This document shows positions 1 to 64,000 of a stretch of 64,000 nt of DNA, one piece after another (position 1 is the stretch's first letter; the number at the start of each line of letters is the position of its first letter). This stretch comes from Bdellovibrionota bacterium (GTDB lineage: Bacteria > Bdellovibrionota_C > UBA2361 > JAFLCA01). Under the pieces are notes generated by a model that was given only the letters and a program-made list of their open reading frames with translations, searched no databases and was not told the origin of the DNA. The translations under genes were made by a program, and so were the position numbers. The stretch spans positions 2,132-66,131 of the forward strand of contig JBIKUD010000004.1 of assembly GCA_044347745.1 (NCBI GenBank), in the 5' to 3' direction.

Positions 1-377
1 GAAGCAACTATGGAGATACACTTACGCGCTCTATCAACCAGCATCGAGAGATAAAATTCTTTATCGATGTTACAACCAGCCTCGACGTACACCTTACGAA
101 CAAGCTTGCCCTTTTCGCCAGTCTGCGGCGTCACCAAGTTCATGCCTAAAATCTTCTCGGCGTGAGCGCGCGCTTCTGCTGGAGACTTGGCCAATTTTAC
201 CCCGCCGCCTTTTCCACGCCCACCTGCATGCACCTGGGCCTTCACCACACACACTGGGGTCTTAAGGCTATCTGCAGCAGCTTCTGCCTCTCCGGCGGTA
301 TAAGCTAAAAAGCCCTTCAACACGGGCAACCCATAACAGGCCATCAAACGCTTTGATTGATACTCATGCAAATTCAT
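1..377 (-). CDS. sucC: Succinyl-CoA synthetase beta subunit, N-terminal part (gene continues past left edge)
   Basis: Reverse translation from ATG (complement of 375-377) gives MNLHEYQSKRLMACYGLPVLKGFLAYTAGEAEAAADSLKTPVCVVKAQVHAGGRGKGGGVKLAKSPAEA..., the classic ATP-grasp N-terminus of SucC; no stop before position 1. Confidence 0.85.
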   Translation of the reverse strand, partial: MNLHEYQSKRLMACYGLPVLKGFLAYTAGEAEAAADSLKTPVCVVKAQVHAGGRGKGGGVKLAKSPAEARAHAEKILGMNLVTPQTGEKGKLVRKVYVEAGCNIDKEFYLSMLVDRARKCISIVA

Positions 378-394
378 GTACTACGCTCCAACAA

Positions 395-1195
395 TTAAAG
401 TCCGAGATATTTTTTAAAGGTCCGTCCAGTAACCTGCCGGCCCACTTCAGCAATAGATTCGGTAAGCGGGATGGTTTTAGGACAAGCCTGCACGCAGTTT
501 TGTGCATTACCACAGTCAGCTATACCGCCCTCGCCCATGAGGGCATCAAGTCGCTCACTAGATTTAAACGACCCAGTAGGATGGGAATTGAAAAGCCTCA
601 CTTGGCTAATAATCGCGGCCCCCACAAATGAATTCTCAATAGAAACTTGAGGACACACTTGCAAACACACGCCGCAGCTCATACAGGTTGAAAGTTTGTA
701 ACGCTCATCAGCCAATGCTGGTGATTGTTTAGGAGCAGCGCCTAGTGTGTGACTGCCGTCAATTTCTACCCAGGCTTTTACCTTCTTTAAATTCTCGAAC
801 ATGCGTGATCGATCTACCGCAAGGTCTCTGACCACGGGAAATTTGTTCATAGGTTCAAGAGTAATCGGCTGCTCTAACTTATCAACCAAGGCCGTGCAAC
901 CTTGGCAAGCCTTGCCATTTACGACCATAGAGCAGGCTCCACACACTTGCTCAAGGCAGTTAGATTCCCAAACTACTGGTTCGCATTTTTTTCCGGTAAT
1001 ATCGACCGGATTTTTGCGAAGTTCCATTAAGAGCGAAAGCACATTGTGCCCCGCCACATAGGGTAGCTCAAATTCTTGCCAATATGGCAGCTCGCCCGGA
1101 CCGTCTTGGCGCTTCACCTTGAGGCGAATCTTTCGATTCGATCCACTATGTGACGCATTACTCTCTGAGGCTGCATGTGAATGATGATGTCCCAT
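395..1195 (-). CDS. sdhB: Succinate dehydrogenase / fumarate reductase iron-sulfur subunit
   Basis: Three Cys clusters (CGACSMVVNGKACQGC; CMSCGVCLQVCP; CGNAQNCVQACP) typical of 2Fe-2S/4Fe-4S/3Fe-4S SdhB; lies in sdh operon context. Confidence 0.9.
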   Translation of the reverse strand: MGHHHSHAASESNASHSGSNRKIRLKVKRQDGPGELPYWQEFELPYVAGHNVLSLLMELRKNPVDITGKKCEPVVWESNCLEQVCGACSMVVNGKACQGCTALVDKLEQPITLEPMNKFPVVRDLAVDRSRMFENLKKVKAWVEIDGSHTLGAAPKQSPALADERYKLSTCMSCGVCLQVCPQVSIENSFVGAAIISQVRLFNSHPTGSFKSSERLDALMGEGGIADCGNAQNCVQACPKTIPLTESIAEVGRQVTGRTFKKYLGL

Positions 1196-1230
1196 GGGTG
1201 CTATTCCTAAAGATAATTTCTTAATGCCTC

Positions 1231-3012
1231 TTAAGCAGCGCTCTTGCTCGCCGCTTTATCTACATTGTAATTTCGTGCACGCGGCTTAATGTGCTTAATG
1301 TCAACTTCGGCATACGAAATCTTCGGCCCCTCCTTGGTCCACTTGGCCATGGTCGTTTTCAGCCATTCGCTGTCATTACGCTCGGGGTAATCCGGCTTAT
1401 AATGAGCACCGCGGCTTTCATTTCGAAGTAATGCCCCCGTCGTAATAACTTCAGCAAGCTCAAGCATATTCCAGAAGTGATTTACAAAAAGTACTTCTTG
1501 ATTGTAAGCCGAAACTTTTGAATTAATGCCGATCGAGGCGGCTTTCATTTTAAGTTCTTTAATCAACTGAACGGTTGCTGCAAGGTCCTTGTTGTTTCGA
1601 ACTACAGTCACGTTGTTCGTCATCGCTTCGCCAAGAATTTGGTGAAGTTTGTACACATTTTCGGAACCCTGCATCTTGGAAATTGAACCAATTACTTCTT
1701 GGCGCTTCTTAAGCTCTGAGTTAAACACCGACTCGTCAACATCAGCGGTGCGCCGTTTTAGTCCTTTGCAATAGGACAAAATCTTCGGCCCACCTTTTAA
1801 TCCGTCGAAAGTGCAACTAAGGAGGGCGTTTGCACCAAGACGATTTGCACCGTGGTATTCATAGTTACATTCACCACCAGCAAAGAGCCCCGGAATTGAG
1901 GTCATGAGGTTATAGTCAACCCAAAGACCTCCCATGCTGTAGTGCATGCCCGGAAAAATACGCATTGGAACTTTGCGTGGATCTTCACCAACAAAGGTCT
2001 CATAAATTTCTAAGATGCCGCCGAGGCGACGATTTAAGAAATCTGTCCCAAGGTGACTGAGATCGAGATAGACCTGATTTTCTCCGTTAACGCCAAGCTT
2101 CTGACGCACACAGACGTCGAAAATTTCGCGGGTCGCAATATCTCTTGGAACCAAATTTCCGTACGCAGGATATTTTTCCTCAAGGAAGTACCAAGGCTTC
2201 CCGTCCTTGTAGGTCCATACTCTTCCGCCTTCGCCACGAGCCGACTCACTCATAAGTCTGAGCTTGTCCAGTCCTGGAATGGCCGTGGGATGCACTTGAA
2301 TAAACTCGCCGTTACCAAAGGTGGCGCCTTGTTGGTATACAGCTGAAGCGGCAGTCCCCGTGTTTACAACAGAGTTTGTGGATTTGCCAAAGACAAGTCC
2401 CAGTCCGCCTGTGCACATAAACACAGCATCGGCCTTGAAGCTCTTCATCTCCAGAGTTTTGACATTTACCGCAACGATTCCTCGGCAAACGCCTTCGTTA
2501 TCAATAATTGCCGACTGAAATTCCCAGAACTCAAATTTTTCAACCTTTCCCTCAACTTCACGTCGGCGAACTTGCTCATCCAATGCATATAAAAGTTGCT
2601 GTCCCGTGGTGGCGCCAGCAAACGCAGTGCGATGGTGTTTGGTTCCGCCAAAACGTCTAAAATCTAAGTTGCCTTCTTCGGTTCGACTAAATGGCACCCC
2701 CATGCGATCAAAGAGAAAAATAATTTCGGGAGCCATGGCGGTCATCTCACGCACCGGCTCTTGATTAGCTAAGAAGTCCCCACCATAAATAGTGTCGTCG
2801 AAGTGCTCTTGGATGCTGTCGCCTTCACCTTTAATATTTACTGCAGCATTGATGCCGCCCTGAGCGCAAACCGAGTGGGATCGCTTTACGGGAACAATCG
2901 AAAATATTTTTACCTTGGCGCCCATTTCGGCAAGCTTCATCGAGGCCGCAAGTCCGGCCAATCCGCCGCCAACTACAATGACTTCAAACGCAGACATGTT
3001 TCTATGCTCCAA
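1231..3012 (-). CDS. sdhA: Succinate dehydrogenase flavoprotein subunit
   Basis: N-terminal FAD-binding GxGxxG (VIVVGGGLAGLAAS), covalent-FAD His region (RSHSVCAQGGINAA), 593 aa; between sdhC and sdhB. Confidence 0.95.
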   Translation of the reverse strand: MEHRNMSAFEVIVVGGGLAGLAASMKLAEMGAKVKIFSIVPVKRSHSVCAQGGINAAVNIKGEGDSIQEHFDDTIYGGDFLANQEPVREMTAMAPEIIFLFDRMGVPFSRTEEGNLDFRRFGGTKHHRTAFAGATTGQQLLYALDEQVRRREVEGKVEKFEFWEFQSAIIDNEGVCRGIVAVNVKTLEMKSFKADAVFMCTGGLGLVFGKSTNSVVNTGTAASAVYQQGATFGNGEFIQVHPTAIPGLDKLRLMSESARGEGGRVWTYKDGKPWYFLEEKYPAYGNLVPRDIATREIFDVCVRQKLGVNGENQVYLDLSHLGTDFLNRRLGGILEIYETFVGEDPRKVPMRIFPGMHYSMGGLWVDYNLMTSIPGLFAGGECNYEYHGANRLGANALLSCTFDGLKGGPKILSYCKGLKRRTADVDESVFNSELKKRQEVIGSISKMQGSENVYKLHQILGEAMTNNVTVVRNNKDLAATVQLIKELKMKAASIGINSKVSAYNQEVLFVNHFWNMLELAEVITTGALLRNESRGAHYKPDYPERNDSEWLKTTMAKWTKEGPKISYAEVDIKHIKPRARNYNVDKAASKSAA

Positions 3013-3676
3013 AAATGAGACTACCTAATTGGCCGAGGATACTTTGCTTCATGACGAAGGCTGAAACGATATCAAGCCCAACCGCACAAAGGACTATAAA
3101 GATACCCACCGAAGCACAGGCCAAACGTTTTTGCGCTTCCGCAGAACGCACAAGGCCCCAGGTAATAGAAAAACTCCAAATACCGTTAGCAAAGTGATAG
3201 GTAACCGCTATTATTCCCACCACATACAGAGCCATAATAAGAGGCTGCGACAACATGGCCTGCATATCAGCAAAGGTAATGTGATCGCCCTTCACAAAAA
3301 GTGCCCACCCACGAGTGGTTGCCACATGAACTGCGATATATACAAAGGCTATGATACCACTAAGGCGCTGTAGCAAATATGCCCAGTTTCTTCCGTATGG
3401 GTAATGCACCACGTTGGGGCGTGAAGACGCTGTGATAAAAAGCCCAAATACGGAGTGAAATAAAATGGGTAGCAATAACAACCCTATTTCAAGCGCATAC
3501 AGATACGGCATTGAAGCAATTTTTTCTACTGTCTCATTAAATGCCTCGGGCCCCCGGCGGGCCGAAGCATTCTCAAAAAAATGGAACAATAAAAATCCAC
3601 CAATGGGCACTAAACCTGTCAGCGAATGAAGACGCCTGAACAAGAAATACCACTCATCACGACTTGGCATGCTCAT
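3002..3676 (-). CDS. sdhC: Succinate dehydrogenase cytochrome b subunit (single large membrane anchor, type-B-like)
   Basis: 224-aa polytopic membrane protein with conserved His residues, immediately upstream of sdhA with 11-bp overlap. Confidence 0.7.
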   Translation of the reverse strand: MSMPSRDEWYFLFRRLHSLTGLVPIGGFLLFHFFENASARRGPEAFNETVEKIASMPYLYALEIGLLLLPILFHSVFGLFITASSRPNVVHYPYGRNWAYLLQRLSGIIAFVYIAVHVATTRGWALFVKGDHITFADMQAMLSQPLIMALYVVGIIAVTYHFANGIWSFSITWGLVRSAEAQKRLACASVGIFIVLCAVGLDIVSAFVMKQSILGQLGSLIFGA

Positions 3677-3682
3677 AGAATC

Positions 3683-5729
<2,047 letters not shown>

Positions 5730-5733
<4 letters not shown>

Positions 5734-6743
5734 TTTACAGCCCCCAGGCGCCGCGCCCATTTTTGAACATCGAATGGGTCAATATCTTGCACCACCCCAC
5801 CTCGCAAAGAAGAAAGTAATGGAGCCATTTCACGAGCTACAAACACACTAGCTCCAGAACTTTGCGCCAAAGCATTCGCCTTTAATCTATCAACCTCAGC
5901 CCGTGCTTTTGCTACGGCTAAATCGGCCTCAGCTTTTTGTGTGCTTTCATACAAGTCCCCCTCACTGCGTATAACCTTAGCTTTACTTTCACCTTGCACA
6001 AGCTTGGTTTGAATTTGAGCATCCAATTCAGCAGCAACTTGCTCAAGATCGGCTTGCGCCTTGGCTAAATCGCTTGCAGCTTCGTTAAGGCGTTCTTCCT
6101 GAACCTGTAAATTTTTCTGGAATATAGCGTTATCAATACGCTCAGCTCGATAGGTGTAGCGACGAAGCAACACGGCTTCTACAAGAATTCCATCTTGCGC
6201 GAGTGCCTGGTTAATATTTTTTGTAGCCTCCTGCAGCTGTTCTTCGCGCGCGGCTGGTTTATAAAAGTCGCCTGTTTTCAAACGACCAAGGGTGCGCTTC
6301 AAATTATCATCCACCGTGCGACGGATATGATTCTCCCAGCGCCCCTGAGTAATGCCAATTTTCTGAAGCAGATCGGCTGGGCCTCCATGCCCGGTACCGG
6401 GCTTATCAAAAAATCGGCTGAGCACGGAAATATCTACATCTATAGTGGCGCGGTCGGCAGTCTGAATTTCGAGAGCTCCAGTAGTTTCTACTCTATCTTC
6501 ATATTCACGATGCATGTGCAAAACCTGCACGGTGCGCGGCACCAGATGAATCATCGAGTAACTAGGAAGCACGAAATGATATCCTGGTGACAGACCATTT
6601 TGATTAAATCCCTGTCCCGGACCAAAAGCGATCTGCCTTACGCCCATCATTCCGGGAGGAACAACTTGTCCAAAAAAATAGAGAAAAACGCCGCCTACGA
6701 CTGCGACAAGAATAAGAAACGACAACGAACCTTTCATAAGCAC
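5730..6743 (-). CDS. SPFH/band-7 (prohibitin/HflC-like) membrane protein
   Basis: N-terminal TM helix then SPFH domain then coiled-coil; tandem with the previous SPFH gene. Confidence 0.65.
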
Positions 6744-6883
6744 TTATTTTGGAGAACATCGACCAAAGCTCAAAAACGTGAGGAGAGCAAAGGCCAATAA
6801 AAAACTTTGGCCATACTATCGCCCGTGCGTAAAAAGGACGCAATCTTGTTTGTTCGCTACAGAAATGGGCAGTAGGAAATCAA

Positions 6884-7879
6884 CTAAAGAACAGCCTGAA
6901 GATCTTTGGCGAGCGCTAAGAAACGCGCTGGGTTCTTTTGACGACCATCAACAAGCACTTCAAAATGAAGATGGGGCCCAGTTGAACGCCCACTCGACCC
7001 AGTCAAGCCTATGACCTGACCGCGAGCAATTCTATCCCCCACTTTGACAAGTGCCTTGGATAAATGGGCATATCGGGTCGTAATGCGGCCGTTATGCTTA
7101 ATGTCAATCATTAAGCCATAAGCTCCATTACGGTCCACCCGCTGAACGGTACCATAGGCCGATGCAAAAATTTTTGTTCCAATCGGGGCCGAAAAATCTA
7201 TGCCTTCATGCATGCGTAGGCCATGCTCAAAAGGAGAAAAACGCACTCCGTAAGGCGAACTTACTGAGCCCTTAGCCGGCAAACCGAATGGAATAACCCG
7301 CAAGGCTTCAGTAAGCTTGTCGAGCATTACAATAAGCTCCTCATCGGGAGTAAACTCTTCTCCAGATAAACTTAGATAGTCTTGCTTACTTTCATTCGGA
7401 TCAAGGTCCATAAGGCCCGCACAAGAACCACCGCGGCACTCGACTTCAGCACCACCTATACCTTCCTTGGATTTTGCAGACGGGTTCTTTGCCTTTCCAG
7501 ATCGCTCAAAAACCCCGAGTGCAGTAGCAGATTCAACCAAACTTGCAATTTGTTCGAGGCGCTGACGCACATCCTCTTGGTAGTTCGAGGCTTTGCCCTT
7601 AACAGCTTGGAGATCTTTCACCTGAGCCTTAAGGCCCTTGGTGGTATTCATCAATTCATTGCGTTCAGAAGTGAGCTTCCTTAGGGTAAAGTAATTATCA
7701 AGCCGCACAATCTGCAGGCGAGCATAATCCCCCATGACATACACCAGACCGCCGCCACACATAACGCCAAGCATCAGCGCAGCGAGTATTTTGCGAAGGG
7801 TGAAGCGATATTTTCTTACTTTACCTTCATTGGGTGGAACTACCCAAAGACAGTAATCTTTATTTAACGAGATCTTCAT
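6884..7879 (-). CDS. M23 family metallo-endopeptidase (murein hydrolase-like) with coiled-coil N-terminus
   Basis: C-terminal LytM/M23 signature (HEGIDF ... GSSGRSTGPHLHFEV); N-terminal TM and coiled-coil as in EnvC-like proteins. Confidence 0.8.
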   Translation of the reverse strand: MKISLNKDYCLWVVPPNEGKVRKYRFTLRKILAALMLGVMCGGGLVYVMGDYARLQIVRLDNYFTLRKLTSERNELMNTTKGLKAQVKDLQAVKGKASNYQEDVRQRLEQIASLVESATALGVFERSGKAKNPSAKSKEGIGGAEVECRGGSCAGLMDLDPNESKQDYLSLSGEEFTPDEELIVMLDKLTEALRVIPFGLPAKGSVSSPYGVRFSPFEHGLRMHEGIDFSAPIGTKIFASAYGTVQRVDRNGAYGLMIDIKHNGRITTRYAHLSKALVKVGDRIARGQVIGLTGSSGRSTGPHLHFEVLVDGRQKNPARFLALAKDLQAVL

Positions 7880-8111
7880 ACTTCAAACTTCTTAAACTAC
7901 CAGGCCTAGCCTTGTAAACCTAGAAACCAAAGGCCAAGGGCCCGGGAAACGCTACTGAATCCACGGAACCTTTTCAACCAAAGTAGCTTTTTAAAGCTCC
8001 CCAAATGAATTTCATCAGCTATCAGCACGCCCTAATTGCGTTATTTAGCTTCTGAGGCAAAAGCCCTAGGAAGCTAAAAAATAACCGATGTTATAAAATT
8101 AACCAAGTAAC

Positions 8112-9758
8112 CTACAGAATCTTAGATGACACTAGCTCTCTGGCGGAGGCTCTTGCAGCTGCAGTTACCTCATAACCCGCTAACATTCTTGCTATTTCTT
8201 CTACTCTTTCTTCTGCATCCAATTCTCGCGCATGGGCAAATCCCTGCTTGCCTTTGCCCTTTTCGACCAAAATATGCCTATCGGCGAGGCTAGCGACCTG
8301 AGGCAAATGGGTTATGCAAATAACCTGAGAATTCTGCGAAAGAGCCTTCAACTTTTCGCCCACGGCTCGAGCCACGCCACCCGATATTCCGGTATCAACC
8401 TCATCAAATACAAGCACGTTCACCCCAGTGCGCTCCTGGAGAATTTTTTTGAGCACCAAAGTTATGCGAGACAACTCTCCGCCCGAGGCAATTTGCCGGA
8501 GGGGCAAGGGCTTAAGCCCCTTGTTGGCAGAAATAAGCAGCTCTACTTTTTCGGCCCCCTGCTCGCCCCACGCTATGGGCTCAAGCTGTGCCAAGAAGCG
8601 GGCCTCCATACTAAGCTCAGAAAGTTCGGCTTCAACCTGTTTGGAAAGTTTTTTAGCCGCATCCCCCCGGCGCTTAGAAAGCACTTCCGCACAACGCTTC
8701 ATTTCTGTTTCAGCGACTAACAAATCTGAATCGAGGCGCTTGCGATCGGGCAAATCTGAGAGTCCCTGAAGCTCAAGGGTTGCGGATTGAAGCATTTCCG
8801 CTAATTCAGAGTCAGTTCTTTTAAACTTACGTTCGAGTCGAGCTACTTCAGCCAAGCGCTCTTGGACTAGTTCGAGAGCCGCCGGATCTGTGTCAAGGCC
8901 CGCCGCATAGCTACGAATTTCATCGGCCAACTCAAGCGCTTGGGTTCGTAGTTCGCGGCAGCGACGAACAAATGGCTCTACCGAGGCATCATGTTTGCTT
9001 AGCTCAGCCAATCGCGCTCCAGCCACGCCAAGGTTCTCTGCGGTTCCAGATTCGCCCTCGATATTTTCTACTATTTGAGAAACCCCAGCCACAACATCTG
9101 CCACTCGTGATAATTTTTTGGACTCAGCATCAAGCTTTTGACGAAGGCCTGGGGCAATCTGTACCTTAGTGAGCTCATCAACTAAAAACTCCAGTTCTGC
9201 CTTTCTTAAAGCCTGAACCCGCTCACGGTTTGCGTATTCTTCAAGTTGACTTTTCAGACTGCGCCACTGCCGATATACTTCGCGATAGGCGCTCAGCGCC
9301 AATTCATTCTGAGCGAACCCGTCTAGCAGAGCTAGATGATAGGCCGGATCTAAAAGTCTGACATGCTGATGTTGTCCGCAGATACTCACTAGCTTTCCGG
9401 CAACTTCAGTTAAAATAGACAGCGTAGCCAAGCGCCCATTTATAAAAATCTTACTTTTAGATGCAGCATTTAAACTGCGACTAATGGCCAATTGCTCACC
9501 TTGCGCAATCTCTGGCAAGTCCGAGCGAACGTGTTCAGGAACAACGCTTAAATCAAAAAGAGCCTGAACTTCTAATTCATCACAGCCCTCACGTAGAAAA
9601 TGAGGTCTGGGCTTCGCGCCAAGTAAAAATTCAATCGAATTTAGAATTATAGATTTTCCGCTTCCCGTTTCCCCACTCAACACCGTGAGGCCGGGTCCAA
9701 ACGACACAGCCTGGCGCTCGAAGATTGCAGCATTTTTTATATGCAGTTCTAGCAACAT
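8112..9758 (-). CDS. recN: DNA repair protein RecN
   Basis: Walker A GETGSGKS at N-terminus, long coiled-coil, C-terminal SMC-like signature; nadK-recN gene pair. Confidence 0.9.
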   Translation of the reverse strand: MLLELHIKNAAIFERQAVSFGPGLTVLSGETGSGKSIILNSIEFLLGAKPRPHFLREGCDELEVQALFDLSVVPEHVRSDLPEIAQGEQLAISRSLNAASKSKIFINGRLATLSILTEVAGKLVSICGQHQHVRLLDPAYHLALLDGFAQNELALSAYREVYRQWRSLKSQLEEYANRERVQALRKAELEFLVDELTKVQIAPGLRQKLDAESKKLSRVADVVAGVSQIVENIEGESGTAENLGVAGARLAELSKHDASVEPFVRRCRELRTQALELADEIRSYAAGLDTDPAALELVQERLAEVARLERKFKRTDSELAEMLQSATLELQGLSDLPDRKRLDSDLLVAETEMKRCAEVLSKRRGDAAKKLSKQVEAELSELSMEARFLAQLEPIAWGEQGAEKVELLISANKGLKPLPLRQIASGGELSRITLVLKKILQERTGVNVLVFDEVDTGISGGVARAVGEKLKALSQNSQVICITHLPQVASLADRHILVEKGKGKQGFAHARELDAEERVEEIARMLAGYEVTAAARASARELVSSKIL

Positions 9759-9766
9759 AAAACAAA

Positions 9767-10663
9767 CTACTCAGCTTTGTTGGCTACGCCCCAATTTAAC
9801 TTTCCACGTAGTATTTCAAAGTATGTTTTACGTGGAGAGCAGGCGAATTTAAGCAAATTATCGGCTTGTTTAATACGCACCCGGTCTCCGGTCTCTAGCT
9901 CTATTGACACCTGACCATCGACTGAACACAGCACCTTGCCGCGACAGAGAGGCACGCGTACTTCAATGCGTGAGTTCATGCCCACAATCAAAGGCCGGCT
10001 TGTCAAGGAATGAGCACAGATTGGTGTTACCAAAAACGCACTTACTTCTGGATGAACAATTGACCCCCCAGCTGCCAATGAATAGGCTGTCGAGCCCGTC
10101 GGCGTAGCCATTATTAGTCCATCGGCTCTAATTCGAACGAGATCCTCACCATCTACAGCCAAATCAAGATTAACAAGCGGAGCCTTGCTGCTCTTTTGAA
10201 TTACAAAGTCGTTCAGCCCTTGCGAAGAAAAAATACAAGTCTCTTTACCATCCTGCAGACGATGCACTTCTCCATACAGCATGCGCCGCTGCGCCGTTGG
10301 AATTGGAGTATTCTTTTCAATCAACGATTTTAAGGCCGGCATTAATTCGTGCGGGGTTAATTCAGTGAGAAACCCAAGCGTTCCAAAATTAACGCCAATC
10401 AGTAAGGGACTCAGTTTTGTAACATAGCGCGCGATGCCAATCATGGTGCCATCGCCACCAAGAATCACAATGGGATCAGCCTGAGTTGCTAACTGGTAAG
10501 CAGGAACACCAGGCACTCCGAGGATGCGGGCGCTAACATCATCCGTTTTTACTTCAAGCCCAATTTTTTTGGCCCAAGCAATAACTTCACGCCCCAGCTC
10601 TTCAGCCGCAGCAATATCAGACTTTACAACTAATCCGAGCGGGCGCCTCACTTCAGCACTCAT
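9767..10663 (-). CDS. nadK: NAD(+) kinase
   Basis: GGDGTMIG motif and NAD kinase length (298 aa); immediately upstream of recN. Confidence 0.9.
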   Translation of the reverse strand: MSAEVRRPLGLVVKSDIAAAEELGREVIAWAKKIGLEVKTDDVSARILGVPGVPAYQLATQADPIVILGGDGTMIGIARYVTKLSPLLIGVNFGTLGFLTELTPHELMPALKSLIEKNTPIPTAQRRMLYGEVHRLQDGKETCIFSSQGLNDFVIQKSSKAPLVNLDLAVDGEDLVRIRADGLIMATPTGSTAYSLAAGGSIVHPEVSAFLVTPICAHSLTSRPLIVGMNSRIEVRVPLCRGKVLCSVDGQVSIELETGDRVRIKQADNLLKFACSPRKTYFEILRGKLNWGVANKAE

Positions 10664-11145
10664 GGCGTGGTCCTTTGCAAATCGTTTTTCGGCTCATTCA
10701 TTAACACAGTTACGCGCTCTTTCGCATGTTCCTTGGTGATAAATTCTCGCCCGGCGACTGCCGCCGATACCTGGCCCGGGGCTGCGGTCACCCCATCGTA
10801 TACTGAAAGCCAATTTTTTCGCTCCTCCTCGGGTAATGCGTCAGAAAGGCGCATCTGTTCGTATCCACTCAGCCCCAAGACGGCGTTGCCAAGCAGGTAA
10901 AAAGCATACGGCGGAAAAAGAAACACAGTGCCAGCAGCAAGTGCAGTCTCTCCTACGCCCTGCCCGTAAAACCAATTTTCCCCCACTGTCCCCAGTAGTT
11001 TCTGGGATTCTTCCTCAGAAAGTGGTTTCTGCGCTATCTGCTCCAAGGTGGGCACTGTCTGGTTCTGGGTTTTTGCCGGAGTGCAAGCAACAAGCAGCAC
11101 CGGCAATAACAGTGTCAAAACTACGTTTCCTAGAAGGCTATACAT
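10660..11145 (-). CDS. Hypothetical lipoprotein
   Basis: Signal MYSLLGNVVLTLLLPVLLVAC (lipobox LVAC); start moved to internal Met because the longer ORF collides with the divergent gene. Confidence 0.45.
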   Translation of the reverse strand: MYSLLGNVVLTLLLPVLLVACTPAKTQNQTVPTLEQIAQKPLSEEESQKLLGTVGENWFYGQGVGETALAAGTVFLFPPYAFYLLGNAVLGLSGYEQMRLSDALPEEERKNWLSVYDGVTAAPGQVSAAVAGREFITKEHAKERVTVLMNEPKNDLQRTTP

Positions 11146-11323
11146 TTTCCCTTTCTCTCTATTCGGCATATTCTTTGTAATGTTGCGTCCCCCGCAGAGA
11201 TTTGAAAAGGTATATTTGCAGGTTTCTACTTTCCTGCAACAATTATCCTACCCAGATTGCACCTCGGTAATTTCCAAGGTTGACGTTGTGGCTGGCTTTT
11301 TTGACCGGACGAATAGGAGTTAT

Positions 11324-12136
11324 ATGAATCATTACCGCAGACCTTCCGCGCTCGCCTGTTTTTGTGTGGGTCTTTCCTTGTTTGGTCTTCACGGAATCCC
11401 CTCTGCTCAGGCCCAGACGGCAACACCGACACCCGCAGCAAGCAGCGCAAATGTACTCGTATCTGAAGGGATTGCAGGCGATGTTGATAAACACCACCGC
11501 GGCCCCCTCGTTTCAATTGGCATCAAACGTGAAGGAACTGTGGTGAAGCTCCTCGTTGATACCAGCATCCAAAATGAGCAGTACAGCAAATATCCCGTAC
11601 AGGTGGACTACTACGTAAACCGCATGCATTTTACTTCGCAGCTTCGTAGCAACGCGCTCCCTGGACCTCTTGGAATTGATGTTGGCGCCGATTACGCTGT
11701 TCCGCCGTTTAACTACAGTGTAGTAGCTAAGCTTTTACATCCCAACCGAGAATTCACCACCGTAATCGAAGGTGCGGTCTATGAATTTGATCTGGCCAGT
11801 AGCTTAGACTGCACCCTCACTCGTCCTGTTGCCGATGAAGCAGATACGAGCCGCGTTTACACAGAAAGCGCAGTAAGCATGGTTCAGCTAAGCAATGATA
11901 CCCTGCTTTTGAATGCGGCGAGCCTAAAAACACCGAATAAAACTTTCAGCGCCAGCATAAACGGAAATGTGCTCGTTAAAAGCCCAGACTTAAGCGCAAG
12001 CGGCACCGTTACCATTGTTGAAAATGAAAAATCTTCAAGTATTGAAATGACCGGAAGCTTCACTACTTCAGATGCAAAACTTGCAAGCCTCTCACTGAGC
12101 TCTAGCGATGGAGAGACCGTGATTGAATGCTCGTAG
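11324..12136 (+). CDS. Secreted hypothetical protein
   Basis: Start at MNHYRRPSALACFCVGLSLFGLHGIPSAQA (signal peptide) with AGGAGT RBS upstream; the track's 11048 start overlaps the divergent gene. Confidence 0.55.
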   Translation: MNHYRRPSALACFCVGLSLFGLHGIPSAQAQTATPTPAASSANVLVSEGIAGDVDKHHRGPLVSIGIKREGTVVKLLVDTSIQNEQYSKYPVQVDYYVNRMHFTSQLRSNALPGPLGIDVGADYAVPPFNYSVVAKLLHPNREFTTVIEGAVYEFDLASSLDCTLTRPVADEADTSRVYTESAVSMVQLSNDTLLLNAASLKTPNKTFSASINGNVLVKSPDLSASGTVTIVENEKSSSIEMTGSFTTSDAKLASLSLSSSDGETVIECS

Positions 12137-12257
12137 TTGGTCTTGTACTTTCACTAGCTTAGCTTTAGATAGGGTCACAATCTTTTTTGCGTAGCAGCAA
12201 AACCGATGTTACTATACCCAGAGTCTTAGGTGGTGATGCCTTAATTAGGAATGTGGT

Positions 12258-12512
12258 ATGCAAGCAAAATCAACGCAAGTCGTCGGTGTTCCAACCTTTG
12301 TATCGGGTGACGGTCTTACCGTTTCAAATAAGGGACAAAGCCCTATCGGAATAGGCGCAGCCGCCGAGGTTCTACAGATGCCCAAATTGGACGAAGAGAG
12401 AGGAAGCGTCGCCCCAGACACTGGCGCTACAAATGTGCCCCCTCTTACCCAAACGGAGCCGATGACAGAGGCAGAATCCGCAAGACTTGATGAGCTTAGG
12501 CGTTCACTGTAA
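12258..12512 (+). CDS. Small hypothetical protein (84 aa), doubtful
   Basis: Only an ORF of normal composition in an otherwise unassigned 370-bp gap; competing antisense ORF is low complexity. Confidence 0.25.
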   Translation: MQAKSTQVVGVPTFVSGDGLTVSNKGQSPIGIGAAAEVLQMPKLDEERGSVAPDTGATNVPPLTQTEPMTEAESARLDELRRSL

Positions 12513-13070
12513 GAGCTTCGAAATACGGGCAATGGCGTCTGGGCTATCCCAGGCTCTGGGCCCCAATATTCGAACAACAGGCTGTCCGTCATCTGGGTCG
12601 CTTACCATCAATAGTTTGCCGTCTCGCCCTACGATAAAACTTTCGGGAACCCCAGATATTCTATACTTCCCTTTAATTCCACCCTGTTCGTCGACAACAA
12701 TGGGGAAGCTTAGTCCAAAACGGGATTTAAATTGCAAAAGACTTTCAGCGTGATCGTCTACTCCAACGCCGAGGACCACAAACCCCTTTGGCCCAAGCTG
12801 TTCATACAGCCTTTGTAAGGCGGGCAATTCTTCCACGCAGGGGGCACACCAGCTTGCCCAAAAATTAATAAGCACGACCTTGCCAGCGTGTTCACTCAGA
12901 CTTCCAAGTCCAGAACCATCGATGCGAGGAAATTCAATAGGAGGAGGCGAATCGCCGGGGTTAAGCCCCACGCCGACGCCCGTTTGACAGGACGAGAAAG
13001 CAAAAATAATGCAGATAACGAAAAGGGCGAACTGCAAACGCGTCCGCCCTTTCAACACAAGTTGTATCAC
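12504..13070 (-). CDS. TlpA/ResA-like periplasmic thiol:disulfide oxidoreductase (thioredoxin fold)
   Basis: WASWCAPC active site, N-terminal membrane anchor/lipobox (FAFSSCQ). Confidence 0.8.
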   Translation of the reverse strand: MIQLVLKGRTRLQFALFVICIIFAFSSCQTGVGVGLNPGDSPPPIEFPRIDGSGLGSLSEHAGKVVLINFWASWCAPCVEELPALQRLYEQLGPKGFVVLGVGVDDHAESLLQFKSRFGLSFPIVVDEQGGIKGKYRISGVPESFIVGRDGKLLMVSDPDDGQPVVRILGPRAWDSPDAIARISKLLQ

Positions 13071-13075
13071 TTGAA

Positions 13076-13309
13076 CTACTTGCTCGATGGAGCAGGTGCG
13101 TTGGCGTACTTCTTTTTAAAGCGATCTACGCGTCCTTCTACGTCGATAATCTTTTGCTTACCGGAGTAAAATGGATGACAAGCGGAGCAAATAGCAATAC
13201 GAAGCTCAGGTAACACTGAACCAGTCGTAAATACTCCACCGCAACCTGCACAGGTTACTGTAGCTTGATGGTACTGAGGATGAATGCCTTCTTTCATAAC
13301 TGAACTCAA
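13076..13309 (-). CDS. rpmE: 50S ribosomal protein L31
   Basis: MKEGIHPQY...CxxC...[12 protein letters not shown], 77 aa, canonical zinc-ribbon L31. Confidence 0.9.
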
Positions 13310-13414
13310 AATCGAAACGCAAAAATCAAAACTAAGTTGACTAAACTACAGGAACTTATCGTGCCTGTCAATGCGAGCCGGTTGTCAGAGCAATCTGATA
13401 AGCTATGAAAATAA

Positions 13415-13873
13415 TTAACAAAATGCAGCAAGGAACTCCGGGGGAGGATAAATTGACCTGCCCTTGGCTGCATCTAACATCATGGAACTTACCCGAGCTT
13501 CAACCGCTAGCTTTCCCTTCTCGTTCAGGATGTTTTGGGTGAGCAATAAAGCTTTACCGTCCACCTTGGGCTCTGAGCAGTTAACCAGAATTTTCCCGCG
13601 CTTAATTTCCCTTTTATATTTTACCGCAATTGATTCAATCACAAGAAAAATACCTTTCTCAAAAAAGGACTCCTGAGAAAATCCAATTTTTTTCAAATAC
13701 GCCAAGCGCGCCATTTCAAGCAGCCTCACAATATCGGCATGGTGCACATGCTGATACTCAGAGTTGATCCATTTTTCGTCTATGTTTATCTCAAGTTCAA
13801 ATAAATTCACTTTGGGTTCCCCACTACGCATTCTCGAAGCAAACTTGACTGCTATGCATGCCGATAAAGGCAT
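13415..13873 (-). CDS. Hotdog-fold acyl-CoA thioesterase (4HBT family)-like protein
   Basis: Size and layout of 4HBT/YbgC-type thioesterases; true start may be the internal Met (MRSGEPKV). Confidence 0.5.
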   Translation of the reverse strand: MPLSACIAVKFASRMRSGEPKVNLFELEINIDEKWINSEYQHVHHADIVRLLEMARLAYLKKIGFSQESFFEKGIFLVIESIAVKYKREIKRGKILVNCSEPKVDGKALLLTQNILNEKGKLAVEARVSSMMLDAAKGRSIYPPPEFLAAFC

Positions 13874-13971
13874 TATAGTCTTGGAGCAGCAATTATTGTC
13901 CAGCGCCGGAATGGATTCTCTCTGCCATTATTGTCCAGAAACGCTTTTTTCGCAGTTATGAAAGGATTTTC

Positions 13972-15285
13972 ATGAAAACCAATGCGTTTAATCGCCGCAT
14001 CAAAGCTTGTCTCACAATTCTAAAAAGTAGCGTCAATCAAAGCGCACTGCTGCTCTCTTCGCATCCACCCGTCATACGTAGCCATGACACCCATTATCCA
14101 TATAAACAACAAAGCGACTTCTACTATCTGACTGGTTCAGAAATACAGAATTCGGCCCTGCTAATATCGAGTAAGTTAAAACACCCCATACTTTTTGCGC
14201 CTCCGCAAGATGCACACAAGACACTTTGGGAGGGGAAACAACCCAATCCAAAAATATTGGCACAGCAAATAGGAGCAGAGCTTAAAGTAGCGAAGGACAT
14301 GAGAGCGGAAGTGCTTGCGGCGCTTCGTGGGCACGATCAGTTATTGTTTCAGAACATACCGGGAAGTCTTAGTTTCAAAATTACAAGTGAACTTATTGCC
14401 ATACCTTCCTATGCCCGAGGCAATTTACCATCGCAGTTCAGTCACTCCGATGTACTTCTGGAACGCCTACGGCTCTTTAAAGATGCTGAGGAAGTGGAAA
14501 CTATTAGAGCCGCTAACGAGATTACTTCAGAGGCACTTTTGTTTGTAGCGGCAAAAATCCAACCGGGACAATTTGAATATGAAGTAGCGAGAACCCTTGA
14601 GTACATTTTTGGCATGAACAAATGCTCCCCTGCGTTCAATTCTATCATTGCCGCCGGTAAAAACGCAGCCACGCTACACTACGAGGCGCTTAATTCGAGG
14701 ATCGGCAAAAATGATATGGTACTGATTGATTCAGGAGCTCAACTAGATAATTACTGTGCCGACATTACAAGAATGCTCCCCGCCAGCGGGCAATTCAGCC
14801 CAATCCATAAATGCGTCTACGAGACAGTTCTGGCGGCACAATACGCAGCTCTGAAAAAAGTGAGGCACGGGGTGAAAATAGCTGAAGTGTACAACGCGGC
14901 AGCTGAGGTTTTAGTGGAAGGACTCTGCGAGCTAAAGGTGCTGCGTGGCACTCGCAAATCGATTATGAAAAATAAAGCCTTTAAACCCTATTTCCCACAT
15001 GGAATTGGGCATAGCCTAGGGCTTGATGTCCACGACCTCAGTCAATTACGTGGGAACAATGAGGCCGTGCTGGAAGCCGGCATGGTTTTCACTGTTGAAC
15101 CCGGCTTATATTTTGCGAAAGCCCAGGGGCAAGTTCCCGCTTGCGGCGTGCGCTTAGAGGACAATGTACTTGTAACAAACAAAGGCTGCGAAATCTTAAG
15201 TCCAGGGTTCCCTAAAGAGACGGATGAGATTGAGGCGCTAATGGAAGCACATGCGTTCGCCGGGAAAAACCGAGAAACGCTTTAA
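13972..15285 (+). CDS. Xaa-Pro aminopeptidase (M24B family)
   Basis: M24 metal-ligand motifs ([15 protein letters not shown]; [13 protein letters not shown]; EPGLY) with N-terminal creatinase-like domain; last ~14 codons and the stop lie inside repeat-element copy 1. Confidence 0.85.
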
Positions 15286-15739
15286 ATTGCCGGAAGTTGA
15301 GCTCGTAAGGAGCCCAAAATAATTGCAAGGGCAAATCGATTTCGAGCTCAATTCCTTTCAATTATTCAATCGTTTTAAATATGCCCACCCCAGCCGCGCC
15401 ATGCGCGGCTCCCCTGAAAGGGGTGTGCGTTCATACTTTGTTCCGAAGCTCGGGACCTTATTGCGAGGTGCCTCTACGGCAGGAAAGCATTCGGCCCACA
15501 GAAGGACTCACGAAAATAGCCAGTAAGCGAGGCCTAGCGAAACTTGAGCGAGGCAAGGATGCAGGGTCAAAAAGCGCGGAGCTGTATCTATTTGGGATAC
15601 AGCGAGCACATTTTGCCCCGAAGACGCAGCATCGCTCGAGTAGCAGCAGGCCGTAGCTCTGGATATTATTGTGAGCCCTTCTATACTTCGCGCCTCGTCT
15701 GAACGCATTTTGCCGACGAACAGAAACATAAAAGAGCTG
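15254..15739 (-). repeat. Copy 1 of a 4-copy structured repeat element (minus orientation), with ~190-nt internal expansion in hairpin 1
   Basis: Shares GCGTTCAGACGAGGCGCGA...GGAACAAAGTATGAACGC core (rc at 15427-15706) and terminal sequences nearly identical to copy 4 (15254-15300 rc vs 61846-61890; 15700-15730 rc vs 61647-61680). Confidence 0.8.
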
Positions 15740-15771
15740 CGTTTGCCTTAAGACTTTGCCAAAACTAAATT

Positions 15772-17499
15772 CTACACGGTGAGCACATGCGCAATAATCT
15801 TCTTTCTAAACTCCTCGAAGCCAACTCTCTTGAGCGCCGAAACTGCTACTGCATCATACTGTGCTGATAGATTTGCCACGATCGCTGGATCTTGAGCATC
15901 AATTTTATTAAGCACGTTCACTATGGGAGTATTTCCAAGCTCCATAGTTTGTAGCGTCGCTTCAACCGCAGCTTTCTTTTCAGCTACTTCGGGGTCAGAG
16001 GCATCCAGCACGTGCACTAAAACCGCAGCATCGTATAGTTCCTCAAGCGTGGCTCGAAATGCCGTGCGAAGTTCTTCAGGTAAATCGCGGATAAAACCTA
16101 CGGTATCGGAGAGAATAACGGGAGCTAATGTTACCTGCCCTTCTGGTCCGATTTGATTGAGGGTTATGCGCCGCTGTGCCGGATCAAGGGTGGCAAATAA
16201 TTTATTCTCAGCAAGTACCGTGCTTTGGGTTAAAGCATTAAAAAAGGTACTTTTACCTACGTTGGTGTACCCAAGAATTGCCACAAGCGGGACTCCCCGA
16301 TCCTGACGTTTACTTCTTCTGAGGTGGCGTTGCTCCCCAAGCTTATCTATTCGTCGTTCTAGGTCGACGATACGATCACGAATGCGTCTGCGGCCAATTT
16401 CTAATTTTGTTTCACCTGGTCCCCGACCACCAATTCCACCACTCAAGCGCGAAAGCCCAGTATCTTTTTCAACGAGACGAGGCAGATTGTACTTAAGCTG
16501 GGCAAGCTCAACCTGCAAGCGACCTTCGCTACTCGTCGCTCGTTGAGCGAAAATATCCAAAATGAGCATGCTCCGGTCAATAACTTTAAGATCAGTCATT
16601 TTGGTAATAATGCGCCATTGTCCTGGCTTTAGTTCTCCGTCAAATATGAGCATTTCAGCGCCAAGGGCGAGACAACGGAGTACCACTTGCTCCAATTTGC
16701 CCTTACCGAGGAGCGATCGAGGATCGGGGGTTCGTCGCTGCACAAAGGTATCGACGATGGCAACTCCCGCAGTGCGGGCCAGCTCACGCAGTTCAAGCAT
16801 CGAACTTTCAACCGCTTTCGCCGATTTTTCGTAGACACCAACGAGTACTGCTTTGACTCCCTGCACCTCTTTTGCGCTTGATTGCATCGCCTGAAGCTCG
16901 GCTTCAAGCTCTGCCAAAAACTCAGCGCAATTAAACTCAAAGCGACCTAAATCTGGAACTTTTTCGGTGCGTGAAAGGGGGTCGGCTTCAAGCCCAGGGG
17001 GAACTATGTAGGCATAAGCCATGCTCGTTTTTTTCTCGTCCCCTTTCAACGAAACTACCATATCAAGGCGCAGCTTATGCAAATCGGTGAAATGGTCTTG
17101 AGGGATTTGAGGTTCAGAAGTACTCGTTGACAAATCACTAAACAAGAGTCGCAGGCGTCGCAGGCGTCCGGGCCCTAATCGGTAACGTCCCAAATCAGGA
17201 AGATACAAAATTTCGCGTGAACCAATAAAAACCTCCTCTACTCGCCCCTCGCGAGAAACAAGCATACCGATGCGGCGTTTTATGGTGTGTGCGGCGCGCA
17301 AAATTTCACGTGCTACATCCAACGGCACAATCTCATCGCTTGAAAAACGACGGGAAAATAACTTTTGCACCATGCGAATTTCGCTTGGACTAAGTCCTTT
17401 GGTATTACCTTCAATATTCTGTGACATATTATTTTGAGCGTCCTTTTTTGAGGCTGGCCGAACGGGCATTCTAGTCGCGGCTTCAAATAAGCCAAGCAA
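15772..17499 (-). CDS. hflX: GTPase HflX with long N-terminal extension
   Basis: HflX N-domain and G-domain (GYTNVGKSTFFNALT, DTVGF); 575 aa vs ~430 typical. Confidence 0.85.
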   Translation of the reverse strand: MLGLFEAATRMPVRPASKKDAQNNMSQNIEGNTKGLSPSEIRMVQKLFSRRFSSDEIVPLDVAREILRAAHTIKRRIGMLVSREGRVEEVFIGSREILYLPDLGRYRLGPGRLRRLRLLFSDLSTSTSEPQIPQDHFTDLHKLRLDMVVSLKGDEKKTSMAYAYIVPPGLEADPLSRTEKVPDLGRFEFNCAEFLAELEAELQAMQSSAKEVQGVKAVLVGVYEKSAKAVESSMLELRELARTAGVAIVDTFVQRRTPDPRSLLGKGKLEQVVLRCLALGAEMLIFDGELKPGQWRIITKMTDLKVIDRSMLILDIFAQRATSSEGRLQVELAQLKYNLPRLVEKDTGLSRLSGGIGGRGPGETKLEIGRRRIRDRIVDLERRIDKLGEQRHLRRSKRQDRGVPLVAILGYTNVGKSTFFNALTQSTVLAENKLFATLDPAQRRITLNQIGPEGQVTLAPVILSDTVGFIRDLPEELRTAFRATLEELYDAAVLVHVLDASDPEVAEKKAAVEATLQTMELGNTPIVNVLNKIDAQDPAIVANLSAQYDAVAVSALKRVGFEEFRKKIIAHVLTV

Positions 17500-17578
17500 G
17501 AACTCCGCAATATCAGCATCTTAGCTCTGCTTTTGCTTTTCTAAGATACGAGCCGCATCAAGCTGACTTTCTTACATT

Positions 17579-18652
17579 TTGTTGAGGCTCTACAATAGCG
17601 CGCAGTTAAGTAAAAGACCACTTTCCGTTCTGTTTCCCTTACCGTGGAGGCGCTTTGTGTTAAGTCTTCGCTTTAAACCAGTTAATGCCGATCATGGGCT
17701 CGAAACCCGTGCTCTTGTAGCTCTTTTTGAAGAAAGCCATGGAGCCAGCTATCCCTATCCCGAGGTGTATAACGAACATTTTTGGAAGACTCGAATAAAC
17801 AGAGATTTTACAAGTCTTGTAGCGCTACAAAAAAACAAAATAGTTGCTCACATTGGATTGCGATTTGAAGCGCAGGGGCGTGCCGATGCGCATCTTCTCT
17901 TTATTGCCATTCACCCAGAATGGAGCACACAGGCCGGTGAAATACTTAATCAACTTTGGCAACTCGGCGCAAATTGCCGACGTTGGCCAGAAGTGTATGG
18001 CATTCATTGCGCCATGCCTTTTCCGCATCAGGCAATCGACGAGTTTCTCTCTGACGTAATTGGACTTCGCTTTGTTTCTCTGCTACCGCAATACGGCAAA
18101 ACGGAAAGTGGAAGACATACTCTGGCTCTTTACTCTCGTGCAAAACAGCATCCGTTGCCAGCGCCAAAAATGCGAATTCCTCAAGCTCTGAGCGAGTATG
18201 CCCAAAAGGTGTATGCACAGTTTGGAATTACTCCCGAATTTGTATCCAACACCAAGCCTCAGCTTCGGGCAATTTCAGCCGATGTACAGGCCGTAGAGCA
18301 GGTGTGTAACCACTCACTCGGTGTTGAGCAATTGCTTATATCTCCCTCCTTAGCGAAGGCTCAACTTGAACTTTCCGATAGTAGTTTGAGAAAGATTTTG
18401 TACATCGATGCTCGAGATCCACTCTGTAGTGAGGTCATTACTGAAGCTGAAGAGAAAGGGTATTCATTTAGTGGCTTCGCGCCGTTCCTGCGCGGCAGAC
18501 ATTATGTGGTAATGGGCTCACATCCGGTACTTGAGCAAGCTTCGGATATTTCAAATTCGGCCCTTGCGCCTATTTTTGCAAGTCGAGGATCGCGAGCGCA
18601 GCCTTCACCGAAAAATCGAGGCCAAACTTCAAGACAAGCTATAGCAATTTAA
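17579..18652 (+). CDS. Hypothetical protein, possibly GNAT-fold acyltransferase-like; start uncertain
   Basis: ORF with weak GNAT-like core (IVAHIGLRF...LLFIAIHPEW); no strong motif. Confidence 0.35.
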   Translation: MLRLYNSAQLSKRPLSVLFPLPWRRFVLSLRFKPVNADHGLETRALVALFEESHGASYPYPEVYNEHFWKTRINRDFTSLVALQKNKIVAHIGLRFEAQGRADAHLLFIAIHPEWSTQAGEILNQLWQLGANCRRWPEVYGIHCAMPFPHQAIDEFLSDVIGLRFVSLLPQYGKTESGRHTLALYSRAKQHPLPAPKMRIPQALSEYAQKVYAQFGITPEFVSNTKPQLRAISADVQAVEQVCNHSLGVEQLLISPSLAKAQLELSDSSLRKILYIDARDPLCSEVITEAEEKGYSFSGFAPFLRGRHYVVMGSHPVLEQASDISNSALAPIFASRGSRAQPSPKNRGQTSRQAIAI

Positions 18653-20028
18653 GCCCGACATACTACTTCGCAGGCATCGACAATATTTTTTGCAATCTCG
18701 GGATTTGACCCGAAATGTAAGAAATGGAAGCTGCTTAATACTTGGGCTGAAGGTGAATGCCCTTCATGCTGTGCAGTGGGGCCCACTCCGGTGAAACGCA
18801 ATGCTTTTACGTCCCGCTCCTCATTAGTCAAGCGCCAGTCTGCTGTTTTAATACCTTTTATTATCAGCCCAACACGCCCGAGGACTGATTCTTCAACCGA
18901 GACCGCTTCGACATAGCCGAATTGAGATACAGCACTAATTGCCAATCCTGAACATAAGCCCACACCGTCAAATACCTGCCCGGAGGATGTTTTGAATTGC
19001 CTACATAAATATGCTGAGCCAGCCCCTTCTGAATAAACCACCCCTCCGCTGTCAGCAAACTGAGCAATCGATTCTCTCATGCTCTGATTATCTGCAAGAG
19101 CTGCTGCGTATTCTTCTAAAAAACATCCGGGAATATAAAGCCCGCCAATATGTCCGGGGAGGTGATCATCCGCAAGCGGAGAAAAGGGCACAATTTCGGC
19201 TCCATAATAGCGCAGCAATTCAAGGTTGTCCTGAAAGAGCAGGCTAAAACAACCGTCATCGGCAACCGCAATGCGAGTTCTGCGGCTTAGAGGCGCATGC
19301 GAATATTCAGTAATACGGATCGCTGTGGCATGCGTAGCGGCCTCAACTATGGCATCCACATCGACATGCTTTGAAACGAGGCTTCCCACATCCATCAGAA
19401 ATTGACGGCTCAATGCTTCGCAGGTTCGTGACTGAGATAACGGCATGTTTGGAAGCTGGCAATGAATCTGGGGTAAAATTCCCAAAGTAGCTTGCTGCCC
19501 GAGGGCGCGTAGTGCTTCATCGTAGCCTTCCTCATTCAAGATAGAGTCCGGGGCAAAATTATTCAGCAAGAGACCACTCACCTGAAAACCCTGCGCCGCT
19601 AATTGATAGCCGCGATATAAGGCGGCCAAACTGGCTCCAAACCCACCTGGATCTACCACCAATATAACGGGAGTGTGAAGTGCGGCTGCGTACTCCGCAG
19701 GCGAACCACGCAAAGCGCCGGGCTGAATCCCATCGTAAAGCCCCACAGCCCCACCATCAATCAGAAGTAGCTCTGCGCCGACACAGGCCTGATAGGTGCT
19801 GACTAAAATTTGGCCAGGAGCGAGCAAACGCTCATCACATATTCTCACATTGCGACCGATGACTCGCCTGAGCATAGTCGCAAAAGAAAGATTTGGGGCT
19901 ATGAGCGCCATGGACAACGCCAGGCCCCTACGCTTCATCTCTAAGGCCAAAGCGAGCGTCATGAGGCTGCAATTTGCCTGCGGCCCAGCTCCAGCTAATA
20001 CAATTCTCGAAGTATGGAGATTCTCCAT
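18649..20028 (-). CDS. CbiA/CobB-like protein (cobyrinic acid a,c-diamide synthase family), apparently degenerate
   Basis: Two-domain layout (CobQ/CobB/MinD-type NTPase domain + C-terminal GATase-3 domain with GLYIPGCFLEEYA...VYSEGAGSAYL) but Walker A replaced by GAGPQANCS and expected catalytic Cys position reads G. Confidence 0.55.
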   Translation of the reverse strand: MENLHTSRIVLAGAGPQANCSLMTLALALEMKRRGLALSMALIAPNLSFATMLRRVIGRNVRICDERLLAPGQILVSTYQACVGAELLLIDGGAVGLYDGIQPGALRGSPAEYAAALHTPVILVVDPGGFGASLAALYRGYQLAAQGFQVSGLLLNNFAPDSILNEEGYDEALRALGQQATLGILPQIHCQLPNMPLSQSRTCEALSRQFLMDVGSLVSKHVDVDAIVEAATHATAIRITEYSHAPLSRRTRIAVADDGCFSLLFQDNLELLRYYGAEIVPFSPLADDHLPGHIGGLYIPGCFLEEYAAALADNQSMRESIAQFADSGGVVYSEGAGSAYLCRQFKTSSGQVFDGVGLCSGLAISAVSQFGYVEAVSVEESVLGRVGLIIKGIKTADWRLTNEERDVKALRFTGVGPTAQHEGHSPSAQVLSSFHFLHFGSNPEIAKNIVDACEVVCRA

Positions 20029-20201
20029 GCGTAGTAACTCTTAGTCTATTAATGGAGCCTTTCGCCGAACCAAAGAAGAGGCCCTTCGTTCGGTAATTAA
20101 AAAAACCTAAAGCGCCAACACGTATATCGGCAGAATAGGCGGTTAAACTTAAACGCCAGCTCTAAGTGTCGATTTTAAACGCTTTTGCTCTCTCTTGTGT
20201 A

Positions 20202-21368
20202 TTAACGCCGGCGTAAAACGAGGGATCTATTTCGTTGAGAAACTTTCCTCTGGTCTCTCTCAGCTTGAGCGCCTTTGAGTCGCGCCTCAGGCTCTTTGGA
20301 TACCAAAATACACTCCGCTTCCCAGTATTGGCTCAAATTTGCGTTTACATACGCCATAAGTTCTTCATCAAGGTCAATAAGCTGACTTCCAATCTTAAGC
20401 CCCTTAAGAACCAAGACCGCACGCCCGCCACGTGACACAACGCGCGCGAGCTCAAAGAGACTTTCGCTCATAAATTCAAGCCAACACCCAAGTGTTTGCC
20501 AAGACTGATGCCGAGCCGAAACCTCCTTGGCCTGAATCCCCGAAAACCACAGACGCAACCAAAGGTCCTCGGCGGGATTACTCGTAACAGGGATTGGCGG
20601 TGCAGTGACCACAAGACTTACGCCAGGTCGCGAAATAAAATTAAGATTACGCGCATCGGCGCTTACGAAGCGCCCTTTCTGAGCACCTTGACGAGCCGCA
20701 CTAGGCACCCCATCACGCAACAAGGACGCGGTTCTTCTAAGAATTCTTGGAACAACTGCACGATAATCCGGAGCCTGGTTACGTTTGCGGTTCAGCTCCT
20801 TTTGCATCTCTGGTCTTAAAGAAATTTGAGGAAACGTATAAACCGAAAATGCGCCCGCGCTCGGACCGTGCAAGAGACTCTGGGATATAAGCTCGATGAA
20901 ACGGGCCACCGGGGTGCCAGTCTCGTGGACCCAATCACGAAGCTGCACAAGCTCTCTAAAGGTAGCTACGTCATAAAAATGACTAAAATATTCGGCATAC
21001 ACTTTTAGGTCCATGGGGCGCCTGAGCTGTAGACCCTGCAGCGCCAAAGTGACTTCAGTAAGATCGCTTGGACTGGTTTTTGCCTCCGCCATTCGAGCAA
21101 AAAAAGGATTAGGATCGCTAGCGTATGGAATGCGACCACGCAATGCGGCTTCAAGCGGAATAGCTCCAGTTCCGCAAAATGGGTCGAGAACTATTTCACC
21201 TTTCTTCGAAAAACGCTCAATAAAATACTGAGCAAGCTCAGGCGGGCAGCCTTCCGTAATCGGCAATGAATAATGCAGTGAGTGCTCCGACCCATTTGCT
21301 GACGCAGCCAACTCCAATTCCTTACGGTAGAAGGGAGTATTTTCAACTAACTGAAGTGCGGATCGCAT
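20202..21368 (-). CDS. Putative SAM-dependent methyltransferase (RlmL/UPF0020-like motif I, no THUMP domain)
   Basis: LDPFCGTGAIPLEAALRG resembles DPMCGSGT..IEAA motif I of N6-adenine/m2G methylases; downstream VVTAPPIP in place of NPPY. Confidence 0.5.
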   Translation of the reverse strand: MRSALQLVENTPFYRKELELAASANGSEHSLHYSLPITEGCPPELAQYFIERFSKKGEIVLDPFCGTGAIPLEAALRGRIPYASDPNPFFARMAEAKTSPSDLTEVTLALQGLQLRRPMDLKVYAEYFSHFYDVATFRELVQLRDWVHETGTPVARFIELISQSLLHGPSAGAFSVYTFPQISLRPEMQKELNRKRNQAPDYRAVVPRILRRTASLLRDGVPSAARQGAQKGRFVSADARNLNFISRPGVSLVVTAPPIPVTSNPAEDLWLRLWFSGIQAKEVSARHQSWQTLGCWLEFMSESLFELARVVSRGGRAVLVLKGLKIGSQLIDLDEELMAYVNANLSQYWEAECILVSKEPEARLKGAQAERDQRKVSQRNRSLVLRRR

Positions 21369-21507
21369 GAGCCAGAACCTCGTAAATTTCGACGTTATTG
21401 CCTCACTATAATCTCAGGTGAGATCTCTGGCTATGGGGAATTTTCGTGTACTCTCAATTACTTACAAACACCGATCTATTCTGAGCTAAGTTTTTGATTT
21501 GCTTACA

Positions 21508-22695
21508 TCAAGGCTGGGAAAACTCTTTAACGTTATTCTGAGCTGCCTTTAATGAAGGGTCCAAACGGACCGCTGCTTTAAATTCTCGAGCCGCTTCATC
21601 GGGTTTACCAATTCGCTGATAGAGCACACCAAGATTGTTATGCGCTGAAGCGTCCGAGGCATCCAACTCAATCGCCTTTTGCAGCGCGGCTTCAGCCTCT
21701 TTATATTTGCCTAACTCAAGCCTGGCCCAACCAAGCACTCCATGCGCCCAGGCATTCGTTGAGTCGATAGCCAAGGCCTTGAGCACTACCTCTTCGGCTA
21801 AACTTTCTTGGCGTTTATTAATGAGCACAACTGCTAAATTTACCTGAGTGGCTACATTCTGCTTATCAAGCTGCACGGCCTTACGCAGCGCCAACTCCGC
21901 CTTATCGAGATCTCCAAGCTTCTCATAAACAACTCCCAGTGCCTGCTGCGCTTCAGCATGCTCGGGACTAATGCGAGTGAGCCGAGAAAGAAACTGCTGT
22001 GCCTTATCATATTGACCAAGCCGTTGCGCCGTTAATCCCGCATAAAGTAATGCATCTTTATGCTGCGCATCTATTGCGAGACAGTTCTCATAGGCCGCCA
22101 ATGCGTCCTCAAATCTTTGAAGACGTTCATACAAAACGCCAAGATTATAAAGCGTGATGCTGGACTTATCATCTAAGGCTTTCGCCTTTATTAAATAACC
22201 AACCGCCGCATCAAGATCGCCTTCCCGTTCTGTGCTCAGTGCCAACCCCTGCAGTCCAGGCACCAAACGTGCATCAAGCTCTACAGCCTTAGAAAAAGCT
22301 TGTTTTGCGGCTGCGTTATTCTGAAGCTCAAGATTCACTCGCCCGACCGCAATATAAAAAGCCACATCCTCTTTTAAAGACGCTGCCTTATTAAATGACT
22401 CAAGTGCCAAGGTATGTTCGTTCCTTCGCGAGAGCAGCACGCCCAAATTGTGGTGAGCTTCTGCCATGCCGGGACAGGTACTAATGGCGTCTCGATATAA
22501 TTTTTCTTCCTGAGCCGAGCTATCTCCGAGCGCGACACCCTGCTTAACCAATCGCCCCGCCGCCACGCAGTCAGTTTGAGCATCGGCCGCAGCAGCAAGG
22601 AGCAGCGTGAAACAACCACCTAAAATTGGTGCCGTCAAACACGTTGCGATTTTATGACGACTGAAGCGAAGAGAAAAAAGCCAGCAAGGTTGCAT
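21508..22695 (-). CDS. Secreted tetratricopeptide-repeat protein
   Basis: Signal peptide then ~10 consecutive 34-aa TPR units (A..A..YYNLG.. periodicity). Confidence 0.75.
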   Translation of the reverse strand: MQPCWLFSLRFSRHKIATCLTAPILGGCFTLLLAAAADAQTDCVAAGRLVKQGVALGDSSAQEEKLYRDAISTCPGMAEAHHNLGVLLSRRNEHTLALESFNKAASLKEDVAFYIAVGRVNLELQNNAAAKQAFSKAVELDARLVPGLQGLALSTEREGDLDAAVGYLIKAKALDDKSSITLYNLGVLYERLQRFEDALAAYENCLAIDAQHKDALLYAGLTAQRLGQYDKAQQFLSRLTRISPEHAEAQQALGVVYEKLGDLDKAELALRKAVQLDKQNVATQVNLAVVLINKRQESLAEEVVLKALAIDSTNAWAHGVLGWARLELGKYKEAEAALQKAIELDASDASAHNNLGVLYQRIGKPDEAAREFKAAVRLDPSLKAAQNNVKEFSQP

Positions 22696-22748
22696 ACAAA
22701 AAAACTTAGAAGACTTGATACGCAGCTCTAGTATAAGACCGGTTTTTG

Positions 22749-23927
22749 TTAAAGTGAAATAGAGCTTTTACAATGACGGTGACAGGCTGCGAGGGTATCT
22801 CTAAGTATTTGGTCCGGGGCCACGGCGGCAATCCGTACATGCCTTTCGAATTCTGAACCAAAGTTAGTACCCGGCAAAAGAAATACTCCATCTTGCAGGG
22901 CTAGTTCCTGGCAGAAAGCCTCTGCCAAGCCAGCCTCTTTAGGCAGCTCAGCCCAAACCCCACATCCAGCTTGGGGCGCCGAGACGCTAAAACCTGCCTG
23001 GGTCAGGCCCTTTACAAGCAGCCCGCAGCGCTGTGCATATTGAGTCCTCGCGCTTGATACTAAATCGGCATTAGAAATAAGGGCTTGAGCTCCCGCAAGT
23101 TGAAGCGGCATAAAGAGCCCATAATCAAGATGTGCCTTAATGCGTGAAACACGCTCCACCATAGCAGCATCTCCAACTACGGCCCCAAGGCGCCACCCTG
23201 GAATGCTATAGGCCTTTGACAGGCTATAGATTTCTAGCGCCCTGCCAGTCAGAGCTTCACAAGAAAGCAGACTAGATGCCGGCTTTCCATCAAAACAGAG
23301 CTCTCCGTAAACAAAGTCGTTAACAATGTACGTGTCATCTTTTTTTAATATCTCTGAGAGGCGCTGCCAAAATTTAGATGAAACGGTGGCCCCTGTAGGA
23401 TTGTGAGGAAAATTACAAACACAAAGAGCAATATGGGGTTGCGCAGAAACACTCAACTCGATTGAACGGAGCGTCTCTTCCTCGGTTCCCACTGAGTAAA
23501 AGAGAGGAATAAGGCCTTGAAACTCAATCGCGCTTAGGTAAGCCGCGTAGGTTGGCTTGGGCAGGAGTACTCTGGTTCCTCTCGGGCAAAGCGCCGCGAG
23601 GGAGCATAAAAAAGCATCTTTGGCACCGAGGGTAACGCAGACTTGCGTGTCTGCGGAAACAGAGATTGAGAACTGACGTCTATAAAGATGCGCAAACCCT
23701 TCCCTAAGCTTGGCAAGTCCGCGCGCAACGGAATAGCGGTGGTTCTTTTGTTGTAAAGTTGCTTCCACCAGTCTATCAAGCAATAGCCTGGGCGGAGGAA
23801 GATCGGGGTTGATCATCGATAAGTCGATGATGCGACGTCCTGCAGCTAAAGAACTCTCCTTTAGTTGCCTTAATGTCCTAAATCGAGGAGCGTCGACCCA
23901 GTCTGTCTCAGGATTTAATTGTACCAT
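22749..23927 (-). CDS. PLP-dependent aminotransferase, class I/II
   Basis: Fold-type I aminotransferase length with SKAYSIPGWRLG (PLP-lysine region). Confidence 0.8.
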   Translation of the reverse strand: MVQLNPETDWVDAPRFRTLRQLKESSLAAGRRIIDLSMINPDLPPPRLLLDRLVEATLQQKNHRYSVARGLAKLREGFAHLYRRQFSISVSADTQVCVTLGAKDAFLCSLAALCPRGTRVLLPKPTYAAYLSAIEFQGLIPLFYSVGTEEETLRSIELSVSAQPHIALCVCNFPHNPTGATVSSKFWQRLSEILKKDDTYIVNDFVYGELCFDGKPASSLLSCEALTGRALEIYSLSKAYSIPGWRLGAVVGDAAMVERVSRIKAHLDYGLFMPLQLAGAQALISNADLVSSARTQYAQRCGLLVKGLTQAGFSVSAPQAGCGVWAELPKEAGLAEAFCQELALQDGVFLLPGTNFGSEFERHVRIAAVAPDQILRDTLAACHRHCKSSISL

Positions 23928-23979
23928 GCCAAGCCGTATCTAATATGAGCACATGAATTGAAGCTGCAATTTACAATCG

Positions 23980-25032
23980 TTGTTCCATCTTGGCAAACCA
24001 CAGCAAGTGCTCATAAGCTCAATTTCTATGCAAGCCCAGGGCACCGAACTACTTAGAGTTTTCCAGAATTCAGATACACCAGCGATTGTAATCGACCTTG
24101 CCACCAATATTTTATGGCAAAACGCTGCTGCCCGCCCGTTTACCGACCCTTCCATGTGGAAAATACTTTGGACCCCAGACCGCATCGCGGCACTCAAACA
24201 GGGACTTAGGCTTCAGGTAATGTCGTTATCAGCGATCCAGCATGCTCTCTTCACGCATAAAGTAATCGACCTTATCGATGTATCTGGTGCTGACCCCAAC
24301 GATGCGTATTATCTGCTGCGTATTCGGGTAAGTCGGAGTCAAAATCAACAGATGGAGCTTCAAACTTGGGCGCTCTCAAGTGCTGCCCATGATATGAAAA
24401 ACCCGATTGGTGCCATTTACAGTTATGCCGACACGCTTTTACACAGTAATGCTGAATTTAAACTTGAGGGGAACTCAAAACTCATAGTCCAGAAAATTAG
24501 GGTCCTCGCGAATAGATCTCTCGAATTAATTAGAAACTACCAAGCGCTCACCACTTTTTCTCTAAGAACCCCAGGAAGCCTAATCGAGAAAACAGACCTC
24601 AATCACGCAGTAATAAGTGCGGTTGAACAGATTTGCCCAGGTGAGATTGAGCAGAAAAGAACAAAGCTTGAGCTACATAACGGCCCCATACCCATCTCTA
24701 TACGCAACCTCTACGTCGAGCGAATTGTGGCTAATCTTTGCGCAAATGCACTGCGATATAGCCCCGAATTGAGCACGGTGCGAGTAATCACTGAGCTCAC
24801 GGACAAAATCGCAATTTTGCGGGTGCACAACATTGGCGTTCCCATTCCACCACACGAACAACACTCAATTTTTGAACGTGGAGTAAGAGGCAGCGGCGCC
24901 GCATCCACCTCAGGCTCGGGACTTGGGCTCTACCTTGTAAAAACAATTACGGAGGCCTACGGCGGCACTGTCTCCGTGACAAGCGACGAAGTCTCAGGAA
25001 CAGAGTTTTTGATTAGCTTTAAGCTTTCCTAG
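23980..25032 (+). CDS. Cytoplasmic sensor histidine kinase (orphan)
   Basis: H-box AHDMKNPIGAIYSYADTL, N/G1/G2 boxes (GSGLGLYLVKTITEAYGGTVSV); no TM segments, no response regulator adjacent. Confidence 0.8.
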   Translation: MFHLGKPQQVLISSISMQAQGTELLRVFQNSDTPAIVIDLATNILWQNAAARPFTDPSMWKILWTPDRIAALKQGLRLQVMSLSAIQHALFTHKVIDLIDVSGADPNDAYYLLRIRVSRSQNQQMELQTWALSSAAHDMKNPIGAIYSYADTLLHSNAEFKLEGNSKLIVQKIRVLANRSLELIRNYQALTTFSLRTPGSLIEKTDLNHAVISAVEQICPGEIEQKRTKLELHNGPIPISIRNLYVERIVANLCANALRYSPELSTVRVITELTDKIAILRVHNIGVPIPPHEQHSIFERGVRGSGAASTSGSGLGLYLVKTITEAYGGTVSVTSDEVSGTEFLISFKLS

Positions 25033-25040
25033 TCGGAGGC

Positions 25041-25550
25041 CTAGTTGGAGGGAGGAGCAACTAAGTTAAAAAAGTAAACCCCCAAGCTCAGCTTTCCCTC
25101 AACAAATATCTTATCTGAGAGCATCGCTATTTGGGGATTTAGATCTCCGCTTGCAATTTTTAAGAGGTGCTGCTCACTGAGGTGTATAGTGCAGTCTGCT
25201 GCTCCTGCCCCCTCAGACACTTGGAATCCGTCAGCATTCCACAGGACCTGATACTGCTCGCCCCTCTCTTTCAATTTTATTGCAACCGACCCAACCAGAC
25301 AGTCTTTTAACTTGGGGCTGGCTTCTTTGGCCCGCAACGGAAGCTCATCTAGAATAAGCTCTTTGGCAATTTTAAAAAAACGCTTACGGGCAATCTTAGG
25401 AGCGGAACGTTCGCTTTCTTCAACGGAGGGATCAGAAGCAGTATCCCGGGCTTGGGGTACTGCCGTTTCTTTAGCGGGCTGCTGGGCCGTCGGCTCCTGG
25501 GATTCTAATGCCTGTGCTGGGGATTCTTGTTCTGCGCCGTCGCCATTCAT
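25041..25550 (-). CDS. SCP2 (sterol-carrier-protein-2-like) domain protein with disordered N-terminus
   Basis: C-terminal SCP2-like segment (KIASGDLNPQIAMLSDKIFVEGKLSLG); N-terminal ~70 aa low-complexity. Confidence 0.5.
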   Translation of the reverse strand: MNGDGAEQESPAQALESQEPTAQQPAKETAVPQARDTASDPSVEESERSAPKIARKRFFKIAKELILDELPLRAKEASPKLKDCLVGSVAIKLKERGEQYQVLWNADGFQVSEGAGAADCTIHLSEQHLLKIASGDLNPQIAMLSDKIFVEGKLSLGVYFFNLVAPPSN

Positions 25551-25623
25551 AACTAACCTATTGTGCGTCGAAATAACGTTATTACTCTTCCACTAATTAA
25601 ACACTGGGATCATACTAGACGCA

Positions 25624-26232
25624 ATGTCTGAGCCTCACATTATAGCCCTAACGGGGTCAATTGGCAGCGGAAAATCGACCGTGGCTACTTTCTTTGAAGA
25701 ATGGGGAGCCACTTTGGTGGATGCCGACGCTATTGCCCGCGAAGTGGTAGCTCCTGGAAGCCCAGGGTTAGCTGAAATTACAAACATATTTGGCACTGGC
25801 TTTATAAAGCCAGACGGTACTTTAGACAGAAAGGCCCTCGGCGCCCGTGTGTTCTCTGACCCAAAAGAGCGAGACAAACTTGAAGCAATTCTACATCCAC
25901 GTATTAAAGCCCGTACTCAGGAACTTTTTCGTGAAGCTACGAAAAAAGGCGCCAAAATGATTGTACACGTGGTCCCACTGCTTTTTGAAAAGGGGCTCGA
26001 TCTTTCACGTTATCATGCAATCGTAAGTATTTATGCTCCTGATTCTTTACTTATTCAGCGGATTCTAGCTCGTGATGGGTGTACTGAAAAAGAAGCATTG
26101 GCGCGGCTCGCTAGCCAACTTCCAAGCGCTGAAAAGGTGAAACGAAGCACGCACTCGATTTGCAACGACGGTGACAAAGAGCAGCTTAAAGAGCGTTCAA
26201 AACTCGTCTTCGACCTTATCGGTAGAAATTAA
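25624..26232 (+). CDS. coaE: Dephospho-CoA kinase
   Basis: IIALTGSIGSGKST P-loop at N-terminus, 202 aa. Confidence 0.85.
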   Translation: MSEPHIIALTGSIGSGKSTVATFFEEWGATLVDADAIAREVVAPGSPGLAEITNIFGTGFIKPDGTLDRKALGARVFSDPKERDKLEAILHPRIKARTQELFREATKKGAKMIVHVVPLLFEKGLDLSRYHAIVSIYAPDSLLIQRILARDGCTEKEALARLASQLPSAEKVKRSTHSICNDGDKEQLKERSKLVFDLIGRN

Positions 26233-26275
26233 CCTTTACATTGGTTTTGTAAGCTGAGAGAAAGAACAAGGGCAT

Positions 26276-27862
26276 ATGCAAGTTGAAAAGCAAGAAATTG
26301 AACAGATCTCTATAATTGAGGGGCAATTTTCCGCCTCTGAAATAAGCCCAATCGCAAAAGCGCCGCCAATTCAGCAAAAGATCCTCCAGTTCGTTATCTT
26401 CTCTGTCCTGATTATGAGCCCCTTCGCCTTTGGTGCAGTACACGAAACTGTGTATTTGCCGCTTTGTGCACTCATCTTTTTTGGGCTTTGTGCGCTAATT
26501 ATCACAGGGCGCGGCGCTGTACTGAGCCTCCAAGACTACCCGGCAAGCACCGTAAGCCTTGGAACACTCGGCGCGTTTCTCTGCTACTGCGCTTTTCAGA
26601 GTCTCTTCCTCTCAGTTACCAGCGCCTCCCATCCAATCCAGGGGCTGTCATCCCAGCTGCTCGATGCAAGTGGCACCACCCGGGGTCTTCTCGTTCTTGC
26701 AGCTTCAATCACGCTTTGTTTCCTCGTCTCTACGCTATTTCAGGCGCAATCGAGCCTAGTGAGCTTTTTCTTAAAACTAATCAAATGGACTTCTTTCGGA
26801 GTTGCTTTGGTTGGTCTTAGTCACTGGTATTATGACAACGGTAAATTGTTTTGGTATTTTGAGCCTCAACATGTTTTTGTGAGTGAGCGCGCCCGGTGGC
26901 CATTCGTTAATGCAAACCATTTGGGCACATTTTTACTACCGGCTTTTTTTCTATTTCTCTCTGCGCTGTACTCGCAATTACAAGAAATTAGCAATTCTGC
27001 GGCAAAACGGGGCCGAATTAAAATTGGCCCCGCACTCTCTCAAATAGCTAGCAGCTCCAAAGGACAGACTCGCCTCGTGAGAGTCTTCGTGAATGGTGCA
27101 GCACTACTTACTATCACAATTACTATTATAGCCACCCTCTCTCGAGGGACCTGGGCAGGCCTGGCTGTTGGCATCGCCTTTTGGTATCTGGGAGCTCTTC
27201 ACTCTCCTAAGCCAGAGAAGGAGGCTGCTCTCAGACAGTCTCCTTCGCGCTCAGGTCGGCACAAGCGCAAAAGCCGCGGAGATGATTTCCAGTCTGTACT
27301 GTCAGCATTACGCCGCCTGAATCGCCCTCTCGTTGGGGCCTTTCTTGCGCTGCTTTTAGTATTTTTCCTGAATGAACGAGGCCGTGAATTGCTGATTAAC
27401 CGCTTGGACTTTGGGCTGATGCATTCAAAAGATGATATTCGTTGGCAAATGTATCAGGACAGCATGCCGCTATTTACCGATCATCCGCTTTTTGGAGTTG
27501 GGTACCGCTCGTGGGCAGAAAATTACCCCAAAGTCATGGATGAAAAACTTGCTGGCACGAATCCAGTTTACCTTCACTCCGATCCACTGCAAATTTTAAT
27601 CGAAACGGGTCTTATCGGTATTACGCCGCTGGTCCTTTTATCATTTTACCTTTTATTGCGAGCCCATCGCTGCGCACGTAAACTTCTTCAGACAACCAAT
27701 TATTTAGCCGGAGCCAGGATATTAGGATTAAGTTCTGGGCTCTTGGCGGCGCTTATTGGCTCCTGCTTCGACTTTCCGTTCCGCATGGGCGCAATATCGT
27801 TCTATTTTGCTGCCCTCTTAGGAACCCTTGCGTTTTACCTAGACAAACAACAGTCGACATAA
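26276..27862 (+). CDS. O-antigen ligase family (Wzy_C domain) polytopic membrane protein (WaaL / Wzy / PglL-type not distinguishable)
   Basis: ~12 TM helices, large periplasmic loop and Wzy_C-like region (RGTWAGLAVGIAFWYL...); basic cytoplasmic loop. Confidence 0.65.
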   Translation: MQVEKQEIEQISIIEGQFSASEISPIAKAPPIQQKILQFVIFSVLIMSPFAFGAVHETVYLPLCALIFFGLCALIITGRGAVLSLQDYPASTVSLGTLGAFLCYCAFQSLFLSVTSASHPIQGLSSQLLDASGTTRGLLVLAASITLCFLVSTLFQAQSSLVSFFLKLIKWTSFGVALVGLSHWYYDNGKLFWYFEPQHVFVSERARWPFVNANHLGTFLLPAFFLFLSALYSQLQEISNSAAKRGRIKIGPALSQIASSSKGQTRLVRVFVNGAALLTITITIIATLSRGTWAGLAVGIAFWYLGALHSPKPEKEAALRQSPSRSGRHKRKSRGDDFQSVLSALRRLNRPLVGAFLALLLVFFLNERGRELLINRLDFGLMHSKDDIRWQMYQDSMPLFTDHPLFGVGYRSWAENYPKVMDEKLAGTNPVYLHSDPLQILIETGLIGITPLVLLSFYLLLRAHRCARKLLQTTNYLAGARILGLSSGLLAALIGSCFDFPFRMGAISFYFAALLGTLAFYLDKQQST

Positions 27863-28104
27863 TTTACATAAATCTACGAGACCTGCACCTAATCGGCCTC
27901 TTTCATCATCGTTTCTAATGGACCTGAAGTATCTGGGAAAACTCGGCCTTTAGGTGATTGGGTATCTATCCGATTTTTCCCCTGAGGTGCTTCTCACAAG
28001 AGGAAAACTGAAGTCTGGTGCTTTTACTTGCGGAAGCTTCCAGCTACAATTCAAGAGCTTCCTTGTAACAAAGCACCGTGTATCGACTGCCAGGATATTT
28101 GGAT

Positions 28105-28584
28105 ATGAAGATGAGAGCTTTTGTAAAACCAGTTCTAATTGCCTCTTCTCTGCTTGCGGCTTGCTCGTCAGCCTTTGCTGAAGAACTAACCATTCAAGAC
28201 ACGAGCGGTTTTACGCGCTCGGCTGCGGAAATTGATGGCAGTACGCAAGTTGATTTTGCATTGGTAAATGGAGCTGGAGCCGCGGCTGATGGCATCGCTG
28301 TTACCCTTACAAATGCCACCACGGGAGAAGTGCTCACCGCTACATCAATTAATGGGATAGCAAGTTTTCAAGGAGTTACCGCAGGAGTGTGGACCGTAGC
28401 AACAACATCAGCTGGTATCACATTCACCTCAGTTTCTGTTGTTGGCGCTGTTGCAATGGGTGGAGCAACACTCACATCCACTCTCATCGGCGGAGCAGCG
28501 GTGGTAGGCGGCGGCACTGCCGCAGCGATTGCAATAACTGACTCAAACAATGACGATAACGACGAGCTCTCCCCCGCAGATTAA
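28105..28584 (+). CDS. Hypothetical lipoprotein, Ala/Gly/Thr-rich with acidic tail
   Basis: MKMRAFVKPVLIASSLLAAC lipobox; low-complexity beta-rich body; DSNNDDNDE tail. Confidence 0.45.
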   Translation: MKMRAFVKPVLIASSLLAACSSAFAEELTIQDTSGFTRSAAEIDGSTQVDFALVNGAGAAADGIAVTLTNATTGEVLTATSINGIASFQGVTAGVWTVATTSAGITFTSVSVVGAVAMGGATLTSTLIGGAAVVGGGTAAAIAITDSNNDDNDELSPAD

Positions 28585-28660
28585 AGCGCCATTCTTAATT
28601 TCTTAATTTGCCAAGACGGTTTACGGTTGCCAAATTCCTTCAAGGTGGCAAACTGGGCCC

Positions 28661-29815
28661 ATGGAAGTTAGACCCTATCAGCAGTGCACCGCCTGCGTCA
28701 TGGATACCTCAGATTGTGACATCAGCTTCGATGCCTGCGGAGTCTGCAATCACCATCTCGAATATTTACAAAAATCTCGCTATGCCTGCTCCCCAGAAGA
28801 CAGGACTCGTAAACTCGAGGCCGCTGCCGCACGTATTCGTGAAAGCAGAGGTGCCAAGCAGTATGACTGTGTACTCGGTTTAAGTGGTGGGCTTGACAGC
28901 TCCTATTTGGCTCTACTTGCCCATAGATTAGGGCTTCGCCCCCTCGCTATCCATCTCGACAATGGTTGGAATTCAGAGTTGGCTGTCGACAACATTCAGA
29001 AAATTGTTCAAAAACTCAAATTAGATTTAAAAACGGTAGTCCTTGACTGGGAGACTTTTCGAGAGCTGCAACTTGCTTTCCTTAAAGCATCGGTTGCTAA
29101 TGTTGAAGTACCCACGGATCACGCAATTTTTGCATCGTTGTATCGTAGTGCGGCTGCCGAGGGACTTCAGTTCGTCCTGAGCGGCAACAACATTGCCACT
29201 GAGTCAATCCTCCCGCCTTCCTGGGGTTACAATTTTATGGATTTGCGCCACATTAAATCCATCCACCACCGCTTCGCCAAGCGGCCTCTTGGCGACTACC
29301 CCACACTCTCATTGCCCCGTTATTTGTACTACCGCTACCTAAAGCGAATTCAGAAAATACCGCTGCTTAATTATGTAGACTTTAATAAAAAAATTGCTAT
29401 CCAAGAACTACAGTCAGAGTTTGGATGGCGCGACTACGGATGTAAACATGGAGAATCGAGGTTCACCAGATTTTTCCAAGGCTATATTCTGCCGAAAAAG
29501 TTTGGCTTCGATAAACGACGTGCACACTACTCTTCGCTTATTGTTTCGGGTCAGATGACCAGGGGCGAAGCGTTAGAGCTTTTAAAATACCCCCCGCTTG
29601 CTGAAACAGAACTGAACATCGAAAGGCAATATGTACTAAAAAAACTCGAGCTTTCTGAGCAAGAATTTACTGAAATAATGAAACAAGCTCCCAAACGCGC
29701 CGAAGAATACCCATCGAATGCCGGGCTTTTAAAAATTTTCGCACAACTTAAGCGGGAAAAACTTCAGAAAAATCTTGGATCGTATGTCCCTCAAATCGAT
29801 CAAGCTTCCCTTTAG
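28661..29815 (+). CDS. N-acetyl sugar amidotransferase, WbuX/WbpG/PseA family (PP-loop ATPase), paralogue 1
   Basis: N-terminal 4-Cys cluster (CTAC...CGVCNHH), PP-loop LGLSGGLDSSY, ~62% aa identity to the ORF at 48340-49488. Confidence 0.8.
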   Translation: MEVRPYQQCTACVMDTSDCDISFDACGVCNHHLEYLQKSRYACSPEDRTRKLEAAAARIRESRGAKQYDCVLGLSGGLDSSYLALLAHRLGLRPLAIHLDNGWNSELAVDNIQKIVQKLKLDLKTVVLDWETFRELQLAFLKASVANVEVPTDHAIFASLYRSAAAEGLQFVLSGNNIATESILPPSWGYNFMDLRHIKSIHHRFAKRPLGDYPTLSLPRYLYYRYLKRIQKIPLLNYVDFNKKIAIQELQSEFGWRDYGCKHGESRFTRFFQGYILPKKFGFDKRRAHYSSLIVSGQMTRGEALELLKYPPLAETELNIERQYVLKKLELSEQEFTEIMKQAPKRAEEYPSNAGLLKIFAQLKREKLQKNLGSYVPQIDQASL

Positions 29816-32800
29816 AGAGGAACCGCCTCAGGTTTTTCCAAGTCTTTGGGGCTTGGTGGCTGCTATTGTTCTGTTAATTTGGTTTGTGAGTCCCAGCTTC
29901 TGGACTGCCATTAATAACGAACGCCTCATTTTCAGTTTTGATTCAGATGAGGCGACCCATGTTCGCTTGCTCCGGGACGCACTCATCAATCAAAGCCTTA
30001 ACTTTAACTTTCATGGATACGGGCATCTCTTTTTTAATGTTGCCTACGTAATTGCGCGGGGAACAGAACTTTTGTTGGGTCCTGTTGCAGACCAAACCCT
30101 TATTCAAATCCTGCGAGCCGTGTCTTTAAGCGGCGGAATTTTTTGTCTTCTGGCCGTTTTTTTTCTCGCGCGTCGTTTTTTTGGGGCCTGGCAGGCAGGT
30201 CTTGCTCCGCTTTTTTTGGTGATCTTCTGTGCTGAATTTCGGGCATATTCAGGCATTTCGCATCCCGACACCCTGCAATTAGCACTCACAGTGCTGACTC
30301 TATTTTGGTGCCTGAGTGCGCTCGATAGAAAAAATTTGTTTTTTACACTTGTAACCGCAACTATCTTCGCAGGTCTTACTTTTGTTACAAAATACTCAGG
30401 CCTGTTTTTGCTACCAATTATCTTTCTGTGCGCCTGGAGTCGTCGCGGAGAGCTCCCGACATGGAGGTTTATAGTTCCGGGAACAAGGCTCGTTTTGGCA
30501 GTTTTGGGACTTTGCGGTGTTGTCGTTTCGGTTACCCTTGGCTGGCACCTTTCTGCTGAAACTATTCTTAATTTTTTTAAGCCTGGAGATGCGTTAACTC
30601 CCAACGAACAACACATATTTAATTTGCTCCACCTTGGACTAAAAGTTGTCATAGTTCCTGGACTTGCCTTTGCTGGCGCCAGTCTATGGAACCCCCAAGG
30701 ACGAGCCCCAGCCGCTGCAGTTTACCGATTTATGGGGATAGCCATTCTTCTCAGCGCCATCTTTATACTTACTATTCCTCTGTTTTCTCCCTATCTTTTA
30801 GTTCATGGAAGATTATTAAAAGGCATGTTGGCTGAAAGCCTGCATGTCTCTTTTGGGCATGGCTTTAAGGTTCACAGCTCGGCCTTCGAATGGTTCACCA
30901 TTTTATATTCTCCTTTCGGCATAGGCTCGCTGAGTAGCTTACTTTTATTGTTCTCTTTAATGGGCGAGCAATTTTGGAAAAAACGCCCGCTGCCTGGCTT
31001 CAGTCCCCAACAGATCTTGTGGATCTGGATACTCGGATATTTTTCCTACTTATTTTTCAAAGTGAACTACCGAGAAGCAAGATATTTGCTCCCTCTGGTA
31101 CCCGCCTGCTTTCTGCTGGCTAGCGACCTGCTTGCAAAGATCCTCAATCAGGGGGGACTTCGAAGAAGCTTTTGTGCGCTCGGCATCTTTGTGATTCTCC
31201 TCAGTCAAATTCCTCAACTTAAAGCAGAGAGACAGCGACTAGCGAACAGAGAGGCTAATTCAGTAGCACTTACATTTGCCCTTAAAAATCTTTCTGGGGT
31301 TCCAAAGGAGTCGCGCATAGGTTTTGACGCTTTTGTCTACGTGCCCCCGGAGTTTCAGAAGGCGTATTTTGAATGGCGCTGGTCAGAAGCTCGTATGAAG
31401 GAGCTACAAATCGAGTACTTCATTTTAAACCAAGACGTAGCCGCTCAATATAAAGATCCATCGCGTGCAGTTGATTTTTATTGGGGAGAGGCGCGATTTA
31501 TGGAAGTGCATCACTTCTATAAGAGGCTAGAATCGGGCGCTCTAGGGTTTCAGGAGATAAGCCGCAGTAAAAATCTAATTCTGTATCAGCGCACTGCCAT
31601 GTCTGAAGGAACTCCTCAGCCAAAAAATTCTTCGATACCAGAGGCGTCAACCTTAGACAATTCGGCACTCGACACGCGCCTTTCGCAGCAAATAGAGCGA
31701 ATTTTATCGAGTCGCGATTTTAGTTCACCTGAATCGCTGTGTGATGCTCAGTATGTGCTTATGCTTCCCGCACTTGCAGCTTTTTCTCTTAATCTACCTG
31801 AAAGTAAACAGGTTTTTTGGTTTTACCTCAAGCGAGCTCTTAGCCAAACTCGAACTCTCGAGCAAATCCGCCTTGCTCATGTGAAACGGAGTTACCGAGT
31901 TGACCCATTTTTACTCGATGTTACCCAAAGTGGCCCAGACCAAAGAAGGATTTTTCCATTTGTTCAAAATAGAATTATGTTCCGAGTGCCGCACACTAAA
32001 ACCGGCATTCCTGTTGCAGAAGTAACTGAACAGCCCCTATGCCAACTTCAGTTTTCTTATCTTTTGTCGTTTGTGATGCGACTGACCAGCGCCGAGTCTA
32101 AAACCACACCAGACTCAATACAATTTCTTAATGAAGCATATTCATTTCTTCTAAATGACCTCGTTATTCCATATTGGACTAGTGTTGCTGCCTGGCACTG
32201 GCAAGGTTTTTTTCCAAATATGCGCGAGGCTGTAATAGCGCGCCTCGACTTTATTCATCATAAAAATTTAATAAGCCCTACGTATTATCGTGCCTTTTAT
32301 GATATGGATTTTTTTACGATGGCAATTGCTGCTGATTTGCTTGCAGCAAAAAAAATTTTTGCTCTTTCGAAAGAGCAAGAGACGCAACTCTACGATATTC
32401 AATCCCTTACGCGACGCATGTTTGAAGCCAGGCTTGAGCCGGGTCTTGGATTTCTCTTTCAAAAAGGTATTTGGACTGAGCACCAAGAGTATCAATATGC
32501 GCTTTGCGAGATAGGTCAATCGTTACCAGATACGCCTTGTCCCGACCCACAGCAGGCACCCGACTCAAATCATGCCGAGCGACTTCCCTGGTGGCTACTT
32601 AGTTTTGAATCCTCATTCGAACCCGATTCGGAAGGGGCAAAATATTATCAACATCTTCAAAAACGCCTAGCACACCAATTGGCAGAATCAGTGCTTGACT
32701 GGTCAGCTCAGTTCCCTCGGCTCACCAATTTTATGGACGGAAAAAATGGTTGGTATCGGGTACGCTACAATGGAAGAAATTGGGGCTATGGTCCATTTGC

Positions 32801-33053
32801 ACTCTCTCACGCGGCAAAATGGTTTTCATGGTCCCCGCTAGGGAAATTTGACAATCGAATTACTCAATTTCATGACAAACTTTGTAACCTGATACATACA
32901 AAAGACCGAGCTTCAATTGCTTTTAGAACTGCCTACTACGGCAATCCCGTACAACCTAAACTTTATGGCCTTGGCACAGAAGACGATATCGGGACGAACC
33001 CCCTATACCCCCTTTATTGCGATCTTTGGACGCGCCTGACTTTTTTGCGTTGA
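29775..33053 (+). CDS. Large membrane glycosyltransferase-like protein: N-terminal GT-C fold domain (ArnT/PMT-like) fused to ~590-aa C-terminal domain of unknown function
   Basis: ~13 predicted TM helices in first ~500 aa with acidic loop-1 motif FDSDEATH after TM1; remainder hydrophilic with no motif I recognise. Confidence 0.65.
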   Translation: MDRMSLKSIKLPFREEPPQVFPSLWGLVAAIVLLIWFVSPSFWTAINNERLIFSFDSDEATHVRLLRDALINQSLNFNFHGYGHLFFNVAYVIARGTELLLGPVADQTLIQILRAVSLSGGIFCLLAVFFLARRFFGAWQAGLAPLFLVIFCAEFRAYSGISHPDTLQLALTVLTLFWCLSALDRKNLFFTLVTATIFAGLTFVTKYSGLFLLPIIFLCAWSRRGELPTWRFIVPGTRLVLAVLGLCGVVVSVTLGWHLSAETILNFFKPGDALTPNEQHIFNLLHLGLKVVIVPGLAFAGASLWNPQGRAPAAAVYRFMGIAILLSAIFILTIPLFSPYLLVHGRLLKGMLAESLHVSFGHGFKVHSSAFEWFTILYSPFGIGSLSSLLLLFSLMGEQFWKKRPLPGFSPQQILWIWILGYFSYLFFKVNYREARYLLPLVPACFLLASDLLAKILNQGGLRRSFCALGIFVILLSQIPQLKAERQRLANREANSVALTFALKNLSGVPKESRIGFDAFVYVPPEFQKAYFEWRWSEARMKELQIEYFILNQDVAAQYKDPSRAVDFYWGEARFMEVHHFYKRLESGALGFQEISRSKNLILYQRTAMSEGTPQPKNSSIPEASTLDNSALDTRLSQQIERILSSRDFSSPESLCDAQYVLMLPALAAFSLNLPESKQVFWFYLKRALSQTRTLEQIRLAHVKRSYRVDPFLLDVTQSGPDQRRIFPFVQNRIMFRVPHTKTGIPVAEVTEQPLCQLQFSYLLSFVMRLTSAESKTTPDSIQFLNEAYSFLLNDLVIPYWTSVAAWHWQGFFPNMREAVIARLDFIHHKNLISPTYYRAFYDMDFFTMAIAADLLAAKKIFALSKEQETQLYDIQSLTRRMFEARLEPGLGFLFQKGIWTEHQEYQYALCEIGQSLPDTPCPDPQQAPDSNHAERLPWWLLSFESSFEPDSEGAKYYQHLQKRLAHQLAESVLDWSAQFPRLTNFMDGKNGWYRVRYNGRNWGYGPFALSHAAKWFSWSPLGKFDNRITQFHDKLCNLIHTKDRASIAFRTAYYGNPVQPKLYGLGTEDDIGTNPLYPLYCDLWTRLTFLR

Positions 33054-33328
33054 ATTTGAGAACTTGGGGGAACACAAGCTTCGCTTAATGTTCCCAGCAG
33101 GCGCAGTGTTTTAGGTGCCTTACCTTAGGAGCTAAGCCCCTCTCCTCCCTTCATAACTACTTGGAGTTCCTTAGCGCTGGCATGGTTAGGTAACAGAGCC
33201 TTAAGCTCAGCACAATTTGATTGGCATTTAATTTGCTCCTTCATACCAGCTGGTGGTTCCTCAATTAAAAAGGCGGCGATTCAACGCGCCACTAGAGGAA
33301 CGGTGCAGGTTTGTGGTTTGAGGTGGTT

Positions 33329-35542
33329 ATGTCGTGGCGTATTCTGTTGCGCAGTGCAATTTTTTTAATTGTATGTGTATTTTCGAGTAGTCCAGCGTGG
33401 GCCATATATACACGAATGCGTTTTACCGGCCCGTTTCACATTTCGAGCTGCCCCCCTTCGGGCCCCTCGCAGGTGGTCACAACGAACATACGGTATGACC
33501 TTGATTTTCGTCCTCTCCAAAACGTTGGTGCCATCGATCCGGTAGCAACTATCCTGCTCTACACCCAAAATCCACACCCGAGCTGCGCAGATGATCCGTT
33601 GGGAGCCAATTGTTTATCTTCATTCCCTCTGGGACAGCGCGCATTTTTGCCAAATCCACGTGAAATTCCAATCTCTATTACGAGCGCCATGGGGGGCCAA
33701 ACCTTCCACCTCCTTGCCGTGGGCTTTTCTATGGCATCGGGATCATTACAGGTTACGCACACCCGCGTTACTCCATTCCGATTTCTTGAATGTACGAGCA
33801 CACCAGCACCACTCGCTGTTCCCGGAGCAGGGTTTAGCTCAGGTCCGCCCGCTACCAGCGTGGTTGCTGGAACTCCCGCATTCTTACAAAACCAAACTAC
33901 CGTGGCTCACTGGGCTCTTGAAATTCAGCGTGACCGCCTGAGCGAAGCCCGCGAAATCGGCGTCATGACCGACAACGCCAGTGGCATTCAACGGGTAGAT
34001 TTTTCGGTCAATGGTGGTCCGATAGTTTCGGTAACGGAACGTCGATACGGCAAACGCGACGCGGCTCCGGGATATTTTATTACCGTCAATCCAGCTCAGT
34101 TTACTCCTGGCTCCCTTATTGAAATAAGAGCGGTAGTGTACCCCGTGTTCGGAAAAACTGCGGTACTGGCTGGACCAGTCACCACTCTTTCATCGGGATC
34201 AACCCCACCGACTTCAAATACGGGCTTACATAGTTTATTTTTGTACGCCGACCCAAATAATGCGCTGCCGAGGGCGACAGTTTATCTATCCCCAGGTGGC
34301 AATGACAACAGCGGCACAGGGTCGATTAGTGCTCCTTTTCTTACCTTTGCTCGGGCCGTAAATTCATTACGCACAACTCTTGGCAACAAACTAAGTGGTG
34401 GAACCATTGCTCTCTTGCCTGGTGACTATGTGCTTGGCTCTGGTCTGCCCAATTGGTGGACTCAAAGCGAATATCCAGACGGTTATCTAACTGTTGAATC
34501 GGCACCTGGTGTTCCTTCCGATCAAGTTCGCTTTGTAAATGTGCAGTCCAGCTGGATGGCGCGCTTTCTGAAAGTGCGTAACCTTACTATCTTGCCCCCT
34601 TTTAACGTTTCTATTTTGCGCGACGGCGATGGTGAACGAAGGGCACACCTCTACGTAGAAAATGTGGATGTGTATAGCCCGAGCCTTACCAGTGGGCACT
34701 TTAATTACGGCGGCAACGAGTTCGGGTTCAAAGCCGTGAAGCGTTCCTATACCGTGGGTGGTGACCGGGGCGTTGATTCCGCGTCATGGATTGCAAATTT
34801 TATGACCTATTACGGCACAGGGATCGCCTTTAACGACTCAATTCTTGTCTTTTCCTCGCTCGCCGAAAATTATGACCAGTATCGTCGTCATCCAGCGAAT
34901 CATGGAGACCTATTCCACATTCATGGAAGGGAGAAAAATATTCTTATCCAATGGCTTCTTCGCGGCGTGGATTTGTTCCGAATCCAAGGTCTATTCTTGT
35001 CAGCGGCCAAAGACGGGGTAGCAATTATCGAAAGCGTCAGCGATGTTGCTACTCGCGAAAAAGAAGTTGGCGCTCCAGGCAATGCTGCCCCTATCGGAGG
35101 ACAGCAGAACTTGATTATACGCAGCTCTGAATTTTTTGGTCAGGCAAACGTATTTAGTAATCCTGCAAACCAGCCGGGCAGCGTCTTTTTAGCAGACGGT
35201 GTGACATTCCCCATGAATCCTTGCAACACTTTTAATGAAGATTGCAATCCTTCTACGGGAACTTCAAACAACTCAAGCGGAGTGGTCTACTTAGGAAATG
35301 CCGCAGCATTAACAATGGTAAAATCGTCAGAGCCCGCTAAAACAATTGGGAAAGTCAACAAGGCAAAAATAGGCAAGCCCGCCCAAATTTCGCAAAAATC
35401 TCTTCGAATATTACTAAAATCTTTTCCTAAAGAGATTGCGCGCTTAATTCAAAAACAGACTGCGCTTTCAAAGCCAGCAGTCAAACGCAAGTTAGCTTTA
35501 CGTAGGTTGAACAATAAGGCAAAAAGCGTGGTTATTAGTTAG
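33329..35542 (+). CDS. Secreted protein, probably right-handed beta-helix (pectin-lyase fold)-like, with Lys-rich C-terminal tail
   Basis: Signal MSWRILLRSAIFLIVCVFSSSPAWA after GAGGTGG RBS; Gly/Asn/Ser/Thr-rich periodic body; ~70-aa K/R-rich C-terminus. Confidence 0.5.
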   Translation: MSWRILLRSAIFLIVCVFSSSPAWAIYTRMRFTGPFHISSCPPSGPSQVVTTNIRYDLDFRPLQNVGAIDPVATILLYTQNPHPSCADDPLGANCLSSFPLGQRAFLPNPREIPISITSAMGGQTFHLLAVGFSMASGSLQVTHTRVTPFRFLECTSTPAPLAVPGAGFSSGPPATSVVAGTPAFLQNQTTVAHWALEIQRDRLSEAREIGVMTDNASGIQRVDFSVNGGPIVSVTERRYGKRDAAPGYFITVNPAQFTPGSLIEIRAVVYPVFGKTAVLAGPVTTLSSGSTPPTSNTGLHSLFLYADPNNALPRATVYLSPGGNDNSGTGSISAPFLTFARAVNSLRTTLGNKLSGGTIALLPGDYVLGSGLPNWWTQSEYPDGYLTVESAPGVPSDQVRFVNVQSSWMARFLKVRNLTILPPFNVSILRDGDGERRAHLYVENVDVYSPSLTSGHFNYGGNEFGFKAVKRSYTVGGDRGVDSASWIANFMTYYGTGIAFNDSILVFSSLAENYDQYRRHPANHGDLFHIHGREKNILIQWLLRGVDLFRIQGLFLSAAKDGVAIIESVSDVATREKEVGAPGNAAPIGGQQNLIIRSSEFFGQANVFSNPANQPGSVFLADGVTFPMNPCNTFNEDCNPSTGTSNNSSGVVYLGNAAALTMVKSSEPAKTIGKVNKAKIGKPAQISQKSLRILLKSFPKEIARLIQKQTALSKPAVKRKLALRRLNNKAKSVVIS

Positions 35543-35597
35543 TTCGCCTCAACGCTTTACCAAAACTGACTTATTCACGGTGAACTAGTTAGCGAAA

Positions 35598-36683
35598 CTA
35601 AATCCGGGCTAACTCTTTTCCGAGTTTGTTTCTACGACCCCGGAATCGCAAAGAAACTTCCGCACCCGTTTCCATGGACTCATACATGGCGTTAATGAGG
35701 GTGAGCGATTTTAAGCCCTCCATGCCGTCCACAGCCCCGCCTTTGCCCTTTCGAATAGAATCAACAACTCCCTGCAAATAGCGTTGATGACCAAAGCCAT
35801 AAACATTCGGCGGGTTCTCTTTGTATTTTTGAAGCACCTCTGCGTCTTCCGGTAGCGGCTTTGCAAAGTTCCAGGTCCTCATTTCGTTTACCGCAAACCC
35901 AGCAATTTCTACACTGCCTCCCTCTCCCAAAATGGAAATAGAACCTTCAAGATCTTTAGGGCGAGTGGCTGTAGTGGCTTCAACCACACCCAGCGCTCCG
36001 TTTGTAAACTTCAGAACTGCTACCGCCGTATCATCGGCCTCAATCTGGACTAACCGTGTAGTTGTATAACTGAATACCGATTCTACATCGCCCATTAAAT
36101 AGGTGAGCAGGTCTATGTGATGACTTGCTTGATTTGAAATCACTCCCCCATCAAGCGACCAGGTACCACGCCAGGAATCCATGTCATAGTAACTTTGCTC
36201 GCGGCACCATCTGACACGAACCGTGCCCATTACCAATTTACCGAAGCGCCCCGCATCCATTGCGGCTTTTAATTGCTGCACGGGTAAGTTGTAGCGATTT
36301 TGTTTAACTACGAAAAGGCGCACTCCAGCCTGATCACAGGCTCGAATCATAGATTCTGCATCCTGGATGGTAAGCGCCATGGGTTTTTCAACGATGATAT
36401 GTTTGCCATAAGGAGCCAGCTCCAAAGTCTCCCGCGCATGCAAGCCGCTTGGCGTCAAAATACTAAAAGCAGAAACTTCAGGATGTTTCGCGGCCATTTC
36501 ATGATAGTTTGTGTACCAGGGAACGCCATATTTTTCCCCAGTGTTGCGTGCACGCTCCACTTGGATGTCACACACGGCAGCAAGCTCAGCGCCTTTAATA
36601 TGCTGAATAGCATCCAGATGTTTACCCGAAATTCTACCGCAACCAACAAGAGCAAATAAAACAGGAGATTCGTTAGCCGTCAT
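35598..36683 (-). CDS. Gfo/Idh/MocA family NAD-dependent sugar dehydrogenase (WbpB-like)
   Basis: N-terminal Rossmann LVGCGRISGKHLDAI and Gfo/Idh/MocA C-terminal domain; polysaccharide locus context. Confidence 0.8.
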   Translation of the reverse strand: MTANESPVLFALVGCGRISGKHLDAIQHIKGAELAAVCDIQVERARNTGEKYGVPWYTNYHEMAAKHPEVSAFSILTPSGLHARETLELAPYGKHIIVEKPMALTIQDAESMIRACDQAGVRLFVVKQNRYNLPVQQLKAAMDAGRFGKLVMGTVRVRWCREQSYYDMDSWRGTWSLDGGVISNQASHHIDLLTYLMGDVESVFSYTTTRLVQIEADDTAVAVLKFTNGALGVVEATTATRPKDLEGSISILGEGGSVEIAGFAVNEMRTWNFAKPLPEDAEVLQKYKENPPNVYGFGHQRYLQGVVDSIRKGKGGAVDGMEGLKSLTLINAMYESMETGAEVSLRFRGRRNKLGKELARI

Positions 36684-36707
36684 AAAAAAGGTTACCCTTC
36701 ACTTCAA

Positions 36708-37658
36708 TTATAATTGGTAGTTTGTCTCATTCTGAATAAAACTATTTAATTGGTTGCTGATTTCGTTAGTTCCCTGTACCTCCGGCGCACTCAACACTTC
36801 TGCTGCCTGGGCTTTGTTTTTCACTCCTACCAAGGCGACACCTCCCGCAAGGGAATCAAGCACCCAGCGCACACTAAAGGCTGCCACGCTACAGCTCCGT
36901 GCATCACAGATACGCCGGAGTTGCTGAACTTTCCATATATTTTTTTCTGCTTCCGGTCCATGGAACTTTGTATACTGAGGGTTCCGGCGTCTATCTCCTT
37001 CGGGAAACGCTGTTGGTTCTGCATAGCGACCTCCTAAAAGCCCCTGGGCCAGTACTCCATAAGCAAGTGGGGTAACTTGCCGCTCGCTCCAGGCTCTTAA
37101 GTATTCGAGCTGGCGCTGTTCGAGAAGGCTATATTCTAATTGGGCGCTAAGTACCCATTCAGGCAAAACCTCTGTGGCTAGGTCTTGGACATGCAGATTG
37201 GAAAGTCCAAAGTAGTTTATGATTCCTTTGGCACGAAGGTTCTCAGCACACTCAAAAATAGCTGTGAGCGGAGTTTGTCTATCCCAATAATGAAGATAAT
37301 ACAGATCAATAACCTCTCGCTGCAAACGTTTGCGGCTGGCTAAGGCGGCGGCTTCTAGCCAAGATGGGGAACTATCAAAAAAAGACTTGCCGCTGGTGTC
37401 TACGCGCACCCCCCCTTTCGTTGCCAACACGACATCAGGGTTTTTGCCAAAAAGCGCCCCTAAACGCTCTTCTGCTTGACCAAGACCATAGACATCAGCG
37501 CAATCAATAAAATTTACGCCTTGCTCAACTGCATATTGCAGCGCCGCTGAAGCATCTGTTATCGATACGTCTCCGTAGCCATGCACTCCAAGTGGTCCAG
37601 CACCGAGACAGATACGGGACACCAAAGGGCCACGCTTCCCTAACCGAATTTTTTCCAT
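36708..37658 (-). CDS. Aldo/keto reductase family oxidoreductase
   Basis: AKR signatures (GVNFIDCADVYG, (beta/alpha)8 barrel length 316 aa). Confidence 0.8.
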   Translation of the reverse strand: MEKIRLGKRGPLVSRICLGAGPLGVHGYGDVSITDASAALQYAVEQGVNFIDCADVYGLGQAEERLGALFGKNPDVVLATKGGVRVDTSGKSFFDSSPSWLEAAALASRKRLQREVIDLYYLHYWDRQTPLTAIFECAENLRAKGIINYFGLSNLHVQDLATEVLPEWVLSAQLEYSLLEQRQLEYLRAWSERQVTPLAYGVLAQGLLGGRYAEPTAFPEGDRRRNPQYTKFHGPEAEKNIWKVQQLRRICDARSCSVAAFSVRWVLDSLAGGVALVGVKNKAQAAEVLSAPEVQGTNEISNQLNSFIQNETNYQL

Positions 37659-38296
37659 ACACCAAGCTTGGAAGTTATTGTGTTTCCGAATCCCAACATT
37701 TTAGCGCAAAGCACCCAGGCTGTTTTAGCAATCAAATAGAGATCAAGCGCAAATGAGCGTTCACGGACATAACGCAGCCTCAATTCCATTTGCCGCGGCA
37801 GCACCACCTCGTCATACACCTTGCCCGCATCAGTTGAGCCAACGGCAGCTTGAAGGTCTGCAAATTCAACTGAACTAAAATCTGTAATGCCTGGCCTCAC
37901 TGACAAAATAAGCTTTTCGTCTCCGACATAGCGAGCCGTATACTCCGGCAATTGAGGCCGAGGGCCAACAAAACTCATTTCTCCAACAAGGACATTAAAA
38001 AGCTGGGGCAATTCATCCAATTTTGAGGCTCTTAAAAACTTACCAAGTTTCGTAATTCGAGGGTCATTGAGTGCTGTCGTACCACTGCCTTTATCCGCGC
38101 CGACAACCATGGTGCGAAATTTCCAAATTTTAAACGGGACTCCAAATAGACCGCTGCGCACGGCTCTGTAAAATACTGGCCCTTTATGTTCCATACTAAT
38201 TAGGGCAGCAATAACGAGCATCAACGGTGAAAACACTACAAGGAGCAGCGCAGCAAGGAGCAGGTCAAAGAGGCGTTTAAGAAAGTTATAACTCAC
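37640..38296 (-). CDS. PglC/WbaP-C-terminal-type undecaprenyl-phosphate sugar phosphotransferase (initiating enzyme)
   Basis: Single N-terminal TM, bacterial sugar transferase motifs (KFRTM, PRITKLGKFLRASKLDELPQL, VGPRP); 218 aa. Confidence 0.8.
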   Translation of the reverse strand: MSYNFLKRLFDLLLAALLLVVFSPLMLVIAALISMEHKGPVFYRAVRSGLFGVPFKIWKFRTMVVGADKGSGTTALNDPRITKLGKFLRASKLDELPQLFNVLVGEMSFVGPRPQLPEYTARYVGDEKLILSVRPGITDFSSVEFADLQAAVGSTDAGKVYDEVVLPRQMELRLRYVRERSFALDLYLIAKTAWVLCAKMLGFGNTITSKLGVWKKFG

Positions 38297-38301
38297 TTAT
38301 C

Positions 38302-39078
38302 TTAATCCAAAATGGCGAATCCTATGTAAGGATCAAATTCAAATCTTTGCAGCCTTAAATTCCTTAATCCCACAGATTCAAGCGTTGCTTGGGTTTCGCC
38401 TGGCCAAATAGGATTATCCAGTTCATCGAATGCCAAAATGGCACCTTTGGGCATTCGTGGAACTAAATGCTCAAGACATAATTTTGTCGGCTCATACAAA
38501 TCTAAATCCATAAAAAGCAAACTTACGACTAAGTGGGGGTGCGTTTCCAAAAAGTTTGGCAATGTTTGACGAATATCGCCCTTTACTAACTCAACCTTTG
38601 GCACATGCCCCAAAAAGCGATTTTGATCATAGACCTCAACAAGTTTGCTGAGTTCCTGATACGAATCGGCAGCAAGCTGACCTTTTTGTGGCACAAAGTT
38701 TGTTGTTTTGTCCTTCGCATGACTATCAACAAAACCTGAGAACGTATCAAAGCCATAGATACGGCGGGTCAAATTATTCGGCTCCAAAACTGCCGAAAAA
38801 TTAGCCCAAGACATGAGGCCAAAACCTTCATTCACGCCGCACTCAACCAGCGATCCCTTCACCGGCAAGGAGAGTTTAAAAAGTTCATACAAGGCCAAAT
38901 ATCTGGTCACTTTTTGGCGTTTTAGATACTTGGGGAAGTGCTCAAGCTTAACGTGGGTTGGCGCTGGATTTGCGTCGAAAAGCTCCCCAAGACGCGGCCC
39001 CACACTTGCCTCAGTTGCTGTGCGAAAACCACCCTCAGGCTTCAGCACTACATCCTTTAACGCTGCATTATCTGACAT
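38302..39078 (-). CDS. TylF/MycF-family class I SAM-dependent (sugar) O-methyltransferase
   Basis: LVECGVNEGFG SAM motif, Mg-binding FMDLDLYEPT, macrocin-O-MT-like length. Confidence 0.75.
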   Translation of the reverse strand: MSDNAALKDVVLKPEGGFRTATEASVGPRLGELFDANPAPTHVKLEHFPKYLKRQKVTRYLALYELFKLSLPVKGSLVECGVNEGFGLMSWANFSAVLEPNNLTRRIYGFDTFSGFVDSHAKDKTTNFVPQKGQLAADSYQELSKLVEVYDQNRFLGHVPKVELVKGDIRQTLPNFLETHPHLVVSLLFMDLDLYEPTKLCLEHLVPRMPKGAILAFDELDNPIWPGETQATLESVGLRNLRLQRFEFDPYIGFAILD

Positions 39079-40051
39079 ATTGTGCCTTTTGTGCCTGATG
39101 GCCAGGCTTCGATGTAAACAAAGCTGAAATACGCTTATACACTCCTAAATCGTCAAGACCGACGTGGCTGCGTAAATAAGCATTATCGCCGACAGCCTCA
39201 AAATAGGCGTCAGGTAATCCGAGTCTCATAAAGTCCCCGCGGTAGCCTCGTTCAAGAATTAATTCAGAGACTGCGGAACCGAGCCCGCCGATAATGGAAT
39301 GCTCTTCTAAGGTAATAACTGTGGTTGCTTCAGAAAGAATTGACTCAATGAGCATCATATCGAGCGGCTTAATGGTGGGGACGCTCCAAACAGAAACTGG
39401 TGTCCCCTCGGCCTTAAGTTTTGAAGCCACTGTATGTGCCGTCGCCAACATTGGCCCAGAACTAAGAAGATAACGCCCACCGTCATTGGTTAAGCGTATC
39501 GCTTTCCCAATACCTACTTTTGGCAATTCTTGATGAACGACATCTGCACTGTCACGGGCGAGACGCAAATACAAAGGACCATTAAAATCAAGCGAACTTT
39601 CAGTCAGCATTCGCGCTTCTAGTTTGTCGCCGGGCGCCACGACTGTCATTCCAGGCAGTGAGCGCATTAACGCCACATCCTCGAATGCATGGTGCGTTAT
39701 GCCTTCCATCGGATATCCAAGACCCGCACCTATTCCAACGAGTCGCACCGGAGCTTTATGAGCACAAACGTCAACGCGCACTTGCTCAAAAGCCCGCATA
39801 ACCAAAAAAGGCGCCATCGAATAGCAATAAACCTTCTTGCCCATGAGTGCCATAGAAGCAGCCACACTCACCATATTGGATTCTGCAACGCCGGCATTTA
39901 TAAAGCGCGGCCCCAAGACAGATCGCAAATTATCAAAAATGCGAAACCCCAAGTCTCCGGTAAGCAGCACGACATCCTTATCTTCGCGAGCCAAAGCGGT
40001 TAGAGTATCTATAAAAGTAGTTCTCATGCGCATCCCCCTTGCGCTGCACAC
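39068..40051 (-). CDS. Transketolase, C-terminal subunit (split transketolase)
   Basis: Pyr and C-terminal transketolase domains (~327 aa), paired with N-terminal subunit gene upstream, 28-bp overlap. Confidence 0.8.
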   Translation of the reverse strand: MCSARGMRMRTTFIDTLTALAREDKDVVLLTGDLGFRIFDNLRSVLGPRFINAGVAESNMVSVAASMALMGKKVYCYSMAPFLVMRAFEQVRVDVCAHKAPVRLVGIGAGLGYPMEGITHHAFEDVALMRSLPGMTVVAPGDKLEARMLTESSLDFNGPLYLRLARDSADVVHQELPKVGIGKAIRLTNDGGRYLLSSGPMLATAHTVASKLKAEGTPVSVWSVPTIKPLDMMLIESILSEATTVITLEEHSIIGGLGSAVSELILERGYRGDFMRLGLPDAYFEAVGDNAYLRSHVGLDDLGVYKRISALFTSKPGHQAQKAQYVR

Positions 40052-40881
40052 TCTGCAATTTGAGCATCTATCTCTTGGCGAGCAGCAGCCAGTTCTTTTT
40101 CATCAGGGCAACGATAATGCCAAAGTAGCGTATCCCGCATAAAGGAAACTCCCTGCCCCTTAAACGTATGCAAAATGAGCACCTGGGGTTTCCCACGAAT
40201 CGACGCTGTAGCCTTGAGAGATTTTACTACGGCATTAACATCGTTGCCTTGAACCTCGGAGACGGCCCAGCCAAATGCTTCAAATTTTTTTCCTAACGGT
40301 TCTAGACCAAGCACCTCTTCACAACGTCCGAGAGCCTGGATTTTATTATAATCAACCAAGGCTATTAAATTATCTAGCTTATGCTGAGCCGCGAACAAGA
40401 CTGCTTCCCAGCTACTTCCTTCGTTTAGCTCACCGTCAGAGAGCAGCACAAAGGAGCGAGCAATCGAGGCATCAAGCTTCATGGTCCATGCGGCCCCGGC
40501 CGCTAGAGACAATCCATGGCCTAGCGACCCCCCACTTGATTCTATGCCCCAAGCCGGGTTGCGTTTCTGATGATGTTCAAGGGTGCCACCAGAAATACCG
40601 TAACGCTTATACACCTCGTCAGGTAGGAATCCCTTTTTGTTCAGCACCGTGTAAAGCGCCAAGCAAGCGTGGCCTTTACTGAGGAAAAATCTGTCCCTAT
40701 GGGCAGCTTGAAGAGTCTCTGCCGTAACTTGCAGTTCTGAAAAATAAAGGGCCACTAATGCTTCGACACACGAGAAGCAACTCCCCAGATGTGGACTCGC
40801 CGTGGCATGAGTTACATCCAAAATTTGGCGACGCACCTCGGCACATATAAGGCCTAAATTCGGATTTCTGACTTCTGACAT
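40024..40881 (-). CDS. Transketolase, N-terminal (ThDP-binding) subunit (split transketolase)
   Basis: ThDP-binding GDG(X)n N motif region (LLSDGELNEGSSWEA), 285 aa. Confidence 0.8.
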   Translation of the reverse strand: MSEVRNPNLGLICAEVRRQILDVTHATASPHLGSCFSCVEALVALYFSELQVTAETLQAAHRDRFFLSKGHACLALYTVLNKKGFLPDEVYKRYGISGGTLEHHQKRNPAWGIESSGGSLGHGLSLAAGAAWTMKLDASIARSFVLLSDGELNEGSSWEAVLFAAQHKLDNLIALVDYNKIQALGRCEEVLGLEPLGKKFEAFGWAVSEVQGNDVNAVVKSLKATASIRGKPQVLILHTFKGQGVSFMRDTLLWHYRCPDEKELAAARQEIDAQIAECAAQGGCA

Positions 40882-40894
40882 TACACACCTCGCA

Positions 40895-42019
40895 TTAGCG
40901 CGTAGCAGTCGATTGCTGGGCTTCCAAAGCTTGCCTTAAACAGGTAGCCACCCACTGCTGCTGCTCGGCGCTTAGTTCAGCATACATAGGAATTGACATA
41001 ATTCGGTGCATGCCCCGTGCTGCATTGGGGTGGGCGTTTCCGTCTAGCCCCAAATACGCATACGCCTGGGTAAGAGGGAGCGAGATAGGATAATGAATCC
41101 CTGTATGGACTCCACGCTGTAAAAGGAAATCTTGCACACGTTCACGGTTTTCTACCTGCACAACATACAAATGGAAAACATGACTGGCATAGTCGGGAAC
41201 CACTGGAATCTGCGCTACTATTCCCTTAAGCAGATCATGATAGACACCTGCGTGCTCTTGCCGCAGTTCCGTCCATTTTTTTAAATACGGCAACTTGGCG
41301 CTCAATATGGCTGCCTGCAAACCATCCAGGCGGCTGTTTCGACCCTCTAATCCGTGATCAAACTTACCGAGTCTCCCGTGGTCACACACCATGCGGCTGT
41401 GTTTCGCAAGATTCTCGTCATTGGTTACAATTGCTCCGGCATCTCCGTACGCGCCTAGGTTTTTTCCCGGAAAAAAACTAAATGTGGCCATATGCCCCAT
41501 GGTGCCAGCAACTCGGCCTTTATAGGTTGCTCCATGTGCCTGGGCACAATCTTCAATCACTTTAAGTTCAAATTTTTTCGCCAATGTTAAAATAGGGTCC
41601 ATGTCAGCAGTGAGTCCGTAGAGGTGCACGGGTATAATTGCCCTGGTTCTCTCTGTAATAGCCTCTTCCAGCTTTGCGACATCCATGGTGTAGGTAATCG
41701 GGTCGTTATCAACAAACACCACCTTCGCACCCGCTGTAGTCACAGATTCCGAAGTAGATATCCAGGTGTTCGCGGGCACTATAACTTCATCCCCAGGTCC
41801 TATCCCCAAAACCCGCAAAGCAACTTCAATTGCATCTGTGCCGTTGGCGCAAGGCACACAGTGGGCAACTCCCAGATAATCGGCAAACTCACGCTCAAAT
41901 TTTTCGACGTACTTACCTTTTATAAAAGCTGTTTCGCTAATTACGCGGCCCATGGCCTCATCAATTTCTTTTTTGATTGAATTGTATTGAGCCTTTAGGT
42001 CTACGAATGGAACTTCCAT
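40895..42019 (-). CDS. DegT/DnrJ/EryC1/StrS-family sugar aminotransferase (WbpE/PglE-like)
   Basis: Starts MEVPFVDLKAQY..., PLP fold-type I sugar aminotransferase signature throughout. Confidence 0.85.
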   Translation of the reverse strand: MEVPFVDLKAQYNSIKKEIDEAMGRVISETAFIKGKYVEKFEREFADYLGVAHCVPCANGTDAIEVALRVLGIGPGDEVIVPANTWISTSESVTTAGAKVVFVDNDPITYTMDVAKLEEAITERTRAIIPVHLYGLTADMDPILTLAKKFELKVIEDCAQAHGATYKGRVAGTMGHMATFSFFPGKNLGAYGDAGAIVTNDENLAKHSRMVCDHGRLGKFDHGLEGRNSRLDGLQAAILSAKLPYLKKWTELRQEHAGVYHDLLKGIVAQIPVVPDYASHVFHLYVVQVENRERVQDFLLQRGVHTGIHYPISLPLTQAYAYLGLDGNAHPNAARGMHRIMSIPMYAELSAEQQQWVATCLRQALEAQQSTATR

Positions 42020-42241
42020 TTTTTTTCCTCTATTTCCACAAATTCTGGTGACAAATTGCAAGTTTTTGTCTTTTTGTTAGGGACAAGTCGAAGTATAACG
42101 ATGTTAACTATTACGCGCTATGACAAATTCAACTCAAAGCGCATATTTGTTTAAACCCGGGCTGTTTCATTTTTTCAAATGTGGAGCATGCCGGTAGTGT
42201 TTGAGCCCCGCATATAAGGGCCACATTTAAAGGGGCATAAG

Positions 42242-42718
42242 GTGGCAGCACCAATTCTATTAAAAACTGGCATCGTTAACTGTTCTTTTGGTGAGCAGGT
42301 TAAAGTTGTTGAGCCTGTAAACCTTTATGGCTGCCAGATAGGAGATGGCTGTTTTGTTGGCCCATTTGTAGAAATTCAAGCTGGGGTCGAAATAGGCCCC
42401 CGCTGCCGTATCCAGTCTCACGCTTTTATTTGCGAACTTGTCAAAATTGGCGCCGATTGTTTTATCTCTCACGGTGCCATGTTTATAAACGACCGCTTTG
42501 AAACCGGTGGGCCAGCGCGAGGCCGTAAAGAGCTTTGGAAGCATACTTCCATCGGCAATAATGTAAGTATCGGAACAAACGCCACCATTCTTCCAGTACG
42601 CATCTGCGATAATGTGGTGATTGGTGCCGGCGCGGTGGTAACAAAAGACATTAGCAAACCGGGAATATATGTAGGTAATCCCGCACGTTTACTTCGAGCC
42701 CTCCCCTCTCCAAAGTAG
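42242..42718 (+). CDS. Hexapeptide-repeat (LbH) sugar N-acetyltransferase (WbpD/PglD-like)
   Basis: Repeating [LIV]G..xx hexapeptides along the 158 aa. Confidence 0.7.
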   Translation: MAAPILLKTGIVNCSFGEQVKVVEPVNLYGCQIGDGCFVGPFVEIQAGVEIGPRCRIQSHAFICELVKIGADCFISHGAMFINDRFETGGPARGRKELWKHTSIGNNVSIGTNATILPVRICDNVVIGAGAVVTKDISKPGIYVGNPARLLRALPSPK

Positions 42719-42724
42719 TTTTTT

Positions 42725-43408
42725 ATGAGCACCTCATCGCTTTGCATAGTGCACTACGGGCTTGGAAACCCTCGCTCCATTCAGAATATGTACTCACGCT
42801 TAGGAGTAAAGGCCCTGGTGAGCGCAGAGCCGCAGGTTATTAGCCAAGCTACCCACCTTATTTTGCCTGGTGTTGGCGCCTTTGATCGTGGCATGCAAAA
42901 CCTAAAGGAGTTGAATTTAATTCCGGTACTTGAGGATTCTGTATTAAAGCGCAAGGTGCCTGTGCTTGGTATTTGCCTTGGACTTCAGCTTATGGGCCTC
43001 AGGAGCGAAGAAGGAAGAGAATCCGGCTTAGGTTGGTTCGATGCCGAATGTATTCGCTTTAGGCTCGCAGGAAGAACGGATCTGAAAGTGCCACTGATGG
43101 GCTGGCGTACAATCATTTCTAAACGAAAAGATGCACTACTGAGTCAATTAGGCCCAGATTCTCGCTTTTATTTTGTACATTCTTATCATTTGTCAGGCCT
43201 GCCTGAAGAGTCCTTAGTCGCTTCAGCAGAACATGGCTATGAATTTCCCGCTATTGTGCGCCAAGGTAATATCATGGGCGCTCAGTTTCATCCTGAAAAG
43301 AGCCATACATTTGGAATGCGCTTGCTTAAGAACTTCTATGAAAATACGGGCATGGATCAGGGCTACGGGCCCACTGGCGATAAAAAGTCGGGGGCTTCGA
43401 CTCTATGA
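42725..43408 (+). CDS. Glutamine amidotransferase, HisH-like (WbuY-like)
   Basis: Class I GATase triad context (GICLGLQLM, FHPE); 4-bp overlap with HisF-like gene. Confidence 0.8.
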   Translation: MSTSSLCIVHYGLGNPRSIQNMYSRLGVKALVSAEPQVISQATHLILPGVGAFDRGMQNLKELNLIPVLEDSVLKRKVPVLGICLGLQLMGLRSEEGRESGLGWFDAECIRFRLAGRTDLKVPLMGWRTIISKRKDALLSQLGPDSRFYFVHSYHLSGLPEESLVASAEHGYEFPAIVRQGNIMGAQFHPEKSHTFGMRLLKNFYENTGMDQGYGPTGDKKSGASTL

Positions 43409-44148
43409 TTCCTCCCCGCATTATCCCTACCTTACTTTTGGATAGCGGCAAGCTCGTTAAAACTACGCGTTTTAAGTCTCCCCGCTATATTGGAGATCCT
43501 ATAAATGCGGTTAGAATCTTTAACGAGAAAGAAGTTGACGAACTAATCGTCATCGACATTTCAGCGAGCCTGCAAAAACGGGAGCCTCCCCTAAAATTAA
43601 TTGGGGAACTGGCAAGTGAATGTTTTATGCCACTTTGTTATGGTGGAGGGATTCATACCCTCGGCCAAGCCCGAGCAATAATTGATAGCGGGGTTGAGAA
43701 AATCTGCTTCCAGAGCGGAGCCTTTCAGAATTTAAACCTCATTGAAGAGTGTGCCAAAAATTTTGGCTCCCAAGCTATAGTGATTTCTATCGACGTGAAC
43801 CGCGGTCTCTTTGGTGGCCTAAAGCTGCACTCTGCAACGGGACTGCACCCAAAATACTCTCCAGCTGAGTTTGCTCAAACGGCCGTAAATGCTGGCGCGG
43901 GAGAGATTTTACTCTGTGCGGTACACCGCGAAGGTACATTTGAAGGTTATGATTTGCCCCTCATTCGAGAAATAAGTTCCTGCGTCAGCGTTCCCGTAAT
44001 TGCCCTTGGCGGCGCAAGAGATTACCAAAACTTGCTCGATGCGATTGAGGCCGGCGCATCCGCTGCCGCGGCAGGCAGTTTGTTTGTCTATCATGGCCGA
44101 CATAAAGCGGTGCTTATCAATGTGCCCAAATCAGCGGTTAATGCTTAA
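43405..44148 (+). CDS. Imidazole-glycerol-phosphate-synthase cyclase subunit HisF-like (WbuZ-like)
   Basis: (beta/alpha)8 HisA/HisF family, 247 aa, coupled to HisH-like gene. Confidence 0.8.
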   Translation: MIPPRIIPTLLLDSGKLVKTTRFKSPRYIGDPINAVRIFNEKEVDELIVIDISASLQKREPPLKLIGELASECFMPLCYGGGIHTLGQARAIIDSGVEKICFQSGAFQNLNLIEECAKNFGSQAIVISIDVNRGLFGGLKLHSATGLHPKYSPAEFAQTAVNAGAGEILLCAVHREGTFEGYDLPLIREISSCVSVPVIALGGARDYQNLLDAIEAGASAAAAGSLFVYHGRHKAVLINVPKSAVNA

Positions 44149-44163
44149 CGCTTACTGTATGAG

Positions 44164-44493
44164 GAGCGTTTTTCGGATTTTCACGGAGAACGGGCGCTGT
44201 TTGAATGGGGCGTTTTTGCCCGAGGGATGAATCGAGTTTTCAACTCTTAGTTTCTCGTTCTCCCTCAAAATGCGTTCAGACGAGGCGCGAGGCTTGTGTG
44301 GCAACCGAGTGGTACAGAATGTACCTCGCAGGGAGCCTCCAAGCCTCGGAACAAAGTATGAACGCAACGAAAAGCGCATCCAGAATTGCAAGGGATTGAG
44401 CTCTTGGTGCCCCCTTCCCTGCAATGATCTAGGGCAAATCACGAGCTCAACTCCCCGCAATTCAGAGCGTTTTTCGGATTTTCACGGAGAACG
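44164..44493 (+). repeat. Copy 2 of the structured repeat element (plus orientation), flanked by perfect 29-bp direct repeats
   Basis: DRs GAGCGTTTTTCGGATTTTCACGGAGAACG at 44164-44192 and 44465-44493; hairpin 1 at 44272-44365, hairpin 2 at 44396-44450. Confidence 0.85.
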
Positions 44494-45281
44494 AACCATT
44501 TAAAGGGGATACACGGCTTCCTATACAAATGCGGGGGTATCTTATCTGCAATTTCAGCGTGAAACTCGGGAAGTTTTGACCAATGCAGTCCGGGTTTTAC
44601 ATGATGAGCTGTATGATACCCCAAGTTGCCGGTGCAGAGATTATAGGTTGGATGCATTATATTATAAGAGGCTTCATACTCATTAGGGGTATCTAATCCG
44701 GCGTGATGATAGTAAGTGTGCCAACAAGTGGCGATGTATCCCCAAGTCATAGGAAGCCAAAACACAAACAGCGCAGGCAAAGGTCTTTGCACGGTCAAGA
44801 GAAGCAGCACACAAGCCACAAGGAATGTCGCGCTTAGAAATCCGCGTTGGTACTTTGGATGCTGTCTTCCTACTTGAAAAGCTCGCCAATACCCCGTTGC
44901 CGCGATGGTAAGTGTATACTCAACGGCACCCATAGTGGTGCCGTCTTTACGCTGCCATCCTGACTCGTCTTTCTTTTGATCGGTGTAATTAATGTGATGA
45001 CCCAGCACGTGGTGCAATACCCAGGCGTTTGTCGTAATGCCTGTGTGCAAGGCATACACTATTTCGAGCATCCGATTCAGAATCAAAGATTTAAAGGTCG
45101 GAAGATGCTGGTGATGGTGATTCCAGGAGCAAATACAGGCCTTTGGGAAGAGCATTAATACGAACCAGAAGCTTAAGTACCAAGGTGAATCAACGAGGGC
45201 GTACACCAGCAAATCAAAGGCAAATAACCCCACTATAATAATAGTGGGACAACGGTCAGCCTGATAACGAAAAATGCCCAT
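44439..45281 (-). CDS. Membrane fatty-acid-desaturase-family (di-iron His-box) protein
   Basis: His boxes HHQHL, HHVLGHH, HTAHHVKP; start set to internal Met to avoid 90-bp overlap; last ~20 codons and stop come from repeat copy 2. Confidence 0.6.
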   Translation of the reverse strand: MGIFRYQADRCPTIIIVGLFAFDLLVYALVDSPWYLSFWFVLMLFPKACICSWNHHHQHLPTFKSLILNRMLEIVYALHTGITTNAWVLHHVLGHHINYTDQKKDESGWQRKDGTTMGAVEYTLTIAATGYWRAFQVGRQHPKYQRGFLSATFLVACVLLLLTVQRPLPALFVFWLPMTWGYIATCWHTYYHHAGLDTPNEYEASYNIMHPTYNLCTGNLGYHTAHHVKPGLHWSKLPEFHAEIADKIPPHLYRKPCIPFKWFVLRENPKNALNCGELSS

Positions 45282-45295
45282 ACTACATCCTAAAC

Positions 45296-46765
45296 CTAGG
45301 TTCCCACCGCGCTTAGTACACTTGACGCTTGCTTGGACCACTGCCCCCGGCCAAGCGAAGTCAATTTCATTCGGCGGCGATGCCAATGACGGGTAAGCTC
45401 GTGGGGCGTGCCAACAAATATCGTCGGATCGCTTAACTGCGATTGCAATAACGCTAAAAAACTATCGGTAAAACCAGCAAAAAGCCATTGGTTGCATCCC
45501 GTTTCCGTATGCCAATCAACCACGGCGCAGAGTCCCCTCTCCTGAATTAATTTAAGTACATGCATTGCTGCTTCGAGCGCAATTCCTTCATCGGAAAATC
45601 CTCTTAACTTTGCATCTGCTGTTGGCAAGACGTGTTTCTCGAGCAAACAGGTTGGAAACACATACATATCAAGCGGTTTTTCCCGTTCAAGGTCATATGG
45701 TCGGTACGGTAAGGCAGTGCCAGCCCGAAATCCTGGAATATCTCTCCAGGCAATCGACATGTCATAGCGAAAGCCAGCATTTACATGTTTTCTATGCGTT
45801 CGATGCGGTTTTTCCCAATCAAGAGCCCAGTAATGATGCCGCAAACCCCAAATGGGAGTTTCAAGTTTCTCCTCCAAAAACTTTTTGGCATGAATGAAAT
45901 AATCCAAAGATTTTTTAGCCTCGATACCTGCATGCAACCCAAACTCCCAGCCCTGCTGGCTCAAGGTTCTTAGCGGCTGCCAAAGCGCATCATCTGTTTT
46001 GGGATGAAAATAACTTTTACAATCATTCAGAGTTCTATGAGTGCCAAAAGCCGCTGTAGAGAGCAAAAAGCAAGACTTGGCAGCAAACTGATTCTCAAGG
46101 TCGGCCCAATTTTGGAAGCAAAAATAAGGATCCTGAATAATCGGGGCCCGGCGCGCTTTAAGACTTGCCCAGAGTAAATCTTTGTAAACCGGCAACCGGC
46201 GTCGAGCCCATTTCGCTACCAACGCACATAGTTCGTTCATAGACCCAAGTTGAAGGGCGTCGGTGTCATGTGTAACAACGAGGGCAGATTTTTTTCCTCC
46301 TGGCCAAAGCGTTTCGGTTTCGCCGAGGAGATTTTCGTACCTCGCTTTAAACGCCAAGGCACACTCATCAACCAGCGGACGGGCAGCAACCGCCTGCCTC
46401 CACTCAGGAAGCACAGAGGAATAGAATATTCCGCGATCATCACGGCAGTTCTCTCCAATTTCTTGCTCATCTAAGAAAGTGAGCAAGCGAAAAGTCAGGC
46501 CAATACAATCGAAGCCAGGCTCAAGGTAATTTTGGTAAGCTTGCCGAAGAGTTGCCGATAATTTTTTTTCGAAATACCATTCAGGCTCACAACGAATTAC
46601 TTCCTTCCCGCTCAGCGCAGAACAGTTGGAATTTGTGTAGACCCAATGAGCAGACTCGATAGTATCTTCTAATTGCAGGGCCACTCCCAGCCTGAGCGCA
46701 AATTCCTGCCACGCATATTCAACGCGCGGTCTTAGTTGTGAGGGAACATCAATAAAAAGCTTCAT
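45296..46765 (-). CDS. Hypothetical protein (possibly carbohydrate esterase/deacetylase-like)
   Basis: 489-aa ORF in the polysaccharide locus; motif VVTHDTDA and His-rich segments; no confident family. Confidence 0.45.
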   Translation of the reverse strand: MKLFIDVPSQLRPRVEYAWQEFALRLGVALQLEDTIESAHWVYTNSNCSALSGKEVIRCEPEWYFEKKLSATLRQAYQNYLEPGFDCIGLTFRLLTFLDEQEIGENCRDDRGIFYSSVLPEWRQAVAARPLVDECALAFKARYENLLGETETLWPGGKKSALVVTHDTDALQLGSMNELCALVAKWARRRLPVYKDLLWASLKARRAPIIQDPYFCFQNWADLENQFAAKSCFLLSTAAFGTHRTLNDCKSYFHPKTDDALWQPLRTLSQQGWEFGLHAGIEAKKSLDYFIHAKKFLEEKLETPIWGLRHHYWALDWEKPHRTHRKHVNAGFRYDMSIAWRDIPGFRAGTALPYRPYDLEREKPLDMYVFPTCLLEKHVLPTADAKLRGFSDEGIALEAAMHVLKLIQERGLCAVVDWHTETGCNQWLFAGFTDSFLALLQSQLSDPTIFVGTPHELTRHWHRRRMKLTSLGRGQWSKQASSVLSAVGT

Positions 46766-48216
46766 GGTACACTCTTACTGAGCTGAGAACGAAGATTCAA
46801 GGCCCGCCAAGCCCACCATGCGACCATACACAACAACGCAAGGCAAAATTGGATCAGCACTGAATCTAACACGAGCGAGAGCAACACGAGAATAAAAAGC
46901 GAACTGCCCAAGCTCATGAGAATTGAGGCACCCAATGCAATCAAAGCTGTAACAGGCATGCCCGCGTAGGAATAAATAAACCAAAGATAAGCAACATGAT
47001 ACAAGACCGCACACACGGTAAATGCCTGAACCACCACAAGAGAGCTCCCGCCCCCAGCTAACAACAGATAGACAACAGCCATATTTATTAAATCAGCAAC
47101 AAGCTGCAACAAAAAGACCACCCGCTGTTTGCCCGCAACTTCAAATATACGCTCTGGCCAGCTCGTGAAGGCTAAACAATAGCCCACCACAGCCATCACA
47201 CTACAAAAAGTTCCCGCTTGGGCCCATTGCTGCCCCATCAGCAAAGGGAAGAGCTGCGGAGAAAACCACACAAGCAGCGCGAGCCCCGGAGTAGCAAACT
47301 CTGCCAAAAGCTGCATCAAACGTCTCGTCAGCTTTGTAAACGCTTCAGTACCTAAAGAAAGCGCAGCTTCCCGAAAAAATACCCTCCCCAGCGATACCGA
47401 AAGGACCGCCATCGGCGAAAAAAGCAAAGTGCGACAAAGCGCAACGTAACCCGCATCAGCATTTCTCCCAAACGCCAATAAAAAGACCGCCAAAAATCCG
47501 CCCGAAAAATTAGTAAGCAAAGAATGTGGAATATTGTAGAGCGGGAAAGCGCGGTAGTACCAAGCTACCTGAGACAGATACCCGAGCTGTCTCTTGCGAT
47601 TTTGATAGATGCGCTGACATTCGGCGGTCAGTTGGCGCCAGAGTGGAAGTAGGCCCACAAAGCGCCCTGCTGCATGGCCCCAGAGTAGCCCCGTGCTGCC
47701 AAGACTAGCGCAACCGATTTTGCCGGCGGCTGAGGCCAACTGCATAAGGAGCATATTTTGGGACAAGCTAGCATAGCGCTCTTTCCGATTGAGCACATAC
47801 GAGCCAAATTCGGCCAGACCGACCACTGCGACTGTCAGTGGTAAGGCGATAAGCCAAGTTGAAGGTACAAGCTGAACGTAATAAAATCCTATCAAAAGCA
47901 GAGCAAAGAGGATTAGAGATAAAGTTATCACCAATCCCACCCCCATACAGGTCACCGCAGAAGCCCGACGCGGATTACGTGGAAGCAGCACCGCAAGCTC
48001 ATAGCGTCCGGTAACCACAGCCCCGCATAGCCCGGCTGCAAGCATAAAGGCAGCATAGTTACCAAAGGCTTCTGGAGAATAGAGCCTCGATAAAATGGGT
48101 AATACCGCAAAAGGGACGAGCTGGGCACACACCGAGCCCGTAAGTAGCACTGCCGCCTTCTTTAAAAGCGTTCCCATAGAACGGGTATTGGTGTTGACGT
48201 CGGTGTGCGAAAGCAT
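46762..48216 (-). CDS. Wzx-like polysaccharide flippase (MOP/PST family)
   Basis: ~12-14 TM helices, 484 aa, polysaccharide-biosynthesis-protein N-terminal pattern. Confidence 0.75.
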   Translation of the reverse strand: MLSHTDVNTNTRSMGTLLKKAAVLLTGSVCAQLVPFAVLPILSRLYSPEAFGNYAAFMLAAGLCGAVVTGRYELAVLLPRNPRRASAVTCMGVGLVITLSLILFALLLIGFYYVQLVPSTWLIALPLTVAVVGLAEFGSYVLNRKERYASLSQNMLLMQLASAAGKIGCASLGSTGLLWGHAAGRFVGLLPLWRQLTAECQRIYQNRKRQLGYLSQVAWYYRAFPLYNIPHSLLTNFSGGFLAVFLLAFGRNADAGYVALCRTLLFSPMAVLSVSLGRVFFREAALSLGTEAFTKLTRRLMQLLAEFATPGLALLVWFSPQLFPLLMGQQWAQAGTFCSVMAVVGYCLAFTSWPERIFEVAGKQRVVFLLQLVADLINMAVVYLLLAGGGSSLVVVQAFTVCAVLYHVAYLWFIYSYAGMPVTALIALGASILMSLGSSLFILVLLSLVLDSVLIQFCLALLCMVAWWAWRALNLRSQLSKSVP

Positions 48217-48339
48217 CTTAGTGCGTAGGCCAATTCCCAGAATTATTGAGACCTGATGTTTTAAGTAAAAAAACTATTGAGCCCCTAGCCTACTCTTAGG
48301 ATATAGTTAGCTCAATCACTTATCCGCCCTTCACAACTC

Positions 48340-49488
48340 ATGAAAGCGTACCAAATATGTAATTCCTGTGTCATGGATACAAGCGATCCTCAGATTCGCT
48401 TCGATTCTCATGGCGTATGTAATCATCATGCTGAATATGCCGACACCTGCGCCTCTCAGCTTTTGCCCTCTCCCGCCCGTGAACAGGCACTTGAGCGTGT
48501 CGTTGCTCAAATGAAATCTGAAGGTAAAGGCAAACCGTATGACTGTGTCTTGGGACTTAGCGGCGGCGTAGACAGCTCCTACATGGCGCTACTGGTGCAC
48601 CGACTCGGACTACGACCTCTCGTCGTGCATTTTGATAATGGATGGAATTCAGAGTTGGCAGTAAGCAACATAGAAAAAATCCTCACCAAACTTCAATTTG
48701 ATCTCGAAACTTATGTCGTAGACTGGGAAGAGTTTAGAGATTTACAAGTCGCTTTCCTCAAAGCATCAGTTGCGAATGCTGAGTATCCTACCGATCATGG
48801 GATATTCGCCTGCCTCTACCGCTCCGCCGCCAAACACGGAATTCGTTATGTGCTGAGCGGGAGCAATCTACAATCGGAGGGGATTCTTCCTGCCAGCTGG
48901 GAATATCACTACATGGACTATCGCCACCTTCGGGCTATTCACGCTCAATTTGGCACTCGACCACTTAAGACGTTTCCCACACTTAGTTTTAGCCGCTACC
49001 TTTATTATTTCTACGTTAAGCGACTGCAGAAGGTACGGTTATTGCAGTTTGTCGATTATCACAAAGAATCCGCTATAGCTGAATTAAAGAATTTTTTTGA
49101 TTGGCGTTATTACGGCGGAAAACATTACGAATCGTTGTTTACAAAATTTCATCAAGGTTTTTATCTTCCTAAAAAATTCGGAATCGACAAGCGCCGAGCC
49201 CATCTTTCATCGTTAATAGTCTCGGGGCAAATAACGAGAGAGGAGGCCCTGAAGGAGCTAGAAAAGCCGGCGTATCCAGAAGCCGAATTGGAAACTGACC
49301 TAAACTACATGCGGAAAAAGCTGGAACTAAGCGAAGAAGACTTCAGCCAAATCTTAAATTCGAAACCTAGGGCCTATTCCGAATACCCCAACAATAATAA
49401 GTTGTTCGAATTTTTGCGCTCAGGTCGTTCAAATCTTCGATCACTGATCCAGCACCGGCAAAACACATTCAATCCAAAGCCGGTGTAG
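48340..49488 (+). CDS. N-acetyl sugar amidotransferase, WbuX/WbpG/PseA family, paralogue 2
   Basis: Same 4-Cys N-terminus and PP-loop LGLSGGVDSSY; nucleotide stretch GGAATTCAGAGTTGGC shared with paralogue 1. Confidence 0.8.
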   Translation: MKAYQICNSCVMDTSDPQIRFDSHGVCNHHAEYADTCASQLLPSPAREQALERVVAQMKSEGKGKPYDCVLGLSGGVDSSYMALLVHRLGLRPLVVHFDNGWNSELAVSNIEKILTKLQFDLETYVVDWEEFRDLQVAFLKASVANAEYPTDHGIFACLYRSAAKHGIRYVLSGSNLQSEGILPASWEYHYMDYRHLRAIHAQFGTRPLKTFPTLSFSRYLYYFYVKRLQKVRLLQFVDYHKESAIAELKNFFDWRYYGGKHYESLFTKFHQGFYLPKKFGIDKRRAHLSSLIVSGQITREEALKELEKPAYPEAELETDLNYMRKKLELSEEDFSQILNSKPRAYSEYPNNNKLFEFLRSGRSNLRSLIQHRQNTFNPKPV

Positions 49489-49491
49489 TCG

Positions 49492-50280
49492 ATGAAACTT
49501 GCCCTTCTTGGAATGCCAGACAACGACAACACCCGCCAATTTAGGCTGTACTTAGAGTCTGAGTTTGCGGACTGGGAACTCTCAGTAATTTATTGGAAGC
49601 CTGATTTTAGAAATCAGCTTCAAAGAACCCTGCGTAAGCTCAGACTGGCTGGTGCAAAGGCCACCACTCAGAGAATTTCTCAAGCACTCAAAATTAAAAA
49701 ATCGAGACGGAGGAACGAGCAATTCCTAAAATACGCCGATACAACAAAAGAGTTTTGGGTATCCCATCATAACTCCGAGCACTGCGCCGAAATTATTATA
49801 AAGCAAAAAATCGACCTGGTTCTGCTCTCAACCGATGCTATTTTAACCAAAAAGGTACTGAGAGCCCCTCGACTACTCACCCTGAATGCTCACCCTGGAC
49901 TCACCCCCCGCTATCGCGGGCTTGGCTCCCTTTTTTACATGCTTCAAGATGGGCTACAGCCGGTAGTCAGCGTTCACGCCGTCGACGAAGGTATAGATAC
50001 AGGGCCGCTTTTATATCGAGAAGTGGTGCCGGTTGACCCCAAAACTGGCTTGGAGTCTATAGTGAACACCGTGCTTACGCAGCGACTTTCTATTGTTGGC
50101 AAAGTATTGCGTGCTATCGAGTTAGATGGTCCCACATATCAAGATACCTTCTTAGAGCAAAGTGCGATGACCAGAGGCATGCCACTTGCCGAACGACAAA
50201 ATCTCGACGAAGCATTAAAAACCGGAAAGATACAATTAACTCTCCCCCAGCATGAGTTTCAGGATAATTGGGCGCCCTGA
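49492..50280 (+). CDS. Formyltransferase-domain protein (sugar N-formyltransferase-like)
   Basis: Formyl_trans_N signature NAHPGLTPRYRGLG (cf. HPSLLPxxRG). Confidence 0.7.
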   Translation: MKLALLGMPDNDNTRQFRLYLESEFADWELSVIYWKPDFRNQLQRTLRKLRLAGAKATTQRISQALKIKKSRRRNEQFLKYADTTKEFWVSHHNSEHCAEIIIKQKIDLVLLSTDAILTKKVLRAPRLLTLNAHPGLTPRYRGLGSLFYMLQDGLQPVVSVHAVDEGIDTGPLLYREVVPVDPKTGLESIVNTVLTQRLSIVGKVLRAIELDGPTYQDTFLEQSAMTRGMPLAERQNLDEALKTGKIQLTLPQHEFQDNWAP

Positions 50281-50417
50281 TTTTCTAAACGCCGTTTAAT
50301 TTACTGTTGTCAGTTGAACTACGCACATGTAAATATTTTTCTAGTTCCCGTGCGCTGTGCGAAGCTACTGCATCATTATAGAGAACGCACCGAGCTTGAG
50401 GTTTAAAAAGGTAGGCT

Positions 50418-52340
50418 GTGGTATCTCGATTAGAAACTCTCCTCATTCGTGTTAGACTCCCCCTCATTCTGTGCCTAGGGCTTATTCTTACCTCCCTCAG
50501 CTACACCCTAGCCTTAGGCCTACGCTTTGATTTTGATTGGAACGAAGTATTTCTTCTCGATCGCTTTTTATTGCCCTGGAGCCTCCTTCTTTTTTATCGG
50601 GCAGCCAGTTATTCGTTTTTTCAATTAAATCGCGGTTATTGGCGTTATGCTTCAACTCAAGACCTTATAGACATCATTAAGGCACACGGGCTTTCGAGTC
50701 TATTTTTAACCGCAACAGCTCTATTTTTGCGTCTGGAAGAATTCCCACGCTCCGTAGTTCTTATAGAACTCGCCATTTCGATTATATTTTGTGGCGGTAG
50801 CCGATTGGCAGTCCGTGTATTAGGTGAGCGCCTCGTGGCCCAGCAAGATATGGAGGAAGATACTGCCCGAGACGTAATCGTTATCGGCGCTGGTGATTCA
50901 GGGCATCTTATAATTAAAAACATGCTCAGTTTAAAGCGACTCTCGTATAGACCCGTAGCAGTGTTGGACGATAGCGACAATCTGCAGGGAGTCAACTTGT
51001 ACGGCGTGAAGGTAGTTGGACGAATCACTAATCTCGAAGAACAACTAGAAAAGTTTCCTAGAGTCAGCGCAGTTATTGTAGCAATTCCCACAATTTCGAA
51101 TACGCGTCTTCGCAGCATTGAGGCAGTTTGCAAAACCTTTGGAGTGGCACTTAAAAAACTCCAATCATTTGAAGATATCGCTTGCATCGACGCCTCTGTT
51201 AAGCACGAGGGCGTAAGCATCGAACAGGTGCTTGAAAAGAAAACTCAAATTGAACATGAAGATGAAATTCGTAGAGAACTGAATAATCGCACCATACTGA
51301 TTACCGGAGCTGGCGGCTCTATTGGTTCGGAAATTGTGCGCCAGGTCTGTTATTTTGACCCCCATAAAGTGGTACTTCTCGATAGCTCTGAATACAATCT
51401 CTTTCGAATGGAGCGAGAACTACACACAGCCTTTGAGCGTGGAGGAAAAAAAGCTGAATTCCGCTGCGTAGTGGCAAATATTGTTGATGCCGCGAGACTA
51501 AGCAAAATTTTCAGTTCCGAAAAACCTGAATATGTCTTTCACGCCGCAGCCTATAAGCACGTGCCACTTATGGAGCATAACTGCTACGAGGCCTTTCGTA
51601 ATAATGTAATTGGCACCAAAAATGTACTGGATGCCTCAGTGCAGTTTGGAGTGCGGCGCTTTGTGCTTATCTCCAGCGACAAAGCTGTGGCTCCGTCAAG
51701 CATTATGGGATGCTCAAAGCTTTTGGCTGAACTGCTCGTACAATGGTACTCGCATACCCAGCAAACCACAGCTAGCAATCACCCACTTGCCACCTCAATC
51801 GTCCGCTTTGGAAACGTGATCAACAGTACAGGCAGTGTCATTCCGATATTTAAAGAGCAGATTTTAAGTGGTGGTCCTGTGACTATCACCCACCCAGACA
51901 TGGAGCGCTATTTCATGTCTATTCGTGAAGCAGTGCGTCTTGTGCTTACCGCAGGGACTCTCGGTCAGAAAGGAGAAATTTATATTCTCGACATGGGACG
52001 CCCGATGAAGATTGTAGATGTAGCGCGTAAAATGATGGCGCTCTACGGTCGCCGCGACATTGAAATTGAGTACACCGGCATGCGGCCTGGGGAAAAGCTC
52101 ACGGAGGAGTTACTCACCTCGCATGAACTACGGGGACCAACTCGGTTTGATAAAGTAAACAGAGTGCAAAACTTTGAGCCACCAAGCATCGACATTTCTC
52201 GTTGGGTACTGGAGGTAGAACAAAAGCTGCCACGCCTCTCTGATACCGAGATACGAGATCTCATGTTTACGCTTGCGAATACTGCCTGCCCTTCGGCATC
52301 TCCAGTAGCGCAACCAAAGACAACAGCCAAAGTTGCCTAG
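50418..52340 (+). CDS. Membrane-anchored UDP-N-acetylglucosamine 4,6-dehydratase (WbpM/PglF/CapD family)
   Basis: Four N-terminal TM helices, then short-chain dehydrogenase ILITGAGGSIGSEI and CapD-type catalytic region; 640 aa. Confidence 0.85.
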   Translation: MVSRLETLLIRVRLPLILCLGLILTSLSYTLALGLRFDFDWNEVFLLDRFLLPWSLLLFYRAASYSFFQLNRGYWRYASTQDLIDIIKAHGLSSLFLTATALFLRLEEFPRSVVLIELAISIIFCGGSRLAVRVLGERLVAQQDMEEDTARDVIVIGAGDSGHLIIKNMLSLKRLSYRPVAVLDDSDNLQGVNLYGVKVVGRITNLEEQLEKFPRVSAVIVAIPTISNTRLRSIEAVCKTFGVALKKLQSFEDIACIDASVKHEGVSIEQVLEKKTQIEHEDEIRRELNNRTILITGAGGSIGSEIVRQVCYFDPHKVVLLDSSEYNLFRMERELHTAFERGGKKAEFRCVVANIVDAARLSKIFSSEKPEYVFHAAAYKHVPLMEHNCYEAFRNNVIGTKNVLDASVQFGVRRFVLISSDKAVAPSSIMGCSKLLAELLVQWYSHTQQTTASNHPLATSIVRFGNVINSTGSVIPIFKEQILSGGPVTITHPDMERYFMSIREAVRLVLTAGTLGQKGEIYILDMGRPMKIVDVARKMMALYGRRDIEIEYTGMRPGEKLTEELLTSHELRGPTRFDKVNRVQNFEPPSIDISRWVLEVEQKLPRLSDTEIRDLMFTLANTACPSASPVAQPKTTAKVA

Positions 52341-52409
52341 GCGCCATTTATTTCCGATATCGCCGCAGCGAAGTCCCTGTGGATATTAAATTTTATAAGG
52401 AGCCCCTGG

Positions 52410-52688
52410 ATGGGGTGCTCTACCCCCTGCGTACTTGGACTTTCTTTAGAGCACTTAGTGGCATATACTAAGCAAATGGGTGGCGATAGTTTTTCATTTT
52501 GGCGTTTCGACTTGGCTCAAGTCTTGAAGGCGCTTTTTGTTATTTTGCTTCTTAGAGGCATTACCATCTTGTTGGGTTTTGAGCAGCAAGTGCCAATTGT
52601 TGACGACATTCTAAATGTGCTTGTTAATGCGGCTAAGGTGATGGCAGAAGCGATTAGTGGGTTTGTGCGCGGCCGCACAAGCTTCTAA
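52410..52688 (+). CDS. Small hypothetical membrane protein (92 aa), doubtful
   Basis: ORF ending exactly at repeat copy 3; hydrophobic stretch; no homology recognised. Confidence 0.25.
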   Translation: MGCSTPCVLGLSLEHLVAYTKQMGGDSFSFWRFDLAQVLKALFVILLLRGITILLGFEQQVPIVDDILNVLVNAAKVMAEAISGFVRGRTSF

Positions 52689-52689
52689 G

Positions 52690-53029
52690 CGCGCTGTGAA
52701 AAACGTAAAAATGCTTTAAATTGCAGAAATTCCGGCTCGAGAAAAACAGGACTCTCTTGACGGATAATTTGTAGCTCGAGCCCAATTCCTTGCAATTTTG
52801 GCCGCATTTTTACTCGCGTTCATACTTTGTTCCGAGGCTCGAAGTCTCCCTGCGAGGTGCATTGAGCACCACTCAGTCGCCATCAAGCCTCGCGCCTCGT
52901 CTGAACGCATTTTGACAGCGCGCTCAGAAAACAACTAACTCGCCTTGCACGATTTTCAAGAAGCCCATCTGTTTTTGTAAATCTTAAATACGCGCTGTGA
53001 AAAACGTAAAAATGCTTTAAATTGCAGAA
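52690..53029 (-). repeat. Copy 3 of the structured repeat element (minus orientation), flanked by perfect 39-bp direct repeats
   Basis: DRs CGCGCTGTGAAAAACGTAAAAATGCTTTAAATTGCAGAA at 52690-52728 and 52991-53029; hairpin 1 rc at 52816-52908. Confidence 0.85.
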
Positions 53030-53043
53030 GTTCTTCTGCTCGC

Positions 53044-54081
53044 CTACTTTGCTTTGTCGTCCTGATCATACTCGTCGACTATTTCGTGCCCAACGACCTC
53101 TTCGAGAATATCTTCCAGAGTAACAATTCCCGCTAACCCGCCGTGCTCATCAACAACCGAGCAAATATGCTCATTATATTCAAACATCTTAAGCAAGATA
53201 TTATCCAGACGCGCAAGCTCTGGAACCGCGGTAAGCGGTCGCGCCAGATCCTTTAAGGTTGCATTTTTATTGCCGGAGACTATTTCTCTGTATAAATCAC
53301 GCTGGCGCACATAACCTGTAAGATGCTCTGGCTCGGCCTCGTTATAAATTGGCACTCGGGTGTATTCCCACTCAAGAATTGAGGATGAGATATCCCCCAG
53401 CGTTTTATCCTCAGGAACTCGAAATACGACCACGCGCGGAGTAAGCACATCCCGCACTATTTTCTTATCAAGGCCAATGACATTATGAATTACCGAACCT
53501 TCTAGCTTATCAAGCGACCCTTCTCGGGTGCCCAGTTGAGCCAACGCCAATACCTCTTCATGTGAAACTTGGGGAGCACTTGCGCCAAAATGTAAGCGTT
53601 TTGAAATCTGAACAGAGACCCAAATTAAGGGAGAAAATAGTTTAACCAAAAAACTTAAGGGGATTGCAGCAAAAATCGCTACCTGTTTGGCATATCGCAC
53701 CCCAATAACCTTAGGGGATACTTCAGCAATGTAGAGCACCAAAATTGAAAAAGTGGCGGAAAATAAAATGAGCCCGAGCTCCCCCCACATATCACCGGCT
53801 ACCGCTCCTGCTACTGTAGCGCCTATCGTGTTCGCTCCAGAAGAAAGAATTAAGATAGCGGTAATCGGTCGTTCAACGTCACGCTTAAGCTGCTGAAGCA
53901 CCCTGCCAGCGCGACCACCTGTATAGGCGAGCTGCTGCACGTAGGTCATGGGCACGGCAAAAAGTGCGGCCTCAACCACAGAGCAAACAAATGCTACTAG
54001 CAAAGAAAGTGAGACGGACAGAATAAGCAACGTGAGCATGTCGGAATAAGATAAGCTAAAAAGCCACGCCTTGTCACGCAC
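53044..54081 (-). CDS. CNNM/CorB-type transporter-associated protein (DUF21 transmembrane domain + CBS pair)
   Basis: 4 TM DUF21 N-terminus then two CBS motifs; lacks CorC_HlyC C-terminal domain. Confidence 0.8.
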   Translation of the reverse strand: MRDKAWLFSLSYSDMLTLLILSVSLSLLVAFVCSVVEAALFAVPMTYVQQLAYTGGRAGRVLQQLKRDVERPITAILILSSGANTIGATVAGAVAGDMWGELGLILFSATFSILVLYIAEVSPKVIGVRYAKQVAIFAAIPLSFLVKLFSPLIWVSVQISKRLHFGASAPQVSHEEVLALAQLGTREGSLDKLEGSVIHNVIGLDKKIVRDVLTPRVVVFRVPEDKTLGDISSSILEWEYTRVPIYNEAEPEHLTGYVRQRDLYREIVSGNKNATLKDLARPLTAVPELARLDNILLKMFEYNEHICSVVDEHGGLAGIVTLEDILEEVVGHEIVDEYDQDDKAK

Positions 54082-54318
54082 TTAAGAAAGCCAACCGAAG
54101 CTCTTTACTTGTGAGGGTGAGGCGTTAAACTAGGCGTAGTAGTCTGAATCAAGAGGACTTCTCGCTACACCGAGCGTGACAAGTGGGGCCCTAAGCAAGC
54201 CTGACTATTCTTACATGGGCTATCGTGTCAAATCGAAATTTTAGACGATCTTACGAATGAGAGAGATAGTCAAAAAAGCTTCTCCTTTAGGAACATTCTA
54301 TTTATCGGAAGATACGTT

Positions 54319-55431
54319 GTGAGTGAACATAGACGATCCTTTGCTCTCGGTCTTGGCACCTGGTTTGGCATTCCGGTGCGGGTGCATGTGTCGCTCGTCC
54401 TTCTATTTCTTTGGGTGGCATTTGATGCCAAGCGGGATCAGATCGAGCCACTTACCGAAGTAACAGTCGTCGGACTACTTCTTTTTTGCGTCCTCCTCCA
54501 TGAGTTCGGCCATGCGCTCATGGCTCGCGTGTTTAAAATACAAACCAGCGATATTGTCCTTTATCCATTTGGTGGTATCGCCAGCATCCAGGGTTCACCA
54601 AGTCCATTTGCTGAGCTACTCATAGCCGCAGCCGGACCATTAGTAAATGTAATCATTGCGCTTGCTCTTTTATTAGTGAGTGAAATGCCTCAAGAACCTG
54701 AGGCTATCATTGAAAGCAACAGCCTCAGTGCCCGTCTACTGGTGGCCAACATTTTCCTCGTTATTTTCAATTTAATTCCTGCCTTGCCTATGGATGGCGG
54801 TCGAATTCTGAGAGCATTTTTAGCACTCTTAGGTCTCCAATCAGCCACCGCTATTAGTTGCCGGCTGAGTCAGGCTTTAAGCCTTTGCATGGGTTTTTAT
54901 GCGCTTTATTCCGCCAGCCCTATTCTGGTTATAATTGCGGTACTCATTTTTACCCAAGCTACCAGTGAGCTTATGCATGACAAAGCACAGAGGCTTTCTC
55001 AAGGACTTACGGTGCGTCAAGCGATGATTGAAGCCAAACATCTCGTGAGCTTCCCGCATGGGGCAACCTTAGAAGCTGCCTTCCAAATTGCAGCTAAATC
55101 CCCCCAACCAGTTTTTCCAGTTTTTCATGGCTCAAGTTGTATTGGACTGATCGATCGTCAAACTTTAATTGAGGCCGGTGCAAGTAATCCGAGTGATGAG
55201 TACTTAAGCGCCTATATTCAAAGAGAGGTACCGCAGGTGCAGGTTGAAGCGCCTTTGACGGCGCTTATCCACACCCACATCTTGAATAGTCATGAATATA
55301 TAATTGTCCTAGAACACCAGCAATTTGCCGGTCTACTCATCAGAGAGCGAGTGCTTGAGTTTTTGCTTCTAAACGGAATGCGTGTCGAACAAAAAACATT
55401 TGCTGAAAAATTTGGCGAAGATCTCCCTTGA
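54319..55431 (+). CDS. Site-2 protease family (M50) membrane metalloprotease with C-terminal CBS domains
   Basis: HEFGHALMA zinc motif in TM helix, second-site LIPALPMDGG, then CBS pair. Confidence 0.75.
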   Translation: MSEHRRSFALGLGTWFGIPVRVHVSLVLLFLWVAFDAKRDQIEPLTEVTVVGLLLFCVLLHEFGHALMARVFKIQTSDIVLYPFGGIASIQGSPSPFAELLIAAAGPLVNVIIALALLLVSEMPQEPEAIIESNSLSARLLVANIFLVIFNLIPALPMDGGRILRAFLALLGLQSATAISCRLSQALSLCMGFYALYSASPILVIIAVLIFTQATSELMHDKAQRLSQGLTVRQAMIEAKHLVSFPHGATLEAAFQIAAKSPQPVFPVFHGSSCIGLIDRQTLIEAGASNPSDEYLSAYIQREVPQVQVEAPLTALIHTHILNSHEYIIVLEHQQFAGLLIRERVLEFLLLNGMRVEQKTFAEKFGEDLP

Positions 55432-55432
55432 T

Positions 55433-56344
55433 ATGCAGCAAAAAAAGCCCTTCCTGGCTCAAGTCTGTATTGTATGCATCCAACTTACAGGACTACTTCC
55501 ACTCACGCTCAGACGCCATATTGGCTGGTTCTTAGGACAATTACTTGCTCCCTTTTTGCGCCGAGAAGTTCAGATTGCTCTCGCACAGACATCCTTTGCA
55601 CTGCCTAAGAACCATCAACCATTGCCCTCGCACATATTTTCGCACCTCTGTCTGAGCGTTTTAGAAGCCTGCAATCTTAAGCCCATATTGACCCGTTCTC
55701 AGGAACTTATTACTTGCCCCGACTTGCTCAAAATGAAAGAAGCACTTGCCGAGAAGAAAGGGGTTATTTGCCTCACCGCCCATTTTGGATGCTGGGACCT
55801 TTTGGCTGCCTGGGCAATCCAATCCGGGTTTCCAATGCGACCTATCGGTCGCCCCGCACGCAACAAGATAGCTCAAGCTATTTTACAATTCTGGAGAGAA
55901 CGCTATGGGGTATATACGGTGTGGAGACACACAAAAGGCGGAGTCTCGGAGATCCTTTCAACTTTAGAGAAGGGAGAAATGATTGCGGCCCTTATCGATC
56001 AGGATACAAGAGTAAAAAGCATCTACTCCCCCTTCTTTAGTCTAGATGCCAGGACACCTTCAGCGCTTATTGAGCTTGGCCTAAGGCGCAACTGTCCCAT
56101 AATGGGTGCCTGTATGCGCAGAACGGTCGACGGACGTTACGAAGTTTCGGTTACCAGATTTACCGGTGGCTTGAATGAAGTTTTGGCTCAGTACCACAAC
56201 TTCTTAGAGCAGCAAATCCTAAAAGCTCCGGCACAGTGGGTCTGGTTTCATAAACGCTGGCGTTCACGGCCGGATGGGCGCATTCTAAGAGGAGAGGAAT
56301 ACATTCAATTCTTAGATTCAACCAAAAAAAGAGGCTCTTTCTGA
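55433..56344 (+). CDS. Lipid A biosynthesis lauroyl/myristoyl acyltransferase family (LpxL/HtrB-like LPLAT)
   Basis: N-terminal TM, HFGCWDLLAAW (HX4D acyltransferase motif); start placed after upstream stop. Confidence 0.7.
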   Translation: MQQKKPFLAQVCIVCIQLTGLLPLTLRRHIGWFLGQLLAPFLRREVQIALAQTSFALPKNHQPLPSHIFSHLCLSVLEACNLKPILTRSQELITCPDLLKMKEALAEKKGVICLTAHFGCWDLLAAWAIQSGFPMRPIGRPARNKIAQAILQFWRERYGVYTVWRHTKGGVSEILSTLEKGEMIAALIDQDTRVKSIYSPFFSLDARTPSALIELGLRRNCPIMGACMRRTVDGRYEVSVTRFTGGLNEVLAQYHNFLEQQILKAPAQWVWFHKRWRSRPDGRILRGEEYIQFLDSTKKRGSF

Positions 56345-56399
56345 TATGCGCACTGGACCGACAGCAATAGTTTGCCACTTCCTCAGGCACACAAGCGGA

Positions 56400-56876
56400 A
56401 TGTTGGTTTTACTGATGCTCGCGCTAAACCTTACAGCCTGCGGCTCCTCGCTCACCCGCAGCCGCCACATTGAACGCGCAGAAGAGCTGGCCCGGCAAAA
56501 TAAAATTGACGAAGCTGTCGAAGAATATAGGCTGCATATGCAGCAACGTTTAGATCTTAAGAATAGGCCCGAGTGGGAAAACCCACATCTATATCTTTTA
56601 TTGATCGGTGATCTCTATCTGGGAATTGCCGAGATTGAAAAAGCTCAAAGTTATTATACCCAGGCTGAAAAAAATGGGGTGGATGAACGACTTATCTCAG
56701 ATCGTATACGCGCGATGGCTTCCTTTTATGAGAAAATAGGCACACTTGAAAAAGCGATAGAAATTTTGCAGCGCGAGCGTACCCGCGACCCACTTTTGTT
56801 TGACGCGATGCTGGACAGAATATCAAAACAACTGGTGAAACTAGAGCAGCAAAAAAAGGAGTCCCAGGCCCCCTGA
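56400..56876 (+). CDS. TPR-like lipoprotein
   Basis: MLVLLMLALNLTAC lipobox at internal Met; helical TPR-like body. Confidence 0.45.
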   Translation: MLVLLMLALNLTACGSSLTRSRHIERAEELARQNKIDEAVEEYRLHMQQRLDLKNRPEWENPHLYLLLIGDLYLGIAEIEKAQSYYTQAEKNGVDERLISDRIRAMASFYEKIGTLEKAIEILQRERTRDPLLFDAMLDRISKQLVKLEQQKKESQAP

Positions 56877-56892
56877 TTTATTTTGCAAGCAA

Positions 56893-57453
56893 TTATAAAT
56901 GCGGAGCTACACGAGAATCCGAAAAAAACTCTTGAAGCGCAAATCCGAGCGCATCATTAAGTGCCCAGGTCACCTTGCTCTCGTTCATCAATGGATGCTG
57001 ATAGGTGGTACTACCTTCATAACGTGACCGATAATCAAGAATTAAATTCTCGCTCCAGATTTCGATTTCCAACACGACGCGTGCCTCAACCGTGGAAGCA
57101 GGAAAACTAGGACGCACATCGGCGAACCATTCTTGCACTCGTACCGAAACAAGCTTACCAGTCCCTGGTCTTACATCCCAGTTATAGGCACGGGCATAGG
57201 TACGAAAAGCTTCATCAACCACTCCGCCGATATCTTGAGCTGGAACAATGCTTCGCCCCTCAATTTGCACAAGCGTAGGCAGATTTCTAGCGTCAACAAC
57301 AGGCCGCATCTGAATGGTTCTAGAATCGACCTGATGCCCAATTACTGGGGTTGAAATTGGCGGCAGGCTAATTTTGTTTCCAAATCCAGGAGCACAGCTC
57401 GTAAGTCCCCACAGGGAAAATAAAATGACAATTTTGAACCAGCGCTTTCCCAT
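56893..57453 (-). CDS. Hypothetical lipoprotein
   Basis: MGKRWFKIVILFSLWGLTSC lipobox. Confidence 0.45.
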   Translation of the reverse strand: MGKRWFKIVILFSLWGLTSCAPGFGNKISLPPISTPVIGHQVDSRTIQMRPVVDARNLPTLVQIEGRSIVPAQDIGGVVDEAFRTYARAYNWDVRPGTGKLVSVRVQEWFADVRPSFPASTVEARVVLEIEIWSENLILDYRSRYEGSTTYQHPLMNESKVTWALNDALGFALQEFFSDSRVAPHL

Positions 57454-57517
57454 ATACGTTCCTACTCTCATGTTTATTAGGATCTTGATTGACTAGAACT
57501 CATCACAAATTTACGAA

Positions 57518-58684
57518 TTATGAGATGGCTTCTAGAAGAGCATATTCCTTTTGCACTTCCGAGCTCACATCAGACTTGGCTGCCTGCACTATCGAGCACC
57601 AAGCTGAATGGCTCAAGGCCCCAAGATTATAAAACTCTGATAACGCCCAAAAGGAGGTGGCCCGTACCGCCGGAGCAGAGTCTTCTTTAAAAGCATTAAC
57701 TAAATCGGGGATAAGCGCAACGGCGCCTGTATTTACTGCCACACAAGCTGCGTTCCTAAGCAGCCCAGCTCGACGCGCGCGCTCAAGAGCTGTATGGGCG
57801 AAACTTGTGCGCCATACCTCCTGCGTACGAATGCGAAGCACTGCGCTCAGGTTAAGAATTTTCCCCGCTCCTTTAAGTGCGCCTAAGTTTACCAGGTCGG
57901 GCTCTCGCCCCTCTTTTTGCACGGCATGGTTGAACGGACAAACTTCCTGGCACACATCACAGCCAAAAATCCAGTTGCCAAGAGCTCGGCGTTCCCAAAG
58001 CGACAGCATGCCTCGTTTCTCTATGCTTAAATAAGCAATACATTTTCGAGCATCCAGGACTCGTTCATCAACGAAAGCATTTGTAGGACAAGCATTGAGA
58101 CAACGAGTGCAGCTTCGGCAGCCCGCGTATGCAGGAGTCTCGGGCTGATCGCAAATGTCCAACTCCCACACAATTTCCCCAAGCAGGAAAAAAGAACCCT
58201 GCCCGGGCCGGATCAAAAGTGTATTTTTGCCTACAAAACCAAGGCCACCGCGCGCCGCCACCGCTCGCTCTAAAATTGATACGGCATCACTGAATACTCC
58301 AGCCTCAAACCACCCTAGCTTCGCTTGGATGCGTTTAATGAGGCACTGCATTCGTTGGGGGAGCTCCGTATGGTAGTCGAGCCCCCAGGCATATCTGGCA
58401 ACCTTGCCATACCCAGGAGGGCAAACTGGGTGCTGAGCTGCGCTATAAGGAACGGCAAAGCTCACTATTGATTTGGCTGAGGGCAGAAGTCGCGCAAGGT
58501 CACCAAAATGGCTTGCCGGACGCTGCATATAGGCCATTTCACCGCTATATCCTGCCTGCTGCCAGTCTATAAGAGCCTTTACGGCCCCTTCTAGCGGTGC
58601 TAAGCCAGTACTACGCAATACTCGTAGCCCCTCGGCGGCTGCGGCAGATTCAAGTTCTTGATAAGTGATGGATTTTATCTGCAT
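57518..58684 (-). CDS. queG: Epoxyqueuosine reductase QueG (4Fe-4S, cobalamin-type) with C-terminal HEAT-like repeats
   Basis: Two ferredoxin-type CxxCxxCxxxCP motifs (CRSCTRCLNACP; CDVCQEVCP) and QueG N-domain; start moved to internal Met to avoid overlapping divergent gene. Confidence 0.8.
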   Translation of the reverse strand: MQIKSITYQELESAAAAEGLRVLRSTGLAPLEGAVKALIDWQQAGYSGEMAYMQRPASHFGDLARLLPSAKSIVSFAVPYSAAQHPVCPPGYGKVARYAWGLDYHTELPQRMQCLIKRIQAKLGWFEAGVFSDAVSILERAVAARGGLGFVGKNTLLIRPGQGSFFLLGEIVWELDICDQPETPAYAGCRSCTRCLNACPTNAFVDERVLDARKCIAYLSIEKRGMLSLWERRALGNWIFGCDVCQEVCPFNHAVQKEGREPDLVNLGALKGAGKILNLSAVLRIRTQEVWRTSFAHTALERARRAGLLRNAACVAVNTGAVALIPDLVNAFKEDSAPAVRATSFWALSEFYNLGALSHSAWCSIVQAAKSDVSSEVQKEYALLEAIS

Positions 58685-58747
58685 GCTGCCGATATATGCT
58701 CTTATGAGATTTGGCTCTTTAACACAGCAGATTAGAATTTCCCTCTT

Positions 58748-59449
58748 ATGAATTCTAGAGGAACAAAGCAAGAAGATCTGGGCTTCATTGATGCCCTCCT
58801 TGGCCTATTCTTTGAACCTAGCTCAACCACCGAAGTTTTGCTTAACCGCGAAAAACCGCCTTTTGCCGGCACCATCTGCCTCTGTTTTGTGCTCACCGTT
58901 TTTGTTCCCATATTTGCCCAGGCTTATAAATATGGTGTTTTTGTATTTGACGGGACCGCGCTTTTAAGCCTGGCGCTTGTAATGTTCTTTACCTTTTTAG
59001 TGTTCGTGCTGGTTGAGGGGCTTTTCCTGCAGCTCCTTGGCGTCGAAGTGAATGTACATCAACTTTTAGCCATTACCGCGTACTGCCTCACTCCCTTTGT
59101 TTTGGCACTGTGGTTGATTTATTTCTTTAACTATATGGCGATGGGCCGCCTCACGCTCATAACCCTTCTGATGACGGGGACCCAAGCCGGTGACGATAAG
59201 TTCATGCAAATCGTGCCCATTGCTTTTATTGTGGCACAATTAAACATGTGGATTGTGCTTTTTTATAGCCTGCGTTTTTTGGGTTCCATGCACGTAATAA
59301 CGGGACTCCTCGTTACCCTTCTCTCTTTAATTCCGTTCTATCTTGCGCTGCTTATAGCCCTGTATATTGGCGAAACTGCTCGTGAAGGGACCATTGAGAT
59401 TTTCAAGAGCATTCTTGTTTCCCCGCTCAATTTAACAGTGTATCGCTAA
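58748..59449 (+). CDS. Yip1-domain integral membrane protein
   Basis: 5 TM helices with Yip1-like spacing, 233 aa. Confidence 0.55.
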   Translation: MNSRGTKQEDLGFIDALLGLFFEPSSTTEVLLNREKPPFAGTICLCFVLTVFVPIFAQAYKYGVFVFDGTALLSLALVMFFTFLVFVLVEGLFLQLLGVEVNVHQLLAITAYCLTPFVLALWLIYFFNYMAMGRLTLITLLMTGTQAGDDKFMQIVPIAFIVAQLNMWIVLFYSLRFLGSMHVITGLLVTLLSLIPFYLALLIALYIGETAREGTIEIFKSILVSPLNLTVYR

Positions 59450-59560
59450 TTTGCGCCCCATTCGGTTCTCCCCCTCAAATTAGCCCCCATAGAAGGGCCA
59501 ATTTGGCCTGAACCTATTGACCTGTCTCAGTATTTTGGAGATAGTGCCGAGCACTCGAAA

Positions 59561-59638
59561 GTCCCTATCGTCTAGCCCGGTCTAGGACGTCAGCCTTTCA
59601 CGTTGAAAACACGGGTTCGAATCCCGTTAGGGACACCA
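59561..59638 (+). tRNA. tRNA-Glu: tRNA-Glu (anticodon UUC)
   Basis: GTCCCTA acceptor stem pairing with TAGGGAC, anticodon loop CUUUCAC, T-arm GGGTTCGAATCCC, discriminator A + CCA; closely resembles canonical bacterial tRNA-Glu. Confidence 0.85.
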
Positions 59639-59729
59639 GAGTTTGAATAGACAGCCTGTTTGTTGAGCGTACATCAAACACCTAAATCCTTGGCACACTG
59701 CGTGCCCCTCACCTGAGCAGCAGATTCGC

Positions 59730-60734
59730 TTGAGCATCAAGACAAAAATTGAAATCGGAGCTCTGCTTAGCCAAGTCAAAGGCCTGGGTGCGGTCGAGGA
59801 CATTGTCCGCTCAAAATTTGAATCAGATGCACCGCTGCTTTCAGAAATTCCCCGCTACACATTCGATCTTGGTGGAAAACGCATACGACCTATTTTAACG
59901 CTTACCGCAGCAAAACTTGCTGGACAAAGCCAACCGTCTCAGGAAGTTCTGGACGTTGCTGCTGGAATAGAACTTATTCACCTGGCGACGCTGCTCCACG
60001 ACGATATTATTGATAAATCGCCAGTCAGACGGCATAAGGAATCGGCGTACTCAAAATTTGGGATAGAGAGCACCCTGCTTTCCGGCGATTTTTTGCTGGT
60101 TCGTGCTTTTGCCCTTTGTGCCCGGCTTAAGCCTGAAATAATAGCTGCAACCGAAAAAGCTTGTGTTGAGCTTGTTGAGGGCGAAATACTTGAGACGCCC
60201 TTACACACCAGTACCCATACAATTGAAAGTTCTCTGCAAGTTGCCCATAAAAAAACTGCTGCCCTCTTTAGGCTCTCTGCATTCTCAGGAACCTTCAGCA
60301 TCACCGAAAATGCAAAGGTAGGAGAACAATTTTCGGACTTTGGGGAGTCCTTAGGCACCGCGTTTCAAATTTTAGATGATATCCTGGATATAACCTCCGA
60401 TGAGTCAGTGCTCGGGAAACGCTCCGGCATGGATTTGGTCGAAAGAAAGCCCTCATTAGTAAACGTTTTGTGGCTTCAGTCTGGCGCACAACTAGCCCAG
60501 GAACTCCTCATTGCACCCCGCTCCCCGGAGAAAGAGGAGGCTTTTCGCCAGTTGGGCCTGAAAGCCTTGCGTAATTCCGAGGTAATAGAACAGGCGCGGC
60601 AGCTTGCAACCAATTATGTTGAAAAGGCTCGTAAATCCCTGACCGCTGGCTGTGAACTTTTAGGAAGCCCCGATGCAAATGCCCTCAAATTATTAGATGG
60701 CTTGCTGCAATATACTCTTGAAAGAGTGCATTAG
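59730..60734 (+). CDS. Polyprenyl diphosphate synthase (trans-IPPS, IspB/HepT-like)
   Basis: FARM LLHDDIIDKSPVRR and SARM FQILDDILDIT. Confidence 0.85.
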   Translation: MSIKTKIEIGALLSQVKGLGAVEDIVRSKFESDAPLLSEIPRYTFDLGGKRIRPILTLTAAKLAGQSQPSQEVLDVAAGIELIHLATLLHDDIIDKSPVRRHKESAYSKFGIESTLLSGDFLLVRAFALCARLKPEIIAATEKACVELVEGEILETPLHTSTHTIESSLQVAHKKTAALFRLSAFSGTFSITENAKVGEQFSDFGESLGTAFQILDDILDITSDESVLGKRSGMDLVERKPSLVNVLWLQSGAQLAQELLIAPRSPEKEEAFRQLGLKALRNSEVIEQARQLATNYVEKARKSLTAGCELLGSPDANALKLLDGLLQYTLERVH

Positions 60735-61261
60735 TTTTCCGGGAAAACCCAAGAACAAAAAAGAGAAAATTAAGCTGCACCCGAAATTCTGTAAAACTGC
60801 CTTACTGAGGGTGACCACCATAGCTTGATTGGGCTCTCGCTTTGCCTAGAGCTTCAAGCACTCAACCCCTTGCAATTGCAGCTTATTTTAGATAACCAGG
60901 AGTTAGTCTTCCCTATAGCCGGGATAAAAATCTTCAAACCTTAGTCAAATTCTAGGATACGTACATTCTCTGCCCCTCCATAACTATACACAGACATTCA
61001 GGGAATTGCGCTTTGACCGTTCCCGATCTGGAGCCAAGAGCCGGGAAGCACTTGGTTAAAGTGAGGCCTAAAGCCCCATCCAGATAGCCCCACTCTCGCT
61101 CTTTTCTTTTTTGGGTGACTTGCTGGATCCCAGACAAACGCTCACCCGATATTGGTTCTTACTTAGGTTGTTTCTCATTTGTTCTCTGGAACTGTTTTTT
61201 GCCCGTGCACATTGGTTGCCTGGCTAAAAAAAGAAACACAACCTTTTTGTTGGAGTATATC

Positions 61262-61549
61262 GTGAGCAGCTCAGAAAAACTTCCTTCAATGGACCTTGGC
61301 TACCTAGGCGGTAGAGGGTACGACGCGATTAACGAATTAATGCGCGCCATAATCTTAAGAACCATAGAAGATTATAATTCGCAGGGCGAGTTTAGAGAGG
61401 AAGCCATCGAATATCTTTTCGATGAAGAAGAGGAATACATATTTTCATTCCGGGCTATATGCCGGCATCTTGGCTTCGACCCAGAGAAAACTAGGCATAG
61501 TATTATGCATGCTACTCATCGGATTAGCACCCGCAGACGCGCTGCATAA
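61262..61549 (+). CDS. Small hypothetical protein (~95 aa, GTG start)
   Basis: GGAG RBS 7 nt before GTG 61262; acidic helical protein; followed by a strong terminator. Confidence 0.35.
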   Translation: MSSSEKLPSMDLGYLGGRGYDAINELMRAIILRTIEDYNSQGEFREEAIEYLFDEEEEYIFSFRAICRHLGFDPEKTRHSIMHATHRISTRRRAA

Positions 61550-61585
61550 AAGCGTCACTGTGGTTATATAAGTGGTAATAAAAAA

Positions 61586-61611
61586 GGGCCCTCTCCGGGG
61601 CCCTTTCTATT
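61586..61611. terminator. Rho-independent terminator (bidirectional type)
   Basis: AAAAAA-GGGCCC-tctccg-GGGCCC-TTTCTATT: perfect 6-bp GC stem flanked by A-tract and U-tract. Confidence 0.55.
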
Positions 61612-61632
61612 AAAGTAAAGCCTTGAGGCGAA

Positions 61633-61896
61633 CTTAGCTTTTTCACGTTTCTGTTCGTCGGCAAAATGCGTTCAGACGAGGCGCGAGGTTCGTGGGCCGA
61701 ATGAGTGGTACTATACGTACCTCGCAATGAGGCCCCGAGCCTCGGAACAAAGTATGAACGCAACGAAAAACGCTCCTAGAATTGCTAGGAATTGAGCTCA
61801 AAATCGTTCTTTTTCCTGCAATAATGCGAGGCTTTTAGCGAGCTCAACTTCCTGCAATTTAGAGCGTTTTTCGGTTTTTCCCGGCGAACCTACTCT
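61633..61896 (+). repeat. Copy 4 of the structured repeat element (plus orientation), terminal repeats degenerate
   Basis: Hairpin 1 at 61668-61761, hairpin 2 TTGAGCTC...GAGCTCAA at 61791-61845, right-end block CAATTTAGAGCGTTTTTCGGTTTTTCCCGGCGAACC. Confidence 0.8.
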
Positions 61897-61899
61897 TTT

Positions 61900-62130
61900 T
61901 TATGGGGCTTGCGGCCTCTCCTCTGAAATCATAGCCATAATCCGTTCTTTACCTTTCAGTTTTTTCAATTTCAATTTTTTGGCCTCAATCTCCTCTACGG
62001 ATGTCATAAACTTACGCTTTTCAAACCCCTCCAGAGCCTCTTCAAGCCGTTGATGCTCCTCATAAAGCCTTCGTAATGCCACATTCGTTTTGCTGGCTTC
62101 AAGTATTCGTTCTCTTTCCGTATTTTCCAT
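61900..62130 (-). CDS. DUF465 (YdcH-like) small coiled-coil protein
   Basis: 76-aa helical protein resembling DUF465 family (RLYEEHQRLEEALE...); stop abuts repeat copy 4. Confidence 0.5.
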   Translation of the reverse strand: MENTERERILEASKTNVALRRLYEEHQRLEEALEGFEKRKFMTSVEEIEAKKLKLKKLKGKERIMAMISEERPQAP

Positions 62131-62483
62131 TGGGCCATTCCTCCAATTTAAAGGATGGTTAAATAAAAACTACTTGTACACAATGCGAGGGATTACAGCG
62201 CTGAGACGTGATGAGAGGGGCTACAACATAAAGATTTTTGTGAAGAAGCGGGCTTACTGTCCGCATGCAGGAATCACCTCAAAAGTTCAGCCACATCACG
62301 AAGTACACTGCTCTCTTATTGTAAAAGTTGCGACGAAGAGCTGTCAAAAACTATTCAAAATGAGCTTGAAAGAATTTTCCGCTAGGCGCCAACTATCTGT
62401 AACTGTGCACTAAAATTATCGAATGCTCATTCTAGTATTCCGGTCTTTTATAACCAGGCGGAAGAAGATGGCTCCACTGCCCA

Positions 62484-63161
62484 TCAAGAAGGATAAAGGA
62501 CCACAAAACTTAAGTTTCGTCCTGCCGTTTTGCCCTCACGGCGGTAAGAGTGGAATGCCACATCTGAAATAGTACAGGCATTTGCTTTCCATATCATTTC
62601 TGGATCCACATACGACGACAGCACCATTGCGACGCTTGATTGCATGTCCAAGTAACATGAATTTGTTTGGGCGTCCGTTTTATATACCGCGCGAGACTCT
62701 CCAATATCTACAATTACCTCCCGCCCAACTTCATAACGCTGCCCTCCCGCACAGGGCCCGATTGAAGCCGAAGTGATTTTACCAAATTCAGAAAATAAAG
62801 CAGAACAAACCTGCTCAACAATTCCCTGAGCAAAACCCCGCCACCCAGCATGAATAAGTGCTACTCCGTTTTCTGCGGTTAAAATAATCGGCACACAGTC
62901 TGCCGTTTGAATGCCGAGGAGCACCGATTCAGGCACGCGCAAAGGAGCCAAAATTGCATCTGCCTCTCCGCCTGCTTGTTGCGGATAACGCAAGACAGAA
63001 TTTCCGTGTACCTGTATGGGCAGCAGCACAGACGAAGCCCCATGGGCAGTAGCCAAATTTCTTGTATGCTCAACATTTCGAGCATCAAAGGGCTTAGTGG
63101 TAAACCCATGCACCAAGTTTTGCTGCCCCAACAGCGGCGAAGTTAGCTTCGAAACACCCAT
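62484..63161 (-). CDS. yfiH: YfiH/PgeF family protein (purine nucleoside phosphorylase / peptidoglycan editing factor)
   Basis: Family motifs QVHG, TADCVPI, HAGWRG, cysteine-histidine site; 225 aa. Confidence 0.8.
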   Translation of the reverse strand: MGVSKLTSPLLGQQNLVHGFTTKPFDARNVEHTRNLATAHGASSVLLPIQVHGNSVLRYPQQAGGEADAILAPLRVPESVLLGIQTADCVPIILTAENGVALIHAGWRGFAQGIVEQVCSALFSEFGKITSASIGPCAGGQRYEVGREVIVDIGESRAVYKTDAQTNSCYLDMQSSVAMVLSSYVDPEMIWKANACTISDVAFHSYRREGKTAGRNLSFVVLYPS

Positions 63162-64000
63162 TTACGCACCACCAGTACCATCACCATAGCCCCTAAATAT
63201 CTCAATTAAATTGAGTAAATCTGGTGGCAGCGGAGATTCAAAACTATAGCGCTTTAAGTCTCCCGGGTGCACAAACGCCAAGCTTTGGGCATGCAGGGCT
63301 TGGCGCCCAAACGTATCCGCAGCCTCCTTTAATACTGACGGGAGACCAGAAAAGTCTCCGTACACTTTATCGCCAATAATTGGCGACTGAAGACTCGTCA
63401 AATGCACGCGAATCTGATGGGTACGACCAGTTCCCAGTACGAGATCCACCAACACCCCATACCCCAGACGTTCCCTGACCTTCCAATTAGTAATCGCAGG
63501 TTTTCCACCTGTCTCAAGTACTGCAAATTTTTTTCTATCCCTGGGGCTACGCCCAATTTGAGACTCTATTCGACCTTGGCTCTCCTTCCCAATTATTCGT
63601 GCACCGCGAGGTGTCCCAAACACAAGAGCGCAATAAGACCGGCTCACAGTGCGTTTGGCAAACTGTGCAGACAATCGCGCCAGCGAAAAGGCAGTTTTTG
63701 CTACTACCACAACTCCTGTAGTGTCCTTATCAAGCCGGTGCACAATGCCTGGCCTTACTCCCTCTCGAAAAAGCTCCGGCCTCGAACTACCAAAATGCGC
63801 TACTAAGGCATTAACTAATGTCTGGCTCTGGTTTCCAGCCCCCGGATGCATGGAAATTCCAGCTGGTTTATCTAGCACAATGAGCTCTTCATCCTCATGT
63901 AAAATATGCAGCGGAAATTCAAACGGGGGAGCCTGACTCGGCGCCTCCTGTGGTAAGCAGATACTAAGGTTTGAGCCAGATTTTACAGGAGTTCCAGCCT
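63162..64000 (-). CDS. RluA-family pseudouridine synthase (RluD-like), 5' part beyond right edge
   Basis: HRLDKDTTGVVVVAKT catalytic-Asp motif; reading frame stays open upstream of the track's GTG start (…HILHEDEELIVLDKPAG…) to position 64000. Confidence 0.8.
   Translation of the reverse strand, partial: AGTPVKSGSNLSICLPQEAPSQAPPFEFPLHILHEDEELIVLDKPAGISMHPGAGNQSQTLVNALVAHFGSSRPELFREGVRPGIVHRLDKDTTGVVVVAKTAFSLARLSAQFAKRTVSRSYCALVFGTPRGARIIGKESQGRIESQIGRSPRDRKKFAVLETGGKPAITNWKVRERLGYGVLVDLVLGTGRTHQIRVHLTSLQSPIIGDKVYGDFSGLPSVLKEAADTFGRQALHAQSLAFVHPGDLKRYSFESPLPPDLLNLIEIFRGYGDGTGGA

Follow-up and report, generated by a model that had tools for sequence, protein, structure and literature searches.

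Organization of the locus

The window, i.e. the whole 64,000-nucleotide stretch that was analysed, contains a polysaccharide locus in which a single ORF encodes both a GT-C glycosyltransferase and an additional C-terminal module (C-module). The relevant genes are as follows.

26276..27862, forward strand: Wzy_C-family polytopic protein (O-antigen ligase or polymerase type), upstream of the fusion ORF
28661..29815, forward strand: WbuX-type N-acetyl sugar amidotransferase (TIGR03573, 4e-83), its stop overlapped by the fusion ORF
29775..33053, forward strand: fusion ORF, 1092 codons from TTG 29775, no internal stop
33311..35542, forward strand: secreted 743-aa protein with a signal peptide, the next downstream gene; its sole similarity is a weak PelN-like stretch
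35598..36683, reverse strand: GFO/IDH/MocA dehydrogenase (WbpB-like), with homologs that accompany C-module genes at other loci
37640..38296, reverse strand: small polyprenyl-phosphate phosphoglycosyl transferase (Bac_transf), the initiating enzyme
40895..42061, reverse strand: DegT-family sugar aminotransferase (WbpE-like), co-occurring with C-module genes elsewhere
42242..44148, forward strand: hexapeptide acetyltransferase (WbpD-like), then HisH-like GATase and HisF-like cyclase (WbuX partners)
45296..46765, reverse strand: VimE-like relative of UDP-2,3-diacetamido-2,3-dideoxy-glucuronate deacetylase (sub-threshold match)
46762..48216, reverse strand: Wzx-type flippase (Polysacc_synt_3)
48340..49488, forward strand: second WbuX paralog, 59% identity to the first
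50418..52340, forward strand: WbpM/PglF-type UDP-sugar 4,6-dehydratase (Polysacc_synt_2)

The placement of the fusion ORF in a polysaccharide locus, directly after the first WbuX paralog, agrees with the original prediction; the overlap with the WbuX stop (29815) is 41 nt from the TTG start, or 32 nt from ATG 29784, which is the start used in public annotations (NCBI, JGI, ENA, Logan) and gives a 1089-aa product labelled as a single 'hypothetical protein'. Among ORFs of 150 aa or more, the window yielded neither a polyprenyl-phosphate-sugar synthase (GT2) nor any Leloir glycosyltransferase; these 64 kb thus offer no identified source of the donor that an ArnT-type reaction would need. The window encodes no WbpA-type 6-dehydrogenase, and uronic acid is therefore at most a putative substrate of this locus.

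The fusion ORF is genuine, and it is one gene. Its 1089-aa product recurs unchanged on at least nine contigs from several metagenomes, in independent JGI, ENA, NCBI and Logan assemblies, and an independent contig (L003) is open over the module junction (residues 599–1092, 99.6% identity); a frameshift or an assembly error can therefore be dismissed as its origin. Although both modules occur elsewhere as separate proteins, and stop codons separate them at one related locus (L005, see below), the probability that two genes have been merged through sequencing or assembly error is close to negligible, including because the barrel here lacks its own signal peptide and would depend on the fusion for export. 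The proposed 1092-aa protein at 29775–33053 thus stands, and two genes split by a missed frameshift, the objection that the original prediction had raised against itself, is ruled out.

Module architecture

The protein consists of two modules and a linker, rather than of a GT-C followed by one ~590-aa domain as had been proposed:

residues 1–491, 29775..31247, forward strand: GT-C transmembrane core, ~13 TM helices, Pfam PMT_2 on 115–231
residues 50–62, 29922..29960, forward strand: first periplasmic-loop motif RLIFSFDSDEATH, with R50, D58 and H62 invariant in the subfamily
residues ~492–606, 31248..31592, forward strand: the GT-C's own C-terminal periplasmic alpha/beta domain, common to standalone 600–616-aa homologs (P0001–P0005)
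residues 607–629, 31593..31661, forward strand: low-complexity linker TAMSEGTPQPKNSSIPEASTLDN, pLDDT <50
residues 630–1092, 31662..33050, forward strand: C-module, an (alpha/alpha)6 barrel, member of an unannotated, mostly secreted family
D930-S-N-H933-A-E-R936, 32562..32582, forward strand: motif invariant in the barrel family
N985-x3-G989-x-N-G-W-Y-R995, 32727..32759, forward strand: motif invariant in the barrel family

Only residues 630–1092 of the proposed C-terminal domain form a separate module, residues ~492–606 belonging to the GT-C; the disordered linker sits where standalone barrel homologs have their signal peptide, a family trait that the window protein does not share. The two halves match different sets of standalone proteins (residues 30–610, P0001–P0005; residues ~640–1092, P0007–P0013). 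In the full-length AF2 model (pTM 0.56) the inter-domain geometry is unreliable. The C-terminal part is rich in Trp, Tyr and Phe (14.5% F+W+Y), as had been noted, and the peptide then quoted (GRNWGYGPF...) is found at about residues 999–1035.

The GT-C module

Residues 1–606 are a complete ArnT/PMT-type GT-C. Pfam PMT_2 (PF13231) matches residues 115–231 above its gathering score (E 7.1e-7, 30 bits versus a cutoff of 26.1), and hydropathy gives about 13 segments over residues 20–484, with positive residues inside at the N terminus, in keeping with the predicted 13-TM topology. The first extracytoplasmic loop is large (residues 39–111), the helices are also seen in the AF2 model, and the periplasmic domain comprises ~115 aa. 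The acidic loop sequence picked out originally, FDSDEATH, corresponds to residues 55–62 (DSDE, 56–59); within it D58, likewise R50 and H62 of the same loop, is invariant in six GT-C subfamily members, and D58 is the candidate catalytic acid. Five sequence relatives of this subfamily were retrieved in all. Further residues invariant among the homologs are YGHL82–85, HPD163–165, K206 and E354.

Foldseek with the AF2 model gave a probability of 1.0 to AglB, ArnT, STT3, PglB, ALG9/12, DPY19 and Pmt4, with E values of 4e-7 to 8e-4 for AglB, ArnT, ALG9/12, STT3 and Pmt4, so upholding the earlier GT-C assignment; the top matches are oligosaccharyltransferases. Membership of the oligosaccharyltransferases (STT3/PglB/AglB) was rejected on the WWDxG motif, there being no WWD anywhere in the protein.

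The barrel module and its family

The C-module is an (alpha/alpha)6 ('six-hairpin') helical barrel, the class of fold that houses glycoside hydrolases, lyases and epimerases; catalysis on a glycan is a candidate activity. The resemblance to enzymes is at the level of fold only, with 3–11% identity and a best Foldseek E value against the PDB of 0.1. The barrel has no sequence match in Pfam, NCBIfam or the PDB, and the original description of a region with no recognisable motifs holds for these sequence libraries but not for the fold. Similarly, the statement that it could not be placed in any family applies only to curated libraries, whereas the barrel belongs to an unannotated family (here P0007–P0161) of at least 930 clusters at E ≤1e-3, or 410 at E ≤1e-30, clustered at 50% identity.

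Standalone members P0007–P0010 match the window module with phmmer E values of 7e-100 to 1e-64; P0006, the representative of the window's own cluster, is a fragment cut short by its contig and matches window residues 609–1092 identically; it gives E 3e-205 to profile A1, whose construction included the window sequence. Members are mostly ~500 aa in length and mostly have signal-peptide-like N termini, from which we infer that the C-terminal part of the window protein is likewise extracytoplasmic. The family signature is D843 ... D930-x-x-H-x-x-R936 ... N985-x3-G-x-N-G-W-Y-R995 ... P1007. The window barrel keeps every position that is at least 85% conserved among 140 divergent members, including all family-wide invariant polar residues; D843, R886, D930, H933, R936 and R995 are 86–100% invariant over this set and, with N985 and Y994, are conserved candidate active-site residues. 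Domains of the Laminin_G_3, PG_binding_1 and sialidase-N types are attached to distant members, an arrangement shared with secreted carbohydrate-active enzymes. Some distant members adjoin LacI regulators and ABC sugar permeases, i.e. a catabolic context.

In ~40 other loci, barrel genes are accompanied by genes resembling WbpB, WbpE, WbpD and WbpA, as well as by Wzx, WbuX and VimE-like genes, and the barrel gene is usually beside a conserved 8–10-TM protein with a below-threshold match to the TIGR04370 repeat-unit polymerases. This neighbour, the family of which adjoins the barrel gene in at least 14 loci, is probably a Wzy-type polymerase. Members of the barrel family are normally secreted alone and turn up regularly in Wzx/Wzy loci devoted to 2,3-diamino, acetamidino and uronic sugars. 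The window has the gene set typical of barrel loci; the 8–10-TM family is absent from it, and a GT-C is fused to the barrel instead.

The databases searched gave no other protein that combines a GT-C with the barrel, and none of the ~40 other loci pairs the two except L005, where the closest GT-C homolog has a barrel gene directly downstream; this arrangement contains in-frame stops and a frameshift, so L005 may be a decayed copy. Elsewhere in the GT-C subfamily, no barrel gene lies beside the GT-C in L004 and L022, and in L020 it adjoins a GH88-type barrel protein unrelated in sequence to that of the window.

Proposed function

The interpretation that we prefer, with a probability of roughly 0.5, is that the protein is an inner-membrane two-module enzyme acting on the surface glycan of the surrounding Wzx-dependent locus, with the barrel tethered to the GT-C. 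The GT-C module (residues 1–606) would move a sugar, at the periplasmic face, from a putative polyprenyl-phosphate-linked donor to the locus glycan or a final acceptor. The barrel (residues 630–1092) would bind the same glycan once flipped and most likely also cleave or epimerise it, like AlgL, BcsZ or a polymer-level epimerase in a synthesis apparatus; that (alpha/alpha)6 barrels can be non-catalytic counts against an enzymatic role. A flexible tether to the GT-C would take the place of the barrel's signal peptide and may keep both active sites at the membrane, on one nascent chain. As originally suggested, the protein may be a polymerase, a branching enzyme or a protein-glycosylating enzyme.

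Additional sugar-binding domains on the periplasmic side are well documented for GT-C enzymes (Emb, AftD, PMT-MIR), and the barrel could correspondingly be a non-catalytic acceptor-binding or chain-guiding domain of Emb-like type, with the GT-C as a branching or decorating transferase. A flexible tether would fit substrate capture, and no characterised enzyme is detectably related to the barrel in sequence. This proposal is unlikely, though deserving of consideration: hydrolases, lyases and epimerases have this fold and known carbohydrate-binding modules do not, the near-invariance of charged and His residues points more to catalysis than to binding alone, and most family members act as free secreted proteins with no transferase attached. 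Rather improbable too is a polymerase- or ligase-like GT-C that uses undecaprenyl-diphosphate-linked units and replaces the Wzy-type 8–10-TM protein, in which case the barrel would be a periplasmic polymerisation partner, e.g. in chain-length control, trimming or epimerisation. The substitution of a fused GT-C for the TIGR04370-like neighbour, the lack of a Leloir glycosyltransferase or GT2 donor synthase in the locus, and the top Foldseek matches to oligosaccharyltransferases, which use diphosphate-linked donors, are consistent with such a role. However, the module matches PMT_2 (ArnT/PMT type, monophosphate donors) and not Wzy families, it lacks the WWDxG motif, and hhalign of the GT-C subfamily against the usual TM partner gave no relation; furthermore, the Wzy_C-family protein two genes upstream could itself be polymerase or ligase, and GT-C relatives occur without a barrel neighbour or with a sequence-unrelated one (L004, L022; L020).

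We regard it as very improbable that the barrel degrades foreign or recycled polysaccharide and that its fusion to the GT-C is incidental. Its closer subfamily (at least 28% identity, full length) is consistently in biosynthetic loci, with Wzx, the polymerase-like protein and nucleotide-sugar genes, and the window gene overlaps the WbuX stop inside such a locus; the catabolic neighbours and the lectin-like and PG-binding domains that would favour degradation are found with distant members.

It is possible, albeit tentatively, that the barrel family comprises unrecognised periplasmic glycan-modifying enzymes for 2,3-diacylamido/acetamidino (uronic) polymers, of which the window protein would be the first with covalent coupling to a GT-C. 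If so, candidate barrel activities are those of a polymer-level C5-epimerase, or of a lyase/transglycosylase working with the Wzy polymerase, and the fusion would unite two functions in one 'modify-and-glycosylate' machine on the outer side of the inner membrane.

Comparison with known systems

Assignment of the barrel to Glyco_hydro_88 (PF07470, GH88/GH105) was rejected, with no profile match and 7–9% identity, and hhalign against the KSB1 GH88 protein was negative; assignment to the PL5 alginate lyases was likewise rejected, the NNHSYW motif being absent from the protein. The barrel has no sequence relation to AlgL (alginate lyase) or BcsZ (GH8 cellulase) and, by contrast with these, its family sits in Wzx/Wzy-type rather than synthase-type loci, with the window copy covalently fused to a transferase. 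Nor is there sequence relation to dermatan-sulfate epimerase, heparinase II/III or PL35, and no beta-sandwich domain follows the window barrel.

The general plan is like that of the mycobacterial Emb/Aft enzymes, i.e. a GT-C core and, behind it, a large C-terminal region in the periplasm that engages a polysaccharide. The C-terminal carbohydrate-binding domains of Emb are, however, of the beta-sandwich CBM type, whereas the window C-terminal region is an all-helical barrel without sequence similarity to Emb, and Emb-type arabinosyltransferase membership was rejected on both counts. The Emb analogy drawn originally finds no support: EmbC is marginal in Foldseek (E 0.23, versus the much lower values given above for AglB, ArnT, ALG9/12, STT3 and Pmt4), and a carbohydrate-binding domain of the Emb kind gives way to a barrel of a fold common among enzymes that keeps the family's invariant polar residues.

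Close parallels exist with ArnT/PMT (PMT_2; CAZy GT83/GT39), with which ~13 TM helices, the loop-1 Asp and a small C-terminal periplasmic domain are common; ArnT is matched structurally (5ezm/5f15, E 6e-6), as is Pmt4. The window protein differs in having no arnC/gtrB-like donor synthase nearby and in adding, behind a linker, a 463-aa (alpha/alpha)6 barrel.

A two-module protein encoded by a single gene

The fusion gene is an uninterrupted reading frame at 29775-33053 (+), with 1092 codons from a TTG start; an ATG at 29784, three codons in, gives a 1089-aa form which is called, letter for letter, as a 'hypothetical protein' in the NCBI, JGI/IMG, ENA and Logan gene calls. The protein is identical on at least nine contigs from different metagenomes, the longest being 358 kb, and a JGI contig (L003) begins within the fusion gene, is open from base 1 and covers residues 599-1092 with 99.6% identity; the junction between the halves has therefore been assembled independently. 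The missed frameshift between two genes, against which the original prediction had asked to be checked, is thus replaced by a single ORF, and a frameshift or assembly artefact, ruled out by the multiple identical assemblies together with L003, is vanishingly improbable. The upstream gene (28661-29815) encodes a WbuX-type N-acetyl sugar amidotransferase (TIGR03573, E 4e-83), the stop of which is overlapped by the fusion ORF as had been claimed, by 32-41 nt. Promoter and terminator scans around the fusion gene gave background level only.

When the whole protein was searched against 5.8 billion clusters, only five relatives were retrieved, all of 600-616 aa, with PMT_2 or PMT Pfam hits and aligned to residues ~30-610; no other full-length match to the fusion was found in these clusters. 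The use of residues 521-1092 as the query gave a different set of proteins, of 496-645 aa and without a Pfam domain, which align to ~640-1092 at 32-41% identity. Since the halves match two different protein sets, the fusion comprises two modules that are separate proteins elsewhere. What had been described as one C-terminal domain of ~590 aa is in fact the periplasmic domain belonging to the GT-C module, a linker and a 463-aa barrel. In the full-length AlphaFold model (pLDDT 74) the GT-C module is well predicted, and the low-complexity linker (residues 607-629, TAMSEGTPQPKNSSIPEASTLDN) has pLDDT <50. Third-position GC is 0.37 in the barrel part (31662-33050), versus 0.44 in the GT-C part (29775-31592) and 0.46 in WbuX, a weak hint of separate histories for the two modules.

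The GT-C module

Hydropathy analysis gives ~13 hydrophobic segments between residues 20 and 484 of the GT-C module (residues 1-606), which matches Pfam PMT_2 above the gathering score; its model matches AglB, ArnT, STT3, PglB, ALG9/ALG12, DPY19 and Pmt4 with Foldseek probability 1.00 (E-values 4e-7 to 8e-4). These results bear out the predicted GT-C-like, 13-TM nature of the N-terminal part. In the first-loop motif, RLIFSFDSDEATH, R50, D58 and H62 are invariant across the GT-C subfamily, as are YGHL82-85, HPD163-165, K206/Y207 and E354/H357, and a ~115-aa periplasmic alpha/beta domain (~residues 492-606) is common to the standalone homologs.

The module has every testable feature of the ArnT/PMT-type GT-C enzymes. 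By contrast, the WWDxG motif of the OSTs is absent from the window protein, and the module falls outside the Emb class, the EmbC structural match reaching only Foldseek E 0.23. GT-C enzymes act at the extracytoplasmic face and use polyprenyl-phosphate-linked donors.

The barrel module and its unnamed family

Modelled alone with nine homologs, the barrel (residues 630-1092) is almost all helical (pLDDT 82, pTM 0.89); the best Foldseek match of this model in the PDB has E 0.1. It has the (alpha/alpha)6-barrel fold, but lacks the sequence characteristics of GH88/GH105 and of AlgL, and defines its own family. A profile search of 1.84 billion representatives gave 930 barrel clusters at E<=1e-3, including 410 at E<=1e-30. 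Neither the module nor its homologs had a match in Pfam or NCBIfam, and PDB sequence searches with the single protein and with 9- and 65-sequence profiles returned only designed helical repeats with non-significant E-values. The family is without a name, a profile model or a solved structure. Neither the family nor the fusion was described in the literature searched (on WbuX and acetamidino sugars, fusions of GT-C with hydrolases, VimE, and guluronic or diacetamido epimerases).

Members are mostly ~500 aa long, with a single N-terminal hydrophobic, signal-like segment, and hydropathy analysis of 31 longer members showed no multi-TM region in any of them. In some long members there are extra domains of the sort commonly seen in secreted carbohydrate-active enzymes: Laminin_G_3 (ConA-like lectin), PG_binding_1, CarboxypepD_reg or sialidase-N. 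When 140 divergent members were aligned, a near-invariant polar set emerged, i.e. D843, R886, D930-x-x-H933-x-x-R936, Q968, N985, G989-x-N-G-W-Y-R995 and P1007, all of which is retained in the window barrel. Such conservation, kept in the window barrel, speaks for a functional site and against a decayed appendage, without specifying the chemistry.

The glycan locus of the window

Features of the window locus and its flanks
26276-27862, Wzy_C-family protein
28078-28584, small lipoprotein-like ORF
33311-35542 (+), 743-aa protein
38302-40881 (-) and 36708-37658 (-), split transketolase (one gene each for the N- and C-terminal halves), TylF-like methyltransferase and aldo-keto reductase
45296-46765 (-), soluble 488-aa VimE-like protein
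48340-49488, second WbuX paralog
55382-56344, lipid A acyltransferase
59561-59635 (+), tRNA
59730-60734, polyprenyl synthetase

The WbuX gene, the fusion gene and the gene for a secreted 743-aa protein of unknown family follow one another on the same strand. The latter has a signal peptide, its only matches being a weak PelN-like stretch of 47 residues and a hint of Big_7, and is kept directly downstream in L003 and two further loci (L018, L019). The opposite strand encodes a WbpB-like dehydrogenase, an aldo-keto reductase, a small initiating phosphoglycosyl transferase, a methyltransferase, the split transketolase and a DegT protein; further on are a hexapeptide acetyltransferase and HisH-like and HisF-like genes, which we take to be partners of the WbuX-type amidotransferases, then the VimE-like protein, Wzx, the second WbuX (59% identical to the first), a formyltransferase and a WbpM/PglF-type dehydratase. 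The transketolase halves, methyltransferase and aldo-keto reductase suggest an unusual side-chain or higher-carbon sugar modification. The VimE match is sub-threshold (E 1.4e-16), VimE being the Porphyromonas UDP-2,3-diacetamido-2,3-dideoxy-glucuronate deacetylase; relatives of the VimE-like protein co-occur with barrel genes in five other loci (L001, L028, L030, L045, L053).

The locus (26276-52340) thus encodes Wzx, a Wzy_C protein and an initiating phosphoglycosyl transferase, besides many nucleotide-sugar enzymes. Among the scanned window ORFs of at least 150 aa, three of which are without family assignment, none matched a Leloir (GT2/GT4) glycosyltransferase or a GT2 polyprenyl-phosphate-sugar synthase; within the same set, the GT-C fusion is the only other candidate for a sugar-adding enzyme in the locus. 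The lipid A acyltransferase indicates a diderm host. The flanks consist of ordinary chromosomal housekeeping genes, and the tRNA, just upstream of the polyprenyl synthetase gene, is the sole Rfam match in the window, which carries no rRNA gene.

Genomic context of the barrel family

The neighbourhoods of ~40 barrel genes were compared (L001, L002, L006-L017, L023-L053). The family occurs in Wzx-dependent surface-glycan loci of Desulfobacterota, Bacillota and Bacteroidota and, in the genome scan, of a Krumholzibacteriota MAG. Upstream of one barrel gene (P0013) are a fused WbpB-like/hexapeptide gene and genes for a hexapeptide acetyltransferase, a DegT aminotransferase and two UDP-sugar 2-epimerases; in Aneurinibacillus, WbpB-, WbpE- and WbpA-like genes are followed by the barrel gene and Wzx. 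When metagenomic barrel loci were searched with the window proteins (tblastn), WbpB-like (GFO/IDH/MocA), WbpE-like (DegT), WbpD-like (hexapeptide) and WbpA-like genes recurred, as did Wzx and VimE-like genes, and in five loci (L046-L050) the barrel gene is immediately followed by a WbuX gene. WbpA, B, E, D and I make UDP-2,3-diacetamido-2,3-dideoxy-mannuronic acid, and sugars of the Wbp pathway are found in the LPS of Pseudomonas and Bordetella, the A-LPS of Porphyromonas and the cell-wall polymers of Gram-positive bacteria (PMC4031482).

In Desulfobacterota, Bacillota and metagenomes, at least 14 loci have, beside the barrel gene, a gene for an 8-10-TM protein of one conserved family (pairwise E 1e-31 to 1e-86).

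Genes for 8-10-TM neighbours of barrel genes
L009, 5210-6859
L013, 9388-10872
L014, 9223-10698
L016, 2686-4041
Further loci: L027-L029, L031, L032, L034, L037, L038, L041, L044

Pfam has no model for these neighbours, one of which gives a below-threshold match (E 1.9e-5) that covers most of TIGR04370, 'oligosaccharide repeat unit polymerase'; they probably form a Wzy-type polymerase family, as yet unclassified, that is associated with sugars of the Wbp type. Comparison with the window GT-C and Wzy_C proteins by hhalign was negative in both cases, so that these neighbours are identified neither as a diverged GT-C nor as Wzy_C. This usual neighbour is absent from the window. In L001 (3220-4335) and L002 (1132-2247), the standalone barrel gene is overlapped at its start by the gene for a conserved 371-aa protein without a family; when the latter was tested as a WbuX or GT-C fragment, it proved to be neither.

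Rarity of the GT-C/barrel pairing

Searches of databases and literature gave no second case of a GT-C covalently combined with the barrel, and none of the other ~40 barrel loci compared has a GT-C gene beside the barrel gene; the exception is L005, a Logan contig. The DegT protein of L005 is 70% identical to that of the window, so L005 is from a related organism. It encodes the closest GT-C homolog (P0001, 36% identity) and, 55 nt downstream, a barrel protein (P0014, 43% identity); in this stretch (5095-6221) the two genes are in the same frame with three stop codons between them, and the barrel ORF has no signal peptide and a frameshift near 5996. The arrangement looks like a split or decaying fusion, or poor assembly, and in either case shows that the pairing is older than the one species of the window.

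A looser parallel is provided by a KSB1 bacterium (L020, 5215-13296), in which a GT-C homolog (P0005) directly follows a secreted 902-aa Glyco_hydro_88 protein. Comparison of the latter with the barrel by hhalign was negative: it is of the same fold class but sequence-unrelated, making this a second case, unrelated in sequence, in which the GT-C subfamily is paired with an (alpha/alpha)6 barrel. On the same strand, the other flank of P0005 is a 1084-aa FG-GAP/fn3 protein; both flanking proteins are weakly matched by the Pfam model of the type IX secretion C-terminal tail (Por_Secre_tail).

Other neighbours of standalone GT-C genes include a conserved 461/462-aa protein of unknown family, absent from the window (L005, 1836-3221 (-); L022, 1803-3191 (-); pairwise E 1e-87), which together with a GT4 glycosyltransferase adjoins the homologs in these two loci. 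Beside P0004, small paralogous proteins of 168 and 145 aa (L004, 3050-3556 and 11334-11771; E 1e-82) share a domain with an adjacent 716-aa protein (11874-14024), none having a family assignment.

Discussion

It is proposed, with a probability of about one half, that the fusion acts on the locus glycan as a periplasmic enzyme of two modules. The GT-C module would add a sugar to the flipped glycan or to its acceptor, and the tethered barrel would bind, and probably cleave or epimerise, the same chain, fusion providing membrane anchoring beside the transferase in place of secretion. The single ORF, the module boundaries, both folds, the conserved sites, the size and neighbourhoods of the family and the rarity of the fusion are established by the analysis; topology, donor, acceptor and chemistry are inferred. 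The signal-like N-termini of the free barrels indicate that the fused barrel is likely extracytoplasmic, a location which, with an N-in start, agrees with an odd number of TM helices (~13).

The barrel may instead only bind substrate, in line with the Emb-like analogy of the original prediction; this is considered unlikely, if still credible. Slightly more doubtful is that the GT-C module is a polymerase or ligase-like enzyme, replacing the missing Wzy-type neighbour. The lack of Leloir transferases and of a donor synthase among the scanned window ORFs favours such a role; against it stand the match to PMT_2, the negative comparison by hhalign and the presence of a Wzy_C gene nearby. A degradative role is quite improbable; distant barrel members do occur in non-biosynthetic contexts, e.g. 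in Neobacillus beside a LacI regulator and ABC sugar permeases, and the closer relatives are consistently within Wzx-dependent glycan loci.

If the proposed two-module enzyme holds, it brings to light a family of at least 930 clusters, recurring in Wzx-dependent surface-glycan loci across phyla, which probably represents a periplasmic step, so far overlooked, in the synthesis of glycans that contain Wbp-pathway sugars. The fusion would then be a 'Rosetta-stone' link, placing the barrel at work at the membrane with a polytopic glycosyltransferase or polymerase, and would so make its role open to direct tests. The more valuable lead may be the unnamed family to which the barrel belongs. The fusion by itself overturns no established view. 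GT-C enzymes bearing accessory periplasmic domains and barrel enzymes inside polysaccharide operons are both already known; the role proposed for the barrel is likened to those of AlgL and BcsZ inside their own synthesis machineries.

What the first reader, a model, noticed from the sequence alone, without database searches (positions are those of the whole stretch)
44164..44493. Four-copy family of a ~270-490 bp structured repeat element not assignable to a known family
The same conserved core is found at 15254-15739 (-), 44164-44493 (+), 52690-53029 (-) and 61633-61896 (+). It begins (A)AAATGCGTTCAGACGAGGCGCGAGG, ends in CCTCGGAACAAAGTATGAACGCAACGAAAA(A/G)CGC, and is followed by (A)GAATTGC(A/T)AGG(G/A)ATTGAGCTC and a second palindromic arm. 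Four copies in 64 kb, on both strands and all in intergenic positions, is far above chance. It does not look like CRISPR, an integron attC, a REP/BIME, a tRNA fragment or any insertion-sequence end that I recognise.
Basis: seen in the sequence. Interest (0 to 1): 0.85.

Follow-up and report, generated by a model that had tools for sequence, protein, structure and literature searches.

The report
Small structured non-coding mobile element family
This is a previously undescribed family of small (about 285-530 bp) non-coding jumping elements that fold into a conserved Y shape and have landed exactly where two converging genes meet, in an uncultured freshwater Bdellovibrio/Oligoflexia-like bacterium. 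It is a broadly familiar kind of bacterial repeat with a few odd features, and not a new class of RNA gene as far as the evidence goes.

Summary
The window holds four copies, and a fifth lies 9 kb beyond its right end. Pairwise identity is 66-85%, with invariant blocks of 25, 16 and 8 nt. All copies share a Y-shaped fold: a closing stem, a conserved arm A and a long hairpin arm B. The fold has z about -8, 93% of cells paired, and 21 of 79 pairs with compensatory double changes.

Nothing matches in Rfam, plasmids, phages, GTDB species genomes, IMG/VR or the JGI contigs searched.

The decisive new result is that the element is mobile. In a sister species (PepP 92% identical), pepP and hflX overlap convergently with no element. 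In the window, a 526-bp copy sits there, flanked by a 10-bp target-site duplication (CGCATGTGCT). More distant syntenic relatives also have empty sites at the positions of copies 3, 4 and 5.

All five copies lie at junctions of convergent genes. No transposase, reverse transcriptase or Cas gene lies within the 84 kb examined.

Best reading: a new, lineage-restricted, MITE-like non-autonomous element mobilised in trans.

Unexplained: no significant terminal inverted repeats, variable 5' ends, and perfect upstream copies of the element's own right end in two copies. These leave room for a mechanism that uses a single-stranded or RNA intermediate.

The parts
15256..15781 (-). Copy 1, complete element (526 bp). 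It runs from left end CACCGTGTAG... to right end ...CCCGGCGAA(C). It carries two extra closed hairpin domains (about 190 nt within arm A, about 45 nt between the arms).
   Evidence: The boundaries are fixed by the empty site in the sister species. Removing 15256-15781 plus one repeat copy gives a gapless alignment to L018. The CM and nhmmer hits are, and the fold is.
15782..15791 (.). Left copy of the 10-bp target-site duplication CGCATGTGCT of copy 1 (9 bp if the shared C belongs to the element).
   Evidence: It is present once (CGCATGTTCT) in the empty site of the sister species and twice in the window.
15246..15255 (.). Right copy of the target-site duplication of copy 1.
44164..44493 (+). 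Copy 2 (subfamily B). It comprises an upstream copy of its own right end, a 5' region of about 62 nt, and the Y-shaped core at 44255-44492.
44164..44192 (+). Upstream direct repeat of copy 2. It is 29/29 identical to the right end at 44465-44493.
44465..44493 (+). Right end of copy 2 (GAGCGTTTTTCGGATTTTCACGGAGAACG). It is fully base-paired with the base of arm B and with the 5' closing strand.
52690..53033 (-). Copy 3 (subfamily B). It comprises an upstream repeat at 52991-53033, a 5' region, the core at 52689-52925, and the right end at 52690-52732.
   Evidence: family D2; 42/43 identical.
61617..61889 (+). Copy 4 (subfamily A). It comprises a leader from about 61617 and the core at 61651-61889. 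It lies between a bidirectional terminator hairpin (61590-61615) and the stop codon of a 76-aa gene (61900).
   Evidence: (I3).
60734..60880 (-). Probable decayed copy. It has an arm-B-like AATTGCAAGGGGTTGAG (60877-60861) and a right-end-like GGGTTTTCCCGGAAAAC (60750-60734) that abuts the stop of the polyprenyl synthetase gene.
   Evidence: There is a weak nhmmer hit at E=0.013 and the sequence was read. The covariance model did not detect it.

Best explanation
This is a lineage-specific family of small non-coding transposable elements (MITE-like, non-autonomous).

Steps that are shown:
- The element inserts as a discrete unit and duplicates 9-10 bp of target.
- Copies are absent from the orthologous sites of relatives.
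- All known insertions lie at the meeting point of two convergent genes.
- The body encodes no conserved protein.
- It keeps a Y-shaped single-strand fold made of three parts. The first is a 13-bp closing helix between a 5' segment and the extreme right end. The second is arm A, with invariant single-stranded loops. The third is arm B, a hairpin of about 30 bp whose 3' strand plus two U5 tracts form the right end.

Steps that are inferred:
- An enzyme encoded elsewhere in the genome moves the element in trans. It is most simply a DDE-type transposase that makes 9-10-bp staggered target cuts, possibly through a circular or head-to-tail intermediate.
- Arm A and the right end are the cis-acting sites that this enzyme recognises.
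- Once inserted, the element is transcribed as part of the 3' ends of the flanking convergent genes.
- There, arm B with its flanking A and U tracts probably acts as a bidirectional terminator or RNA-stabilising hairpin. This would make insertions at convergent junctions tolerated or mildly useful.
For: Mobility:
- In the sister species (PepP 92% identical), pepP (429 aa) and hflX overlap convergently by 50 nt with no element.
- Deleting window 15256-15781 plus one CGCATGTGCT restores a gapless alignment to that site.
- The sister PepP ends ...EHAQ, exactly as predicted from the reconstruction, whereas the window protein ends ...[11 protein letters not shown], read from the element.
- Sites are also empty at copies 4 and 5 in a syntenic relative (TIM 54%; tpiA and its convergent neighbour are 1 nt apart).
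- Sites are empty at copies 3 and 4 in a relative whose CNNM is 79% identical (gene map only).
- Copy 5 is shared with the sister species. Copy 2 is absent downstream of the sister's orthologous gene.

Non-coding:
- The ATG-initiated ORF of copy 2 is not kept in frame in copy 3 and is stopped in copy 4.
- Its only database relative is itself.

Structure:
- MFE is -113.5 and -111.6 kcal/mol, with z = -8.0 and -8.7.
- The consensus has 79 pairs and 92.9% of cells are paired.
- 21 pairs carry double changes, against 7.8 +/- 2.1 in shuffles (0/500) and at most 4 when the partners are slid.
- The two extra segments of copy 1 are closed helical domains that leave the Y intact.

Constraint:
- Invariant runs of 25, 16 and 8 nt stand against 66-85% pairwise identity.
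- 22 of 33 unpaired arm-A positions are invariant, against 7 of 39 in arm B.

No autonomous gene:
- Pfam scans of about 40 window proteins and the gene maps of the flanks show no transposase, RT, integrase or Cas.

Precedent:
Against: - Copy 1, whose ends are fixed by the empty site, has no statistically significant terminal inverted repeat. The best local score is reached by 787 of 1000 shuffles. The only end-anchored similarity is an offset match of 10/20 (T(T)CRCCGKG). A DDE transposase normally needs TIRs.
- The 5' ends differ between copies and subfamilies, whereas the 3' end is constant.
- A target-site duplication is visible only for copy 1.
- Copies 2 and 3 (and, more weakly, copy 5) carry an upstream copy of their own right end that ends at the right-end tip. 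A simple cut-and-paste insertion does not explain this.
- A double-strand DNA transposase gives no reason for 79 conserved base pairs with compensatory changes across the body. Template-switch 'correction' of quasi-palindromes could mimic selection.
- No partner enzyme was found.
- Expression and terminator activity are untested.
- Only five copies were available.
Confidence: 0.55

Rival explanations
1. RNA-mediated (SINE-like) mobilisation. The element is transcribed, and a reverse transcriptase encoded elsewhere recognises the folded 3' module (arm A, arm B and the closing helix). cDNA synthesis is primed at a staggered target nick. This would give a variable-length TSD, a constant 3' end and variable or truncated 5' ends. 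Template jumping onto a second RNA molecule would give short upstream copies of the 3' end.
For: - There is a 10-bp TSD without a significant TIR.
- The right end is constant, while the 5' regions differ between subfamilies and start at different points.
- The upstream partial copies all end at the right-end tip and start at variable inner positions (29 nt, 43 nt, possibly 9 nt). They are 100% or 42/43 identical to the same copy's right end, although right ends differ by about 25% between copies.
- Structure conservation with compensatory changes implies a single-stranded stage.
- G-U pairs outnumber A-C mismatches 28 to 8 on the sense strand.
- The consensus fold energy is better on the sense strand, -100.6 against -84.3 kcal/mol.
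Against: - No bacterial TPRT retroposon with TSDs is known (established knowledge), so the prior is low.
- No RT was found in the 84 kb examined.
- There is no conserved promoter.
- The roughly 10-nt spacer between the upstream right-end copy and the left end in copy 5 equals the TSD length. This fits a DNA circle junction or a head-to-tail dimer better than non-templated addition.
- The strand asymmetry is modest, and the reverse strand also folds well.
Confidence: 0.13
2. A host-level functional RNA family. Each copy would be a gene or 3'-UTR module for a structured RNA of about 240 nt. Candidates are a terminator or stabiliser, a protein sponge, or a regulator. Selection would maintain it in every copy, and mobility would be only its historical means of spread.
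For: - Single-stranded loops are invariant and stems covary.
- Expansions occur as closed helices, as in bona fide structured RNAs.
- Arm B is flanked by A5 and U5 tracts, like a bidirectional terminator.
- Four of the nine convergent junctions in the window are occupied (my count).
Against: - There is no conserved promoter or canonical terminator call.
- The element is absent from all relatives but the sister species, so it has no conserved cellular role.
- There is no Rfam relative.
- Conservation can equally reflect constraints on the active (master) lineage for mobility.
- One copy appears to be decaying.
Confidence: 0.15
3. A hitch-hiking guide-RNA module. The element would be a non-autonomous derivative that carries the guide or bridge RNA of an RNA-guided mobile-element enzyme (TnpB/IscB omega-RNA, or an IS110 bridge or seek RNA). 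It would be analogous to the ssr9 sRNA module that rides on the ISPpu9 transposase.
For: - The layout is a scaffold, then a long anti-repeat:repeat-like duplex, then an exact 3' boundary. This resembles omega-RNA and type V guide layouts (established knowledge; fold).
- Internal segments pair with the element's own end.
- The ISPpu9/ssr9 work shows that an sRNA-only module can move on its own as a circle (PMC12288879).
- Right-end-spacer-left-end junctions in copies 2, 3 and 5 resemble circle junctions.
Against: - IS200/IS605 and IS110 insertions do not make a 9-10-bp TSD (established knowledge), but copy 1 has one.
- Insertion sites share no common target motif.
- There is no HEARO or other guide-RNA hit.
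- No TnpB, IscB or IS110 gene was seen.
Confidence: 0.07
4. A CRISPR-like mini-array with a tracrRNA, a retron ncRNA, or a type I toxin-antitoxin repeat.
For: - Two copies have repeat-insert-repeat architecture with 29-43-nt repeats.
- There is a weak resemblance of arm B to Rfam CRISPR-DR36 (17.9 bits, E=0.19).
- A Y shape with a closing helix resembles retron msr-msd (established knowledge).
Against: - The 'spacer' is the conserved part.
- There are never more than two repeats per locus.
- No cas gene or RT lies nearby.
- The unit inserts with a TSD.
- There is no conserved small ORF on either strand.
Confidence: 0.02

Closest known systems
Bacterial MITE-like small mobile repeats, e.g. bcr1 of the Bacillus cereus group and SPRITE/BOX/RUP of Streptococcus pneumoniae (review PMC3184786)
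   Same: - It is small, non-coding and multi-copy.
- It is flanked by a target-site duplication and is absent from orthologous sites in relatives.
- It folds into a stable structure kept by compensatory changes (bcr1).
[quoted passage not shown]
   Different: - No significant terminal inverted repeats were found.
- The fold is a Y (three-way) with an invariant-loop arm, rather than one long hairpin.
- The TSD is 9-10 bp (bcr1 has 5 bp).
- Two copies carry a perfect upstream copy of their own right end.
- There is no sequence similarity to any of these families.
ssr9 module of ISPpu9 (IS110 family) in Pseudomonas putida KT2440 (PMC12288879)
   Same: - An sRNA-sized non-coding module exists as solo copies.
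- It is bounded by copies of the parent element's end sequences.
- It moves in trans, via circles, using a transposase encoded elsewhere.
- It inserts in extragenic palindromes.
   Different: - ISPpu9 duplicates only an AG dinucleotide and targets one REP sequence. Here there is a 10-bp TSD and no shared target motif.
- No IS110 gene or A/B boxes were found.
- There is no sequence similarity.
REP / BIME / REPIN elements mobilised by RAYT transposases
   Same: They are extragenic, palindromic and enriched between convergent genes. Arm B looks like two inverted units of about 35 nt (a REPIN-like doublet).
   Different: - REP units are 20-40 nt, occur in hundreds of copies and make no TSD.
- This element is 285-526 bp, has a non-palindromic conserved arm A, and makes a TSD.
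Omega-RNA-bearing non-autonomous IS200/IS605 derivatives (PATEs) and TnpB/IscB guide RNAs
   Same: It has a structured non-coding body with an exactly conserved 3' boundary followed by unrelated flank, and it has no TIRs.
   Different: - IS200/IS605 insertion makes no TSD and needs a fixed 4-5-nt target motif next to the left end.
- There is no Rfam HEARO hit.
- No tnpA, tnpB or iscB gene was found nearby.
Eukaryotic SINEs (non-autonomous TPRT retroposons)
   Same: - It has a TSD of about 10 bp without TIRs.
- It has a structured RNA-like body.
- The 3' end is constant and the 5' ends vary.
- The upstream partial 3'-end copies are what template jumping would give.
   Different: - There is no poly(A) or simple-repeat tail.
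- There is no internal pol III promoter.
- No partner RT is known, and nothing of this kind is known in bacteria.

Membership tests
MITE (miniature inverted-repeat transposable element) | Small (<~600 bp), multi-copy, no transposase gene | tested here: met
   The element is 285-526 bp and five copies lie in 84 kb. There is no conserved ORF.
MITE (miniature inverted-repeat transposable element) | Flanking target-site duplication and empty orthologous sites | tested here: met
   Copy 1 has a 10-bp duplication, and the empty site is present in the sister species. Sites for copies 3-5 are empty in other relatives. No TSD is visible for copies 2-5.
MITE (miniature inverted-repeat transposable element) | Terminal inverted repeats matching those of a parent IS | tested here: not met
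   For copy 1, whose ends are known, the best left-versus-right-end alignment is no better than shuffles (787/1000). Only a weak offset match of 10/20 was found. The parent IS is unknown.
MITE (miniature inverted-repeat transposable element) | A related autonomous IS in the same genome supplies the transposase | not testable with these tools
   Only the window plus about 10 kb on each side could be read. There is no transposase there.
REP/BIME/REPIN | 20-40-nt imperfect palindromic unit, high copy number, no TSD, RAYT partner | tested here: not met
   The unit is 285-526 bp with a non-palindromic arm A, and a TSD is present. No solo right-end units occur in the window.
IS200/IS605 derivative (PATE) / TnpB-IscB omega-RNA | Insertion without TSD, 3' of a fixed short target motif; subterminal hairpins; omega-RNA family match | tested here: not met
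   A 10-bp TSD is present. The flanks share no motif. There is no HEARO or other Rfam hit.
IS110/IS1111 bridge-RNA (seekRNA) module | Conservative site-specific insertion that duplicates only a core dinucleotide at one conserved target; an adjacent DEDD recombinase in autonomous copies | tested here: not met
   The duplication is 10 bp and the targets are unrelated. No such gene was seen in 84 kb. Autonomous copies elsewhere could not be searched.
Retron msr-msd ncRNA | ncRNA with an a1/a2 closing helix immediately next to a reverse transcriptase gene; single copy; not flanked by a TSD | tested here: not met
   A closing helix is present, but there is no RT next to any of the five copies. The unit also transposes with a TSD.
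CRISPR array / tracrRNA | At least 3 regularly spaced identical repeats with variable spacers; cas genes; anti-repeat | tested here: not met
   There are at most two repeats per locus, and the sequence between them is the conserved part. There are no cas genes. The Rfam CRISPR-DR36 match scores 17.9 bits against a gathering score of 38.
Any Rfam 15 RNA family | Covariance-model score at or above the gathering threshold | tested here: not met
   The only hit in the window is a tRNA at 59561-59635. The permissive scan of copy 2 gave only sub-threshold noise.
Type I toxin-antitoxin repeat (e.g. Ibs/Sib, Ldr/Rdl) | A conserved small hydrophobic ORF with an overlapping antisense RNA | tested here: not met
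   No reading frame is conserved across the copies. Indels are not multiples of three, and there is a stop in copy 4.

The most novel reading that the evidence does not exclude
The element may be a selfish structured RNA (or single-stranded DNA) that is copied through a single-stranded intermediate. The most radical version is a bacterial SINE-like retroposon. An RT encoded elsewhere would recognise the folded 3' module, prime on a staggered nick at convergent-gene junctions, and occasionally jump templates. That would leave the upstream copies of the element's own 3' end.
Probability: 0.13. Interest if true: 0.9.

Novelty: new variant of a known kind. Interest (0 to 1): 0.42.

Why it matters
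As a new MITE-like family in a poorly sampled Oligoflexia/Bdellovibrionota lineage, it is mainly of annotation value.
- It explains assembly breaks.
- It explains spurious 'hypothetical proteins' called inside the copies.
- It explains altered C-termini of PepP, HflX and a desaturase.
- It may explain a rearranged polysaccharide locus bracketed by two inverted copies.

It would matter more if its oddities hold up genome-wide. These are precise insertion at convergent-gene junctions (three of which have essentially no intergenic space in relatives), no clear terminal inverted repeats, a body under strong structural constraint, and regenerated upstream copies of its own right end. If so, it points to a transposition mechanism that reads a folded single strand and targets sites of convergent transcription. 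No such mechanism has been described for bacterial non-autonomous elements.

Tried and rejected
**Collection scans**
- The exact 22-mer of the core in GTDB species genomes gave 0 hits.
- The gapped core pattern in JGI metagenome contigs gave 0 hits. I verified that the pattern works on the window and on the fetched loci.
- A 19-mer in the same collection gave one hit (L007). It lies in an unrelated 5' leader of an ACT-domain gene, has no other similarity to the element and no Rfam family, so I treat it as chance.
- A 20-mer in IMG/VR gave 0 hits.
- blastn of copy 4 against plasmids and phages gave no match.

**Indirect routes to more copies**
- I used the spurious 77-aa ORF of copy 2 as a protein probe for other copies. 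It found only itself.
- The search for related loci with the CNNM protein found only a 28%-identical Tepidisphaerales locus with no element.
- The DNA of two informative relatives (sample 3300059473) could not be fetched.

**Hypotheses rejected**
- Protein-coding or type I toxin: no frame is conserved.
- Hammerhead or other ribozyme: the CAGACGAG...GAAC resemblance lacks the conserved U, and no Rfam ribozyme hit was found.
- CRISPR/tracrRNA, retron, IS200/IS605, IS110 and REP: see the membership table.
- The long repeats of copies 2 and 3 as target duplications: the right-hand repeat is in register with the right end of copy 1, which the empty site shows to be element sequence.
- 'Same orientation as the upstream gene' as a signal: this is trivially true between convergent genes.
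- A sigma-70 promoter shared by the copies: only copy 3 has a candidate.
- A composite transposon formed by copies 2 and 3: the right-end tips of their outer repeats point inward.
Full report
**Observation**

- With copy 2 as the nhmmer query, the others score E = 6e-45 (61641-61906), 1e-32 (52691-52923) and 3e-18 (15252-15473).
- The repeat finder recovers the same direct and inverted pairs.
- A gapped pattern built from the two invariant blocks hits three times, against none in 100 shuffles.
- A fifth copy lies 9 kb beyond the right end of the window, downstream of tpiA (L012 705-985, minus strand).
- Pairwise identity of the 238-nt cores is 66-85%. Even so, CAAAATGCGTTCAGACGAGGCGCGA (25 nt), AACAAAGTATGAACGC (16 nt) and ACCTCGCA (8 nt) are invariant in all five.
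- Copies 1, 4 and 5 form one subfamily (79-85% identical). Copies 2 and 3 are more divergent.

**Anatomy**

Each core folds into the same Y.
- A 9-bp closing helix pairs a 5' segment (GTTCGTCGG in copies 1, 4 and 5) with the last nucleotides of the element (CCGGCGAAC). An AAAA/UUUU helix extends it.
- Arm A is TGCGTTCA...TGAACGCA. It encloses conserved internal loops and two covarying inner helices.
- Arm B is a hairpin of about 30 bp (CGAAAAACGC..AATTGC.AGGAATTGAGCTC / GAGCTCAACTTCC.GCAATT..GCGTTTTTCG) with a variable tip of about 40 nt.
- The last 38 nt or so of the element are therefore entirely base-paired to two internal segments.

The statistics support the fold.
- MFE is -113.5 and -111.6 kcal/mol, with z = -8.0 and -8.7.
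- On the five-sequence alignment, RNAalifold gives 79 pairs.
- 92.9% of cells form standard pairs.
- 21 pairs show changes on both sides, against 7.8 +/- 2.1 in column shuffles (0/500) and at most 4 when the partners are slid.
- The closing helix is rewritten in copy 2 (CGTTCTCC/GGAGAACG) and copy 3 (GCGCGCTGT/ACAGCGCGC).

Copy 1 carries about 190 and about 45 extra nucleotides. Both form closed helical domains that leave the Y intact.

Unpaired positions of arm A are 22/33 invariant, against 7/39 in arm B. Arm A therefore looks like a sequence-specific recognition module.

The sense strand is mildly favoured.
- There are 28 G-U cells against 8 A-C cells. The structure was predicted on this strand, so the count is somewhat biased.
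- The consensus energy for the four short copies is -100.6 kcal/mol on the sense strand against -84.3 on the reverse.
- Single-copy MFEs are nearly symmetric.

**Not a gene for a protein or a known RNA**
- The ATG inside the invariant block opens a 77-codon frame in copy 2, which JGI/ENA annotate as a hypothetical protein.
- A 1-nt indel in copy 3 and a stop in copy 4 destroy that frame.
- Rfam 15 finds only a tRNA in the window. A permissive scan of copy 2 gives only sub-threshold noise, including CRISPR-DR36 at 17.9 bits against a gathering score of 38.
- Nothing similar exists in PLSDB plasmids or INPHARED phages.
- The core is absent from GTDB species genomes and IMG/VR. The single hit in the JGI contigs searched is a chance match.

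**Context**

The window is ordinary chromosome. It carries sdh, mdh, recN, nadK, pepP, hflX, coaE, an O-antigen/polysaccharide block, queG, a tRNA, ispB and rluD. It has no transposase, integrase, RT or Cas protein. The same holds for 10 kb on either side.

The best named homologues are Oligoflexia/Bdellovibrionota MAG proteins at 47-61% identity. The organism recurs in freshwater metagenomes with identical element sequences.

**The element is mobile**

The PepP protein cluster contained a 429-aa representative from a sister species (92% identical). The window protein is 437 aa.
- In that species (L018), pepP and hflX are convergent and overlap by 50 nt, with nothing between them. The sequence reads ...GATTATTGCGCATGTTCTGCCATTAACGCC....
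- In the window, the same flanks are separated by 526 bp, and CGCATGTGCT occurs on both sides (15782-15791 and 15246-15255).
- Deleting 15256-15781 and one repeat gives a gapless alignment of about 90% identity to the sister site.
- The sister PepP ends ...EHAQ, as the reconstruction predicts. The window PepP ends ...[11 protein letters not shown], read from the element's right end.

This is a classical insertion with a 10-bp target-site duplication (9 bp if the shared C is the last base of the element). It is younger than the split of the two species.

Other sites agree.
- Copy 5 is older, because the sister species has it at the same place (L014).
- A syntenic relative with 54%-identical TIM has tpiA and its convergent neighbour 1 nt apart (the copy-5 site). 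It has a 134-nt spacer at the copy-4 site, and no copy in 16 kb.
- A relative with 79%-identical CNNM has CNNM overlapping its convergent neighbour by 4 nt (the copy-3 site) and the same 134-nt spacer at the copy-4 site. Only the gene map was available for this relative.
- The sister species lacks copy 2 downstream of the orthologous gene, although that region has also diverged.

**Target choice**

All five copies lie at the junction of two convergent genes.
- By my count, the window has about nine convergent junctions among roughly 58 gene junctions, and four of the nine are occupied.
- Three of the five junctions have essentially no intergenic space in relatives.
- So either the insertion machinery targets such sites, or selection removes nearly everything else.
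- The apparent co-orientation with the 'upstream' gene is meaningless between convergent genes.

**Features that do not fit a textbook MITE**

(a) The ends of copy 1 are known, and they are not significant inverted repeats. 787 of 1000 shuffles score as well. Only an offset 10/20 match, T(T)CRCCGKG, is seen. The inverted partner of the right end lies about 60 nt inside the left end, where it forms the closing helix.

(b) The 3' end is constant, but the 5' regions differ between subfamilies and begin at different points.

(c) Copy 2 carries a 29/29 copy of its own right end, and copy 3 a 42/43 copy. Each lies 73-77 nt upstream of the invariant block that opens arm A, directly after the stop codon of the neighbouring gene.
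- Right ends differ by about 25% between copies, so these repeats were made from the same copy's end. They are either recent or regenerated.
- They end at the right-end tip and start at different inner positions.
- In copy 5, a 9-nt CGGCGAACT (intact in the sister) lies 9-10 nt upstream of the left end CACCGTG defined by copy 1. This spacer equals the TSD length.
- These look like right-end/spacer/left-end junctions. Circular intermediates, head-to-tail dimers or template jumps would all produce them.
- They are not target duplications, because the right-hand repeat is in register with the right end of copy 1, which the empty site proves to be element sequence.

(d) No TSD is visible around copies 2-5.

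**Interpretation**

That the family is a non-autonomous transposable element is well supported (I put it near 0.9).

How it moves is open.
- The conservative reading is a DDE-type transposase encoded elsewhere, weak TIRs, 9-10-bp staggered cuts, and perhaps copy-out/paste-in through a circle.
- Bacterial precedents exist for TSD-flanked small repeats with RNA-level compensatory changes (bcr1). Precedents also exist for terminator-like repeats biased to convergent gene ends (SPRITE, REP) (PMC3184786).
- An sRNA-only module that rides on another element's transposase as a circle has been shown for ssr9/ISPpu9 (PMC12288879).

Against a purely double-stranded DNA mechanism stands the conserved, covarying fold of the whole body. 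It implies either a function of the transcript in each copy, such as a terminator or stabiliser, or a single-stranded stage in mobility. Template-switch correction of quasi-palindromes is a possible non-selective source of some 'compensatory' changes.

The combination of a TSD without TIRs, a fixed 3' end, ragged 5' ends and upstream partial 3' ends is what target-primed reverse transcription with template jumping would leave. I give that reading about 0.13, because nothing of this kind is known in bacteria and no RT was seen.

IS200/IS605, IS110, retron, CRISPR and REP memberships each fail a defining feature (see the table).

**Verdict**

The element is best filed as a new, lineage-restricted variant of bacterial MITE-like elements rather than a new RNA class. 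Interest is moderate (0.42). It would rise sharply if a genome-wide census confirmed junction targeting, ragged 5' ends and the absence of a DDE partner.

Noticed in passing
window 60734-60880 (-): The 380-nt gap between the polyprenyl synthetase gene and the next gene holds an arm-B-like AATTGCAAGGGGTTGAG and a right-end-like GGGTTTTCCCGGAAAAC. The latter abuts the synthetase stop codon. This is probably a decayed sixth copy or a related element. Arm A is not recognisable.
   Followed up: partly
window 44164-53033: Copies 2 (+) and 3 (-) are the two subfamily-B copies with perfect upstream repeats. They are inverted relative to each other and bracket an 8.4-kb block of polysaccharide-biosynthesis genes. 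In the relative with 79%-identical CNNM, the CNNM gene, the small ORF and the desaturase gene are adjacent without that block. Recombination or co-mobilisation involving the two copies is possible.
   Followed up: no
window 15480-15670 and 15375-15420 (-): Copy 1 is the youngest insertion, and it alone carries a closed hairpin domain of about 190 nt (GAAGGGCTCAC...GTGAGTCCTTC) inside arm A. It also carries a double hairpin of about 45 nt between the arms. Neither is repeated elsewhere in the window. A 91-codon ORF on the opposite strand (15381-15656) looks spurious.
   Followed up: partly
relative contig in sample 3300059473, tpiA/399-aa junction: The relative with 50%-identical TIM has a 669-nt gap exactly at the convergent junction that copy 5 occupies in this genome. 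The 54% relative has 1 nt there. A diverged member of the family, or another element, may sit there. The DNA could not be fetched.
   Followed up: no
window 13972-15285 (+), 15772-17499 (-), 44439-45281 (-): The insertions rewrote protein C-termini. PepP gained 8 residues (FAGKNRETL instead of Q). HflX lost its last residues (…VLTV* instead of …VLPLTPQSHPSL*). The desaturase ends in 18 residues read from the right end of copy 2.
   Followed up: yes
L004, L013, L014 (contig ends): The contigs of L004 and L014 stop inside an element copy. The L013 contig also ends in this region, but near the tRNA gene and not inside a copy. The family is thus a source of assembly breaks for this organism.
   Followed up: partly
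window 44385-44410 (+): The 5' strand of arm B in copy 2 (TTGCAAGGGATTGAGC) gives a sub-threshold match to Rfam CRISPR-DR36 (17.9 bits, E=0.19). From memory, it resembles the 5' half of a Thermus-type CRISPR repeat. I treat it as coincidence.
   Followed up: partly
window 61590-61615 (+): A textbook bidirectional intrinsic terminator (AAAAAAGGGCCCTCTCCGGGGCCCTTTCT) lies immediately upstream of copy 4. The relatives have a different long hairpin in the 134-nt spacer at this junction.
   Followed up: no

What the first reader, a model, noticed from the sequence alone, without database searches (positions are those of the whole stretch)
44272..44450. Compensatory base changes in two hairpins of the repeat element argue for a structured RNA (or structured DNA) unit
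Hairpin 1 is closed by GCGTTCA...TGAACGC in all copies. Its inner helix reads CGAGGCTTG/CAAGCCTCG in copy 2 but CGAGGTTCG/CGAGCCTCG in copy 4, which keeps the pairing with one G-U pair. The apical stem-loop is GGTAC-agaat-GTACC in copy 2, GGTAC-tatac-GTACC in copy 4 and GGTGC-tcaat-GCACC in copy 3, so an A to G change is matched by a T to C change and the loop varies. Hairpin 2 arms are TTGAGCTC...GAGCTCAA in copies 1, 2 and 4 but GCTCGAG...CTCGAGC in copy 3. Stems are conserved as pairs while loops drift, which is the signature of selection on secondary structure. Copy 1 keeps the closing stems but carries a ~190-nt insertion in the apical region at 15427-15706.
Basis: seen in the sequence. 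Interest (0 to 1): 0.8.

Follow-up and report, generated by a model that had tools for sequence, protein, structure and literature searches.

The report
Structured mobile repeat at gene ends
The flagged hairpins belong to a roughly 300-base non-coding repeat that has spread through one uncultured freshwater bacterium, landing mostly where two genes end facing each other. Its three-armed fold has been kept by matching mutations, so it is a new structured mobile repeat and not an ordinary gene or a chance hairpin.

Summary
The hairpins at 44272-44450 are the core of a ~300-nt non-coding repeat. I found 7 copies and 1 remnant in ~130 kb of one uncultured freshwater Bdellovibrionota-like genome.

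**Structure.**
- On 7 copies, 94.7% of pair cells are standard pairs.
- 20 of 76 pairs carry compensatory double changes, against 7.7±2.0 in shuffles and 1-4 in slid controls.
- G·U outnumbers A·C 35:6, so the constraint acts on one strand, most likely as RNA.
- Two copies found later fit a structure derived without them.

**Mobility.**
- The element is absent from orthologous sites in relatives.
- It has 9-10-bp target duplications at two sites.
- It fills 5 of 9 convergent gene junctions in the window and 0 of 49 others.

**Not found.** No Rfam match, no conserved ORF, no terminal inverted repeats, and no transposase, reverse transcriptase or Cas gene nearby.

**Verdict.** It is a new lineage-restricted family of MITE/SPRITE-like structured repeats with unusual features. 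How it moves and what the RNA does are inferred, not shown.

The parts
44164..44495 (+). Copy c2, the copy in the finding: extra tail copy, leader, three-way-junction core and 3' tail
   Evidence: model R1, 274.6 bits at 44247-44498
44164..44192 (+). c2: second copy of the 3' tail (GAGCGTTTTTCGGATTTTCACGGAGAAC), lying 301 nt upstream of the tail proper
   Evidence: family D4, spacing 301
44256..44270 (+). c2: P1 5' arm (CGTTCTCCCT.AAAA)
44271..44366 (+). c2: hairpin 1. It has the invariant closing stem GCGTTCA/TGAACGC, the invariant internal loop GAGGCG / GAACAAA, a covarying inner helix and an apical stem-loop.
44368..44476 (+). c2: hairpin 2, a long imperfect hairpin whose base is an A-tract paired to a T-tract (CGAAAAGCGC / GAGCGTTTTTCG)
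   Evidence: -50.6 kcal/mol
44479..44493 (+). c2: P1 3' arm (TTTT.ACGGAGAACG) at the 3' end of the element
61593..61888 (+). Copy c4. The left boundary is inferred by alignment to c1 and c5; homology is unambiguous from about 61611.
   Evidence: (276.9 bits at 61643-61895)
52689..53043 (-). Copy c3 including its extra upstream tail copy. It fills the whole space between the stop codons of the CNNM gene and a 70-aa gene.
52980..53033 (-). c3: second copy of the 3' tail, 301 nt upstream of the tail proper (48 of 54 identical)
   Evidence: family D2
15256..15781 (-). Copy c1, the most decayed copy (14 of 78 pairs broken), with two nested insertions
15782..15791 (-). c1: left copy of the 10-bp target-site duplication CGCATGTGCT
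   Evidence: sequence
15246..15255 (-). c1: right copy of the 10-bp target-site duplication CGCATGTGCT
   Evidence: sequence
15504..15685 (-). 182-nt insertion nested in the inner helix of c1 hairpin 1. It folds on itself, with ends AGAAGGGCTCAC / GTGAGTCCTTCT.
15382..15425 (-). 44-nt GC-rich hairpin nested between hairpin 1 and hairpin 2 of c1
35543..35583 (-). Solo remnant: the 5' leader (TCACCGTG...GAGGCGAA) joined directly to the 3' end. It is flanked by CTAACTAGT (35584-35592) and CTAACTAAT (35534-35542), which match at 8 of 9 positions.

Best explanation
**What is shown.** The hairpins are the core of a ~300-nt non-coding, non-autonomous mobile repeat. It is confined, as far as could be searched, to one uncultured freshwater Bdellovibrionota/Oligoflexia-like species.
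- It inserted at sites that are empty in relatives.
- It left 9-10-bp target duplications at two sites.
- It sits almost only where genes end, usually with its 3' end within about 10 nt of, or overlapping, the stop codon of a gene on the opposite strand.
- Its sense strand folds into a three-way junction: a variable but always complementary P1, hairpin 1 with invariant internal loops, and a long hairpin 2 bracketed by A- and T-tracts.
- The fold is maintained by compensatory changes and by G·U rather than A·C pairs.

**What is inferred.**
- The constrained molecule is the RNA made when the co-oriented neighbouring gene is read through into the element. No promoter of its own was seen.
- Hairpin 2, with its A/U tracts, acts as a 3'-end module: a two-way terminator or a block to exonucleases. 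This would make insertions between converging genes tolerated or useful.
- The invariant loops of hairpin 1 are the binding site of a factor encoded elsewhere, either the mobilising enzyme or an RNA-binding protein.
- Copies that lose the fold, such as c1, are decaying.
For: **Repeat family.**
- The window holds 4 copies. Further copies are c5, c6 and c7.
- Model R1 finds no other copy in about 130 kb of the same species.

**Mobility.**
- In three relatives with DNA, and in the 79%-identical sister's gene table, CNNM and the small gene converge at -4 to +5 nt. The window has 355 nt there.
- The c4 site is 80-134 nt in relatives and 351 nt here.
- An exact 10-bp direct repeat flanks c1. An 8-of-9 repeat flanks the solo remnant at the same element boundaries.
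- Several independent assemblies break inside the repeat.

**Structure.**
- RNAalifold gives 80 pairs, 22 of them with double changes.
- The pair-count controls agree.
- The out-of-sample copies c6 and c7 fit the structure.
- G·U to A·C is 35:6, and the sense-strand consensus energy is better.

**Non-coding.** The ORF from the conserved ATG runs 12-77 codons with different stops.

**Position.**
- My census of 58 gene junctions in the window gives 9 convergent, 9 divergent and 40 tandem (gene lists).
- The element or its remnant occupies 5 of the 9 convergent junctions and 0 of the 49 others (hypergeometric p about 3e-5).
- c5 is also at a convergent junction.

**Terminator shape.** An A-tract, a long hairpin and a T-tract are conserved in c2-c6. 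The scanner reports terminator-like sites on the reverse strand.

**Precedent.** Pneumococcal SPRITE, BOX and RUP repeats are likewise enriched between convergent genes, and SPRITE resembles a terminator (PMC3049150; review PMC3184786).
Against: - There are no terminal inverted repeats at the termini defined by the target duplications, only 5 of 7 nt (CACCGTG versus CGCCGGG). That is atypical for a transposase-mobilised MITE.
- No transposase, reverse transcriptase, integrase or Cas gene lies in the window or its flanks.
- Target duplications are clear at only 2 of 8 sites, possible at 2 more (c6, c7) and absent at c4 and c5.
- c6 lies co-oriented between gspC and gspD. A strong terminator there should be harmful.
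- In c7 the U-tract of hairpin 2 is interrupted, and the change is compensated in the A-tract. What is preserved there is the pairing, not a U-run.
- c4 sits next to what looks like a native terminator (61586-61603), so it is not needed for termination at that site.
- The second tail copy 301 nt upstream in c2 and c3 is not explained by simple cut-and-paste.
- There are no expression data, and only 7 copies could be collected.
Confidence: 0.5

Rival explanations
1. The element is an RNA-mediated, SINE-like mobile element. Its structured transcript is the transposition intermediate, recognised through hairpin 1 and P1 by a reverse transcriptase encoded elsewhere and copied into nicked targets. 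On this reading the fold is conserved because it is needed for copying, not for any host function.
For: - The constraint is strand-specific, with G·U far more common than A·C.
- There are invariant internal loops and no terminal inverted repeats.
- Target duplications are 9-10 bp with no shared target sequence.
- The 5' ends vary. c2 and c3 extend 29 and about 54 nt further, into a second copy of the tail, with the same 301-nt period. That is what over-length copying of a multimeric or circular template would give.
- P1 differs between subfamilies but always pairs.
Against: - No reverse transcriptase gene lies in about 130 kb.
- No target-primed retroelement of this type is known in bacteria (own knowledge).
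- There is no 3' A-rich or other priming tail.
- Three insertions share the same 5' end (CACCGTG), as expected for a fixed DNA terminus.
- Tandem partial duplication at the DNA level could also produce the extra tails.
Confidence: 0.15
2. The element is a DNA-level palindromic repeat with no RNA role. Its arms are kept complementary by templated repair within hairpins or cruciforms (quasi-palindrome correction), or by the needs of a single-stranded DNA intermediate. Any transcript would be incidental.
For: - Both strands fold far better than shuffles, with z = -7.7 and -7.9.
- Many bacterial repeats owe their predicted RNA fold simply to inverted repeats (PMC3184786).
- G·T wobble is also tolerated in single-stranded DNA, so the strand asymmetry does not exclude one specific DNA strand.
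Against: - Templated correction should give perfect Watson-Crick arms and equal G·T and A·C intermediates. What is observed is 35 G·U against 6 A·C.
- The sense strand folds better in 4 of 5 copies.
- It would not explain the invariant unpaired loops (GAGGCG / GAACAAA, ACCTCGCA) in copies that differ by 18-35% elsewhere.
- Target duplications argue against IS200/IS605-type single-strand transposition, which makes none (own knowledge).
Confidence: 0.15
3. The copies form a multicopy family of independently transcribed small RNAs. These could be regulators, or guide- or retron-like RNAs whose partner protein is encoded elsewhere. The copies would then be gene duplicates and not transposon insertions.
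For: - The three-way junction has conserved loops.
- P1 resembles the a1/a2 repeats that flank retron msr-msd, and hairpin 2 resembles a long msd stem (own knowledge).
- The 36-nt tail pairs with an upstream anti-repeat-like arm.
Against: - No sigma-70-like promoter was found upstream of c2 or c4, and the leader is poorly conserved.
- No reverse transcriptase, Cas, TnpB or IscB gene is adjacent.
- There is no complementarity between element and flanks beyond chance.
- There is no Rfam hit.
- The target duplications and the solo remnant show insertion and deletion dynamics typical of a mobile repeat.
Confidence: 0.1

Closest known systems
[quoted passage not shown]
   Same: - It is a small non-coding interspersed repeat restricted to one species group.
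- It has a long stem followed by a U-rich tract.
- Its only end-complementarity of note is AAAA/TTTT.
- It is strongly enriched between convergently transcribed genes and close to 3' ends of coding sequences.
- It has a stable predicted RNA fold.
   Different: - SPRITE is about 105 nt and a single hairpin. This element is about 300 nt and a three-way junction, with a second domain (hairpin 1) that carries invariant loops.
- There is no sequence relationship and the phylum is different.
- Target duplications are visible here at two sites; for SPRITE they could not be established.
Bacterial MITEs, such as Correia/NEMIS elements, ERIC, and bcr1 of the Bacillus cereus group (review PMC3184786)
   Same: - It is non-autonomous, under about 400 bp and present in many dispersed intergenic copies.
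- It has target-site duplications.
- It folds into stable structures at the RNA level.
- It is co-transcribed with neighbouring genes.
- Other small repeats insert into it, and deletion derivatives occur.
   Different: - MITEs are defined by terminal inverted repeats that match an IS. This element has none at the termini defined by its target duplications. Its complementary arms (P1) lie about 70 nt in from the 5' end and differ between subfamilies.
- The conserved parts are internal loops, not the ends.
REP/BIME elements (PMC3184786; bioRxiv 10.64898/2026.03.23.713779)
   Same: - It is an extragenic palindromic repeat at 3' ends and between convergent genes.
- REP/BIME elements are proposed to act as both terminators and mRNA stabilisers.
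   Different: - REPs are 20-40-nt GC-rich hairpins mobilised by RAYT transposases without target duplication.
- This element is ten times larger, is not GC-rich and makes target duplications.
Retron msr-msd non-coding RNA
   Same: - The overall layout is similar: flanking complementary arms, a structured 5' domain, then a long imperfect hairpin.
   Different: - Retrons are single-copy and sit directly upstream of their reverse transcriptase gene.
- Here there are many copies and no reverse transcriptase gene in about 130 kb. The resemblance is one of shape only.

Membership tests
MITE | Short, non-coding, multiple dispersed copies | tested here: met
   There are 7 copies of 246-526 nt and 1 remnant in about 130 kb. 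No ORF is conserved.
MITE | Target-site duplication flanking each copy | tested here: inconclusive
   An exact 10-bp repeat flanks c1 and an 8-of-9 repeat flanks the solo remnant. c6 and c7 show only weak candidates, c4 and c5 show none, and c2 and c3 instead carry a repeated tail.
MITE | Terminal inverted repeats at the element ends | tested here: not met
   The termini defined by the target duplications are 5'-CACCGTG and GGCGAA-3'. Only 5 of 7 nt are complementary (sequences).
MITE | A parent IS with matching ends in the same genome | not testable with these tools
   Only about 130 kb of the genome could be reached, and it holds no transposase.
SPRITE-like terminator repeat | Long stem followed by a U-rich tract | tested here: met
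   Hairpin 2 folds at -38 to -51 kcal/mol in c2-c6 and is followed by TTTTTCGGTTTTTC. The tract is interrupted in c7.
SPRITE-like terminator repeat | Enrichment between convergent genes, close to 3' ends of coding sequences | tested here: met
   The element occupies 5 of 9 convergent junctions and 0 of 49 others in the window. Its 3' end lies -57 to +10 nt from an opposite-strand stop codon in 7 of 8 cases.
SPRITE-like terminator repeat | Actual termination or RNA-stabilising activity | not testable with these tools
   This needs Term-seq or reporter assays.
Any Rfam family (ribozymes, HEARO/omega RNA, group II intron, CRISPR repeats, sRNAs) | Covariance-model match at or near the gathering score | tested here: not met
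   The whole window gives only a tRNA. With E up to 10 on c2, only sub-threshold microRNA-shaped hairpin hits appear.
Retron | Reverse transcriptase gene directly downstream of the msd region | tested here: not met
   The downstream neighbours are host genes on the opposite strand.
IS200/IS605 derivatives (PATE, orphan omega RNA) | No target duplication; TnpA or TnpB nearby; guide adjacent to the end | tested here: not met
   Target duplications are present. There is no TnpA or TnpB and no complementarity to the flanks.
CRISPR array | Three or more regularly spaced short repeats with unique spacers; cas genes | tested here: not met
   At most two tail copies occur per locus, 301 nt apart, and the 'spacer' between them is the conserved element itself. 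There are no cas genes.
Integron attC cassette site | 57-141 nt; RYYYAAC...GTTRRRY cores; integrase nearby | tested here: not met
   The size is about 300 nt, the ends read GTTCG...CGAAC (the opposite order), and there is no integrase.

The most novel reading that the evidence does not exclude
The element may be an RNA that drives its own spread or has catalytic or guide-like activity. One form would be a bacterial SINE-like retroelement copied from a structured, possibly multimeric or circular, transcript. In that case hairpin 1 would be the enzyme recognition or active core, and P1 with the repeated terminal tail would take part in priming or template switching. The evidence does not exclude this: the constraint is strand-specific, the loops are invariant, there are no inverted terminal repeats, the target duplications are 9-10 bp, and two over-length copies share the same 301-nt period.
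Probability: 0.12. Interest if true: 0.85.

Novelty: new variant of a known kind. Interest (0 to 1): 0.55.

Why it matters
If the reading is right, this is a previously undescribed ~300-nt structured RNA or repeat family from a poorly sampled predatory-bacteria lineage. Its covariation is strong enough to define a three-way-junction fold from seven copies.

- **For non-coding RNA discovery.** It offers a candidate with invariant loops of unknown function.
- **For mobile-element biology.** It spreads without terminal inverted repeats and occupies more than half of the convergent gene junctions examined. Several of these had no intergenic space before insertion. That makes it a natural test case for whether repeats are recruited as two-way terminators or 3'-end stabilisers, or whether they actively target gene ends.
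- **For metagenome assembly.** The element breaks metagenome assemblies of this organism.

Tried and rejected
1. **Exact 20-mer scans for more copies.** The scans of genome contigs and metagenome contigs gave only chance hits in high-GC coding DNA. An 18-mer scan of viral contigs found nothing.
2. **Fishing copies through spurious ORFs.**
   - The 77-aa ORF from the conserved ATG found only itself.
   - A profile of the peptides encoded by the reverse strand of the tail found nothing at E up to 10.
   - The reverse-strand 102-aa ORF searched against all representatives did work and gave c6.
   - Walking from cluster look-ups then gave c7.
3. **Rfam.** Nothing was found at gathering score on the window or at E up to 10 on c2.
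4. **BLAST against plasmids and phages.** The element and the 182-nt nested insertion gave no match.
5. **Relatives.** Model R1 found nothing in L013, L024, L025 or L026, about 68 kb in all.
6. **Guide-target idea.** No complementarity or identity between any copy and its 400-nt flanks exceeds shuffled expectation. I also considered and dropped the idea that the P1 3' arm comes from the target, because c1, c4 and c5 share the same arm at different sites.
7. **Own promoter.** No sigma-70-like site was found on the element strand upstream of c2 or c4.
8. **Strain polymorphism or empty sites within the species.** All assemblies carry identical copies.
9. **The sister species.** DNA of the 79%-identical sister could not be fetched, so exact boundaries at c3 and c4 remain unresolved.
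10. **Other classes considered and rejected.** The reasons for CRISPR array, attC site, retron, IS200/IS605 derivative and group II intron are in the membership table.

Full report
**1. The observation**

The region 44272-44450 was read together with the three other places in the window that share it and aligned.
- the invariant closing stem GCGTTCA/TGAACGC;
- the inner helix with a U-G pair in copy 4;
- the A-U to G-C swap in the apical stem of copy 3, with unrelated loops;
- the replacement of TTGAGCTC/GAGCTCAA by GGGCTCGAG/CTCGAGCC in copy 3.

Three corrections are needed.
- The insertion in copy 1 is 182 nt at 15504-15685. It lies inside the inner helix, not at the apex. A second insertion of 44 nt lies at 15382-15425.
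- Hairpin 2 extends to 44368-44476, because an A-rich arm pairs with the T-rich tail.
- A third helix, P1 (44256-44270 with 44479-44493), closes the two hairpins into a three-way junction.

P1 differs between copies but always pairs:

| Copy | 5' arm | 3' arm |
|---|---|---|
| c2 | CGTTCTCC | GGAGAACG |
| c1, c4, c5 | GTTCGTCGG | CCGGCGAAC |
| c3 | GCGCGCTGT | ACAGCGCGC |
| c6 | GTTCGCCGT | ACGGCGAGC |
| c7 | TCTGTTCTCCGT | ACGGAGAACAGA |

**2. Is it more than chance?**

- A 20-mer from the 5' invariant block occurs four times exactly, against 0.01 expected.
- Copy 2 folds at -116.6 kcal/mol, z = -7.7.
- RNAalifold on five copies predicts 80 pairs, 22 of them with changes on both sides.
- On that structure 93.5% of cells are standard pairs. 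Shuffling partners gives 7.4±2.2 double-change pairs, and 0 of 500 shuffles reach 22. Sliding partners by 1-3 columns gives 1-3.
- Copies c6 and c7 were found only after the structure was fixed, so they serve as tests of it.
  - c6 has 75 of 79 standard pairs.
  - c7 has a perfect 12-bp P1 of a new sequence, and even a compensated A-U to G-C change inside the A-tract/T-tract helix.
- With seven copies, 94.7% of cells are paired and 20 of 76 pairs have double changes, against 7.7±2.0 in shuffles and 1-4 in slid controls.
- Pairwise identity is only 65-82%.
- Copy c1 also carries the two nested insertions and has 14 broken pairs, about what neutral decay would give. The others have 2-5.

The sample is small and c1, c4 and c5 are close relatives, so these numbers are strong indications and not formal probabilities.

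**3. Which strand, and RNA or DNA?**

- On the strand as defined, G·U pairs fill 35 cells in 20 columns and A·C pairs fill 6 cells in 6 columns (binomial p about 0.009).
- When the reverse complement is folded on its own, the imbalance disappears (10 against 8 columns). The consensus energy is also worse, -79.0 against -88.3 kcal/mol, and 4 of 5 copies fold better in the sense direction.
- A symmetric DNA palindrome, or arms kept alike by templated repair, should not show this.
- The constraint is therefore on one strand. That is most simply its RNA, but one particular single DNA strand cannot be excluded.
- There is no conserved ORF. The conserved ATG opens frames of 12-77 codons with different stops, and the reverse frames are equally broken.

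**4. What it is: a mobile repeat**

*Host.* Proteins identical to those of the window occur on contigs from several freshwater metagenomes and one NCBI MAG. CNNM homologues are labelled Bdellovibrionota, Oligoflexia or Bdellovibrionales. The nearest are only 79% and about 60% identical.

*Copies.* Extending the contig and walking to a second contig gave c5, c6 and c7. That makes 7 copies and one remnant in about 130 kb. Model R1 finds no other copy there and none in about 68 kb from three relatives. Rfam, plasmid and phage searches and collection scans found nothing.

*Insertion.*
- In three relatives, and in the gene table of the 79% sister, the CNNM gene and a 70-75-aa gene converge with -4 to +5 nt between them. 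In the window the gap is 355 nt, filled end to end by c3.
- The c4 site measures 80-134 nt in relatives and 351 nt here.
- c1 is flanked by an exact 10-bp direct repeat, CGCATGTGCT.
- At 35543-35583 a 41-nt remnant consists of the element's 5' leader joined to its last bases. This is as expected from deletion between the two GGCGAAC repeats of the leader and tail. It is flanked by CTAACTAGT and CTAACTAAT at exactly the same element boundaries.
- The termini are thus 5'-CACCGTG...GGCGAA-3'. Without its nested insertions c1 measures 300 nt.
- Several assemblies end inside the repeat.

**5. Where it sits**

- From the gene lists I counted 58 junctions in the window: 9 convergent, 9 divergent and 40 tandem.
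- The element or its remnant occupies 5 of the 9 convergent junctions and none of the other 49 (hypergeometric p about 3e-5).
- c5 is also at a convergent junction. c7 lies just after the stop codon of an opposite-strand gene in a tandem gap. c6 is the exception, co-oriented between gspC and gspD.
- The 3' end of the element lies -57 to +10 nt from the stop codon of the gene facing it in 7 of 8 cases.
- Where the two genes had no spacer, the target duplication preserved both stops, or the genes now end inside the element:
  - the last 19 codons of the desaturase lie in c2;
  - the last 10 codons of the M24 peptidase and the last 3 of HflX lie in c1;
  - the CNNM C-terminus departs from its sister's after ...YDQD.

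**6. How it most likely works**

*Shown:* it is a mobile, non-coding, strand-specifically structured repeat at gene ends.

*Inferred:*
- It is transcribed by read-through from the co-oriented gene. No promoter was found in c2 or c4, and the leader is poorly conserved.
- Hairpin 2 has an A-tract, a stem of 35 bp or more, and TTTTTCGGTTTTTC. That is the form of a two-way intrinsic terminator or a 3'-end protector, which would explain why insertions persist between converging genes.
- Hairpin 1 has loops GAGGCG / GAACAAA and a segment ACCTCGCA that never vary, while the neighbouring stems do. It is probably the binding site of a factor encoded elsewhere.
- CGAGG in the loop could pair with CCTCG in the apical region as a pseudoknot. 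Both are invariant, so this cannot be tested by covariation.

*Against the terminator idea:*
- c6 lies inside an operon.
- The compensated break in the U-tract of c7 suggests the pairing is what is preserved.
- c4 sits next to an apparent native terminator.

I put 0.5 on this overall picture.

**7. What remains unexplained**

- There are no terminal inverted repeats, and no mobilising enzyme was seen (and the gene tables).
- c2 and c3 carry a second copy of the 3' tail, 29 and about 54 nt long. Within each locus the two copies are 28 of 28 and 48 of 54 identical. In both loci the extra copy lies exactly 301 nt upstream of the real tail, and at c3 it is part of the inserted block.
- This could reflect local tandem duplication. 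It could also reflect copying of more than one unit length from a multimeric or circular template.
- That second possibility, together with the strand-specific constraint, keeps an RNA-mediated (SINE-like) mechanism open at about 0.12-0.15.
- A guide-target relation was tested and not found.

**8. Comparison with known systems**

- The closest kinds are the pneumococcal SPRITE, BOX and RUP repeats and bacterial MITEs and REPs.
  - SPRITE is a terminator-like hairpin with only AAAA/TTTT at its ends, and it is the repeat most enriched between convergent genes (PMC3049150).
  - MITEs and REPs fold at the RNA level and sit at 3' ends (PMC3184786; bioRxiv 10.64898/2026.03.23.713779).
- The present element works like these but is not a member of any of them. 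It fails the MITE criterion of terminal inverted repeats, is three times the size of SPRITE, and has a second conserved domain.
- The retron resemblance is one of shape only.

**9. Verdict**

It is a new, lineage-restricted family of structured mobile repeats with unusual features. It is interesting to specialists in non-coding RNA and mobile elements, but its function and mechanism are not established. Interest 0.55.

Noticed in passing
window 35534-35592 (- strand): A 41-nt solo remnant of the element, made of the 5' leader fused to the last bases. It is flanked by an 8-of-9 direct repeat and lies in the 55-nt gap between convergent genes 33311-35542 and 35598-36683. The right repeat contains the stop codon of the first gene.
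   Followed up: yes
window 15504-15685 and 15382-15425 (- strand): Two foreign hairpins are nested in copy c1. One is a 182-nt self-folding segment with near-perfect inverted ends, AGAAGGGCTCAC / GTGAGTCCTTCT. The other is a 44-nt GC-rich hairpin (AGCCGCGC-ATG-GCGCGGCT inside CACCCC...GGGGTG). Both are unique in all the sequence fetched and have no plasmid match, so they may belong to other small repeat families.
   Followed up: partly
window 44164-44192 and 52980-53033: In c2 and c3 a second copy of the element's 3' tail lies exactly 301 nt upstream of the real tail. Together with local sequence, each extra copy forms a small hairpin followed by a T-run, right after the stop of the upstream gene (hisF-like, CNNM). 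The origin is unexplained.
   Followed up: partly
window 44439-44495, 15255-15285, 15772-15781, 53044-53060: Host genes now end inside the element. The fatty-acid desaturase takes its last 19 codons from c2. The M24 peptidase takes its last 10 codons, and HflX its last 3 plus the stop, from c1. The CNNM C-terminus (..YDQDDKAK) departs from that of its 79% sister (..YDQDERDRAESHDN) near the c3 boundary.
   Followed up: partly
window 62131-62483 (- strand); L013:2014-2467; L024:2276-2564: The 350-nt gap upstream of a 76-aa gene holds a sigma-70-like promoter (TTGACA, 18 nt, TACAAT) and about 190 nt of leader. The promoter block and the ribosome-binding site are conserved in two distant relatives. 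This may be a cis-regulatory leader, and one assembly breaks here.
   Followed up: partly
window about 28000-52400: Compared with relative L013, about 24 kb of polysaccharide-synthesis genes lies between the Wzy_C gene and the 70-aa/CNNM pair. Other relatives (L024, L026) hold different gene sets at the same place, so this is a variable surface-polysaccharide island. Copy c2 lies inside it.
   Followed up: no
window 12259-12513 (+ strand): An 84-codon ORF fills what would otherwise look like a 367-nt convergent gap before the AhpC-like gene. It fell below the 90-aa listing threshold.
   Followed up: no
L007, L010, L011, L012, L021, L022, L031 (contig ends): Independent metagenome assemblies of this species stop inside the repeat, just after its invariant 5' block in L007 and L010-L012. 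The element therefore limits assembly contiguity for this organism.
   Followed up: yes
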